DNA of 52,056 nucleotides, the filler included, from Basidiobolus ranarum (lineage: Eukaryota), in NCBI GenBank assembly GCA_040143965.1. It is 3 parts of 3 records of this genome, joined end to end, with 100 filler letters (N's around TTAATTAATTAA, not from the genome) between each part and the next. Parts side by side here need not be neighbours in the genome. Positions count along the whole stretch, not along the records: positions 1 to 17,315 come from JASJQH010000308.1; 2 more parts are not named here. One strand, given 5' to 3'. The notes under the pieces were generated by a model. That model ran no database searches, was not told the DNA's origin, and saw only the letters and a program-made list of their open reading frames with translations. Within the stretch, counting starts at the first letter, position 1; each line of letters opens with the position of its first letter. Position numbers and translations under genes: made by a program. Shown here in pieces: positions 1-52,056 of this stretch.

Positions 1-2
1 AT

Positions 3-3000
3 GGCTATGGGCCAACTGAGAACACCACTTTTTCCACTTGGTACGAAGTCAAAGAAGTGACCAATACTATTCCTATTGGTAAACCAGCTTCGAATAGTAG
101 AGCGTATGTACTCGACCAGCAGCTTCAACCGGTAGCTATTGGCAGTCTAGGTGAGCTTTATGTAGCGGGAGAGGGCCTCGCTAGAGGTTATCTCAATCAG
201 CCCAAACTGACGGCAGAGAGATTTGTTATCAACCCGAATCCTGAGTGTAATGGGGAAAGAATATACAGAACTGGGGATTTAGCTCGCTACAGAAGTGACG
301 GTAATATCGAGTTTGTGGGCCGTAGGGATCACCAAGTAAAAATCCGCGGTTATAGAATCGAGTTGGGCGAAGTTGAAAGTATCCTCATGCAACAAGAGTC
401 AATCAAGGAATGTGCAGTAATTGCACGCGATGATCCATCTGGAGAGAAACAATTGGTCGCCTATATCGTTGCCGATAGCGATTCGACATCTGGAACTGAT
501 TCCCAGAGAGAAGACTTATTTAGCGCTACATCTCGTCTACGAGAGCAATTACGTACCGTATTACCTAAGTTCATGGTTCCCAGCTTTTTTGTCTTCTTGG
601 ATTCTTTACCTCTCATGCCAAATGGTAAGATCAACAGACAAGGCTTACCGGCCCCAGACTATCAGCAATCGCTCAATACAATCGAATTCGAATCTCCCAA
701 GACAGATATTGAGTTGAGTATTGCTAAGATATTTGCTGAAGTTCTAGGGCTTGAGAAAATTAGCATTCATGATAACTTCTTTGATTTGGGAGGGCATTCG
801 TTGTCGGCAACTAAAGTGATATCTCGAATTCGTGTACAACAAAATTTGCAAGTACCTTTGAGATTACTATTTGATGCTCCAACAGTAGCATTATTAAGTG
901 AAGGAGTAAGTTTCATCAGTAAGAATTCTTCTGGAGTGCCGCAGAGCGTTTCAGGTCTAAAAAGATTAACCTCTCGTGATAAACTGCCATTGTCATTTGC
1001 ACAAGAAAGACTTTGGTTCATGGATGCTTTGATTCCGAATAGCTCACTACACAACGTCTCATTTGCTTTAAAACTTGAAGGAGACTTAAATTTGGCCGCT
1101 CTGTCACAAGCAATTCTTGATGTTGTTACTCGTCATGAAATATTACGCACAAAATTTGTTTTAATGGGCAATGAGCCCGTTCAGGTAATCGAACCAGCCA
1201 GGAAATTTACAACATCGCTTGTTGAATACATCGAAATACATGATGATCAAGCGCTAGTACAATCTGTTGTTACCGATGAATTTAGAAAACCGTTCAATTT
1301 GGCAACGGGTCCACTGATACGGGTTAAACTGATTCGTACCAAGCCTGACGAGCACGTACTTAGCATTGCAATACATCATATTGTGTCAGATGGATGGTCA
1401 ATTACTATTTTACAACGGGAATTATCGGCATTATACGAATCGTACTCTCGTGGAGAGCCTTCTACACTTCCTGAGCCGGTAATTCAGTATGCCGACTTCG
1501 CCGTATGGCAACGAAAATGGTTGCAAGGCGAAACTCTTGATTGTCAAATGAACTACTGGAAGGACCAGCTCAATGGTGTCTCCTCTTTGACTTTGCCTAT
1601 CGATTTTGTCAGACCACCTATATTGACCTATCACGCAAAATCACAACAGTTGGAACTTTCATCTTCATTCACCAATCGCTTAAAAGAATTATGCAGTATA
1701 GAATGCTCTACCCTATATATGGTGCTTCTAACAGCCTTTGAAATTTTACTTCAAAAGTGTACCGGAAATGATGATATTGCGATTGGATCTCCAATTGCCA
1801 ACCGCAACCATAAGGAGATTGAAGGTCTGATTGGTTTCTTTGTTAACATTCAGGTTATTCGAGTCCAAGTGGATCATCAACTAACATTCAGCGAACTTCT
1901 GGCACGCGTGAAGGAGGTTACTTTGGGTGCCTATAGTCATCAAGATGTGCCATTTGAACAGATTGTTGCCGAGTTACAACCGGAACGTGATCTCAGTAGA
2001 AATCCTTTGGTGCAAGTGATGTTTGCTTTGCAAGATGCTACAGTAGATGACTTCAAATTTGGTGATATTGATGTGAAGCCTGTCAGCACCGGAGAAATTG
2101 CTACCAGATTTGATCTTGAGGTACACTTCTGGAAACACGATGACGGACTGAAAGCCGAATTCATTTACAGCACAGATTTGTTCAGCTCCGATACAATAGG
2201 CAGAATGATTTCAGGCTTGGAGAAAGTGCTTCATGCTGCTGTTGAGAATCCTAATCAGCCCATAGGTACCTTACAATTGTTGGATCCCGCCGAACGGGAG
2301 CATCTACTTGTGACAATGAATATGACAGCCACTGACTATCCCCGTGATAAATCGATTGTTGATATCTTTGAGCAGCAAGTTCAGCGCACTCCAGACGCCA
2401 TATCTGTGGAGAATACTGATGAAAAGCTCACTTACCTTGAACTTCATCAAATGTCGAATAGGCTTGCATCGCACCTGGTTAGTCTTGGTGTGGAAACCGA
2501 ATCCTCCGTGGGTATTTGCATGGAACGTTCACCTCTGATGATCGTAGCTATGTTGGCAGTACTCAAGGCTGGTGGTGCGTATGTTCCATTAGATTCTCAA
2601 TACCCATCTGATAGATTGCAATTCATGACTACCGATACAAAGGCTGTCGTAGTAATTTGTCAGAAATCGACTGCTCTTGCGGTACCAGCAGGTACCCACA
2701 ATGTCTTGTGTTTGGACGAACAGATCTCGGATATTATGAAGCTGTCTGAAGAGTATGCTTCCTTACGCCCAACCTCGACAAATCTTGCTTATACAATTTA
2801 TACATCTGGTTCTACTGGAGTTCCCAAGGGCGTACTGGTGGAGCATCGCTCCGTCATCCGCCTGGTTAAAAATACGGAGTATATTAATATTCAAAATGAG
2901 GATAAGATAGCCCATATCGCTAGTACCTCTTTCGATGCTGCAACTTTTGAAGTTTGGGGAGCGCTTTTGAATGGTGCCACCATTGTGTGTATGAGTCAAC

Positions 3001-6000
3001 CTGACGTTATTGATTTGACTGTTTTATCTAGGAACATGACCAAACAAGCAGTCACTATAATTTTCTTGACTACTGCATTATTCAATCGTGTTGTGGAGGA
3101 TGCTCCTTCAGTATTTAGTCCTGTAAAACATGTTCTGTTTGGTGGTGAAGCTGTAGACCACCGATCTGTCCAAAGGTTCCTCGATTTATCAAACCGCCCA
3201 AGACTGTTGCATGTATATGGCCCCACCGAAAACACAACCTTCTCTACTTGGTACGAGGTTCACCAAATCTCTAACAATGTCCCTATTGGAAAGTCACTTT
3301 GTAATGGAAGGATATATGTACTTGATCCACAGTTTAACCCAGTTCCAATTGGATTCGTGGGTGAATTATGTCTGGCTGGCGATGGGCTTGCCAGAGGCTA
3401 CCTCAACCGTCCAGAGTTGACCTCTGAAAGATTCAAAACAAATCCCAACATAGAATGCAACGAGGAAACAATATACTGCACCGGTGATCTTGTCCGTTAT
3501 AACAGCGATGGCTATCTAGAGTTTGTTGGTCGTATGGATCATCAAGTGAAAATTCGCGGTTATAGAATCGAGTTGGGTGAAGTTGAAAACATCATTCTGC
3601 AACAAGATTCAATTAAGGAATGTGCAGTAATTGCTCGCGACGACCCATCTGGCGAAAAACAATTGGTCGCTTATGTTGTTGTAGATAGCGACTCGACCTC
3701 TGGAATGGATATTCAGCAGGTTGACGAGTGGGGTGCCGTATTTGATCAGCATGTGTATGATGAGCTCGATGAAGATTTGGCAGAACCATCTTTCAACATT
3801 ACTGGCTGGAAGTGTACTCTCACTGGTGAGGATATTCCCGCCGACGAAATGAGAGAATGGCTGCGGGATACAATTGCTGGGATCAGAAAACTGGGTGGTA
3901 ACGATATTCTTGAAATTGGTTGCGGAACTGGTATGTTGCTCTTCGAAATAGCCCCTCACTGCGCTCACTACGTTGGTACAGATGTCTCCAGTGCTGCTCT
4001 TTCTTATGTCAACAAGTATCTGGGAATGTACTCGCTTCGCGAAAAGGTCACTCTGGAAAAGAGAAGTGGCGACCAACTAGATGACATGGAAGAGGGTAGC
4101 TTCGACACTGTGATTTGTAACTCCGTGGCCCAGTATTTCCCCAACATTGACTACCTCAAGGCGGTAGTGGTGAGAGCCGTTAAGCTCTTGCGACCTGGGG
4201 GTCATATTTTCCTCGGAGATATTCGTAGTTTAGTTTTGTTAAAGCACTTCCATTCAGCTATGGAGCTCCACAAGGCGCACAATGAACTCACAGCTCCCGA
4301 GTTAGAGCAACGTATCTCAGACAGGATGATGAGTGAGAAGGAGTTGCTTGTTGACCCTGCCTTTTTCTTCGCGCTCAAAGAAGAAATCCCTGAGATTTCC
4401 CATGTGGATATTCTGACGAAAACTGGCTGTAGCATCAACGAACTCACTCAATATCGCTACCAAGTGATCATTAAGGTCGGCACTTGCGATGACAGTGAGA
4501 TTGTTGATGAGTGGGTTGACTATCAAGCAACTGGTCTAACTTTAAATGCTATTAAGAGTAAACTTCTTCAAGGAGAGACTGATCGTTATGCCATCGAAAA
4601 TATTCCCAACAGTAGATTGACTCATGAGGTGGCGCTTGTCAAATTATTAAAATCGGATCATAAGCAAGAGTTAAACGTCGCAAATATCAGACAGCTGCTT
4701 GTGGAAGGTAATTTTGCTGATGTTTCGGTTGAAGAATTATATTCTGTTAGCAAGGACTGTGGATATGATATCAATATCAGTTGGAATTGCCATGTAAACG
4801 ATGGATGCTTCGATGTAGTATTTTCCAGGAACAAACCTGGTCAAGTAACAAAATATCGCTTCAAAGAGCCGAGCTATAGTTTATGGAATTGGAAATCATA
4901 TGGTAACAACCCAATGAACGAAGCAGTAAACCAACGACTCTCACCTTATTTACGCGATTCTTTACGTACGGTGTTACCTAAGTTTATGGTCCCTAGTGCC
5001 ATTGTCATATTGGATTCTCTGCCGCTTATGCCAAATGGTAAAATCAATCGCCGAGCATTGCCCGCTCCTCACTCCCGTATAGAAGAGAATAAAAACTTTT
5101 TGTCTGCTAGAACCGCTCTTGAATTGACATTGAGTGACATTTTTGCGGAGGTACTTGGCCTCGAAAGAGTTGGAATCCTGGAAAACTTCTTTGACCTTGG
5201 TGGTCACTCATTGACAGCTACAAAAGTCATGTCTCGCATTCGCGTTGTGCTTAACCGAGAAGTACCACTGAAACTTTTGTTCGAGGCCCCTACAGTAGCG
5301 TCACTCAGTGAGAAACTAGAATCTAATATGAACATTCCCACAGAGACTAACTCCACTCCACAGTTGAGAAAACTGACTAATCGGGAAAATTTACCATTAT
5401 CTTTTGCACAAGAACGACTTTGGTTCTTGAATGAATTAATTCCCAATAGTCCCTTCTATAATATGCCGGTCTTGTTGAATTTTATGGGACAGTTGAATGT
5501 GGATGCTCTGAAAAAATCTATTCTTGATATTGTTAAGCGCCATGAATCCTTACGAACAACGTTTACACTCTCCGGTAATGAGCCCGTTCAGGTGATTAAT
5601 TCTGCGGCCAACGTTTCTTTATCATTCATTGAGTATTCCGATGTTACTCACGAGCCGGAGCTTGTGAAATCCATTATTACTCAGGAATCAGGAAAGCCAT
5701 TCAATATGGCTGAAGGCCCGCTAATTCGAGTGAACCTTGTTCGTGTGAAACCTGAGGTGCACGTCCTTATAATTGTACTTCATCACATTATATCTGATGG
5801 GTGGTCCATCACTGTTTTGCAAAAGGAGCTAGCTGCTCTGTATGAGTCCAATTCACTTGGCCTTCCGTCACCGTTGCCTGATCTAACCATCCAGTATGCA
5901 GACTTTGCTGTTTGGCAACGAGAATGGTTACAAGGAGAGACACTCAATACACAGTTGAAGTATTGGAAGGAGCAACTCAAAGATATCTCGCCGTTGATCT

Positions 6001-9000
6001 TACCAACTGACATGGTTCGTCCAGCAATTTCAAGTCATCGTGGACATCTACATAGAATATATATACCGGAATCCCTGACGCAGAAATTGCGAGAACTAAG
6101 TCAACAGCATACTACTACTCTGTTTATGACACTTTTTGCAGCATTTGGGGTTTTGCTCAATAAGTACACTGAACAAGAAGACATCGTAATTGGGTCACCT
6201 ATTGCTAGTCGTAATGTTAAGGAGATAGAAGCTTTGATTGGATTCTTTGTCAACACACTTGTACTCCGTCTGCAGATCAACTCTGGCTCAACCTTCAGTG
6301 AGATCCTGAATCAGGCTAAAGTAACTACTTTGGATGCTTCTACTTATCAGGATTTACCATTCGAAAAAATTGTAGCGGAGCTACAACCACAGCGCGACCT
6401 AAGTCTCAACCCTCTTGTTCAGGTTATATTTGCCTTACACGAGCTCTCAATTACCGACTTTGATATCAAAGATCTCAACATTGATGCCTATGAGGACCAT
6501 CAAACAACTTCTCGCTTGGATCTGGAAGTTCACATGTATCCACAAGAAAACGGTTTAAGAGCGGATATTATCTACTGTACCGACTTATTTGTTTCAAGCA
6601 CAATTGAACAGATGTTTGAAGGATTTGTTCGTATTTTGGAGTGCATAGTTATTGATCCCCAACAAAATATCGAAAATATTAGTATGCTTGATGAGACTAA
6701 GCGCCAGCATCACCTTTGCGATCGTAACCTAACTGCTACTGAATATCCACGCAACAAGTCAATAGTGGACCTCTTCGAAGATCAAGCAAGATGTCAACCG
6801 GATGCTGTGGCTGTTGTCCATGGCGATGAAAAGCTTACTTACCTTCAGCTCCATAAGTTATCCAGCCAGCTTGCAGTACATCTCATTAATCTTGGTGTTG
6901 AGCTTGAATCTTCGGTAGCCGTCTGCATGGAGCGTTCACCCCTCATGCTCGTTGCACTACTAGCTATTCTTAAAGCTGGAGGTGCATATGTTCCGTTGGA
7001 CTCTCAATACCCATCTGAAAGACTCCGCTTTATGCTTAACGACACCAATGCATCAGTGGTAATTTGTCAAAAATCCACTGTTGGTGTGCTACCGCAAGGC
7101 AATCAGAAGTTCGTATGTCTAGACACAGAGATCCACAATTTGATGAGCCAGCCTGAATTACCGATTACTGTACGTCCGAGTGCCAACAATCTAGCTTACA
7201 TCATTTACACATCTGGCTCTACCGGTACACCTAAGGGTGTTTTAGTTGAACATCGCGCGGTCGTTCGTCTTGTGAGGAATACCGAGTACGTAGATATTGG
7301 AAATGAGGACTTTATTGCCCACATAGCAAATACCTCTTTTGATGCAGTAACATTTGAAGTCTGGGGAGCTCTTCTAAATGGTGCCACTGTAGTTTGTATA
7401 AGTCATTGTGATGTAATTGATCTCAATATCTTTTCAAAGATTCTTGAGAAGCACTCTATCACACTGATGTTCCTTACTACAGCCTTATTTAATCGAATCA
7501 TGGAAGATTCACCAGAAGTGGTCAAACATTTGAAACAGCTTATAGTTGGTGGTGACGTTCTAGATCGCCGTTCTGTCAGCAAATTCCTCTCCATCCCCGA
7601 CTGCCCTAGACTTTTGAATGGCTATGGGCCAACTGAGAACACCACTTTTTCCACTTGGTACGAAGTCAAAGAAGTGACCAATACTATTCCTATTGGTAAG
7701 CCACTTTCGAATAGCAAAGCATACGTGCTCGACCAACAACTTGGCCCAGTTCCGGATGGTTTTGTTGGTGAACTCTGCGTTGCTGGTGATGGGTTAGCCA
7801 GAGGCTACCTCAATCGCCCAGAACTGACTTCTCAGAAATTCATTGTCAATCCCAATCCTGAGTGTGATGGAGAGATAATATATCGAACTGGAGATTTGGC
7901 TCGCTACAGAAGTGACGGCAATATTGAATTTATTGGACGTAGAGATCACCAAGTGAAAATCCGTGGATTTAGAATTGAAACAGATGAGATCAAGAACATT
8001 TTGCTCGAACATGAAGGCATCAAAGAGTGTGTGGTGGTTGTAAATTCAGAGGCAGATGTAAAGCGTATTATTGCGTATGTTACTAAGAGTGAGGTGGAAG
8101 TAATTGTGACCGAAAGATCTTTACTAGTATACCTTGCCAACTTGTTGCCCAACTATATGCTACCTTACGCAATTCTTATGGTGGATAATATACCTCTTTC
8201 ACCTAATGGAAAAGTAGATACCCGCTCTCTTTCAACGCTTGCTAGCCTCTCGGCACCGGAAGAGGAAACTTACGTGGAACCACAAACGCCATTAGAGATT
8301 GGCATAGCTAATATTATGGCAGATGTTCTATCTTTGGAGCGGGTTGGAGTAAATGACAATTTCTTCGACTTGGGTGGCTATTCGTTACTCTCGATTCAAT
8401 TGATCTCAAAGATTCGGAAACATTTAGGAGTAGTCATTAGTTTGCAGATACTATTCGAGGCTCCAACTGTCTTCATGTTGGCCAAGCACGCTAGTCTTCA
8501 AGCCCATGGAACTGATAATGAAGCCATTGATAGTCCAGTGGTTTTGCTACGTGATGGAGGGGATAGAACACCAATTGTCTTAGTCCATGCTATTGGCGGT
8601 GGAATATCGTGCTATCAGCCTTTGCTAAGCTGTTTGAATTATGATGGACCCATATATGGAATATACGCTTCGGACTTTTTAGGTTTAATGCACAGGAAAT
8701 CATTCTCCAGTGTTGAAGATATGGCGCAGTATTACGTTGAATCGCTAATGGAACTATCGAGAAGAAGGAGATTCATAATTGGAGGCTGGTCATACGGTGG
8801 TAACATTGCATTTGCTATTGCTGTTGCACTCCAAAAATTAGCTGTGGATGTTCCTTCGGTGGTCTTTTTCGACTCGTATCCTCTCTTTGGAGCCGAGTGC
8901 TATGAAAGATACTCAATGCCACTAACTAGGATGATTGTGAAGCTTATGAATCAAATGCATGAATCCACCGAATATTTGGATCAAGAGTTCCATATAGTAC

Positions 9001-9329
9001 GAGATCTGTTTGGACTAAGTAGCAACATCTCCAGAGATGATGAGGTGACTCTAGAACTGCTAACCAGCGCGCTCAATCGGATTTCCCACATGCGGCAATA
9101 TCAGCCAGATATGTATTCTGGTGTTGTGTATCAAATCAGAAGTTTACAGGATAAGCTGGACTATTTCGAGGATACCAGCAGCTTGCAAGAAAAATGGGCA
9201 ACACTCGTTGAAGGCAAATACATCTCCAAATCAGTCGAAGGTTCCCATGCCTCTATGATGCAAGCACCTTATGTTGAGAATACTGCATCTGAGTTGGAAA
9301 TGTTCATCGGAAGCCTATCACTTCAGTAA
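3..9329 (+). CDS. Multimodular non-ribosomal peptide synthetase, 5'-truncated by the window edge: partial A - T - C - A(with embedded N-methyltransferase) - T - C - A - T - thioesterase
   Basis: Frame is open from nt 3 (GYGPTENTTFSTW = A5 motif), with no introns. A motifs YTSGSTGxPKG, YGPTE, TGDL, QVKIRGxRIE, NGK. T motifs FFDLGGHSL (~775-803, ~5185-5213) and FFDLGGYSL (~8360-8390). C motifs HHIVSDG (1374-1394) and HHIISDG (5781-5801). MT motif LEIGCGTG (~3908-3931) within ~3715-4920. TE motif GGWSYGG (8781-8801). Confidence 0.97.
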   Translation, partial: GYGPTENTTFSTWYEVKEVTNTIPIGKPASNSRAYVLDQQLQPVAIGSLGELYVAGEGLARGYLNQPKLTAERFVINPNPECNGERIYRTGDLARYRSDGNIEFVGRRDHQVKIRGYRIELGEVESILMQQESIKECAVIARDDPSGEKQLVAYIVADSDSTSGTDSQREDLFSATSRLREQLRTVLPKFMVPSFFVFLDSLPLMPNGKINRQGLPAPDYQQSLNTIEFESPKTDIELSIAKIFAEVLGLEKISIHDNFFDLGGHSLSATKVISRIRVQQNLQVPLRLLFDAPTVALLSEGVSFISKNSSGVPQSVSGLKRLTSRDKLPLSFAQERLWFMDALIPNSSLHNVSFALKLEGDLNLAALSQAILDVVTRHEILRTKFVLMGNEPVQVIEPARKFTTSLVEYIEIHDDQALVQSVVTDEFRKPFNLATGPLIRVKLIRTKPDEHVLSIAIHHIVSDGWSITILQRELSALYESYSRGEPSTLPEPVIQYADFAVWQRKWLQGETLDCQMNYWKDQLNGVSSLTLPIDFVRPPILTYHAKSQQLELSSSFTNRLKELCSIECSTLYMVLLTAFEILLQKCTGNDDIAIGSPIANRNHKEIEGLIGFFVNIQVIRVQVDHQLTFSELLARVKEVTLGAYSHQDVPFEQIVAELQPERDLSRNPLVQVMFALQDATVDDFKFGDIDVKPVSTGEIATRFDLEVHFWKHDDGLKAEFIYSTDLFSSDTIGRMISGLEKVLHAAVENPNQPIGTLQLLDPAEREHLLVTMNMTATDYPRDKSIVDIFEQQVQRTPDAISVENTDEKLTYLELHQMSNRLASHLVSLGVETESSVGICMERSPLMIVAMLAVLKAGGAYVPLDSQYPSDRLQFMTTDTKAVVVICQKSTALAVPAGTHNVLCLDEQISDIMKLSEEYASLRPTSTNLAYTIYTSGSTGVPKGVLVEHRSVIRLVKNTEYINIQNEDKIAHIASTSFDAATFEVWGALLNGATIVCMSQPDVIDLTVLSRNMTKQAVTIIFLTTALFNRVVEDAPSVFSPVKHVLFGGEAVDHRSVQRFLDLSNRPRLLHVYGPTENTTFSTWYEVHQISNNVPIGKSLCNGRIYVLDPQFNPVPIGFVGELCLAGDGLARGYLNRPELTSERFKTNPNIECNEETIYCTGDLVRYNSDGYLEFVGRMDHQVKIRGYRIELGEVENIILQQDSIKECAVIARDDPSGEKQLVAYVVVDSDSTSGMDIQQVDEWGAVFDQHVYDELDEDLAEPSFNITGWKCTLTGEDIPADEMREWLRDTIAGIRKLGGNDILEIGCGTGMLLFEIAPHCAHYVGTDVSSAALSYVNKYLGMYSLREKVTLEKRSGDQLDDMEEGSFDTVICNSVAQYFPNIDYLKAVVVRAVKLLRPGGHIFLGDIRSLVLLKHFHSAMELHKAHNELTAPELEQRISDRMMSEKELLVDPAFFFALKEEIPEISHVDILTKTGCSINELTQYRYQVIIKVGTCDDSEIVDEWVDYQATGLTLNAIKSKLLQGETDRYAIENIPNSRLTHEVALVKLLKSDHKQELNVANIRQLLVEGNFADVSVEELYSVSKDCGYDINISWNCHVNDGCFDVVFSRNKPGQVTKYRFKEPSYSLWNWKSYGNNPMNEAVNQRLSPYLRDSLRTVLPKFMVPSAIVILDSLPLMPNGKINRRALPAPHSRIEENKNFLSARTALELTLSDIFAEVLGLERVGILENFFDLGGHSLTATKVMSRIRVVLNREVPLKLLFEAPTVASLSEKLESNMNIPTETNSTPQLRKLTNRENLPLSFAQERLWFLNELIPNSPFYNMPVLLNFMGQLNVDALKKSILDIVKRHESLRTTFTLSGNEPVQVINSAANVSLSFIEYSDVTHEPELVKSIITQESGKPFNMAEGPLIRVNLVRVKPEVHVLIIVLHHIISDGWSITVLQKELAALYESNSLGLPSPLPDLTIQYADFAVWQREWLQGETLNTQLKYWKEQLKDISPLILPTDMVRPAISSHRGHLHRIYIPESLTQKLRELSQQHTTTLFMTLFAAFGVLLNKYTEQEDIVIGSPIASRNVKEIEALIGFFVNTLVLRLQINSGSTFSEILNQAKVTTLDASTYQDLPFEKIVAELQPQRDLSLNPLVQVIFALHELSITDFDIKDLNIDAYEDHQTTSRLDLEVHMYPQENGLRADIIYCTDLFVSSTIEQMFEGFVRILECIVIDPQQNIENISMLDETKRQHHLCDRNLTATEYPRNKSIVDLFEDQARCQPDAVAVVHGDEKLTYLQLHKLSSQLAVHLINLGVELESSVAVCMERSPLMLVALLAILKAGGAYVPLDSQYPSERLRFMLNDTNASVVICQKSTVGVLPQGNQKFVCLDTEIHNLMSQPELPITVRPSANNLAYIIYTSGSTGTPKGVLVEHRAVVRLVRNTEYVDIGNEDFIAHIANTSFDAVTFEVWGALLNGATVVCISHCDVIDLNIFSKILEKHSITLMFLTTALFNRIMEDSPEVVKHLKQLIVGGDVLDRRSVSKFLSIPDCPRLLNGYGPTENTTFSTWYEVKEVTNTIPIGKPLSNSKAYVLDQQLGPVPDGFVGELCVAGDGLARGYLNRPELTSQKFIVNPNPECDGEIIYRTGDLARYRSDGNIEFIGRRDHQVKIRGFRIETDEIKNILLEHEGIKECVVVVNSEADVKRIIAYVTKSEVEVIVTERSLLVYLANLLPNYMLPYAILMVDNIPLSPNGKVDTRSLSTLASLSAPEEETYVEPQTPLEIGIANIMADVLSLERVGVNDNFFDLGGYSLLSIQLISKIRKHLGVVISLQILFEAPTVFMLAKHASLQAHGTDNEAIDSPVVLLRDGGDRTPIVLVHAIGGGISCYQPLLSCLNYDGPIYGIYASDFLGLMHRKSFSSVEDMAQYYVESLMELSRRRRFIIGGWSYGGNIAFAIAVALQKLAVDVPSVVFFDSYPLFGAECYERYSMPLTRMIVKLMNQMHESTEYLDQEFHIVRDLFGLSSNISRDDEVTLELLTSALNRISHMRQYQPDMYSGVVYQIRSLQDKLDYFEDTSSLQEKWATLVEGKYISKSVEGSHASMMQAPYVENTASELEMFIGSLSLQ

Positions 9330-9633
9330 TTGCTCAAGCGATTCATTTATTGAGTTCAAATTTATCCTGCGTGCTACTTGTATACTCAACTCATATCAAT
9401 AAACAAGTAATTAAAAAAGAACCGTTGGACTTTGCTCTCTCCTCATTCACCTCTTTATGTTACCGGAACCAAGACCCATACAAACTTCTACAATGAATGA
9501 GAATATAAAAAAGCACCAGCACTAAAAGATATAATTGATAGGTCAACCGCTCTTATTATTGTTATTTACAGTATTTATTAGGAGCAAAGGATTGATTTCT
9601 CACTAGTATTGATTGTTCATTCAACATCATGAT

Positions 9634-10790
9634 ATGAAGAAAGACGGCGAGTAAGAAGGTATCTACTCCATTTTGGATGCTGATTATCGTGATCTGAGTC
9701 TACATGATGCTTTCTTTACAATAGGCAAGATTTCTCTAGCAGAACGAGGGTAAAAAACTGAGCTTGATGAGGGAATTTATAGAAAAGCAAGCAGCATTCG
9801 TGATGCGTTGGACTGTCTGACTGGGAAATAGGTGTTTACATTATTGCCTATCTGGTTTGGCTGGAACTAAGATTAAGTAGATTCTTTCCAAGTATGTTGT
9901 ACGATACTAAGCATGCTGAATACATGTAGAGAAATCCATTTGATTACAATAAATTAACCTTGGCAGGATTAAATTGAAGTATCACCCTTGGATGAACCCT
10001 CGCCCTTTTGGGACTTTGCTGATATTCATCAGCAAGTACGAATGTTCCTGACCGTTCTCATTGAGTTATGTGACGACATGTTGAAGTCTGCTGACCCTGT
10101 CCAACTAGTACAATCTAAAAAAGTCATTTTTACTGGGCGATTCACGAGTAGAACCATTCTGTGTAGGAAACTGGCACTGTTGGAAAAGTTTTGCTCGTGT
10201 GACTGACACAGCTATGTCAATGGTTTTATGAGTTATCAGTGGTGTAATGCAGGGAAATCACAATGGAGTCTACTTTGCTATCTCACCAGATTCTGGGCAA
10301 TCGTTCTACGAACAAGTCCAAATTTTTGATGACGTAGACCATCCTGTGTATCTCAAAATAATTCATTTAATCTCAATAACTGTCTTAACGAAGACCAAGG
10401 AATTGTGACATTGCGCTGCAGAAACAAGCGTTTGCAAAAAGGAGAGGCTGATTCTGGAGATTGCATAATGATGATTGGTTCGGATTAAGTTCATGGTCGA
10501 GGCTCTTTACTCTGAGTATGATCCAAACTACAAATACCCCTCATACAAAAGACCCTTGCCAAACCATGCATTGATCCAGAGCACACTAGCTTTGGTTAGC
10601 CATGCTATATCCATTTGGATTATGCCAAAGTCTTGCAACTCCATCAGACATCTCCAACTATCCACAGCCTAGTTAGTTACCACTTCTACTTGCCTCATAT
10701 CAAGAAGCAACATCTGTATGCGGTACTAAGTAGACTTTCTATAGAGATACTTCAAGTTGTGAGAAGACGGATTATTATAACACTCTTGAT
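9634..10790 (+). pseudogene. Possible decayed coding remnant, unidentified
   Basis: Protein-like stretches on the + strand broken by stops and frame changes (e.g. MKKDGE*EGIYSILDADYRDLSLHDAFF..., DEPSPFWDFADIHQQVRMFLTVLIELCDDML..., FMVEALYSEYDPNYKYP...). No recognisable motif. Confidence 0.25.
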
Positions 10791-11345
10791 CTGACCGTAA
10801 CAAAGATTATCCCGGCCATAAAAAGGATTTGCATCGAAATGAATGACTGATTGTATTAATCCAATATAAGTGCTTGGAAATACTGCTAGAAGCAGTAGAA
10901 TTTGCATCTCCTATAATATATATATATACAACTGACCTTCATGTAGCTAATAAGGTCATAGAATGACTCTCGCTTGCCTTACACAAACTCTTATTAATAA
11001 GGCAACACACACAGTAAAGTTATATATATATATATCTGATTGAAGCTTAAGCATGTATCAAATGGCCAAGGGTGCGTTTGTGCAGATAGTTCCTGCATAC
11101 GGTATTCAAATATAATCACTTTAATATGCAAAACCAAGGAGTTTACATATCCAGTAGTAGTAATATATGCGAGTACACGTGAGTATTCTTTACTAAAAAT
11201 TGATTTAAAGCGTGCTACTTCTAAGTTTTCACCATTGATTTACGTTCATCTCCAACACAATTTTATCAAGGTGGCATTTTAGTTGGCCATTAGCTCTTTG
11301 GATTTACTATAAATTTCATTCGCTGTTCTCTATCAAACGTATCAG

Positions 11346-11864
11346 ATGTTCAAACATATTGGCTTTCTTCTTTCAATCCTTGTATTGGCTATTCACGTCA
11401 TCAATGTTCAATCCGTTCAGATATTGGACATTGCTGAATGCCGTACTTGCTTTGCAGCATTAGCTCCAGGGTGTAAAGATAAGATGTCTAGTGCCGACTC
11501 CAGTTCGAGTGCTGGAACGATTGCAATGAAAGATTGCATGTGCACGAAGCAATACTTTAATACGTTTACCGCTTGTGGTACATGTTCCGCAAAGTCGATG
11601 AACTCTAACGCTGTTCCTGATCAAACTGCTTTAGATGGTCTACGTCAATCTTGCGCTACCATTGGAGCAAATGTTGATCAAAATACACCCAGCACTACGA
11701 ATAATGGGAGTAGCACCCCAAGCCCTAATGGTGGAGGCAATGGACAAAGCCAGAACAATGCAAGCAACTCCAATAATGGACGTAATGCGGGTAATACTAA
11801 GTTTGCCAATGCTCAGGAACTCCTCATGATTTTATCTTTTGCTTTGATCGCCCAACTTTATTAG
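11346..11864 (+). CDS. Small secreted Cys-rich, probably GPI-anchored cell-surface protein (CFEM-like layout)
   Basis: N-terminal hydrophobic signal (MFKHIGFLLSILVLAIHVINV), a domain with 8 Cys (CxxC...C...CxC...CxxC...C), an N/S/G-rich linker and a hydrophobic C-terminus (LLMILSFALIAQLY). Confidence 0.8.
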   Translation: MFKHIGFLLSILVLAIHVINVQSVQILDIAECRTCFAALAPGCKDKMSSADSSSSAGTIAMKDCMCTKQYFNTFTACGTCSAKSMNSNAVPDQTALDGLRQSCATIGANVDQNTPSTTNNGSSTPSPNGGGNGQSQNNASNSNNGRNAGNTKFANAQELLMILSFALIAQLY

Positions 11865-12212
11865 AGGGTTTAAATATCCTTCGAATTGCCAACATTCATT
11901 TAAGTCTCATTTATTTAAGTATTTTATCTCTTCGCGATAGAAAAAGGATTTTCACCTAAACCTAAATATATTAAAATAAACATATACCCTAATTTTACTT
12001 CGATCAAAACTTTTCAATTAATTTGACATCAGTGACACTTATCTATAAACTAGTAGTAAGATATGTGAAAGAAAAGGATATCAAACAGCCTTTCAGAGGG
12101 GACACTATTAGCTACGTATATTCTTCTACAAGAACAACCGATACTTGAATAGGTATATAAGCCTCTAAGGATCCAAGCACTACAGTAACTAAACTTCTCT
12201 GATTATATTAGC

Positions 12213-12772
12213 ATGAAGCTTTCCATCTTCTTACTTGTCTCTCTGGCAATATTTGTCTACGCTGATATTTCCATTTACGCGCCTGGTAATAATGCGATTG
12301 ATGCGGGGTCTAAGGTAGCTATTAAATGGTAAGAAAGTGGATTTATTGTTGACTATGAAGGGGCACTAAAGTTGTATTTTCATTTAGGGAAGGTGAACCT
12401 AAGAACACTACCAAATCAGTTAACTTGGATTTGATGACTGGTAGCTCTTCACATTTTACAGAAGTTAGCAAAATTACAAAAAACTTGGGTTCGGGGAATC
12501 GCTCGTTCACTTGGGAAGTTCCTAAGGATATAGCGTCCGGCCGATACGTCATTAAAATGTCAGGTAAAAAAGACGAGGCATACTATGGAAGTTATTTTGA
12601 GATCAAAAATCCGGCTCTACCTGAAAAAACCACTACTCCTGAAGCATCAAAAGAATCCAAAAAACCTGGTCAAGTGGAAAAATCCAAGAAATCTTTCGGA
12701 AATATGGTTTCCGTAGCCACCTTCAATCTTACTCTGGGTATATTTTGTTTCTCCTACTTGCTCAACCATTAA
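12213..12772 (+). CDS. Secreted Ser/Thr-rich GPI-anchored family protein (Kre9/Knh1-N-like beta-sandwich), 1 intron 12329-12387
   Basis: ATG 12213 MKLSIFLLVSLAIFVYA signal peptide. A GTAAG...TTTAG intron of 59 nt restores the frame (IKW|EGEPKNTTKSVNLDLM...FTWEVPKDIASGRYVIKM...SYFEI). Hydrophobic C-terminus. TATATAA at ~12154. Confidence 0.8.
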
Positions 12773-15165
12773 CCATACGATATGTACTTTACTCGGACGC
12801 ATCTATGTAGGAGAAGGGGGTGAAGGAGCAGGCAATGTTATATCCCAATCGTACCTCATCTATCACCAAGTCATTACTCAACTAACTTACTTCATCAAAT
12901 GATGCTTTGAAGATCGTATTTCGAAGGATTTCCTAAATTTGATATGATTAGTAAAATAAATGACGAAGTACCAGCTGATGGCATCGAATTCTTTAAATAC
13001 ATGGCTCTCAATGATTGTATTTCTTCGGTGAACCTACAATTAGAGATAAACATCAGCTGAGTATATCCGTGAATGAAGCAGCATCTATTAGGAGCAACGG
13101 CCGTTTCTTCATAGTATGGAGTAACAAATCCAGGTACCTGTACTAACTACTAAAACGTCCAGTTTGGAATGCAGGAGAGTTGTCCAACATTGAGAGGGTT
13201 GTAGTGTTCTCTATATCTGATTGTAAGCAACGAAAGCGCACGAAGATGAGCAACTACCTGAGTATCTCCTATTTGGAATGCTTTGTTTTAGATAGTGAAT
13301 TTAGTAAATGATGAAAACGAGTCGGAATTTTATTTGTGTGGTATCAACCCTATATTTACACTATTTGGTAACTTGCGGTTGGTACGAATTAACGGTTGAT
13401 CTAGTTACCCTAGATGTTATATTGAAGATATCATGGTTATTGGTCGAGGTAAATACCTGAGGGCTAGCCAGAGCTATTACCAATTTACTTGGTTGGCAAA
13501 GTCTAAAACTTACAATCTATGTCTATAATTTTTACATTCAACAAGATCTACCGCATATAGAGATCTCAGTAAAAGGCCTGCTATTCTATTTGGAATTTAG
13601 ATATCTTATGAGAGGTGAAAGGCGATATGTGTACTTGGCTCTGTTCAACTTCATTTCTATCTCGCTCAACGAAATTAAACACATAAGCTTCAACGACACC
13701 TTGTACTCGAAATAATGCCTAGAATACAAGAGCATATAAAATAGATATGCATTGTGCTATTTCTGATATATATCTGCAATCATCCTGGACACCTTAACCA
13801 AACTTGTTTTCCGCAGTTCAAAAAAGCGCCCCAAAAGAGGCTATTGCCCTACTATTTCTTATGATGACTGTTGAACATTTCTAGGCGAGCCAGTAAAAAA
13901 AGGTAGTTTGTCGACCTTCCTAGCAATCTCAACTGCATTATGGTAAACAAATCACCAGGGGTATATGGGGGATCCACCGGATAGTGATTCTGGAGAGAAT
14001 CTGATGGGAAACATTGTTTCTCTACCAGACTGAGGTGGAGAGCCAACAGAGTTGGTGAAGTGTGCGATTATCTCTCAAAGCAGAAACAAGATTAGTGCCA
14101 ACCAAAGCGTATAGCGTGGTTTCAAGCTTGGTGGGGTGTCATCAGGTTCGAAAATTTGCCCAAGTGAACCCGAATAACGGTAGTGCGGGACTCCATCTCA
14201 ACAAGACTCTTGTATATAGGCACGATACACATTGTTACCGTAATTTGAGGACCTCGCTTTTCTCGGTGGTCCCGAACTAACATTTGCAACACTGGTGTTA
14301 CTGAGATGTATTTCAAGAATATGCAACCTGCTGTTGGCAACGAGACGAGCTTTGGGTTGAGAGTTGTTTTACGTCCAATCCAGTAGCTCAATTTTGGAAT
14401 AAGCATTTAATTCGCTTGCCACTCAACAGCCATCAAGGAATGTCTCTGAAAAGTCAACAGCAGTGGCAGATCAAAACGAGTGTGTAGTAGATTGGAATGA
14501 TTTGTGTAATTCATGGGGTTGGCTAAACCAAAAGCTGAGGATGAGTCATACTGATGTTTAAACCGTTTCATGCAGGACATAAATAAGAACCACAGTCCAT
14601 CAACCAATGGGTTCTGCGGAACCATCAGTATATAACAAGCACGCGCCAGCATCTCACCCAAAGCAACTCTGAAGATATTCACTTGCAATTACCACTGTAG
14701 CCATTGTCATCGCTTCGCTTGATCAGACACTAGATTGATTCGATTCCTTTGGTTGATTTGCCACAGTCAATTAAACAAGAAACGAATTCTGAGATTGCAC
14801 CTGCATATTGTCTGTATTCCGACTACTAATCTTGCAACAAATGACAGCATTTATTCAGAAACTCTTGACATAGTTAGACATCAACCAGTTTTCACCAGGA
14901 ATTTCTATATATTCAAGCACCAGATTTGGTCACCCATTTAGCCCCTTCATCACCTGGCCCACAACACGTCTCTGCGAATTGATTACGAGGCGACCTCACG
15001 TGGAGACCGAACTAGTACCTTTTGATTCGTATACTTCAACACTTTAAAAGCTCTCTTACATACTATTCTGTTCTCTCAGCGGAAAACACAGCCACGCATA
15101 TCGATTAATTAGCTCACCATCACCCCTCCCGCTAGGTGTTCAACCTTGAACTTCAAGCCGACAAC

Positions 15166-15948
15166 ATGACGATCTATTTGAACTTGCAATGCTACAAACG
15201 ACTCTTGAGCGGACTAACTGCACACGGGAAATCCGATTTGATTCTCACTTATTTAGATACGTTACAACAGCCATTCGAGAATTTCAATTTATCTGAGGGC
15301 TCGCGCAGAATCAGAGACTTACCAAATGCTGGTGGTAACTCCATGTTCTCTGAAGTCCTCTCTTATGAACTACTGTACAGACTTTTGCCAGATTTAAATT
15401 TATTTGCCACCGAGATGGAAGTACGTTACTTTCCTAGAGGTGGGCCAATGACCGATTATTTGGTGTCGCTAAATGCCAGTCACCAAAATCAAGGTCTTCA
15501 CCCTACCATAGGGGTGTCTGTGACACGTGCCTTTGCATTTCGACGTCAATTCACCAAGTCGGATGCCCTACGTATATTACGTAAGAAATTGCTTGGGGTA
15601 ATCAAATCCACACGAACAGTAATTGGCTGTGAACTGAAGAAACAACTGCTACACATTTGGGCACCCACTGGGTCTGTGGCAAGACTAGTCAGAAGAATAT
15701 TCTGGGGACTGGAGGATGAAGTTAGATCAAATACCTTTGTTATAGTAACCGTTGTAAATAGTGATTGGGTATTCACCAGTGGGAGTACTGGGCACCCAAC
15801 CACATTGACAAAGAAACGAGCTCACTCCAGAGATCATGACACTTTAGAGCGAAGAGATGACACCAAGAATCGACCTTGGGATCGCCGCTACGCATTCAAA
15901 AACTCCTTTCGAAAATGGGTTTTCCCTTCAAATTTTCAACTGTTCTGA
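15166..15948 (+). CDS. AAC4-like protein (Dictyostelium AAC-rich mRNA clone AAC4 family), function unknown
   Basis: Motifs NAGGNSMFSE, TEMEVRYFPRGGPMTDY, IGVSVTRA, KKLLGV and KQLLHIW match my recollection of the AAC4 family. First ATG is 15166; an upstream exon via the acceptor at ~15135 is possible. Confidence 0.72.
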   Translation: MTIYLNLQCYKRLLSGLTAHGKSDLILTYLDTLQQPFENFNLSEGSRRIRDLPNAGGNSMFSEVLSYELLYRLLPDLNLFATEMEVRYFPRGGPMTDYLVSLNASHQNQGLHPTIGVSVTRAFAFRRQFTKSDALRILRKKLLGVIKSTRTVIGCELKKQLLHIWAPTGSVARLVRRIFWGLEDEVRSNTFVIVTVVNSDWVFTSGSTGHPTTLTKKRAHSRDHDTLERRDDTKNRPWDRRYAFKNSFRKWVFPSNFQLF

Positions 15949-16386
15949 AAATAAGGGTTGTTACAGTATCCTACGGAGTATCTCAGTTACCCTCTGTGCC
16001 ATCGATGTTCCTTGAAGTCGAAGAGCAACCACTTCGCGGGGCGCAGTTGTTGTCGATGTAGATATAATAGAATTGGATGTCTCTTAAGAACCCTCTTCCC
16101 TACCCTATTACTATCCTTCTCTGATATCAACGTATCTTGTACATCTCATCAATTACCTACGTTTTCAGTTTAAAGTACATATTTATAGCAACGCGTCATC
16201 CGTAAGTGTAATAATTCTTTATTAGTCTAATAACCATTAGTATTTAATCTTCAACCATGCTGTAACTTATCCTCAATCAAACTATCATATTCAGAGAACA
16301 ATCTAAGTGTAATAACACGGTAAATGGAAACATATTTTTGATACAGGTGCATATGCAAAATTCGAGAACATTAGAATTAATATAAA

Positions 16387-17315
16387 TTAGAAGTAAATAT
16401 AACATGCTGCGGATAGTGTGACGAATAAAGAGAATGCGCTCATAATAGTGATGGAGTGAACTTCACTCTTGAGGGTAGAAGTAATGTCCTTATGGCCAGA
16501 GTCCGTACCGCTGCGAGAAGTTGTATTATTTCCTTCAGCCACATGACTAGGGACTGTACTACTCATGGGGACTTCAGTCACATGCCTAATGACGGTACTA
16601 CTCATGGGGGCCTCAGTCACATGACTAGTGACGGTACTACTCATGGGGATTGAAGCAGTGCTGTGACCGCCGTGACTGACACTTGCACGGGTACTAATGC
16701 TGGTACCCTTAGTGGTGATGGAAGAACTTTTACCGGCAGATGTTAGGGTGGAAGTGGGACTGTTATCAGTGCTCTCATTGGTAGAGGTTGTACTGTTATT
16801 AGTGTTCTCTGGTTCACTAATAACACCATGATAAGTGGGAGTTACGACAGCTCCTAATCCGTTGAATTTACAATATTCTGCTTTCTCACCATTCTTCTTA
16901 TAGTATTCATTGAATATATACGAAAGACGTTGATCAGCGCTACAGCCAGCGAACTCTCCATAGACACCGTCTGTAGTATCAGCGATTGCTGCACAGGAGA
17001 TTTTTCCACACAAGAAACTATAGAAACCCTCTATTTGAGTTCCAGTAACGGTGTTACTTCCAGGTGAATAAACACATTTGAGTGAAGCAGCCATTTCAGA
17101 GCACATTTTTTTAGAAGGTGTAGGTGGAATATTTGAACTGGCAAGCCAGTTGGGACCAGCTGCTGGGCATGTGCTTGGCTTAAGATCGGATGTGTAGGCA
17201 GACATTTTCAAGACACTGGGATCAACACCGGCTAATTCATTCTTAAAATTCTGATAACAAGGTCTTTCAGTGATTGTTCCTTCAGGTCCAATTGTAACCA
17301 ATCCATAGTTATTCG
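16387..17315 (-). CDS. GH72 beta-1,3-glucanosyltransferase (Gas/Gel family), 3' part only: end of catalytic domain, X8/CBM43 Cys box, Ser/Thr tail, GPI signal
   Basis: NNYGLV...YQNFK, CP...W.AS..PPTP...C...LKC, C..I......G.YGEF.GCS..QRLSYIFNEYY...CKFNG pattern, a Ser/Thr-rich stalk and a hydrophobic C-terminus. The 5' part is lost in the gap. Confidence 0.88.
16534..16650 (-). repeat. 39-bp (13-aa) coding tandem repeat x3 in the GH72 stalk
   Basis: PMSSTVTSHVTEA / PMSSTVIRHVTEV / PMSSTVPSHVAEG. Units on the + strand start at 16541, 16580 and 16619. Confidence 0.9.
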
Positions 17316-17415
17316 NNNNNNNNNNNNNNNNNNNNNNNNNNNNNNNNNNNNNNNNNNNNTTAATTAATTAANNNNNNNNNNNNNNNNNNNNNNNNNNNNN
17401 NNNNNNNNNNNNNNN
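17316..17415. other. Artificial contig linker/gap
   Basis: 44 N + TTAATTAATTAA (17360-17371, stops in all six frames) + 44 N. Confidence 0.97.
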
Positions 17416-18089
17416 CCTATTTAGAATATAGGGGCTATAGATACGTTGCTTTCTGTTTCTGATATATGTATCATAACTAAAGTTAACTATGATGTTGAAT
17501 AAAGATTAATTATCCAACAATAATGGATAGAATCTTAGTGAATTATAAGATAACTAAGTACTAAGCTATATATGACTATATAGGTGTTTAGGCAATGCTA
17601 ATTTCAACAGAGAATGCTCAATATATCGGCCTATTGTTAAATGATTGAGGAGACTCGATATTCCATTTGGATAAGTAGAAGAAATATATGATTTTCACTT
17701 TCCATTCATCCATGTATGTACAACAACATAGATGGGTCGGCCGGAGATGGAAGTCATTATTTTGGTAGAAGTCATGCAAAGGGTTTGAATGAGATACTCA
17801 CCCACTCATATTAGAGTGGAAATGAGTATGTTCTGGGTTGACCGAGAACAGCTAATTAATGTCAGTGGGTAAACAACGCATGTAGCAAATGCCAATTTTG
17901 GGCTCAATATTCATATACGATAATCATTTGACTTGAGCTCAGCAATTTATAACATAACGAATTTCCAGTAGCCAATCACGTTTGGCTGTTCTCGTGATCG
18001 TGTGACTCTTGGCACAGCTTTGGGGAGACATAATAATGAAGGAGTGTATCTTGACAAAGCCACCATTTGTGATAACTCAAGCATATTCT

Positions 18090-18772
18090 ATGTCACAACA
18101 ACTCGCTACCAACATCACCTGGCATGAAGGAAATGTACCTCGTGAAGAACGGGAGAGAATATTGCAACAGAAAGGTTTGACCATTTGGTTCACTGGCTTG
18201 TCTGCTTGTGGGAAGTCAACCATTGCAATAGCTTTGGAACAACATTTACTTCATAATCATATTCCAAGTTATCGTTTAGATGGTGACAACATTCGCTTTG
18301 GTCTGAACAAAAACCTGGGCTTTTCTCCAGATGATCGTACCGAAAATATTCGTCGAATTGCCGAAGTAGCCAAACTGTTTGCTGATTCTACTACCGTAGC
18401 CATAACTAGCTTCATCAGCCCCTATAAAGAAGATAGAGACAGTGCACGTGCTCTTCACAGTGCAGCAGGTTTACCTTTTGTCGAGGTATATGTGGAGTGT
18501 CCTTTGGATATTTTGGAGCAAAGAGACCCTAAAGGCCTATACAAGAAAGCACGAGCGGGCGAAATAAAAGGTAACAACAATAGTAATATCATTTTCAGTG
18601 GAATAACTTATTCATCTGTATTGTAGAATTCACTGGTATCTCAGCTCCTTACGAAGTGCCCGAATCTCCTGAAGTACACATCCGCAGTGATCAGATAAGC
18701 ATCACAGAGGCTGTTAAAAAAATAGTAGAATACTTACAGGAGCATGGCTACGTTTCCTCGCGTCAACAATGA
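18090..18772 (+). CDS. MET14: Adenylyl-sulfate (APS) kinase, 1 intron 18571-18626
   Basis: [10 protein letters not shown]-loop [55 protein letters not shown]. Stop at 18770-18772. Confidence 0.96.
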
Positions 18773-19570
18773 GAGTGCATAAATCCAGTATCACCTCACA
18801 CGCACACTCACCCTCACATTTCATGAATATATATCAATAAAGTATATCCATACATTGGATTATCACTCTACTGCTTTGTTACCTCCTCTGTCATAAATCA
18901 GAATTGAGCTAGATTGGGGAGGATTAAGAGAGGATTAGTGCTGGCTTGAGCAAGAATTGTGTTGAAGAGTAGTGAAAGTTAGGGTTAGGTCTTGGGCTTG
19001 GGCTGGCACCCAAACCTATCGTTGGCTTGCCCTTTTTTAGCACGATTTCAGATTCATTTGGCTAGCAGTAATCAGTTTGGGTAATCCATTTGGTCGGTGC
19101 TTATATAAAACGATTTGCCATATTACTGTATGGAATACCGTATATTAGCACATGAGCACACAAATGACATGGAGTAGAGTGCTGGATATTGCTCGAATGT
19201 GGAATGAAAATTTTTCGAAATTTACGCATTCTATGATTCGCCTAATTTATTCCGATGAATCTTTCCGATCGGATTTCCTTGCTGAGCTGTCTTTGGCATT
19301 TTCGTTTTAGCTATTTTACCTGTCCTTACTTCCACTAGCTTAATTCTGTCTCTACTCCTTTAATTCCTGTTTTGATTTTTATAACTGCACTCTTGACTGT
19401 TTCTGTTATAGTTAGTTATATACATTAATATTTAAATCATTTCTTCTTTTTTCTGTGTTCTCACTCTAAGGTAAACTTACACATATACCTTCTCTTGTCA
19501 CCATATCTTTATTTCGGTACCATTCTTATTGACATCTTTATATACTTACTCGGGTTTTTGCTTTTCTTCC

Positions 19571-20915
19571 ATGAAGATCAATATGGCCGAAACAGTTGTA
19601 ACCCAAGTGAGAGAACAAAGTGACACTTTCGCGAGTATTATCACACAGGTTTCACCCATCGATTCAAATCAAAAGAGTTTCCTATCACGCCAAGGTAACT
19701 CGATTTTCTACTTGAAAATTAGTTTCCATCTTTTTTGGAAGACATTTAAGTTGATATCTACGAGAGGGCCCATATTTAAACTGTAAATCTATCACAACCC
19801 TCGATTCCTAGTCGGACGTGATATTGGATGGATTTACGTGAATACATTGTACCTTCTTTTGCGAGAATCAACCACTTTAATTGAACCAAACATTTATTTA
19901 AGCTCTATTCTTTGAGGCAATGTTACCTTATTTCGTGTGTACTCAATTGGCTTATTTAAATTGTAGATGTCGAACAAGAAACCGTTAGCTCCCCCATTGT
20001 GGTCTCTTCAGAAGATACTTTGATGGTGTCGGAGCTTAATGATACTGCTATGGCTTCTCTTCAAGTATGCATACATTAAGCAGGTCACTTATTTCGTAAA
20101 TCTCATTCTAAATCATATCCTTCTTAGTCAACACTTCAAGCTCCAGGTAAAGATCTACTACCACCCTTAGCGCTTAAGGATGTTGGAAAAAAGTGCCTGG
20201 TTTTAGATTTAGACGAAACTCTTGTGCATAGTTCTTTCAAGGTTTGTATTGAACTCTTTAGTCGATAAATGGAGTAGATTTCAGTTTGATTTAACACACG
20301 TAATTATCTTAGCCTGTCGCTGAGGCTGACTTCATCATACCTGTTGAAATTGAGGGTCAAAGTCATAGCGTTTACGTAATCAAACGACCAGGAGTGGACG
20401 AATTTATGAGAAAAGTCGGGGAGTTATATGAAGTAGTTGTTTTCACCGCTAGTGTGGCCAAGGTAACCTTATTGAATGAATGGAAGTCCAAAGGCATGTT
20501 TTACTCACCAGTAGTTGAATTTAGTATGCAGACCCAGTTCTCGACAAGCTGGATATTCATGAGGTTGTAACGCATAGGCTGTTTAGAGAAGCATGTTATA
20601 ATCACCGTGGAAACTATGTTAAGGTAACTTTGGAAATATCCTTTGTCATGTGTACTTCGGTGAGTGTACTTACTAAAATCGAAATGTATTGAAAAGAATC
20701 TATCACAGCTTGGCCGCGACTTACGGCAGGTTATAATCATCGATAACTCACCCACCAGTTATATCTTCCACCCAGCAAATGCTGTACCGATCACTTCGTG
20801 GTTTGATGACCCACACGACACAGAACTAATAGATTTAGTCCCCTTTTTAGAAGATCTAAAGGATGCAGACAACGTCCCGTTGATTTTGGATAACATAAAT
20901 AGCAACCCCAATTAA
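19571..20915 (+). CDS. FCP1/SCP-family (Psr1/Psr2, CTDSP-like) HAD phosphatase, multi-exon
   Basis: SIITQV N-terminal motif, [18 protein letters not shown] (~20190-20241), [43 protein letters not shown]. Several GT-AG introns. Start could be 19571 or 19583. Confidence 0.92.
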
Positions 20916-21320
20916 CCGTCTTATTCATTTCCCTCTCTTCCCCTTCCCCCTCCCCCTCCCCTTTCCTCATATCCGTAACTAATATTGATGCTTCCATTTT
21001 TCATGTCCCTAATTTTCTTTGTTGTATTGTAAAACTACATTTGGTTTGGTCAAGTTACATCACTTGATCATGTTGATACTAGTAAAATTCCATCTTTATG
21101 TTTTATATGTATCTCTATTATAAATTCCATCTTTATATGTCTCTATTATACTGAAGATTTACCCTAATGCGCCATCGGGGAATGAGTAGGGGCGTGTCAC
21201 CTTACAAATGGCTATCACGCACCCATTTATCACGCATTGATTTTCCAATTTTACCAAGTGAATAATCAAGAATCACTATATAAACCGACTCACTCCTTTC
21301 CATCGATATCCCCCTAAATA

Positions 21321-22011
21321 ATGGCTTTTGACGGCTCTTTCCCAGACTATTATAGCGTTCTTCATATAACGGAAGATGCAACCGACGAAGAGATTCGGGA
21401 AGCCTATAAAATCGAGGCTTTAAGAAACCATCCAGATAGAAATCAGGAAGATGTGGAGGCAACTAGAAAGTTTCAATTAGTCTCTGATGCTTATTTTACT
21501 CTTAGTGATTCTACACGTCGTTCACAATATGATAAAGCAAGACGTAGTCGAGCTAAAAGTGGTCAAAGTTGGACTGGCCAGTCACAAAACCCACCTACTG
21601 CAGACGAGACTTTTGGTAGTGTCTTTGAAGAGATTTTGAAACCAGAGGTGGAGAACCCAAAATGGTTTTATACACCTTTGGGTTCTGTAGCTGGTGGTGT
21701 ATTAGGTTTTATTTGTGGTAGTTTACCAGGTGCACTAATGGTAAATATTTCAGAATTTCCTTTTGAAAATCCGACAATCTCTACTTTTATAGGAGCTAAA
21801 TAAAATCTTTTATGTTAGGGCTCTTTTGCCGGAGCTAAACTAGGAGGGATCCGAGATAATAAAGGTCAGTTTTATACGCAGTCAACGCTAATCGTCTTAA
21901 ACTTATAGAAACGTTATTGTAGGGATGTCGGTATATGATGCCTTTATGAAGTTACCACAAACGCAGAAATATGCGATCTTACAAGCTTTAGCAGCTAAAA
22001 TGCTCAAGTAG
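21321..22011 (+). CDS. DnaJ (Hsp40) domain protein with C-terminal Gly-rich hydrophobic segment, 2 introns
   Basis: DYYSVL...IREAYK...HPD...FQLVSDAYFTLSD..RRSQYD. Spliced tail GALM|GSFAGAKLGGIRDNK|GMSVYDAFMKLP...MLK* with the stop at 22009-22011. Confidence 0.9.
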
Positions 22012-22515
22012 TTTTGTAAGTTTAATGCAGTATTTATAAGCATCCAGCTTAGTGAACCCTAACCCTAACCTTTTCGTTAATCTGTGCATCGTTTAAGCAA
22101 ATATCAACTGATCATTAAAGTCACCCTGGATATTTGAATATAGTTAAGGGTCAATATGGGTTGCCCTAACCCTAAGTTTATGAAGAGATAGACGTAGCAT
22201 CAAATGTAAACTGTAATCCAATCAAATCCAACTACCAGTTAGTGAAAACGTAGTTAACCTCAGTATGGAAAAGAATATGATTACTAGCGAACATGCCAGA
22301 ACACAGAGACCAAAAATTTCCACCACTCATGATAGAGAGAAAAAAATCCTCATTCAGAAAAAAAAACAAATGTAATTGTGACCCCGAGAAACGGAAATCA
22401 GTTACCTCAGTAAAAGTCATTACCTTTATTACGGTTTACTCATCAAATTCACTGGTTCAGGTCTACGAAGTTCACTTACATCTTTCGTTAACTGTAATTT
22501 TGGAAAGCGACAAAG

Positions 22516-24462
22516 ATGATGCAATCACCAGTTATTGTTATGAGTTAGTTCCTTTCCTTAAAGCGTGTAGTACTTTAGGTTGGAAAACAACCTGATGTAT
22601 AAAGTAGCTTCAACTTACTAACGATAAATCCTATTTTCTTGAAAATAGATACCAACACCCAGAGAGAAACTGGTAGAAAAGCCCAGCTCTCTAACATCAC
22701 TGCTGCTAAGGTACTTGTTTACATCCCCCATTCCCTCCCGATTAAGCAACTGGTTTCTCAAACAATATTGTTTCTCATTAGACTGTAGCTGATGTCATTA
22801 GAACTTGTCTTGGTCCTCGTTCCATGCTCAAGATGCTACTCGACCCTATGGGTGGCATCGTGTTAACCAATGACGGTAACGCCATCCTTCGTGAGGTCGA
22901 GGTTGCCCATCCTGCTGCCAAAAGTATGATCGAACTCAGTCGTACCCAAGATGAAGAAGTTGGTGATGGTACCACTTCAGTTATTATTTTAGGTACGTAA
23001 GCATACTATAGTTAGTACCATAGCTTCACCTTCATTAACCAAAATTCCCATCGTAGCTGGTGAAGTCCTTGCTACTGCTGCTCCTTACTTGGAACGCAAC
23101 ATTCATCCCATTGTCATTATCTCCGCCTTGAAGAAGGCTCTCGAGGATGCTATTGAAATCGTTGACGAAATCAGTCACCCTGTTGATATCAATGATAGTA
23201 AGGAGATGTTGGACCTTATCAAGGCTTCTATTGGTACCAAATTTGTTAGCCGTTGGAGCGATTTGATGTGCAAGTTGGCACTTGATTCCGTTCAAATTGT
23301 TGCCGTTGATGATGAAGGTAGACGTGAGGTCGACATCAAGAGATATGCTAGAATTGAGAAGGTTAGTTTTGATAGGAAATTTCCCGCATTGTTCTTTAGT
23401 AGAGGATTAACATATGTCTGGCCAATTCTCTAGATTCCTGGTGGTGAAATCGAAGAATCCCGTGTTCTTGACGGTGTCATGGTCAACAAGGATGTCACCC
23501 ATCCCAAGATGCGTCGTCGTATTGAAAACCCCAGAGTTGTTTTACTCGATTGCCCTCTTGAATACAAGAAGGGTGAATCCCAAACCAACATTGAAATCAC
23601 CAAGGAGGAAGACTGGAACCGAATTCTTCAAATTGAAGAAGAGCAAATCAAAGCATTGTGTGAGAAAATTATTGAAGTCAAGCCAGACCTTGTCATTACC
23701 GAGAAGGGTGTCTCTGATCTCGCCCAGCATTATCTCCTCAAGGCTGGTATCACTGCTCTCCGTCGTGTTCGTAAGACTGATAACAATCGTATTTCCAGAG
23801 CTACTGGTGCTACCATTGTGAACCGTGTTGATGATTTGAAGGAATCTGATGTCGGTACCCAATGCGGTCTCTTCTCCGTCGATAAGATTGGTGATGAATA
23901 CTTCACTTTCTTGACCGAGTGCCAAAATCCTAAGGCTTGTACTATTCTTCTCCGAGGCCCCTCCAAGGATATTCTCAATGAAATTGAACGTAATCTTCAA
24001 GATGCCATGTGTGTTGCCCGTAACGTTTACTTCAACCCTAACCTCTCTCCCGGTGGTGGTGCTACCGAGATGGCCATTAGTGTCAAGTTGGCCGAGAAGG
24101 CTAAGACTTTGGGAGGTGTTGAGCAATGGCCCTACATGGCCGTTTCCGAGGCCATGGAAGTTATTCCCCGTACTCTCGTCCAAAATTGTGGTGGTAATCC
24201 CATCAAGGTTTTGACTCAATTGAGAGCCAAGCATGCCAACGGAAACCATTCCTGGGGTATTGATGGCCATGCTGGTAAGATCGTCGATATGCTAGAATAT
24301 GGTGTCTGGGAGCCTAATGCTGTCAAGGTCCAAACCATCAAAACCGCCATTGAATCTGCTTGTCTGTTGCTTCGTGTCGATGACATCGTCTCTGGTGTCT
24401 CTAAGAAACAAGGTGGCGGTGGTGGTGCACCTACACCTTCTCCTGAACAAATGGAACAATAA
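22516..24462 (+). CDS. CCT3: T-complex protein 1 subunit gamma (CCT chaperonin), 4 introns
   Basis: MMQSPVIVM|NTNTQRETGRKAQLSNITAAK|TVADVIRTCLGPRSMLKMLLDPMGG...TNDGNAIL...GDGTTSVIIL; LDCPLEYKKGESQTNIEI; ESACLLLRVDDIVSG. Confidence 0.97.
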
Positions 24463-25379
24463 GCTCTATTAATTTCTAATACACTTATTTCCTTTCTTCC
24501 TTTCTGCAAATGTATTTTTTACTAGTTGATTTCATTTCTTGTTTCGCACCCTTATCTTCAAAAACGTACAATAAATAGGCAAGGTCTAATCTAAAGCATA
24601 CACATCTAGGATTGTCGTCATATTGGAACTAGGTCTTGCCAATCACTACCACCAGCTCATTAATTTAGCTACGTAGCGTGCTCGTTTCAAAGTCAAACGG
24701 GTATGCCGAAATGTATTCATGGAGATGAACCCTAGCCCTAACCCTACTGATTGTCGATGATTGACAACAGTAGCTAGTGCTGGCACTAACCTGTCAATCT
24801 ACGTTTCAGGAATAGACGATGTTTGTGTGGCTAATTACTGGCTTAAACCGCAGAGGAAGAAAGAGAGTAAAAGGGATAATAATAGTACAATATAATCACA
24901 ATAATTTCCTTGTATGCAGCATTAAATATGGTCTCAACCTGAAATTCCTTATTACTGTGATTAATCGAGAAAAATGGATATGCATCAGCGGGTCTTACTT
25001 GAAAGCCTTACTGCACTCGAATCTCAATTGTATTTCGATAATTAGTCCGGTTCTTCAGTGATGATTGGAGGGTTACAGCTATTCAACTTCCGATCAATCT
25101 CACTCGGATGGAGTTTGTTGAACTAGAAATAGAAGCGGTTGAAGCGTGGATTGGTATCAATTATTATCTTTTCTAGATCTCCATTTTTATCTTTATTGTA
25201 TCTGACTAGATTCACTACCACTTCCATCTGTCTTTTGCTAGCACTCTTCCCAATACTAGCATACTTATCGTAGCATTCATAGAGTTAGTGATTGTCAATT
25301 TTGCTGCATCAATCTGGCCTAGTGTTCATTAGTACTACCCAAACTACTCCTTTATCAGAACCAGTTGAAACATTCTATC

Positions 25380-28300
25380 ATGGCCAGTTTAAGACGTGGG
25401 AAGACCCTCAGCCGGCCTGATCGTGTTCATGCCCCAACACCCATGTTGAGCGGTCAAGATGAACGCAAATCCTTGAATCCGTGGGTGCTATTCTCCAAGA
25501 TAGTAACCTTCTGGGCTCCAGGGTTTATACTATCCAAGGTCGGTATGCCAGAGAAGGCGAGTCGACAGGCGTGGAGAGAGAAGGTAGCATTGTGTTGGAT
25601 CGTTGCTTTAATCGGCGGGATAGTGGCATTCTTAACATTGGGTCTACCATATGTATTCTGTCCACAAAGTGCGATGGCTAATCTAGAGAATTTCGCACAA
25701 GTGAGCTCCAATATACCAGGTAATATGGAGAATTTCGGGAAACTTTAAAAATTGAAAACTAACTCTAGTGTTATTCAGGTTTGGTCGGTGTTAATGGGTT
25801 CGCTTATTCCACTTTGTCAGCCAAAAGTGATTTGACCAACTTCCCTTCTGGAACGGACTTGAGTGGCCAGTTTCAGCATGGTTCAAATGTTGACTCTTGT
25901 CGCGACCCGTTGATAAGTAATTATCCATCAATTTCGTACAATCCATGTGTTGCTAAAGAGGAGAATCCTGGTTGTCCACTTCCTCCGATTGAAGAGTCCG
26001 CTGGTACTTACAATCTGATCCCAACTGGCAGAAAGTTAGGATACGACTGGACCGACGTTCCCAGCAACTCCTTCGTCATCGATGGAAATGTTCTCAACCT
26101 AACTCCATATATCAAAGCATTCCCCACTCCCATCTCGGAAGATATCGTAGATCAGGCCATTCGGGAAGTTTTAGACAACAAAATCACCGATGCCACCCGT
26201 GTATTCCTTCGTAGACCAGAATTGGTGGCATCGATTCCTTGTATTAGTGGGAAATACTTCGCTGGATCCCTCAGTAAATCTACACCTGGCTGCTTTGGGG
26301 TGAAACTCTTCTTTGTTATCTCCATTGTGATCATTCTGGGAATCGTATTGATTCGTTTCTTTATGGCTGTGTTGTTTGATTGGTTCCTTTCTTTCAAGCT
26401 AGCACGTCCACCTCGTATTCAACCAAAGCATATTGTCGGCTCTAAGTCGGCACCATGGGCCAATCCAAGTGCCAGTACAGAGATCAAGCAGTTCCAGCTT
26501 GATTCTAACGAGTTATTCACCGTACTGTTGGTAACCTGTTACTCGGAAGGAGAAAGCTCTCTAAGATGCACGATAGAGAGTCTTGCCGCTACAGAGTACA
26601 GCGATGATCACAAGTTACTATTTGTGATTGCCGACGGAATCATCACAGGAAGCGGCAATGAGAAGAGCACACCCGATATCTGCGTTGACATGATCGAACT
26701 TGACCCTCTCTACTTGGATCCACCAGCCAAGAGTTACATTGCAGTAGCCTCTGGATCCAAACAGCATAACATGGCCAAGGTGTATGCTGGACATTTTGTT
26801 CACGACGGCCATCGAGTTCCTACCGTGGTGGTAGTAAAGTGTGGAGCACCTGAGGAGCAGGGAAAACCCAAGGCAGGGAATCGGGGTAAACGTGACTCGC
26901 AATTAATTCTGATGAATTTCTTTAGTCGAGTAACGTTCAATGATCGTATGACCCCCCTGGATTATGATTTATTCACCAAGATTCATCATCTTACTGGTGC
27001 CACACCCGACTACTTCGAGATTGTCCTGATGGTGGATGCAGATACCAAAGTTTATCCGGACTCTCTACGGTTACTCACAAACTGTATGATTAATGATCAG
27101 ATGATCATGGGGCTCTGTGGAGAGACAAAGATTGCTAACAAGCGAGACTCCTGGGTGACTGCGATACAGGTGTTTGAGTACTACATTTCTCATCATTTGG
27201 GCAAAGGGTTTGAGTCGATATTCGGTGGTGTCACCTGTCTACCCGGGTGCTTTTGTATGTACCGACTGAAGGCACGCAAAGGAGACAGCGACTGGGTCCC
27301 AATCATTACCAAGCCTGAGATTGTGCAAGAATATTCCCAGAATGACGTGGATACATTACATCAAAAGAACCTTTTATTGCTAGGTGAAGATCGTTTCCTG
27401 ACCACCTTAATGCTAAGAAATTTCCCGAACCGAAAGATGATGTTCATGCCCCAAGCGGTGTGCAAAACCGTGGTACCAGATGAATTTAGCGTGTTACTTT
27501 CACAACGTCGTCGTTGGATTAACTCCACCATTCATAATCTTATGGAGTTAGTATTAGTTCGAAATCTTTGCGGAACCTTTTGCTTCTCAATGCAGTTTGT
27601 GGTGGTGATGGAGCTTATCGGCACTGTCTCACTACCAGTGGCGATCATTATGACCTACGTATTGATATATGCGATTGCAACAACCACATTCACTGACACT
27701 GCTAGTTACTACCCCTTGATCCTATTACTACTTATCCTATTTCTACCGGCCGTGTTGATTCTGGTCACCACGCGTAAATTGATTTATATCGCTTGGATGT
27801 TGGTATACCTTTTAGCATTACCAGTTTGGAATTTCATTCTTCCAGTATACGCTTATTGGCATTTCGATGATTTCTCTTGGGGGGAGACACGCAAGGTAGC
27901 TGGTGAGACTAAAGAAGAAGACCATGGCAAGAAAGATGGTGTATTTGATTCAAGTAAGATTACTTTACGTCGGTGGGAAGATTACGAAAAACGTCGTGTA
28001 CGTCACGATAAATCCCCATACTTTGATCCCAACTTGAACGTACATAAAGCGAATCATCCCAGTAGAATTAGTGCTTATTCACAGGGTGAATTGGACGATA
28101 GTAATTCTGAAAATGGTCTTACTTTAGAAAATCCTCCTATTAAGGAGAAAACCACCTCTTGGTACGCTCAGGAAGAATACCTTCCTGATCATACCAAACC
28201 AGAGATCCTAGAAGGCTTTGATCCGGTGTCTCAACCAACTCATTTTGCCAGAAGAAGTGTTCATCATCCTCAAGACCCCCCTCAGGTAATCCCAATCGCC

Positions 28301-28384
28301 AATCCTTCTGATCCCCAACAAGCTCGCCTTCATGGACCAAGGCCTCAGAAACAGCGAAGAAAGCCACAGTACCAGCAAGAATAG
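25380..28384 (+). CDS. Chitin synthase (division 2, class IV-like), 1 intron ~25720-25778
   Basis: [11 protein letters not shown], cytochrome-b5-like segment, [63 protein letters not shown]. Confidence 0.96.
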
Positions 28385-28740
28385 ACGTATTTGAATTATA
28401 TATATAATTGAACTCATCCATACGATGTATCCGTATCCGTATCCGTAAGTATACCAGTGATAGCTTATTTTATCCTTTGAACACTACAAATCACTACTTC
28501 CCCTTCCCCTTCCTCCTCCTCCCCGTCACCCTTATTATCAATAGAAATTAAAGACATTTACAAAAGCAACGACTACATCAAAAGAGGGGATTTTATTGAT
28601 ATAAATGAATGATAATTGAAGCTTCGGTCAATGTTAAAAAATGAAATGTAACCGACGTGAAGTATAAACATGTGAGAATTGAATTTAGATAGATGATTCA
28701 ACATTATTATTCTGAGTCAACTAAAGGCAGTGTAATGTGA

Positions 28741-30416
28741 TTATTCCGAGTCTTCTGAGGAGCTATCTTCACGTGGAAGCCATCCAGAACTTCTTTCAAC
28801 TGCTCTCTCCCAGTCGTTGATTTGTTTGTCACGGATGGTTCTATCCATGGAAGGTGAGAAGGCGTAAATGTGATCGTTGTTGATGCCCATCAAATCGCTC
28901 TCTTCTTTCCAGAAACCAACTGCTAAACCGGCAGCGAAAGCGGCACCTAAAGCGGTAGTTTCTTTCATCTCGGGGCGTTCAACACGAACTCCAGCAATGT
29001 CAGATTGGAATTGCATACAAAGTTGTGATTTACTCAAACCACCATCAGCCTTGATGACATTGATTTCTTGTCCACTATCCTCGCGCATAGCCTTCAAAAT
29101 GGCGAAGGTTTGGAAGCAAGTAGCTTCATAGGTGGCACGAGCCAAATGGTACTTGTTTGCATATTGGGTTAAACCGAGGATAGCACCACGAGCATCAGAT
29201 CTCCAGTAAGGAGCAAAGAGTCCCGAGAAAGCAGTGACGAAGTATACTCCACCGTTATCCTCAACCTTAGCAGCGAGCTGATCAAGTTCGTGACTACCAG
29301 AAATAATACCAAGATTGTCACGAAGCCAGCGGACAGCAGCGCCAGCGACAGCGATGGATCCTTCAAGAGCGTAGTAAGGCTTAGAACCCTTACCGAACTG
29401 ATAAGCTACAGTAGTGAGGAGACCATGGGTAGATTGGATGGCTTCGTTACCAGTGTTCATCAACATGAAACATCCAGTACCGTAGGTGTTCTTTACATCA
29501 CCAACGTTGAAGCACTTTTGACCGACAAGTGCGGCTTGTTGATCACCGAGGCATCCGGAAATAGGGACACCCTTAAGAGAGCCAGTAGCAACTTCTCCGT
29601 AAATTTCGGATGAAGAAACGATTTCGGGAAGGAAGGTCTTGGAAACACCGAAGGCTTTGCAGAGTTCGTCACTCCATTCCAATTTGTTGACATCCATGAA
29701 CATAGTTCTGCTAGCATTAGTAACATCAGTGATGAAGAGTCCACCATTGACACCACCAGTAAGGTTGTAAATCAACCAAGTATCAACGGTACCAATTCTT
29801 AAAGTACCAGCCTCTGCGGCAGCCTTGACTGCTGGGACTTTGTGTAAAAGCCAGTTAACCTTGACGGCACTGAAGTAGGTGGAAACTGGGAGACCAGTGA
29901 TACTTCTGAAACAGTCATTGGATTTGCTAGGGTGAGCGTCAACGATTTTCTTGACGGTGTCTTTGGTACGAGTATCAGACCAGACTGAGGGAAGAGTTGG
30001 GGATTAGAATGGAATGAAAACTTAAGAAAGATACAGGAAAAGAAAAATTACCAATGGCATTGTGAAGTGGCTTGCCAGTTTCGCTATCCCAAACAAGAGT
30101 GGTTTCTCTTTGGTTGGTAATACCAACACCTTTGATATCTTCAGGATTATAACCCATGGCCTTCATTTTCTTCATGGTCTCCTCTACACAGACAAGGACG
30201 GAGTTGAGAATAACCATAGGATCATGTTCAACCCAACTGTTGAGAGGGAATTAGTAAAGTAACGATTTCAGAACGCGTCAATTGTGCTTACCCAGCATGA
30301 GGGAAATGTTGCTCAAATTCTTCTTGGTGGAAAGTCACAACCTTTCCTTCGTGATCGAAGACGAGGAAACGAGAGGAACTAGTTCCTTGATCAATAGCAC
30401 CAATGAAAGAAGGCAT
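28741..30416 (-). CDS. GUT1: Glycerol kinase (FGGY family), 2 introns
   Basis: [86 protein letters not shown]. Confidence 0.96.
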
Positions 30417-32124
30417 GTTGTAAATGTGTAATGAATTGAGGGATAATTGATTCTGGCCAGTGTGGGGTAGTATTTATATACAAACCTCAATCATCCTCAA
30501 TCAGCAGTTTCTCACAGGAATTCCCATATTTCTATGCCTGATCCCAAATTCAGAAACCAGTGAAAATTTCAAGTGCCTCCTCTCGTGCATCTATGACAAT
30601 TTTGGATATACTACAAGTATAGCTTACCCATGCGTATATATATTATATATATTGTCAGACGGCTATATCGATTTCTATTGTTACTATAAATAAATTACTG
30701 TTGATACCCCGAAATGGATTTTTCATATGAAAGCATGCGAGACATCGTTTGTGGACTTACACCGATGATTTGGTAACTTGCGTTGTGAAATCTTTGTGAA
30801 ATTGGGTGTGAATTGAGCGTGAAATATGCGACATAGGCGGTAAGACACTCAGTTCATTGACAGCCTCACTTGACCATTCCTTCCTCTTACCCTCACCCTC
30901 ACCCGCACCCTATCCACCTATAGAATGATCAAGAGTACGAATATAGTGCAATTACATAATACCAAATATAGTAGAAAGCCAAGATCAACACAATACAAGT
31001 TATTTTACGTTATTTACCTGTGTGAAAGAGTGAGCCATTCGATATTCCCATATAGGAACATTGATGTTTACGGAAGGCTTGAAAGTGGCAGAAAAGCAGT
31101 GTCTTGATGCACTGCACTGTCTGTCAAAGTACATGTGACATCAACTGACAATATTTCGAATTTACGCTTATAAATATTCCTAGGACTAGTTCTAGACACA
31201 GGCTGTGGTCAGATCAATGAGTGGCACTTGTTATCAATAGAGTACTGTTCAACAGAATGGGCTGTAGGTACAAAAGTTCTTCAATACAACTGCTCAACAT
31301 AGAAATGAACACGTATACGTGCCTTCGTGAATCAGCCACAATACCAAGTATTGCTGGGTGTTGCGCCAGGGATGGCTCTCATATTGCGTGGGATACTTTG
31401 AAACACCCAAAGCAATGCTAACTTGAAATAGGTAAAGAGAAAATGAATTTCCCTAAAACAGACGGATTCCAGAAATCCATTCTAAACCACTGATTATACA
31501 AGTTTAAATGGATTCAACCACTATGAACGTATGTCTCATAGATTGCCAACCAAATGCAGATTACAGAAACATGTTGCCCGGATTGTCTTTTGTGTAGCGG
31601 GACTTTGATTGGGATCGTTTACCCCACTCTGGCTTTTCCTTTATTGGCCAGCAAACATTAGAGTGGATTTAGTAAGTTACGTTATACTACAGGATATTCC
31701 CACAGGTAAGGTGCTAAGTAAGGTGACAAAGACTAATTAGTACTTGCGACAGGAAGGACATCCTGTATAGAGTATCCTAAGTGCTAATTACAATTTAGCC
31801 CATAGGGTCCAGTAGCGTCTACTCATCCCACTGTCTTTAACGAAGATAGCCTCAAGGCGGTAAAAGACAATTATAGCTTGCCAAGTTTCCCTATTTAGAT
31901 ATTCTTTATGTTTCAGATGCACTCATGAATCGACCCTAGCTCTTTGTAGATTAACTCCAATCATTAAAGCTATTCTTGTTTCTATTATGCAAGCCCCAGA
32001 TCAAGATTTCAGATTAGACACTAACTAGGTTGGTCGGAGAATATTAGCAACTACAAGGAACGCAAACTACAACGCAAATGGGATTCGAAAGCTCGATAAT
32101 AATGATATGGCTGTTTATTCTAAA

Positions 32125-33682
32125 TCATCGCTTATAATATTTGAGTAGGAAGTCGGCTTGTTTCTGCGTGAATGTATCGTTTTTGATACTACTTCTGATC
32201 TCCTCGAAGAAACGTAAATAATGATGGAAGTTATGAGTCATCAGTAAGACGGAGGCCAACATTTCGTGAGTGTTGAGCAAATGGTGAGTATAGCAACGTG
32301 TATGATTTTGGCAAGCAAAGCATTGGCAGCCTTCAAGGAAAGGACCTTGATCGGTTTTGTTTTTGGGGTCCCAGAGATCATACACAAGTTGTCCGGAATT
32401 TTTATCCTCTTGATTTCCGAATTCAAACATCAAAGCGTGTCCCTTTTCGGTTATAGCGTATGGGAAAGTGGAGTCAAATATGTCAATGCCAAGAGAGATT
32501 CCTCTCAGTACTCCATCTAATGGTTGAATGGGTTAATTATATGATATTCAGTCAACTTGAAAACAGGTAGTACCAGGTGAACTGAAGCCATAGCCAACTC
32601 TTGGCTTATCTCTAGGTAGATGATCAAGAGAAATCTTGAGTAATCTTTCCTGCTCTTCTTCTTCAACATCCAAGCCTCGAACGTCAAGAACATAGCCTAG
32701 AAAGAAATGTGCGGTAATTAGTTGCAGTCCAGTTGGCATCATCTACATCCACGTATCCGAATACGCTACTTACCATCGAGATCTCTCTTGACGACTTCTT
32801 CGACACATCTTTGACGCTCCCGTTCATGCTGAGAACCCAGCAAAACACCAAACAGACTTATATTTTCCTAATAAATGAGTAATTATTACATGTTTCCACA
32901 TCGTCAGACATAGTTTAAAGATGCTTACCTTTTTCTCGGCAATGATTTCGTCTAACCATTTCAAGGATCGATCAACAGATTTCCGTGCACGTTTGGCGGT
33001 AGGATTCTTATCAACTACGATATCAGCTAAGGCTGCGGCAATATCAGGTTTGTATCCATTGATGGTTTTAATGTAATCTTGAGGGGTTATCTAAAACATA
33101 TGGATATTGCGTTTAGTTCTATGACATCATTTTAACTTGACCATCTCGGTAGTATTTGTTGATCGATGCTTACTTTACGGATACCACCATAAGTATTCAC
33201 AGATATGTACTTTTCACCATTGAAAGGTGTTTGTTCCAACTCGGGAGATGGATCCAGAACATCGGTAAACACAAGGTAATCCTAATAGAAAGAATAGGGA
33301 TAAATATTTCTGGTTTTATGATTGACGAGAGTATGCCTATAATACCTCGAGGTTCAAATATTTATGAAGACCAGCCTCGAAATTAACAGAAGGAGGTGGT
33401 AATTCGTCGAATCTAAATATCGAGTAGTTAATATAAATCAAGTTCATTCCTAAATGTAGGTTTTCTATATACTCACAAATGACTTAAAGATATTTGAATT
33501 CCACGATTGGGTAATCCGCGAGCCATATCAGGAGTTAAATGAGGAGTAGCACCACGACGACTGTACATTAAACAACCGGGAGTTTCCATCTGGATCTCGC
33601 CAGCAGGTCTCTTTGTTCCTACTTTTAATAATCCTTCACGTACTCTTCCCTTCTCGCTACTTGGTTCGAAAGAGATAGACAT
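32125..33682 (-). CDS. Queuine tRNA-ribosyltransferase accessory subunit (QTRT2/QTRTD1-like), multi-exon
   Basis: ETPGCLMYSRRGATPHLTPD, YKPDIAAALAD, RARKSVDRSLKWLDE, LPRDKPR, GIDIFDSTFP, and the zinc site CQCFAC...YTHHLL...MLASVLLMTHN. The pattern fits the non-catalytic TGT subunit. Confidence 0.85.
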
Positions 33683-34709
33683 TTTTGGAATTAGGAAACA
33701 AATGTATATAAAAAAGGTTACTTTATCAAGTCTATGAGAGTAATTTAAAAAGCTATATAATAGTTCTTGTGACTAAAAATGGATAATCTCAACTATGATA
33801 GAGATTACTGACACCTTGAAGTATACGTTCCTCTTCTCTATCCAAAATACACTAACACAAGAACCTTTTCTAGTATCATTCAATACTAATTCGAGGGAAA
33901 TTTTTTTTCGATATTCACCTGATTTTTTATACTATCTATATATAAATGCATATATTTATCAAAAAAAAAAAGAATTTACCTCCCAAGCTCACGAAGAGTG
34001 AAAATCAATCGGTGGGCAAATTTCGACATTAGTGTGATTTGAGAAGAAAGCTCAATTGCATATATCACCATGTTTCTTGTAAAATCACTGAATTTTTTTT
34101 TTGACTCGATTTACTCCACACGCCTGAGATCTAATCAACGAATGACTAGCCAAAGGACATTGCAATTCTTCGAAACTGATTATGGAAGAAAGGATAGCTT
34201 CCAAAGCAGTATTTAGCGCAACAGTACATACATATTGATTTATGCTGTCCTTGCGACCACATTGTCCTTGAATTTTTCATCAGATTGTGGGGGCTCAAGA
34301 GTAAAGTTACTCCATTTTCTAATTAGATAGAGACATATGGGGTGACTCGGAAAGATCCTGGGGTTGATCACGTCTAATTTGTTGTGCAGTTTATATAGGC
34401 TGTCTAGTTGTAAAATGATAAATGGTTTCATCTTCTCGCTTTAATTCGTATTTAGAATATCTTTGTTAAAACCGTTAGAGCTGCTACTTTTGCAAACCCC
34501 CTCACTGTAAGAATACCTAGCCAATATTATTCTTTGTCGTCTTTCAGCTCATTATATAGTCCGTAATTAAAAAGAGTAGTTTTACTTTAAATGTAGTAGT
34601 TTGTGGTTATACTACGGAGGCTGCTGTCTCTAGTGATAAACTTGTTTTGAACTTTGTTCTTCTCCATCAGATAATTGCTACTGCTTTCAACTCAAGCAGT
34701 TTAGATATG

Positions 34710-34809
34710 NNNNNNNNNNNNNNNNNNNNNNNNNNNNNNNNNNNNNNNNNNNNTTAATTAATTAANNNNNNNNNNNNNNNNNNNNNNNNNNNNNNNNNNN
34801 NNNNNNNNN
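34710..34809. other. Artificial contig linker/gap
   Basis: 44 N + TTAATTAATTAA (34754-34765) + 44 N. Confidence 0.97.
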
Positions 34810-35319
34810 CTCGTATTCGTTATCTTGTTCATCTTCTTCATATTGACGACCATAACGAGAACGAGGATAGTTTTGCTGACCACGTCTGCCGTTCAAACCT
34901 CTCTCATACTCGTTATCTTGCTCGTCTTCCTCATATTGACGACCATAACGAGAACGTGGATAGTTCTGTTGACCACGTCTTCCATTGAAACCTCTCTCGT
35001 ATTCGTTATCTTGTTCATCTTCTTCATACTGACGACCATAACGAGAACGAGGATAGTTTTGTTCACCACGTCTTCCGGTTAATCCTCTCTCATATTGGTT
35101 ATCTTGTTCTTCATATTGACGACCATAACGCGAGCGAGGATAGTTTTGTTGGCCACGTTCTCCATTCAAACCTCTTTCGTATTGGTTTTCTTGTTCATCT
35201 TCATATTGACGACCATAACGAGAGTGAGGATAGTTTTGTTCACCACGTCTTCTGGTCAATCCTCTCTCGTATTCATTGTTCTGTTGGTTACGTTCTCCAG
35301 ATTGTTGGTTGTTGGTCAT
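34810..35319 (-). CDS. Uncharacterised hydrophilic tandem-repeat protein (29-31-aa unit ERGLNGRRGQQNYPRSRYGRQYEEDEQDNEY), 3' end lost in gap
   Basis: ATG at 35319 in AAAATG context, CTATAAAA ~80 nt upstream (35400-35407, minus strand). Five complete units with only in-frame indels and many synonymous differences. The ORF runs into the gap. Confidence 0.8.
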
Positions 35320-36722
35320 TTTAAAGATTTATACGATTCTTACTAGGTTAGTGTTGAAGTAGTGATCGGATGTAGGAATCTAAAGGATTTTTGCCCAGCT
35401 TTTATAGGAGAAATGTGGCTTATACCGTGTGAAATTTGTATGAATGTAAACCAAGCCACCATAGTTCAATAACATCATAGTATTTGAAATTGTGGTTTTT
35501 GAGCGTGGTTAAAGTAAACATTTTAGCTGGTGGCCCTTACATTTGTCGTAGAATATTCTTGTTTTATAATCTAAGCATGAAATATCATGAAAATATTAAA
35601 TTATCTACTAATGATTGCTGCGATAAGATGGAGGGCAATTTGGTAGTACTGCTAAGCCACCAAGTTCATGATCTATCACATCATTTGCATAAATAAATCG
35701 TGCTACTTACATCTTGAACTGACAGATAGGTTCAGGCGGGAATTAGTAAGAAATATTGGAGGTTTTGGCTTGATTCAACATATCTTGAATATGAAGCAGC
35801 TAACAGCGTTCGTACGAGTAACTCCTATTTTTATTAGCTCTATTTGGCATTTATAAATGGTCCAGTTTTGTCATTAGTAACGATAACATCTTCTCAAGCA
35901 CTCTCAGAAACTGATATTCCCTGTGATATATATATTATGGAAAATGATATGGCCACCTCCCATTGGCAATCTTATAACTAGTAATGTGGTTATGATGCAT
36001 TTAGTTGGAGCAAATGGTTTTGTTAACAGTGTCTTGGTGCCAATCAGAAATACAAATGGTGTATATAAATACATTTTTTCTCAAAAGAAATTTGGTGGAT
36101 ACTTGCTGAGTATTCCCCACTAAAGATTGAGAATGATATGTTCTAGAATAGAATATTTGAATGTAGCATAAAATGTATCCTCTTTCAGTCATTGTATATT
36201 GAGGTAGTTAGTGGGTATATCAGAGACACTTCAAGTAATGTTAAATAGTTTGACCTTATTAAGTGTAGATGTACTTTACATTAGTTTAACGCACAACTCA
36301 TAATTGATTAATATAATGGACATGGAATTGATCAACATTTCTCAAGCAGCTGAGATCTGAGAAAGTATACTAGAGGGAAATGTTTAATCAAGTCAACAAT
36401 GGGCTAGTAATTACCTTGAGATCTACAAGGCAACGTGATCTCTGTATAGTCCAGTGACATGTTGAATTTCCATTTGAAATTACTGAGCTTGGAGAATTTC
36501 CCTAAAACGATTTACTGATGTGGAATGGATATTCACTAGTGAAGATACCACCAGAATTTTCAAATCCAAGTCCCATTTCGTCCCACTTCGTCACGTCTTA
36601 AATGAAATAACTCCTACCATAGTTGACTGAGATGATAGAAACCCTTTGGAACTGAAAAGATATAAAAAGAGCTCTAGAGTGAGAGCGAGACATCATATTT
36701 GATTTCATCAACAACGCTTGAA

Positions 36723-38441
36723 ATGCTTACTTCCCAACTATTTGCACTTACCAGTATCCTAGGCAGTATCGGTACCTCCTTCAGTTACGATGAGAGATGT
36801 AACAACAATTTTGTCACCTACTGGGGTCAGAATTCATACAGTATCGGAGTACCAGATAAATCCCAATGGGAAAAGCCAGTTAAAAGTTACTGTCAAGATG
36901 ATACTGTAGATATCATCAACATGGCCTTTTTACATGTTTTCAACGCTGGTACTAACAAACTTCCGGAGATCAATCTATCATATCATTGTGATAGTACTTT
37001 CTTTCAGGGTACATCCCTTTTGACTTGTCCGGCTATTGGCGAGGATATAAAATACTGCCAGTCACAAGGCAAGAAGGTTATCATGTCCTTAGGCGGTGCG
37101 GCCGGTTCCTATGGATTTAGTAATGATGCAGATGCCACCAGATTTGCCAAGACAGTATGGGATCTATTCCTTGGTGGATCTTCTAACACTCGCCCATTTG
37201 GATCGGCAGTCCTTGATGGTGTGGATTTGGACATTGAAGGTGGAGGCACTACTGGATATCCAGCTTTCATCAATAGTCTTCGTAGTTATTACAGTCAGGA
37301 TACAAGCAAGAAATACTACATCACAGGTGCACCACAATGTCCATTCCCGGATGCTTTCCTAGGATCAGCCTTAACCAGTGCTTGGTTTGACATGGTGTAT
37401 GTACAATTCTACAATAATTATTGTGGTGCTAGTGATCCTTCTCAGTTTAATTTTGGTACATGGCATAACTGGGCCGTCACCAACTCTGTGAATAAGAATG
37501 TCAAAGTTTATTTAGGGGTTCCAGGATCTGCTAAATCAGCTAGTAGAGGATATATTCCTGCTTCACAGCTCAATTCAATTATAAAGGATACTCGAAGCCG
37601 ATACTCATCCTTTGGGGGAGTGATGGCTTGGGATGCATCTACTTCAGATATGAATACTGATGGTGGTTCAAGTTTTGCAAAACAAGTAAAGCAAGAACTG
37701 AAATCTGGTGCTACCTGTAGTGGAAATCCAGGTACTACTACTGTGCCTCCCAAAACTTCTACAACTACAACATCTACATCAGCCACTACAAGTCAGCCCG
37801 TTACCAGCTCATCACCACCTACCAGTACCTCCACGGGACAGCCATCAAAGCCAACTGTTGACCCTAATTGTCCAGTCCAAGGAGGAAGCTGTACTGGAAA
37901 CCAAATGGGATGTAATGGATACGACTACGCTAGATGTGACAATAGTAAGTGGCTACTGAGTCCATGCAGCAACAATAAGTCACTGTATTGCGTTAAAGGT
38001 GCGTCTGGAGTTTACTGCGATTGGGCTACTGGTAAGGATGTTCAGAGTTGTAGTGTTAGCAGATCACTTCACAAGAGAGAATCTGACACTGATGCAGTGG
38101 TGAAAGGACCCCTGATCGATTTTATTCTCGGTGATGACACTACTACATCTCAATACACTACCTTGGTTAGAATCATCACTACTGGTCATCCATTTTCTAA
38201 CCAATGGAAAGTCGAGTTGGCTCTTCCAGATGGACAAAATATCACCTCGATCACACGCGGTACCTTTACTCAGCAGGGGAACTTAGTTTCGGTGTTGAGT
38301 GAAGTATCTAAAGAGCCCGAATTTAATATGGCCATTTTAATTGAGATTAAGGGCAATCAAGTTAGATCGCCTACTAAATCCATCCCACCAATTACTGCTC
38401 AATTTTGGGATCTTGGATCCCTCATGATGATTGATGCATGA
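36723..38441 (+). CDS. GH18 class III (Cts1-like) chitinase: signal peptide, GH18, Ser/Thr linker, CBM19-like Cys domain, KR site, C-terminal extra domain
   Basis: YWGQNS, KVIMSLGGA, catalytic LDGVDLDIE, TGAPQCPFPD, VQFYNNYC, FGGVMAWD. A 6-Cys domain at ~37866-38035. TATAAAA at 36661. Confidence 0.95.
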   Translation: MLTSQLFALTSILGSIGTSFSYDERCNNNFVTYWGQNSYSIGVPDKSQWEKPVKSYCQDDTVDIINMAFLHVFNAGTNKLPEINLSYHCDSTFFQGTSLLTCPAIGEDIKYCQSQGKKVIMSLGGAAGSYGFSNDADATRFAKTVWDLFLGGSSNTRPFGSAVLDGVDLDIEGGGTTGYPAFINSLRSYYSQDTSKKYYITGAPQCPFPDAFLGSALTSAWFDMVYVQFYNNYCGASDPSQFNFGTWHNWAVTNSVNKNVKVYLGVPGSAKSASRGYIPASQLNSIIKDTRSRYSSFGGVMAWDASTSDMNTDGGSSFAKQVKQELKSGATCSGNPGTTTVPPKTSTTTTSTSATTSQPVTSSSPPTSTSTGQPSKPTVDPNCPVQGGSCTGNQMGCNGYDYARCDNSKWLLSPCSNNKSLYCVKGASGVYCDWATGKDVQSCSVSRSLHKRESDTDAVVKGPLIDFILGDDTTTSQYTTLVRIITTGHPFSNQWKVELALPDGQNITSITRGTFTQQGNLVSVLSEVSKEPEFNMAILIEIKGNQVRSPTKSIPPITAQFWDLGSLMMIDA

Positions 38442-38816
38442 ACAAGAATATTTACCAGAACTGAGAATTTTTATTATACTGAATGAATTGATCCAATAAA
38501 GAATTGAATGAAGAAAGTTACTTAGTATAAATTTTAACGAAAATTGAAAGTTTAGAATAATTTAATAATTCATCATCAAATACCCAATTGGAATTAGAAT
38601 TGTTATTTGTTTTGATTTTCAGTGATGATGGTATACGAAGGTAACAAAAATGAGTTTCAACTCTTTTAACATACGAAAGACTTGTTGAACAATCCGCTTT
38701 TTATTATCTATTGACTGACAAACTTTCTTGCTTCATATATATATATTTTTCTCAAGAAATATACTTTAGTGTAGTGACAATTTCTCGATTCCCTATACAT
38801 ATTCGACTAACGTATC

Positions 38817-41073
38817 ATGCTCGGTTCTACTAGAGCGACGGTAAGTTTTGTTGACCAGGTATATGACTTCCTCTCCTTAACCAATTATTTTATTTCTCTA
38901 GGTAAAATCTGCAGTTGTGGGGACACCTAGAAGAGTGATGGAAGCTGTAGAAATTACTGCCTCTCCTACTCCTTCCAGAGTTCAAAGTGTCAAAAGAAAA
39001 GTCTCTGCTAGTTCCTTATCACAAACCACTACTACAAGGAATGTTCGTGCTAAAGTGAACCCATCTACAAATAGCAAAATCCCCACTGTAAAAGCTCCTG
39101 TGAAACCGGTATCAAGTACCACTACTACACGCAAGACTATTGCTCCACCAACTAAACCAACCGCTACTCGACCTGCCAGTACTAGAATAGCTAAGGTTGC
39201 ACCCAAAAGTAAGCCAGTTAGTAGCACCACAACTGTACGCACAGGAGTCGCGTCCAAACCCCCAGGTAGACCTCCAACTGGAGCTACACGTAAAGCAAAA
39301 GCTCCTTCTGCTCCACCTGAATCTACTGAAACAGAGACTAAAAGTCAGGATGAATCTGGTAGACCAAAGATCAAGAAAAGACCCGCATGGGATACCAAAG
39401 GACGTTTGGAAGATATGGAAGAATTGATGAGCTTTCTCAAGCAACAAATCAAACAATCCAATTCTTCGATGTCTGATATGCATGGGAAATTATCCGAAAG
39501 TGAGGCCAAAATCGATGAACTCGAGAGTTTTAGAAGAAATTTGGAAGATCGTGTGGAGGTGAAAGAGAAGGAGAACGATGAAATTAATCGTAAGGCTTCA
39601 CAATTGGAGAATCAATTATCTTTATTACAAAGTAAAAATGAGGAAGATATGAAAAGGGTGAAAGCCCAGTATGAAGATGAATTACTGATCGTAACTCGGG
39701 AAAAAGATAGAATCCTTAGCGAAAAGGATGGAATCTTAAATGATCTCGCTAAAACTAGGGAATCTTTGAAGCACGAAGAAGACATCAATCTACAACTTCG
39801 TAATACTATCTCTTCCCAATCTGCTAATGCCTTACAGCTAGAAAGTGAGCAACGTACATTGAAAAATACCCTTGAACTCACCGAAGACACTCTAAGAAAG
39901 AGGGAGTCTCGAATTTCAGAACTAGAAGAGTCGCTTGCTAAGGCCAACCAAATGGTCGCATCCTTGGAGAGCGAATTGCGAGAGGAGGAAACTCAGAGAC
40001 GTAAGCTTCACAACACGATACAAGAGCTGAAAGGAAACATTCGAGTATTCTGTAAGGTTCGGCCACTTCTTGGCGCCGAACTATCAGATAATATGTCCCA
40101 TATTTCCTTTTCGGACGATGGAAAATCCATTGAATTGTACCAGGTACAAACCTCTGCCGATGGCTCCAAGACCACCTCAAAGAACTTTCCCTTCCAATTT
40201 GATAAAGTTTTCCAACCTTCAGTCACCCAAACCGAAGTATTCGAAGAAATCGCACAATTGGTTCAATCTGCCTTGGACGGGTATCCTGTAAGCATCTTTG
40301 CATATGGACAAACTGGTAGTGGTAAAACCTTCACCATGGAAGGCCCGGATCACCCTACAGCTGAGAACATGGGAGTGATTCCACGCGCGGTACTACAAAT
40401 CTATGAAACTGCCAATCTATTGAAAGGAAAAGGGTGGGAATATACTATGGAGGGACAATATGTTGAGATCTACAATGAGACGATTCATGATTTACTTGGT
40501 GATGGAGACATGAACAAGAAGCATGAGATTCGGCATCTTCCCGACAACAAAACCGTTCTCACCGATGTTACCATTGTGTCCTTGAACACACCCGAGAAAG
40601 TCACCGAATTGATGAAAAAGGCTGGGCAGAATCGTGCGGTCGCCGCCACTCTATGTAACGAACGTTCTTCACGCAGTCATTCAGTATTTACTCTGCGTCT
40701 GACCGGTAATAACTCGCTCACTGGTGAGATATCCGAAGGCGTTCTAAATTTGATCGATCTTGCTGGTTCAGAACGTCTCTCTTCCTCCAAATCCACTGGA
40801 GACAGACTGAAAGAAACCCAGGCGATCAATAAGAGTTTAAGCAGTTTGGGAGATGTTATTTTCTCGCTAGCCAATAAGGAGAATCATGTGCCATATAGAA
40901 ACTCCAAATTGACTTACCTATTGCAAAATGCGCTGGGTGGCAACTCAAAGACTCTGATGTTCGTTAATGTTAGCCCATTATCCTCGAATTTTGGAGAGAC
41001 TTTATGTTCACTGAGATTCGCCACCAAAGTCAACAATTGTCAAATTGGAACTGCCCGCAAAGTTATCAAGTAA
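38817..41073 (+). CDS. Kinesin-14 (Kar3/KlpA-like C-terminal motor), 1 intron 38841-38901
   Basis: Basic Pro-rich N-terminal tail, RPAWDTKGRL, coiled coil, LHNTIQELKGNIRVFCKVRP, FAYGQTGSGKT, NERSSRSH, DLAGSE, HVPYRNSKLT, ETLCSLRFA. Confidence 0.96.
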
Positions 41074-41083
41074 TGGTTTGACG

Positions 41084-41355
41084 AACCCTAACCCTAAACT
41101 CAACCCTAAAGCCTTGATCGCTTGTAAAAAAATGATGATGATGATGTGGGTCAGAAATAGATTTTCTTACTCAATGATCACTTTCCTTGGTTCAATGTAT
41201 TATTTTAAATTCCCATGAGTTCTTCTACCTAATTTTCCAATAAATCCGATATTTTCTTAAATGATTTTTCCCTCTTATTTGATTGCTCACGTGCTCTTTT
41301 TTGGCTCATTCTAAACCAATCACTGGTTCGAGGCTCAGAGCGGTATTATCACGTG
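41084..41355 (+). promoter_or_regulatory. Telomere-like CCCTAA array plus two TCACGTG E-boxes upstream of RPS23
   Basis: AACCCTAACCCTAAACTCAACCCTAAA at 41084-41110, TCACGTG at 41287-41293 and 41349-41355, CCAAT at ~41316. Confidence 0.5.
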
Positions 41356-41473
41356 GGTGGAAATGGATAAGCATTTGAGATTGGTAGATGAAGTTCGCAG
41401 GATTCAGGGTCATAAAAAAGAAGAGAGTGGGATAGGGACTCCCTCTTTCATCCATTTCATATCCTAATTCAAT

Positions 41474-42008
41474 ATGGGTAAGTGCATAGAATTTTGTTGG
41501 GCTGATGAAGCTAGATGGATGCCTGATTAATCCTCTATCGATACATCATGACTAAATACTATTGTTAATTCCAGGTAAGGGTAAGCCTAGAGGTCTTCAA
41601 GCTGCTCGTAAGCTTCGTAACCATCGTCGTGAAGAACGTTGGGCCGATAAACAATACAAGAAGCGTGCTCTCGGTACCGCTTTCAAGTCTTCCCCCTTCG
41701 GTGGATCTTCCCACGCTAAGGGCATCGTCTTGGAAAAGATTGGTGTTGAAGCCAAGCAACCTAACTCCGCTATTCGTAAGTGTGTTCGTGTTCAACTTAT
41801 CAAGAATGGTAAGAAGATCACCGCTTTCGTTCCCAACGATGGTTGTTTGAATTTCGTTGAAGAAAATGACGAAGTCCTCATTTCTGGTTTCGGTCGTAAG
41901 GGTCGTGCCGTTGGTGATATTCCCGGTGTCCGTTTCAAGGTAGTCAAGGTTTCCGGTGTTTCTCTTCTTGCTTTGTACAAGGAGAAGAAGGAGAAGCCTA
42001 GATCTTAG
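41474..42008 (+). CDS. RPS23: 40S ribosomal protein S23 (uS12), intron 41478-41574
   Basis: [15 protein letters not shown]...[21 protein letters not shown]...[13 protein letters not shown]...KKEKPRS. Confidence 0.98.
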
Positions 42009-42488
42009 TTTACCAACTTAGTGTAGTCTTAGTCTTTATTAGTACACTTGACGAAATAAACTATTCCGTGATATTTACTTCCAATTAAACTTTCTCTTGT
42101 TAACATATACAAATATATCTACACGAATGCATACATGCATGTGAAGCCTACACTACCAAATAAATAGACTATATATCATGTCACTCTTCGGGATTATCAA
42201 TGTACATCATATCATACCATACCATACAGTTCAAGTGAATGCAATATAATACCAGCCATTAGTGAATGCAGTACAATAGTGAATGCAATTAATTACCAGT
42301 CCAACATGCTTGAAGCAGAAAAAAATCTATCGAATTCAACCTAATCTACGATAGATTCAAAAATTTCGAAAATCAAGGGATTTCAACCAATAGAATTTAC
42401 CCAAAGAAAAAAGCACCATTCTCGAGAGTAGATTGAATTTAATGAGGTGATTTGTCTGAAGCAACGGTTCTTTCTCTCTTATTCAATC

Positions 42489-42820
42489 ATGGAAAACGAC
42501 CAAGGTGTTCTCGTTGATTTGTACGTTCCCAGAAAGTGGTACGTATCCCATCATCATCATCCGTAGATAGATATGTACATACATCGAACTTACTGACTTT
42601 AACCTATAGCTCTGCCACTGGTCGTCTCATCCCTGCCAAGGATCATGCCTCTGTTCAAGTGAACGTTGGTGAGGTTGATGCTGAAGGTCGTTATACCGGT
42701 GCTTTCCAAACCTACGCCTTCTCCGGCTTCGTCCGCAAGCTTGGTGAATCCGATGATTCCCTTAACCGTCTCGCCACCAAGGACGGTTTCTTGAAGAATG
42801 TCTGGTCTTACCAGAAGTAA
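42489..42820 (+). CDS. RPS21: 40S ribosomal protein S21 (eS21), intron 42539-42609
   Basis: [35 protein letters not shown]...[15 protein letters not shown]. Confidence 0.97.
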
Positions 42821-43127
42821 ATGAATCCCCGCTTCATCGGTCAGATTCATGAATAAACATACTCTTGTATAAAGAAATAAAACCTCACTTATTTCTTCCA
42901 TAACATATCTTGTACTTTGCTAATCATTGATTTTCTGGCACTGGTTGTGGTGGGTGGAATGAACGTTTAATAGTACTTTGAAATGGGTCCAATGAATGAT
43001 TCATTATTACATTATGGATCGAATAGCTATACGAAATCGAATCCGAATTTTCTTGGTTCTTAAGGTAGTTCAATATATTTTGGAAATTTATAGGTTGGTG
43101 ACAAAGGAAAGGGGGCAGTAAAGAACT

Positions 43128-44108
43128 CTACATGAAATCATCGAAATCATCATCCAAGTTTCTAGAGTAATCAGTAGTATCAATGGTATCAACTTGCTTG
43201 ATAGTGGCTGTAGGTTTCTTGGTCTTCTTCTTACCCTTAGCAGCATCCTTGGCGGCTCTTTGTTTCTCATTAGCTACAGTGGTAAGAATAGATGCCAATT
43301 TACGTACATCCACATCTTTTAGGGGTTCAGCTAATTCACGAATGAAAGTCTCCAAGAAGCCCATGTAGATAGTAGGACGAACTTGTCTGGTGGAGTTAAT
43401 ACGTTGAATGAGAGCATCAGAGAACTCCTCAAATTCCTCCTTAGTCTTAGGTTGAAGACGAGTAAGTTTATCACCAACTTGAGTATCCTTTACTGATACT
43501 CCAGAGAACAAGTCAGTAGCATTCTCAATATCAGCCTGGACTTCGAGAGCTTGAAGACGTGCTCTACGAGCAGCTTCATCGTCACCACTTGCCATAGCAG
43601 CCTTCTTCTCAGCAATTTCCTTCTTACGTCTCTCCTCTTCTTCTTGTCTCAAACGGATCTTTTCAGCAAGTGGGACTTTCTTAGGTTTAACTGGTTCAGC
43701 AACAGGAGTGACCTTTTTCTCTTCTTCTTCCTCAGATTCAGAGTCATCCCAGTTATCCTATGAAACGAAAATATTATTTTCAAAGTTAGTACAAAACCAC
43801 TATGATAGTAAATTTCTATGGAATTACGAAGGGATTATTACCTTTACGTCATCCGATTCTTCATCTTCATCCCCCCAAAATTTACCTGACTTGGCCACGA
43901 CCACAGCAGGAATTTCGTCAAATTCTTCTTTTTCTAAAAGAGAACGACAACAAGTTAGAAAAGTAAGAATAGATTGAATAAGAAATTAAAGTACGCTGAA
44001 CTGAAGAATAAACAAACACTCAAACTATAATGATTTCTAATATAGGTTGATATGGAAAAAAGCTTGATATTCAACAATGGTTCTTTGTAACCTACCCCAA
44101 TCAGACAT
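43128..44108 (-). CDS. HCR1: Eukaryotic translation initiation factor 3 subunit J (Hcr1), 2 introns
   Basis: MSDW| start, KFWGDEDEESDDVK|DNWDDSESEEE, QALEVQADIENATDLF, PKTKEEFEEF, NEKQRAAK, C-terminal DDDFDDFM. Confidence 0.9.
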
Positions 44109-45018
44109 GTTCGTGAAATAAAAGTCTCTTTACTTTACTTGTCGTGTAAAATAGTACTTGCACTATTTTCCTTGAACAAAGAAAAAAAAAAGGTACTTCA
44201 TATGGTTTCGATATATATTTTATATTTATCACTATGGGATCCCCTTGTTTCTATCTGATATTATCGAGTACCACTAAAATTCTTTAGAGAGAAAAAAAAT
44301 CTAGCTGAAAATCCTGGTGGATCATGTGATATGAGTAGGGTTAGGGTTTCTCTAGGAGGAACAATTCTTCTAATTCTTTCGCAGACTTATGAAATGAATA
44401 GAAATGTGATCGGCTCTACTCTCTAACAACACATTGATTGACATTCCCTTAGCATGTGGTAATTCGGTATGGTGGGAAAGCTAAAGATATTATTACATCC
44501 CATCAGCTATCCATATCATCGTAACTAACCACTGTATGTAACATCACTAGATAATGTTGTTTAGAATCATGAATATCTATTAAGGTTTATTATTGACGTA
44601 ATATCCATCAATTTAGCGTAACTGAACATTCCAACGAATTCTAAAAATGGCCTAGAGAATTTGTACTGGCTCTCCATGGGCTCAGAGTCATATTAAACAT
44701 TCATTGGAACCATCAAAAGTTGTAACTTGATGAAATAAGAATCAACCATAAGGATCAACCGCCCATACTAATTAAGTTACATTTGGATGGTTGATGGAAA
44801 CTTTCTCCATCTGATGATGACATCTCTTACAGGTTTATAGGAGTGACGTTGACGATATATACCTTTCCAAGTGAACTATAGATAGGACTGGTGTATGAAG
44901 GTTGACTAGAAGCATCCGTGTGCTACGTGGCTCAGCTAGAGAAATGTTATATAAACACCCAGAAGCTCCTTTCAACACAACAACAATAACAATTCAACTC
45001 ACTTACATCCAACACACC

Positions 45019-45381
45019 ATGGCTGCCACTCAACAAGTAGTATTTTCCGACAAAGAAAAGTCCAACTCCGAATTTTTCATCTACATTCATCCAGAAATCT
45101 ACACTCAATGGAAGACCGACAAGTCAATCCCCATCACTCGGGTGGTTCAAGCATTCAACATCTACATCACTCGTAATGGCAGTAGTACTGGTGTTGCAGA
45201 GACTCCATCAAACCAAGAGTTGGAGAACGTCTTTGGTACATCTAATGATACCGCTGTCGTTGAACACATCCTGAACCACGGTACTGTTAAAGGGAACAGT
45301 GGTATTCAAAACCTTGGTGAGGACTTCAACCGCTCTCGCGGTAAAGGTGGAATTCCTGAAGTGACCAACAATATGTATTAA
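45019..45381 (+). CDS. SBDS N-terminal-domain protein (Rtc3/YHR087W-like), copy 1
   Basis: YTQWKTDKSIPITRVVQAFNIYITRNG...PSNQELENVFGT......VEHILNHG. TATATAAA at ~44948. Confidence 0.82.
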   Translation: MAATQQVVFSDKEKSNSEFFIYIHPEIYTQWKTDKSIPITRVVQAFNIYITRNGSSTGVAETPSNQELENVFGTSNDTAVVEHILNHGTVKGNSGIQNLGEDFNRSRGKGGIPEVTNNMY

Positions 45382-45851
45382 AAGATTGCAATTCATTATA
45401 AATAAATAAACACCATTTCATACTATATACATGTTTATTTCATTCCATTCCATTCTATATACATATATTTTATCCGACTTTTACCAGTAGTCATCAATAT
45501 ACATAGATTCCCTGAAGTCCAACTAGTATTCAGATCAATGAATGAACATTCTAGTGCTTGCCAAAATTTCGCATGCACTATACCAGTAATTGAACCATTT
45601 TTCACTGTAGATGGCCGTTTTAGTGATAGAGTGATGTAACTTCAAGTAGAAATCTTACGCATTACATAATCCCATCAACCCAAATGAATATCTTGATTGC
45701 GTCCCATTCACGTCATCCACAGGAATCTCAATATTGCATGTACAAGAATTAATGAATCAACCAAATGAGAATGTATAAAAAGAACTTGCATTCAAGTAAC
45801 AACCAACATAACCAAGCAATTCAATCCACTTCCAAACTTCATACACTCAAC

Positions 45852-46220
45852 ATGGCCGCCACACAACAAGTAGTATTCACAGACAAAGAAAAGTCCGATT
45901 CGGAATTCTCGATTTATATCAACCCAGATGTCTACACCCAATGGAAATCCGACAAGTCTATCTCTATGACAGAAGTGGTTCAATCCTTCAACATCTATAT
46001 CACTCGTAATGGTGGAAATACCGGGATTGTTGAAGCTCCATCTAACCAAGAATTGGAGACAGTATTTGGTACTTCCAATGAGACCACTGTTGTGGAATAT
46101 ATCTTGAACCATGGAGTGACTAAGGGTAACAGTGGTATTAGCACATCTGGTGAGGAGTTCAACCAGTCTCGTGGTAGTGGAGCCGCTACTGGTGATGCTA
46201 ACATCAATGTCCACAATTAA
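45852..46220 (+). CDS. SBDS N-terminal-domain protein (Rtc3/YHR087W-like), copy 2 (tandem paralogue)
   Basis: Collinear with copy 1 (MAATQQVVF.DKEKS.SEF.IYI.P..YTQWK.DKSI...VVQ.FNIYITRNG...PSNQELE.VFGTSN). TATAAAA at ~45774. Confidence 0.82.
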   Translation: MAATQQVVFTDKEKSDSEFSIYINPDVYTQWKSDKSISMTEVVQSFNIYITRNGGNTGIVEAPSNQELETVFGTSNETTVVEYILNHGVTKGNSGISTSGEEFNQSRGSGAATGDANINVHN

Positions 46221-46956
46221 ATCATTCAACCAATTCCATCATTTAATGTCCACAATTCTGTCATTTAATGTAAGCAACTCTTTTGACAAAAATAAATCCC
46301 TCGGTTAATCAATCCTTTGAAACCTTGCCTATATATATGTTATGATTGGTCAATACTCAATGCCACTGCCTCGGCTTTAAAGTTTGGATTATTTTAGAAT
46401 AGATTCAATTTCTTCCAGTCCCGATGCCAGCCGTTTAATTAAGTGTCGAAGTTGGGATTACACTGGGCAACGATCATCATCAATATCACGAAATTAGGTT
46501 GCTCTTTCTTGGTTGACAATCCTTGCTCATGTACAAAAACCGTGATGGATTCGCCATAGGGGTACATGAAATAATCCGACCGAGTGGCTCCTAATTTGTA
46601 CTGAGTAATATACTGGAAAATACCAATGAATTACTTACTATCGAAGGGTATTTTGGACTTTAAAAGAAAGCCATACTCTTGATTGATTCATATTCATTAA
46701 CAAAGCATTAAAAGTAACTTATTTGTTGAGCAATAAAGTTAATTAGACAAGTGAAAAAAGATTTGGTACTAGCCGTGCCCATGTTCATGTGAAGTAGAAA
46801 CCATGCAAAATTATAGTTATTTAAGCCAATTGATATCACAAGTGAATTTTCCAAATGGTCTATCTACATCAATAATTTGCATTTAACTCTGGGGTGTAGA
46901 GTGCTTTAGTGTTAAACTGCGCTATTCCTATATCATTTTGAGTATATTGCAGTATT

Positions 46957-47137
46957 GGACTTGTTCCCTGTGACAGTGTCAGATTATGATCTATATATTA
47001 TTTTGGATATAGCATTCTAAAACTTATGTGGCACAATTTGCTCCTTCCAGCACCCTCTGGCATGATCAGTTTGAAGCACAATTACTCTACTATATTGAGC
47101 CAAGGTCTGATAATCCCTGACACAATGGAACAAGCTT
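46957..47137. mobile_element. MITE copy 1 (181 bp), TIR GGACTTGTTCC / GGAACAAGCTT, TSD ATT
   Basis: Flanked by ATT (46954-46956 and 47138-47140). Aligns end-to-end with 49736-49917. Confidence 0.8.
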
Positions 47138-47299
47138 ATTGGAAACAAACAACTAACAGCTCATATATCAGGTATAGCATTTTCAGTATTTCTTTAGCTG
47201 ATACCTTATGAGTATAGGCACATATATTTTGAACAAATCTACCAAATGTCAGAAATGATGAGCAAAGATATATATTTCAAAATTTATCAAAAGCACAAA

Positions 47300-48290
47300 A
47301 TACCCTTACCTTTGTTGAAGTTAGTATAGTCCTAAAATCTTTATAGCCATGCAAACTAATCCAAGGAAAGGCTTAAATTTCTGAAATCTCTGCTTGGCTA
47401 ATGCTTTGTTAATATATCAGTAATCATGTTTTCTGTAGAAAAATAATTCAAGTCCATATACTTGTTTTTCATAGTCTCTCTAGTAAGCAGATGTCTAATA
47501 TCTATGTTTGCATTTAGTATAAAATATGGTATTTATAGCTAATTGATGCATCTTTCACTTTCTTGAGATGCTGTAATTAGTGAATTTTGAAAATAACCCC
47601 AATCAGTTAAAGATTTTCTGCACCTTATTGCTTCTTCTGTTGCTTCAAAAGCAGCCATATATTCTGCTTCTATTGTTGAAAGTTCAATAATAAGTCAATT
47701 CTATGAATTTCTACCTATAGCTCCATTATGGCATAAAAACATATATCATCTTGTAGATCTCCTGTCTTCTACATCTATTCCCCAATTTGCATCTGAGTAT
47801 CAAATGCAATATAAGTTTGATCCCAAATATATATATTTTAAGTGCAAATCAATAGTTGCACTCAAATATCTGAAAGTCTGCTTAAATGATATATTTTGAT
47901 CAGCTCCATCATTTTGAAGATGTTGGCACATAACTCCACAAAATATGTGATATCTGGCCATGTTCTGACCATGAGATATATCAAGCCACCAATTATTGAA
48001 TGATAAGGAAATTTCAGGCTTTCATTTGAATCCAAGTATATCTAGTTTGAACCATTTTTGGTCAAGTTAACTGATTGACTTTGTGCTCAGATGCAGTCAC
48101 CATACTCCATATTTTCCTCTTTGGGAATTACTGCTTGTACCACAAGTCACCAGACTTTCAACAGATATGACTCCATTGGGATATATACTTGATCATATTC
48201 TTCTATTTTAAACCTCTTCATTGTATCTAGGATATACTTGGACTGGTTTAAAGTTTTTGTTCTAGTTGCGTTATCTATCTAGTTGACATT
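47300..48290 (-). mobile_element. Degenerate Ty1/copia RT-RNase H fragment (element A)
   Basis: Minus-strand remnants QSKYILDTMKRFKIEE, FPYHSIIGGLIYLMVRTWPDI, YSDANWGIDVEDRRST, STIEAEYMAAFEATEEAI. Many stops and frameshifts. Confidence 0.85.
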
Positions 48291-48685
48291 AGTCATGATC
48301 CTGCTGAAAGCAGCATTGCCTAATGTTGGATAGTTAGTCTATATTCTGCTGAAATTAGGATTGCCTAAACATCTATATAGTCATATATAGCTTAGTACTT
48401 GGTTATCTTATAACTCACCAAGATATTATCTACTATTCTCAACTGGAATTTATTGAAAATATTTTTACCAACTAAGAAGTTCTCACATATATAGATTTTT
48501 CAAAGAAGCCCTAAACTTTGCATACATGTTCCTGGGACCTTCCTTAACACATTCTACATGTTAGTTTGCTTACATCTTGACAAAACTATTAATGTCAACT
48601 TTCTACTCAATAAATCAATAAGTGAAAGCCACCAATTCCTCTAATTCTCCAAATTACTTTGAATGGGCTCCCAAATACTCTAACA

Positions 48686-48697
48686 GGTTATGAGCCC
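48686..48697 (+). promoter_or_regulatory. Primer-binding site complementary to the anticodon stem-loop of initiator tRNA-Met (Ty5/Drosophila copia type)
   Basis: GGTTATGAGCCC directly after the LTR end AACA. Confidence 0.8.
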
Positions 48698-49735
48698 CAA
48701 GCTTGCACTCTCTGTAATGTCTACTTCTCAAGCTTATGGAACTTTTCCATCTTCTGAAAAATTGGATGGAACAAATTATCAAGTTTGGAAACTTAAAATG
48801 AAAATGCTGCCACAAGAAAAAGGACTTTGGGATACTATTTTAAGAGAGGAAAACAATGCAAAATTATCTGAAACCAAAGTTTTACTACAGGTTAAAAAAA
48901 GCAAAGTGCCTTTAACACAATTTGTCCTAATGTTAAAGACAAATAGCTAATTCAATATTCAAGAGCTAAAACTGCCAATAAGGTATAGAAAGCCTTGAAA
49001 GACACCTACTAAGCAAGTTCTGCTGCTAACAAGATGTTTCTAAGAAGACAATTTCTTAACTTAAAGATGAAGCCAGGAGAAGACATTAAATCACCAATTA
49101 ATAGAGTCACTATTTTAGTGATGAAACAGAATGCATTGGAGTACCAACTACTGTTCAAGATATCATAGTTACAGTCATTAATTGACTGCTACACAGGTTT
49201 CAGAGCCTAGTAATGGCTCTAGAATCAAGAACTGAAAATTTGACCTTAAATTATGTATATGGTGGACTTCTAGATGAAGATTTATGCAAATCAGGATCCA
49301 ACCAAAAAAATGAAGAAAATGATTCAATAGGGTATGGGAAACCTTCCTACTAAGGTCACAAGCACTTTAAGAAGTAAAGTAACACATTCTGTGATTACTT
49401 TAAAAGAACTGGCCATTTAAGCATAGATTGCTTTAAAAGAATTGCAAAAAAGAAAAATGTACCAAAGCTGGAAATGTGGTTATAACAGAAGTTCACTTGT
49501 TCATAGCTACCCTAACTATGACTACCAACAAGGATTCCCAGATGTGATATATTGATTCTGGAGGCTCCCAAGATTTCACAAATGAACAACATTGGTTTGA
49601 GGATTATGAAGAAATCCCAATTAGAAAGGTTTTCCAGGGAGATGACTGCACATAGAATGCCATTGGAATGGCAACAATTCAAGTCAACTTAACATGAGCT
49701 GCTGAAGAGAAAGTGCATACATTTAGCAATGTACT

Positions 49736-49917
49736 GGACTTATTCTCTACAATAGTGCCAGATTGTGCTATATATATCATATTGGATAATGTACTCTAAA
49801 GTTCATGTGGAATAATTTGGCACTATTCAGCACTGTCTGGTATGATCAATTTCAATCACATTTACTCTATTATAAAGATCCTAGGTCCAATAAAACCTGG
49901 CTCAATGGAACAAGTCC
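49736..49917. mobile_element. MITE copy 2 (182 bp) inserted in the copia protease region, TSD ACT
   Basis: GGACTTATTC...GAACAAGTCC flanked by ACT/ACT. Removing it and one TSD restores FSNVLHVPDIAKNLISV. Confidence 0.88.
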
Positions 49918-51031
49918 ACTACATGTTCCAGATATTGCCAAGAATTTAATATCTGTATGCAAGGTCACCGCAGAAGGGCTAAAATTCAATTTTGATAAGT
50001 CTGGATGCACTATCACTGATCAAAATGGGAATTATATAGCTTTGGGAGAAACAGATTGGAACTTATACAAACTTACATATAATCCAAGAGGTTTATGTGT
50101 AAATATAAGTTATTCCAATCAAGAAACTATTCAATTATGGCGTAAGAGATTTGGCCACATTGGATTCAATTATTTGAGCAAAATGATCAAAAATTGCCTA
50201 ATATCTGGAATTCAAACTAACCCCCCCTCCAACTAAAATGGAAATTTATGAGAGTTGCATATAAGGAAAACAAGCCAGGCAACCATTCAAGAGCTCTAGG
50301 TTAATCAAATCTGTCAAAAATTGGATCTAATTCATTCAGATATGTATGGACCTATGCAAACTTCATCTTCAGGTGGAAAAAGATATTTAATCACATTTAT
50401 TGATGATTATACAAGTTACACTTTGGTCTACTTTACGGTAAGAAAAGAAGAAGCTCTCTCTATCTTTGAAGATTTAAAACACATGTGGAGACTGAAACTG
50501 AAACTAAAATCAAGAAAATAGATACTTAGGTAATAATGGTGGAGAATATACTTCAACACTATTTAAGAATTTTGGCAAAGTTTATGGAATTCAGCTAGAA
50601 AGTATCACCCCATATTCTCTTCAACAAAGTGGAGTTGCTGAAAGAGCTAACAGGATCATAATGGGAATGGCAAGATCTATGACAAATGCACAAAATTTAT
50701 CTCATAACTTTTGGGTGGAATCTGTTGCAACAGCTGCGTATCTGAAGAATAGGAGTTTTACAAGAAGTCTTTCTAACTCTATACCATATCAAGCTTGGTT
50801 TGGAGTTGAATCAGATATAAAACATTTGAGGATCTTTGGATGCATTGCTTATGTCAAGATTATGACCAAAATTTGGTCTCAATTTGATCCAAAAAGTAAG
50901 AAATGCATATTTCTGGGTTGTTGTACTCAAACTAAGGCCTACAGACTCTATGATACCAAAATATCCAAGTTATTCAAGCCCAGGGATGTTTTGTTTAATA
51001 AAAATAAAAAAGTTATTGGGAAAATATGGGC

Positions 51032-52056
51032 TGTTGGGAGGAACTTTAGAAAAGTGGAGTTGTGAATTACTTTGTGAGATTAAGTATTTATTGTCCAGAA
51101 ATCAAGCATTTATACATTTTGGTGAAAATACAGAAAACTAACACTGGGGTTGTGTTCAAAACATCTATGGGAGTAAAATGAGCTATCATTGGGGCAATTT
51201 GGACAAGTTTGAAATTTCCAGTATGGAATTGATAATTCTCACATTGTTCACATATATATATATAATATGTTTCATTTTTCAGCTAACTAAGATTTAACTA
51301 AGTAATGTTAACTAAATTATATGTGATATACGAGATAGCTTAATGTATAACGGTAGAGATAACAAATATGATAAAGACAATAAACTTCAACACTCCCACT
51401 CAACTAAATATTTATATATCTTAATCCAGACTTGTATCTTAATTCTTCAATTTTGGCTTGGGTAATGGTTTGGAAAGGATGTCAGAAATCATGTCCTCAG
51501 TTGGACAGTACACTAGTTGGACATGCTTATTCTCAATAGCTTCCCTAACAGAGTGATGTTAAATGTCAATGTGCTTACTTGTTGTATGAAATTTGGGATT
51601 TTTAGCTAATGAAATACAACTTTGATTATCCTTGAAAATTATGGTGGGTGAACTCTGAAAAATGCACAAGTCTTTGAGCAGTTTCCTTAACCACATAGCC
51701 TCCTTTGTTGTATGTGATGCTGCCATGTACTCCACTTCAGTTCTTGAAAGTGTGATGGTGGGTTGTTTCTTCCTATTCCAAGATATGGCTGCTTCACTAT
51801 AGAGAAAGGTATATCTCGTGATAGATCTTCAGTCCTCAATATCACATCCCCAATCTGCATCACTAAACCCAATTAGATCCTTTTTCTCATAAGAATATGT
51901 GTATCTTAATCCTGGATCAATTGTGTCCTTCAAATATCTGAAAATCCACTTAACTGCTGCATAATGCTCAGATCCTGGGTTTTGCATATGTTGGCTAATT
52001 ACTCCCACTGCAAAAGAGATATCTGGCTGGGTTCCAGTTGTAACATAGATCAAACT
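51032..52056 (-). mobile_element. Degenerate Ty1/copia element C: RT-RNase H, PPT and 3' LTR (51032-51392), continuing beyond the window
   Basis: IYVTTGTQPDISFAVGVISQHMQNP...IGFSDADWG, and the RNase H end (SKHIDI.HHSVRE, YCPTEDMISDIL). PPT TTGAGTGGGAG is followed by a TGTTG...CAACA LTR on the minus strand. Confidence 0.88.

What the first reader, a model, noticed from the sequence alone, without database searches (positions are those of the whole stretch)
3..9329. Intronless, bacterial-architecture NRPS with embedded N-methyltransferase and terminal thioesterase in a fungal genome
Seen: a >9.3-kb intron-free frame among intron-rich fungal genes. Its C domains start LPLSFAQERLWF (LCL-like), an N-MT is inserted between A8 and A9, and it ends in a TE (GWSYG). 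Established: Dikarya NRPSs usually end in CT or R domains, while TE release and this C-domain signature are bacterial. Bacterially derived NRPSs are reported from Basidiobolus and Mortierella. Inference: a horizontally acquired synthetase making an N-methylated, possibly cyclic peptide not yet linked to a compound. No tailoring, PPTase, MbtH or transporter gene lies on the 3' side, so it looks like a stand-alone NRPS.
Basis: partly seen in the sequence, partly recalled or inferred. Interest (0 to 1): 0.8.

Follow-up and report, generated by a model that had tools for sequence, protein, structure and literature searches.

The report
Bacterial-like NRPS of Basidiobolus, already described
This is the tail end of a giant peptide-making enzyme gene in a Basidiobolus-like fungus; it looks bacterial, but the same gene family in this genus has already been published as a likely bacterial import, so it is real but not new.

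Summary
Window 3-9329 (+) is one 3108-codon frame, open at its 5' end. It encodes (A, partial)-T-C-A(N-MT)-T-C-A-T-TE with all catalytic motifs intact.

The DNA is Basidiobolus-like. The best relatives are B. ranarum K7432_010368 (74.9%) and a 5332-aa B. meristosporus CBS 931.73 NRPS (64.4% over 2784 aa, one 3-aa indel). The latter's architecture fits gene model 387529. Tabima et al. 2020 (PMC7466969) described that model as tetramodular, with two N-MT domains and a TE, highly expressed and an HGT candidate. It has been tentatively, without genetic confirmation, linked to the basidiosin cyclopentapeptides.

The flanks hold eukaryotic housekeeping and cell-wall genes, and codon use matches theirs. 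Contamination is therefore unlikely.

The nearest non-Basidiobolus relatives of the C, A-MT and TE parts are all bacterial (24-50% identity). No donor phylum can be resolved. I could not obtain Dikarya reference sequences, so the bacterial-versus-CYCLO-clade question was not tested here.

New details:
- The contig starts inside an 82-nt exact intragenic repeat.
- The upstream A domain is an MT-type domain that has lost its ~410-aa MT.

Verdict: a new member of a known kind, of low interest.

The parts
3..9329 (+). NRPS open reading frame. It is 5'-truncated at the window/contig edge, has 3108 codons plus a stop, and needs no intron.
   Evidence: collinear with the B. meristosporus ortholog with a single 3-aa indel
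1..82 (+). Exact 82-nt copy of 7618-7699 (A5 region of the last A domain). The contig begins inside this intragenic repeat.
   Evidence: alignment; repeat family D1; contig length 17315 of P0003 equals the position just before the first N run
3..647 (+). C-terminal part (A5 to A10) of the upstream adenylation domain 'A0'. It has MT-type flanks, but the ~410-aa methyltransferase is absent (A8-A9 distance 76 aa).
720..902 (+). Thiolation (PCP) domain T0, GGHSL Ser at residue 266
   Evidence: Pfam PP-binding residues 240-300; motif
975..2309 (+). Condensation domain C_a, HHIVSDG at residue 458. It is an elongation type, and LCL-like by its ranking against solved structures.
   Evidence: Pfam Condensation 325-769
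2358..5072 (+). Interrupted adenylation domain A_a (approximate limits from motif positions). Specificity code DAFALGVTFK (positions recalled from GrsA).
   Evidence: single-stretch match to the TioS A-MT structure 5wmm
3720..4949 (+). N-methyltransferase inserted between A8 and A9 (residues ~1240-1649). SAM motif EIGCGTG at residue 1304.
   Evidence: Atlas look-alikes are all bacterial methyltransferase clusters
5130..5318 (+). Thiolation domain T_a (approximate), GGHSL at residue 1733
5382..6722 (+). Condensation domain C_b, HHIISDG at residue 1927. It is the ortholog of B. meristosporus C4.
6774..8237 (+). Adenylation domain A_b (uninterrupted), code DAFAIGGTFK
   Evidence: Pfam AMP-binding 2258-2603
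8304..8492 (+). Thiolation domain T_b (approximate). The motif is GGYSL (His replaced by Tyr, Ser kept).
8571..9299 (+). Type I thioesterase domain with Ser2930 (GWSYG), Asp2957 and His3082
   Evidence: Pfam Thioesterase 2857-3099; triad conservation; PDB matches Pks13 TE and Vlm2 TE
11313..17315 (.). Gap-free 3' flank on the same contig. It holds a small Cys-rich secreted-type ORF (11313-11861 +), a Kre9/KNH-like ORF (12359-12769 +), an unassigned ORF (15136-15945 +) and an X8-domain ORF (16390-17367 -). This is eukaryotic cell-surface context with no secondary-metabolism genes.

Best explanation
The frame is the 3' 9.3 kb of a Basidiobolus multimodular non-ribosomal peptide synthetase. It is the ortholog of the B. 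meristosporus NRPS described as gene model 387529 and of B. ranarum K7432_010368.

How the visible part works (inferred from domains and motifs, not assayed):
- An upstream module loads an amino acid on T0 without N-methylation.
- C_a couples it to a hydrophobic amino acid that is activated by the interrupted A_a domain and N-methylated on T_a by the embedded SAM-dependent MT.
- C_b adds a third hydrophobic residue activated by A_b.
- The Ser-Asp-His thioesterase releases the chain, most probably by macrocyclisation, possibly after oligomerisation.
- There are no epimerisation or dual E/C functions in the visible part, so these residues should be L unless D-amino acids are supplied from outside.

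Origin (inferred): the gene family entered the Basidiobolus lineage from bacteria before the three sampled species split. It was fully adapted to host codon use. It has since evolved by module duplication, gene conversion between modules, and loss of one MT domain in this lineage.

The gene is cut by the assembly at an exact intragenic repeat, so its module number is unknown.
For: Architecture and intact motifs.

Orthology:
- 64.4% identity over 2784 aligned residues with one 3-aa indel to P0002 (B. meristosporus CBS 931.73).
- 74.9% identity over 2697 residues to P0004 (B. ranarum).
- In the C-domain tree, win_Cb+Bran_Cb+Bmer_C4 and win_Ca+Bran_Ca group together.
- The motif map of P0002 (C-A(MT)-T-C-A-T-C-A(MT)-T-C-A-T-TE) fits the published description of 387529: four A, four C, two N-MT, one TE. 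That model is the highest-expressed SM core gene, has coverage z -0.157, and is listed as an HGT candidate (PMC7466969, sections 13 passage, 14, 17, 20).

Fungal context:
- Chitin synthase, kinesin, TCP-1, RPS23, RPS21e, eIF3j, SBDS and Kre9/KNH lie in the same window.
- The first 17315 bases are gap-free.
- NRPS GC3 is 0.393 against 0.398 in 11.5 kb of neighbouring exons. RSCU correlation is r 0.81, as high as between two halves of the host exons (0.78).

Bacterial affinity:
- MT region: of the 120 best rows, 3 are Basidiobolus and no other named row is fungal. The best bacterial identities are 36-42%.
- T-TE: the 3 Basidiobolus rows come first, then bacteria at 24-31% over the full length.
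- C domain: of the 120 best rows only P0002 is fungal; bacterial rows are 39-48% identical.
- PDB: bacterial LgrA, TioS A-MT (500 bits, one stretch over query residues 7-901), Txo2 and TycC rank far above the fungal psoA (202 and 116 bits) and the TqaA CT domain (38 bits).
- Named GTDB genomes: 24 bacterial interrupted A(MT) domains at 30-39% identity.

Post-acquisition evolution:
- Every Basidiobolus C, A, MT and TE domain is closer to other Basidiobolus domains than to any bacterial hit.
- The Basidiobolus rows form one clade in the MT, C and A(MT) trees, with support of 100.
- B. meristosporus modules 1 and 3 are 96-100% identical.
- A0 has MT-type flanks without the MT.
Against: - The one published tree that includes Dikarya references places the ortholog's A domains as sister to the Dikarya CYCLO (cyclosporin/beauvericin) clade, not inside a bacterial clade (PMC7466969 sections 14 and 20). 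Its Figure S2 and tree files are supplements that I could not open.
- I had no Dikarya NRPS sequences, so none of my trees can separate 'bacterial' from 'old fungal'.
- My three protein searches saw only proteins of 1709-5439 aa. In some searches they scored only the candidates sharing most words, so the absence of Dikarya rows is weak evidence.
- No donor can be named. The Basidiobolus clade sits on a long branch (0.72-0.83) among mixed phyla, and the TE is only 24-31% identical to any bacterial TE.
- Composition is entirely host-like. That argues against contamination but gives no positive sign of transfer.
- Function, product and expression of this copy are untested. Its last T domain has GGYS instead of GGHS.
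Confidence: 0.78

Rival explanations
1. Vertical descent. The gene belongs to an old fungal NRPS lineage that is sister to the Dikarya CYCLO clade (cyclosporin, enniatin, beauvericin synthetases). It kept a TE and lost its introns. Its resemblance to bacterial NRPSs reflects slow divergence of that lineage rather than transfer.
For: [quoted passage not shown]
- The interrupted A(MT) organisation is shared with those Dikarya enzymes (same paper, and my recall).
- No bacterial donor is resolved, and the clade sits on a long branch.
- Codon use is host-like.
Against: - No fungus other than Basidiobolus appears among the 120 best rows of any of the three searches.
- C and A cores are 45-50% identical to many bacterial domains.
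- Release is by a TE, not by a terminal CT domain. The C domains score 38 bits against the fungal CT structure TqaA, versus 246-323 bits against bacterial elongation C domains.
- The same paper lists the gene among candidates with no fungal BLASTP hits and a beta-proteobacterial best hit (section 17).
- The patchy distribution, with one genus among zygomycetes, needs many losses under vertical descent.
Confidence: 0.15
2. Assembly artefact. A bacterial contaminant contig was joined to fungal DNA, so the NRPS is not in the fungal genome.
For: - The gene has no introns and bacterial-type domains.
- The contig starts inside the gene.
- The window carries N runs at 17316-17415 and 34710-34809.
- Reads could not be inspected.
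Against: - There is no N between the gene and the Kre9/KNH-like and secreted-protein ORFs up to base 17315.
- GC3 and codon use are indistinguishable from the neighbouring exons.
- Orthologs exist in two independently deposited Basidiobolus genomes.
- The published ortholog has normal coverage and fungal neighbours (PMC7466969 section 17).
- The nearest bacterial sequence is only ~40-50% identical, so no plausible contaminant is known.
Confidence: 0.02
3. Decaying relic. The copy in this species is an inactive remnant, with its MT lost from one module and its 5' end truly truncated, and it makes no product.
For: - One module has lost its MT.
- The last T domain has GGYS.
- The B. ranarum record lacks 291 aa of the last A domain, which shows that the family suffers deletions.
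- The 5' end is not seen.
Against: - 3108 codons are open.
- All catalytic motifs of C, A, MT, T and TE are present.
- The MT loss is in frame and leaves a normal-length A8-A9 linker of 76 aa, against 65 aa in the plain A domain.
- The truncation coincides with an exact 82-nt repeat at a contig end, which is typical of a short-read assembly break.
- The ortholog is strongly expressed (PMC7466969 section 13 passage).
Confidence: 0.05

Closest known systems
Basidiobolus meristosporus CBS 931.73 NRPS, P0002 (5332 aa). By its architecture it is the gene model 387529 / ORX93211.1 of Tabima et al. 2020.
   Same: - The last two modules are collinear: 64.4% identity over 2784 aa with one 3-aa indel.
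- Same C-A(MT)-T-C-A-T-TE tail.
- Same TE triad.
- Same family of specificity codes, DAFA[LMI]G[VGMI][TA]FK.
   Different: - The module upstream of C_a differs. There it is a divergent, MT-less A2-T2. Here the A0-T0 unit resembles the A(MT)-T type (A mid part 77% against 67%; T 50% against 43%) but lacks the MT.
Basidiobolus ranarum hypothetical protein K7432_010368, P0004 (2719 aa)
   Same: - It is the closest relative: 74.9% overall, MT 77%, TE 80%.
- Same order of domains in the tail.
   Different: - Its upstream module still carries the MT that the window's A0 lacks.
- Its record lacks 291 aa of the last A domain.
- It is also 5'-truncated.
Bacterial NRPSs with interrupted A domains, for example TioS A4-M of thiocoraline biosynthesis (PDB 5wmm)
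   Same: - The MT is inserted between A8 and A9.
- One continuous alignment runs over A core, MT and A C-terminal subdomain: query residues 7-901, 500 bits.
- 30-39% identity to 24 named bacterial A(MT) domains.
   Different: - The gene is eukaryotic-encoded with host codon use.
- No bacterial relative is above ~42% in the MT region.
- The Basidiobolus clade sits on a long separate branch.
Mortierella alpina MpcA/MpbA (bacterial-like cyclopentapeptide synthetases)
   Same: Both are bacterial-type multimodular NRPSs in an early-diverging fungus, with a terminal TE, host-like GC and codon use, and a proposed HGT origin (bioRxiv 10.1101/2020.08.21.262279, passages read).
   Different: - Those enzymes have dual E/C domains, no MT and nine introns each.
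- The window's C domains have no HH[ILM]xxxxGD motif.
- The window's gene has an embedded MT, and its frame needs no intron.
Dikarya CYCLO-clade synthetases (cyclosporin SimA, enniatin and beauvericin synthetases)
   Same: - N-MT domains are embedded in A domains.
- The published A-domain tree places the ortholog as their sister (PMC7466969 section 20).
   Different: - Release here is by a Ser-Asp-His TE, whereas those enzymes end in a C-like domain (my recall; the Mortierella preprint says fungal cyclisation is often done by CT domains).
- No such protein appeared in the top 120 of any search.
- There was no direct sequence comparison here.

Membership tests
Modular (type I) non-ribosomal peptide synthetase | Condensation domains with the catalytic HHxxxDG motif | tested here: met
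   Pfam Condensation E 8.9e-229, two stretches. HHIVSDG at residue 458 and HHIISDG at 1927.
Modular (type I) non-ribosomal peptide synthetase | Adenylation domains with core motifs A3-A10, including the A10 lysine | tested here: met
   Pfam AMP-binding and AMP-binding_C, three stretches each. Motif positions. Lys found in all three PxGK motifs.
Modular (type I) non-ribosomal peptide synthetase | Carrier domains with the phosphopantetheine-attachment serine | tested here: met
   PP-binding, three stretches. GGHSL at 263 and 1733, GGYSL at 2791.
Modular (type I) non-ribosomal peptide synthetase | Terminal type I thioesterase with a Ser-Asp-His triad | tested here: met
   Pfam Thioesterase 2857-3099. 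Ser2930, Asp2957 and His3082 lie in columns conserved in at least 85% of 14 TE domains.
Interrupted adenylation domain with embedded N-methyltransferase | A SAM-dependent MT inserted between A8 and A9, collinear with a solved example | tested here: met
   A8-A9 distance is 477 aa, against 65 and 76 aa in the other A domains. EIGCGTG at residue 1304. One-stretch match to 5wmm.
Basidiobolus 387529-type NRPS orthogroup | Collinear, high-identity match of the terminal modules, with orthologous placement of their C domains | tested here: met
   64.4% over 2784 aa with one indel. C-domain tree pairs win_Cb with Bmer_C4 and Bran_Cb.
Basidiobolus 387529-type NRPS orthogroup | Same module upstream of the penultimate module, and same number of modules (four) | tested here: inconclusive
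   A0-T0 is not like B. meristosporus A2-T2. (win_Ca, Bran_Ca) is sister to (Bmer_C3, Bmer_C2). The 5' end is missing, so the module number is unknown.
Basidiobolus 387529-type NRPS orthogroup | P0002 is the record ORX93211.1 / JGI 387529 | not testable with these tools
The link rests on organism name, length and domain architecture (PMC7466969 sections 14 and 20).
Dual E/C-containing bacterial-like fungal NRPS (Mortierella MpcA/MpbA type) | A second N-terminal His motif HH[I/L]xxxxGD in C domains | tested here: not met
   No match to HH[ILM]....GD anywhere in the 3108 residues. The motif is as given in bioRxiv 10.1101/2020.08.21.262279.
Dikarya CYCLO-clade NRPS | Terminal condensation-like (CT) release domain | tested here: not met
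   The protein ends in a TE. Its C domains score 38 bits against TqaA CT, versus 246-323 bits against bacterial elongation C domains.
Dikarya CYCLO-clade NRPS | A, C and MT domains group with SimA, enniatin and beauvericin synthetase domains in a tree that also holds bacteria | not tested
   No Dikarya sequence could be obtained with the tools. The published A-domain tree says 'sister to CYCLO' (PMC7466969 section 20; the supplementary figure was not seen).

The most novel reading that the evidence does not exclude
The Basidiobolus 387529-type synthetase is being re-tailored between sister species by clean, in-frame gain and loss of whole parts.

- In this species the upstream interrupted A domain has precisely shed its ~410-aa methyltransferase. 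An 11-residue-longer A8-A9 linker is left as a scar. B. ranarum keeps the MT, and B. meristosporus has an extra, unrelated module at that place.
- If the excised A domain is still active, this would be a natural 'de-interruption' of an interrupted A domain. It would predict species-specific N-methylation patterns.
- The ancestral enzyme may have been trimodular, with an oligomerising TE.
- An assembly line with few visible modules, no E domain, LCL-like C domains and embedded MTs fits poorly with the D-residue-containing cyclopentapeptides (basidiosins) it has been proposed to make. Its true product may therefore be an undescribed N-methylated peptide.
Probability: 0.3. Interest if true: 0.45.

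Novelty: new member of a known kind. Interest (0 to 1): 0.25.

Why it matters
As a discovery it adds little. Bacterial-like, intron-poor, TE-terminated NRPS genes in Basidiobolus, including the ortholog of this very gene, were reported in 2020 and are accepted as probable horizontal transfers.

Its modest value is comparative, in three ways:
- Three species now show the same synthetase with different module and MT content. This offers a natural series for asking how N-methylation patterns and module number change in an assembly line.
- It offers a way to test the unconfirmed link between this gene and the basidiosin/meristosporin peptides.
- It is a practical warning that short-read assemblies break such genes at intragenic repeats.

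Tried and rejected
- Whole genome of the window: none is held. The 5' modules, a PPTase and cluster partners could not be sought.
- Full-length protein search: it timed out and was replaced by three regional searches.
- Earlier findings of the scan: not open.
- Papers on the compounds (PubMed 32565347, 36871901): not held. I do not know whether basidiosins are N-methylated, or what Luo et al. argued.
- Search for later work: 'Basidiobolus' + 'N-methyltransferase' + 'NRPS' from 2021 found 0 papers. 'basidiosin' found 4 papers, none with genetics.
- Supplements of PMC7466969 (A-domain tree, Figure S2, cluster drawing): closed and not seen.
- Dikarya reference sequences: none appeared in any top-120 list, and no tool gives fungal sequences by name. 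The decisive Dikarya-versus-bacteria tree was therefore not built.
- Donor hunt: the single-protein scan of genome contigs found nothing. Of the 25 full-length loci I used, 24 went into the tree; L010 was dropped for 30 stops in the simple translation. No phylum came out as donor.
- Dual E/C domains: rejected.
- Contamination: rejected on composition, linkage and orthologs.
- tRNA scan of the window: no genes found.
Full report
**1. What is there**

Window bases 3-9329 on the + strand form one frame of 3108 codons. It runs off the 5' edge and ends at a TAA. Pfam finds the following, all far above their cut-offs:
- two Condensation domains;
- three AMP-binding and AMP-binding_C stretches, the first lacking its N-terminal part;
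- three PP-binding domains;
- one class I methyltransferase (residues ~1296-1432);
- one Thioesterase (2857-3099).

Motif mapping gives (A, partial)-T-C-A(MT)-T-C-A-T-TE. In detail:
- Both C domains begin with LPLSFAQERLWF (residues 328, 1797) and carry one HHxxxDG each (458, 1927).
- The dual E/C motif HH[ILM]xxxxGD, as quoted in the Mortierella preprint, is absent from the whole protein.
- The MT lies between A8 and A9. The A8-to-A9 distance is 477 residues, against 65 and 76 in the other A domains.
- The TE has Ser2930 (GWSYG), Asp2957 and His3082, in columns conserved in at least 85% of 14 aligned TE domains.

**2. Whose DNA it is**

No whole genome is held.

*Neighbours.* I scanned 36 of the 55 stop-to-stop frames of >=90 aa overlapping 9330-52056 against Pfam. 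They gave:
- a Kre9/KNH-like ORF, an X8-domain ORF, APS kinase and a DnaJ protein;
- TCP-1 chaperonin, split into two frames with about 22 unmatched codons between contiguous profile positions, as by a short intron;
- a class-2 chitin synthase and an FGGY kinase (split);
- TGT, a GH18 chitinase and a kinesin;
- RPS23, RPS21e, eIF3j and two SBDS-N ORFs;
- copia-like gag/SH3 fragments.

None is a tailoring enzyme, PPTase, MbtH protein or transporter.

*Linkage.* The window has four 44-base N runs, at 17316-17359, 17372-17415, 34710-34753 and 34766-34809. The gene is therefore joined without gaps to the ORFs up to base 17315. These include a small Cys-rich secreted-type protein and the Kre9-like protein.

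*Composition.*
- The NRPS has GC 0.427 and GC3 0.393.
- 11.5 kb of neighbouring exons have 0.440 and 0.398.
- Their RSCU values correlate at r 0.81. Two halves of the host exons correlate at 0.78.

*Relatives.*
- The closest proteins are B. ranarum K7432_010368 (P0004) and a 5332-aa B. meristosporus CBS 931.73 protein (P0002).
- Identity is 74.9% over 2697 aligned residues and 64.4% over 2784 residues, the latter with a single 3-aa indel.

The window is thus Basidiobolus-like fungal DNA, and the gene is resident in it.

**3. It is already in print**

Tabima et al. 2020 (PMC7466969; I read sections 14, 17, 20 and 23 and passages of 13) describe B. meristosporus gene model 387529 as follows:
- It is tetramodular, with four A, four C, two N-methylation domains and a TE.
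- It is the highest-expressed NRPS core gene (74 TPM).
- It sits in an antiSMASH cluster with a Zn-finger transcription factor, a carrier protein, a transporter, a peptidase and a SNARE-associated protein.
- Table 3 lists it among HGT candidates, with a beta-proteobacterial best hit and coverage z -0.157.
- Yet its A domains are placed as sister to the Dikarya CYCLO clade.

The paper also notes that HGT candidates in this genus are mostly intron-less and have host-like composition.

The motif map of P0002 is C-A(MT)-T-C-A-T-C-A(MT)-T-C-A-T-TE. Only ~122-124 residues lie between each A10 and the next C1 motif, so there is no room for E domains. This fits that description.

On the product:
- The same paper says Luo et al. 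2020 hypothesised that this gene makes the basidiosin cyclopentapeptides, and that the link needs genetic confirmation.
- A 2024 paper states that basidiosins A-L and meristosporins A-C are the only characterised Basidiobolus metabolites. It describes them as cyclic pentapeptides with D and L residues (PMC10964425, passage).
- The compound papers themselves are not held.
- Searches for later genetic work found none. 'basidiosin' gave 4 papers. 'Basidiobolus' + 'N-methyltransferase' + 'NRPS' from 2021 gave 0.

A 2025 preprint adds 19 short-read Basidiobolus genomes rich in NRPS clusters (10.1101/2025.03.31.646025, passages).

**4. Bacterial or fungal ancestry**

Every search I could run points to bacteria.

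*MT region* (residues 1230-1720; 2048 proteins with E<=0.001 among 2887 scored; best 120 listed):
- 3 of the 120 rows are Basidiobolus.
- The rest are bacterial or unnamed metagenomic at 32-42% identity. Named ones include Acidobacteriota, Chloroflexota, cyanobacteria, actinomycetes and myxobacteria.

*T-TE* (631 proteins with E<=0.001 among 3308 candidates; best 120 listed):
- The Basidiobolus rows come first.
- Next is a Verrucomicrobiae MAG at 30%, then other bacteria at 24-31% over the full length.

*C domain* (7999 of 8000 scored; best 120 listed):
- Only P0002 is fungal.
- Bacterial rows are 39-48% identical.

*Solved structures:*
- For the A(MT)-T stretch, LgrA scores 665 bits over several stretches. 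The TioS interrupted A-MT domain scores 500 bits in one stretch over query residues 7-901. The first fungal entry, psoA, scores 202 bits.
- For the C domain, the scores are Txo2 323, Txo1 319, DhbF-type 5u89 265, TycC 246, SrfA-C 143, TycB 120, psoA 116 and TqaA CT 38 bits.

*Atlas:* the look-alikes of the MT are all bacterial clusters, which is a lead only.

*Named genomes:* the best matches among GTDB genomes are Herpetosiphonaceae (39%), Nostoc, Pyrinomonadaceae, Stigonema, Thermoanaerobaculia and Sorangium (38%).

*Trees:* the Basidiobolus rows form one clade with support of 100, on a long branch (0.72-0.83). No phylum stands out as sister.

*Limits.*
- The searches covered only proteins of 1709-5439 aa.
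- In two of the three searches, only the candidates sharing most words were scored.
- I could obtain no Dikarya NRPS sequence.

I put HGT at about 0.78 and old vertical descent at about 0.15.

**5. Evolution inside the genus**

All Basidiobolus domains are closer to one another than to any bacterial hit:

| Domain | Among Basidiobolus | Best bacterial |
|---|---|---|
| C | 52-69% | <=48% |
| A core | 58-71% | <=50% |
| MT | 68-77% | <=41% |
| TE | 57-80% | <=27% |

All eight Basidiobolus C domains fall on one side of a branch against the 55 best bacterial C stretches. The modules therefore multiplied, or were homogenised, after the lineage separated from its bacterial relatives.

*Homogenisation.* In B. 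meristosporus, modules 1 and 3 are 96-100% identical in A and 99% identical in T.

*The upstream module.*
- The window's tail is orthologous to B. meristosporus modules 3 and 4, but the unit upstream is not its module 2.
- A0 and T0 resemble the A(MT)-T type. The A mid part is 77% identical, against 67% to A2. T is 50%, against 43%.
- (win_Ca, Bran_Ca) is sister to (Bmer_C3, Bmer_C2).

*The lost MT.*
- A0 has the flanks of an interrupted A domain. IKECAVIARDDPSGEKQLVAY, DSDSTSG and LRTVLPKFMVPS are shared with A_a.
- The ~410-aa MT is missing, and about ten unrelated residues stand in its place.
- B. ranarum keeps an MT there (start of P0004).
- The simplest reading is an in-frame loss of the MT in this lineage. 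The polarity is inferred from two of three species.

**6. Why the gene is cut**

The first 82 bases of the window are identical to 7618-7699 in the last A domain. After that, the copies fall to about 75-80% identity.

The database's own record of this protein (P0003, 2980 aa, starting at the first Met) sits on a contig of 17315 bases. That is exactly the distance from window base 1 to the first N run. The window therefore starts at a contig end that lies in an exact intragenic repeat. This is the usual signature of a short-read assembly break, not of a truncated gene.

The module number is unknown. The missing part could be as little as a starter C plus the front of A0, or it could be several modules.

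**7. Likely mechanism and product**

*Shown:* domain order and intact motifs.

*Inferred:*
- The specificity-conferring residues are DAFALGVTFK (A_a) and DAFAIGGTFK (A_b). Those of the B. meristosporus domains are DAFA[ML]G[VMI][TA]FK.
- The positions were taken by motif anchoring from my recollection of GrsA numbering. The resemblance to bacterial Val/Ile-type codes is also recalled, not computed.
- The visible line should therefore join X, then N-Me-(aliphatic), then (aliphatic), all L, and release the chain by the TE.
- The TE's full-length PDB matches include the oligomerising, cyclising Vlm2 TE at a weak 43 bits, so iterative use cannot be excluded.
- An E-less line with few visible modules and embedded MTs is not an obvious fit for D-containing cyclopentapeptides. 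I have not seen the basidiosin structures or Luo's argument, so this is a caution and not a refutation.

**8. Verdict**

The finding is real and well observed. Its explanation is essentially right, but it rediscovers a published case in a sister species.

The new details are the lineage-specific MT loss, the different upstream module and the repeat-caused assembly break. They are of interest mainly to people working on NRPS evolution or on Basidiobolus metabolites.

Noticed in passing
window 17316-17359, 17372-17415, 34710-34753, 34766-34809: Four runs of exactly 44 N, in two pairs, each pair enclosing 12 real bases. The pairs lie 17394 bases apart. They may be scaffold gaps or masked stretches. 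The first coincides with the end of the 17315-base contig on record for the NRPS protein.
   Followed up: partly
window 49790-51062 (+): Fragments of a copia-type retroelement (Pfam gag_pre-integrase and SH3_retrovirus) lie in the most AT-rich part of the window (GC about 0.34).
   Followed up: no
window 44899-45378 and 45756-46217 (+): Two neighbouring ORFs each carry an SBDS N-terminal domain, which suggests a tandem duplicate of that gene or of its first exon.
   Followed up: no
window 41556-43757: A tight group of translation genes: RPS23 (41556-42005 +), RPS21e (42518-42817 +) and eIF3 subunit j (43131-43757 -).
   Followed up: no
window 22993-24459 (+): The TCP-1 chaperonin gene is interrupted by an in-frame stop. 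About 22 unmatched codons lie between contiguous Pfam profile positions 169 and 170. This fits a short intron of roughly 60-70 nt.
   Followed up: partly
P0002 (B. meristosporus), residues ~480-1490 versus ~3010-4020: Modules 1 and 3 of the B. meristosporus ortholog are nearly identical: A N-part 96%, A mid part 100%, T 99%, and the MT branch lengths in the tree are about 0. This indicates a very recent duplication or gene conversion inside the gene.
   Followed up: partly
P0004 (B. ranarum), at the position of window residues 2221-2512: The B. ranarum record lacks 291 residues, covering the end of the last C domain and the front of the last A domain. It could be a real deletion, a collapsed repeat or a gene-model error.
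   Followed up: no
window 8373-8387 (residues 2791-2795): The last carrier domain reads GGYSL where the other two, and both orthologs, read GGHSL. The attachment serine is kept.
   Followed up: no
window 15136-15945 (+): A 270-codon frame has no Pfam match at E<=0.001 and lies between the Kre9-like and X8-domain ORFs. Whether it is coding is unknown.
   Followed up: no
window ~9395-9405: An AATAAA hexamer lies about 70 bases after the NRPS stop codon, inside an AT-rich flank (GC 0.37 for 9330-11312). It is compatible with a eukaryotic 3' end but is not evidence for one.
   Followed up: no
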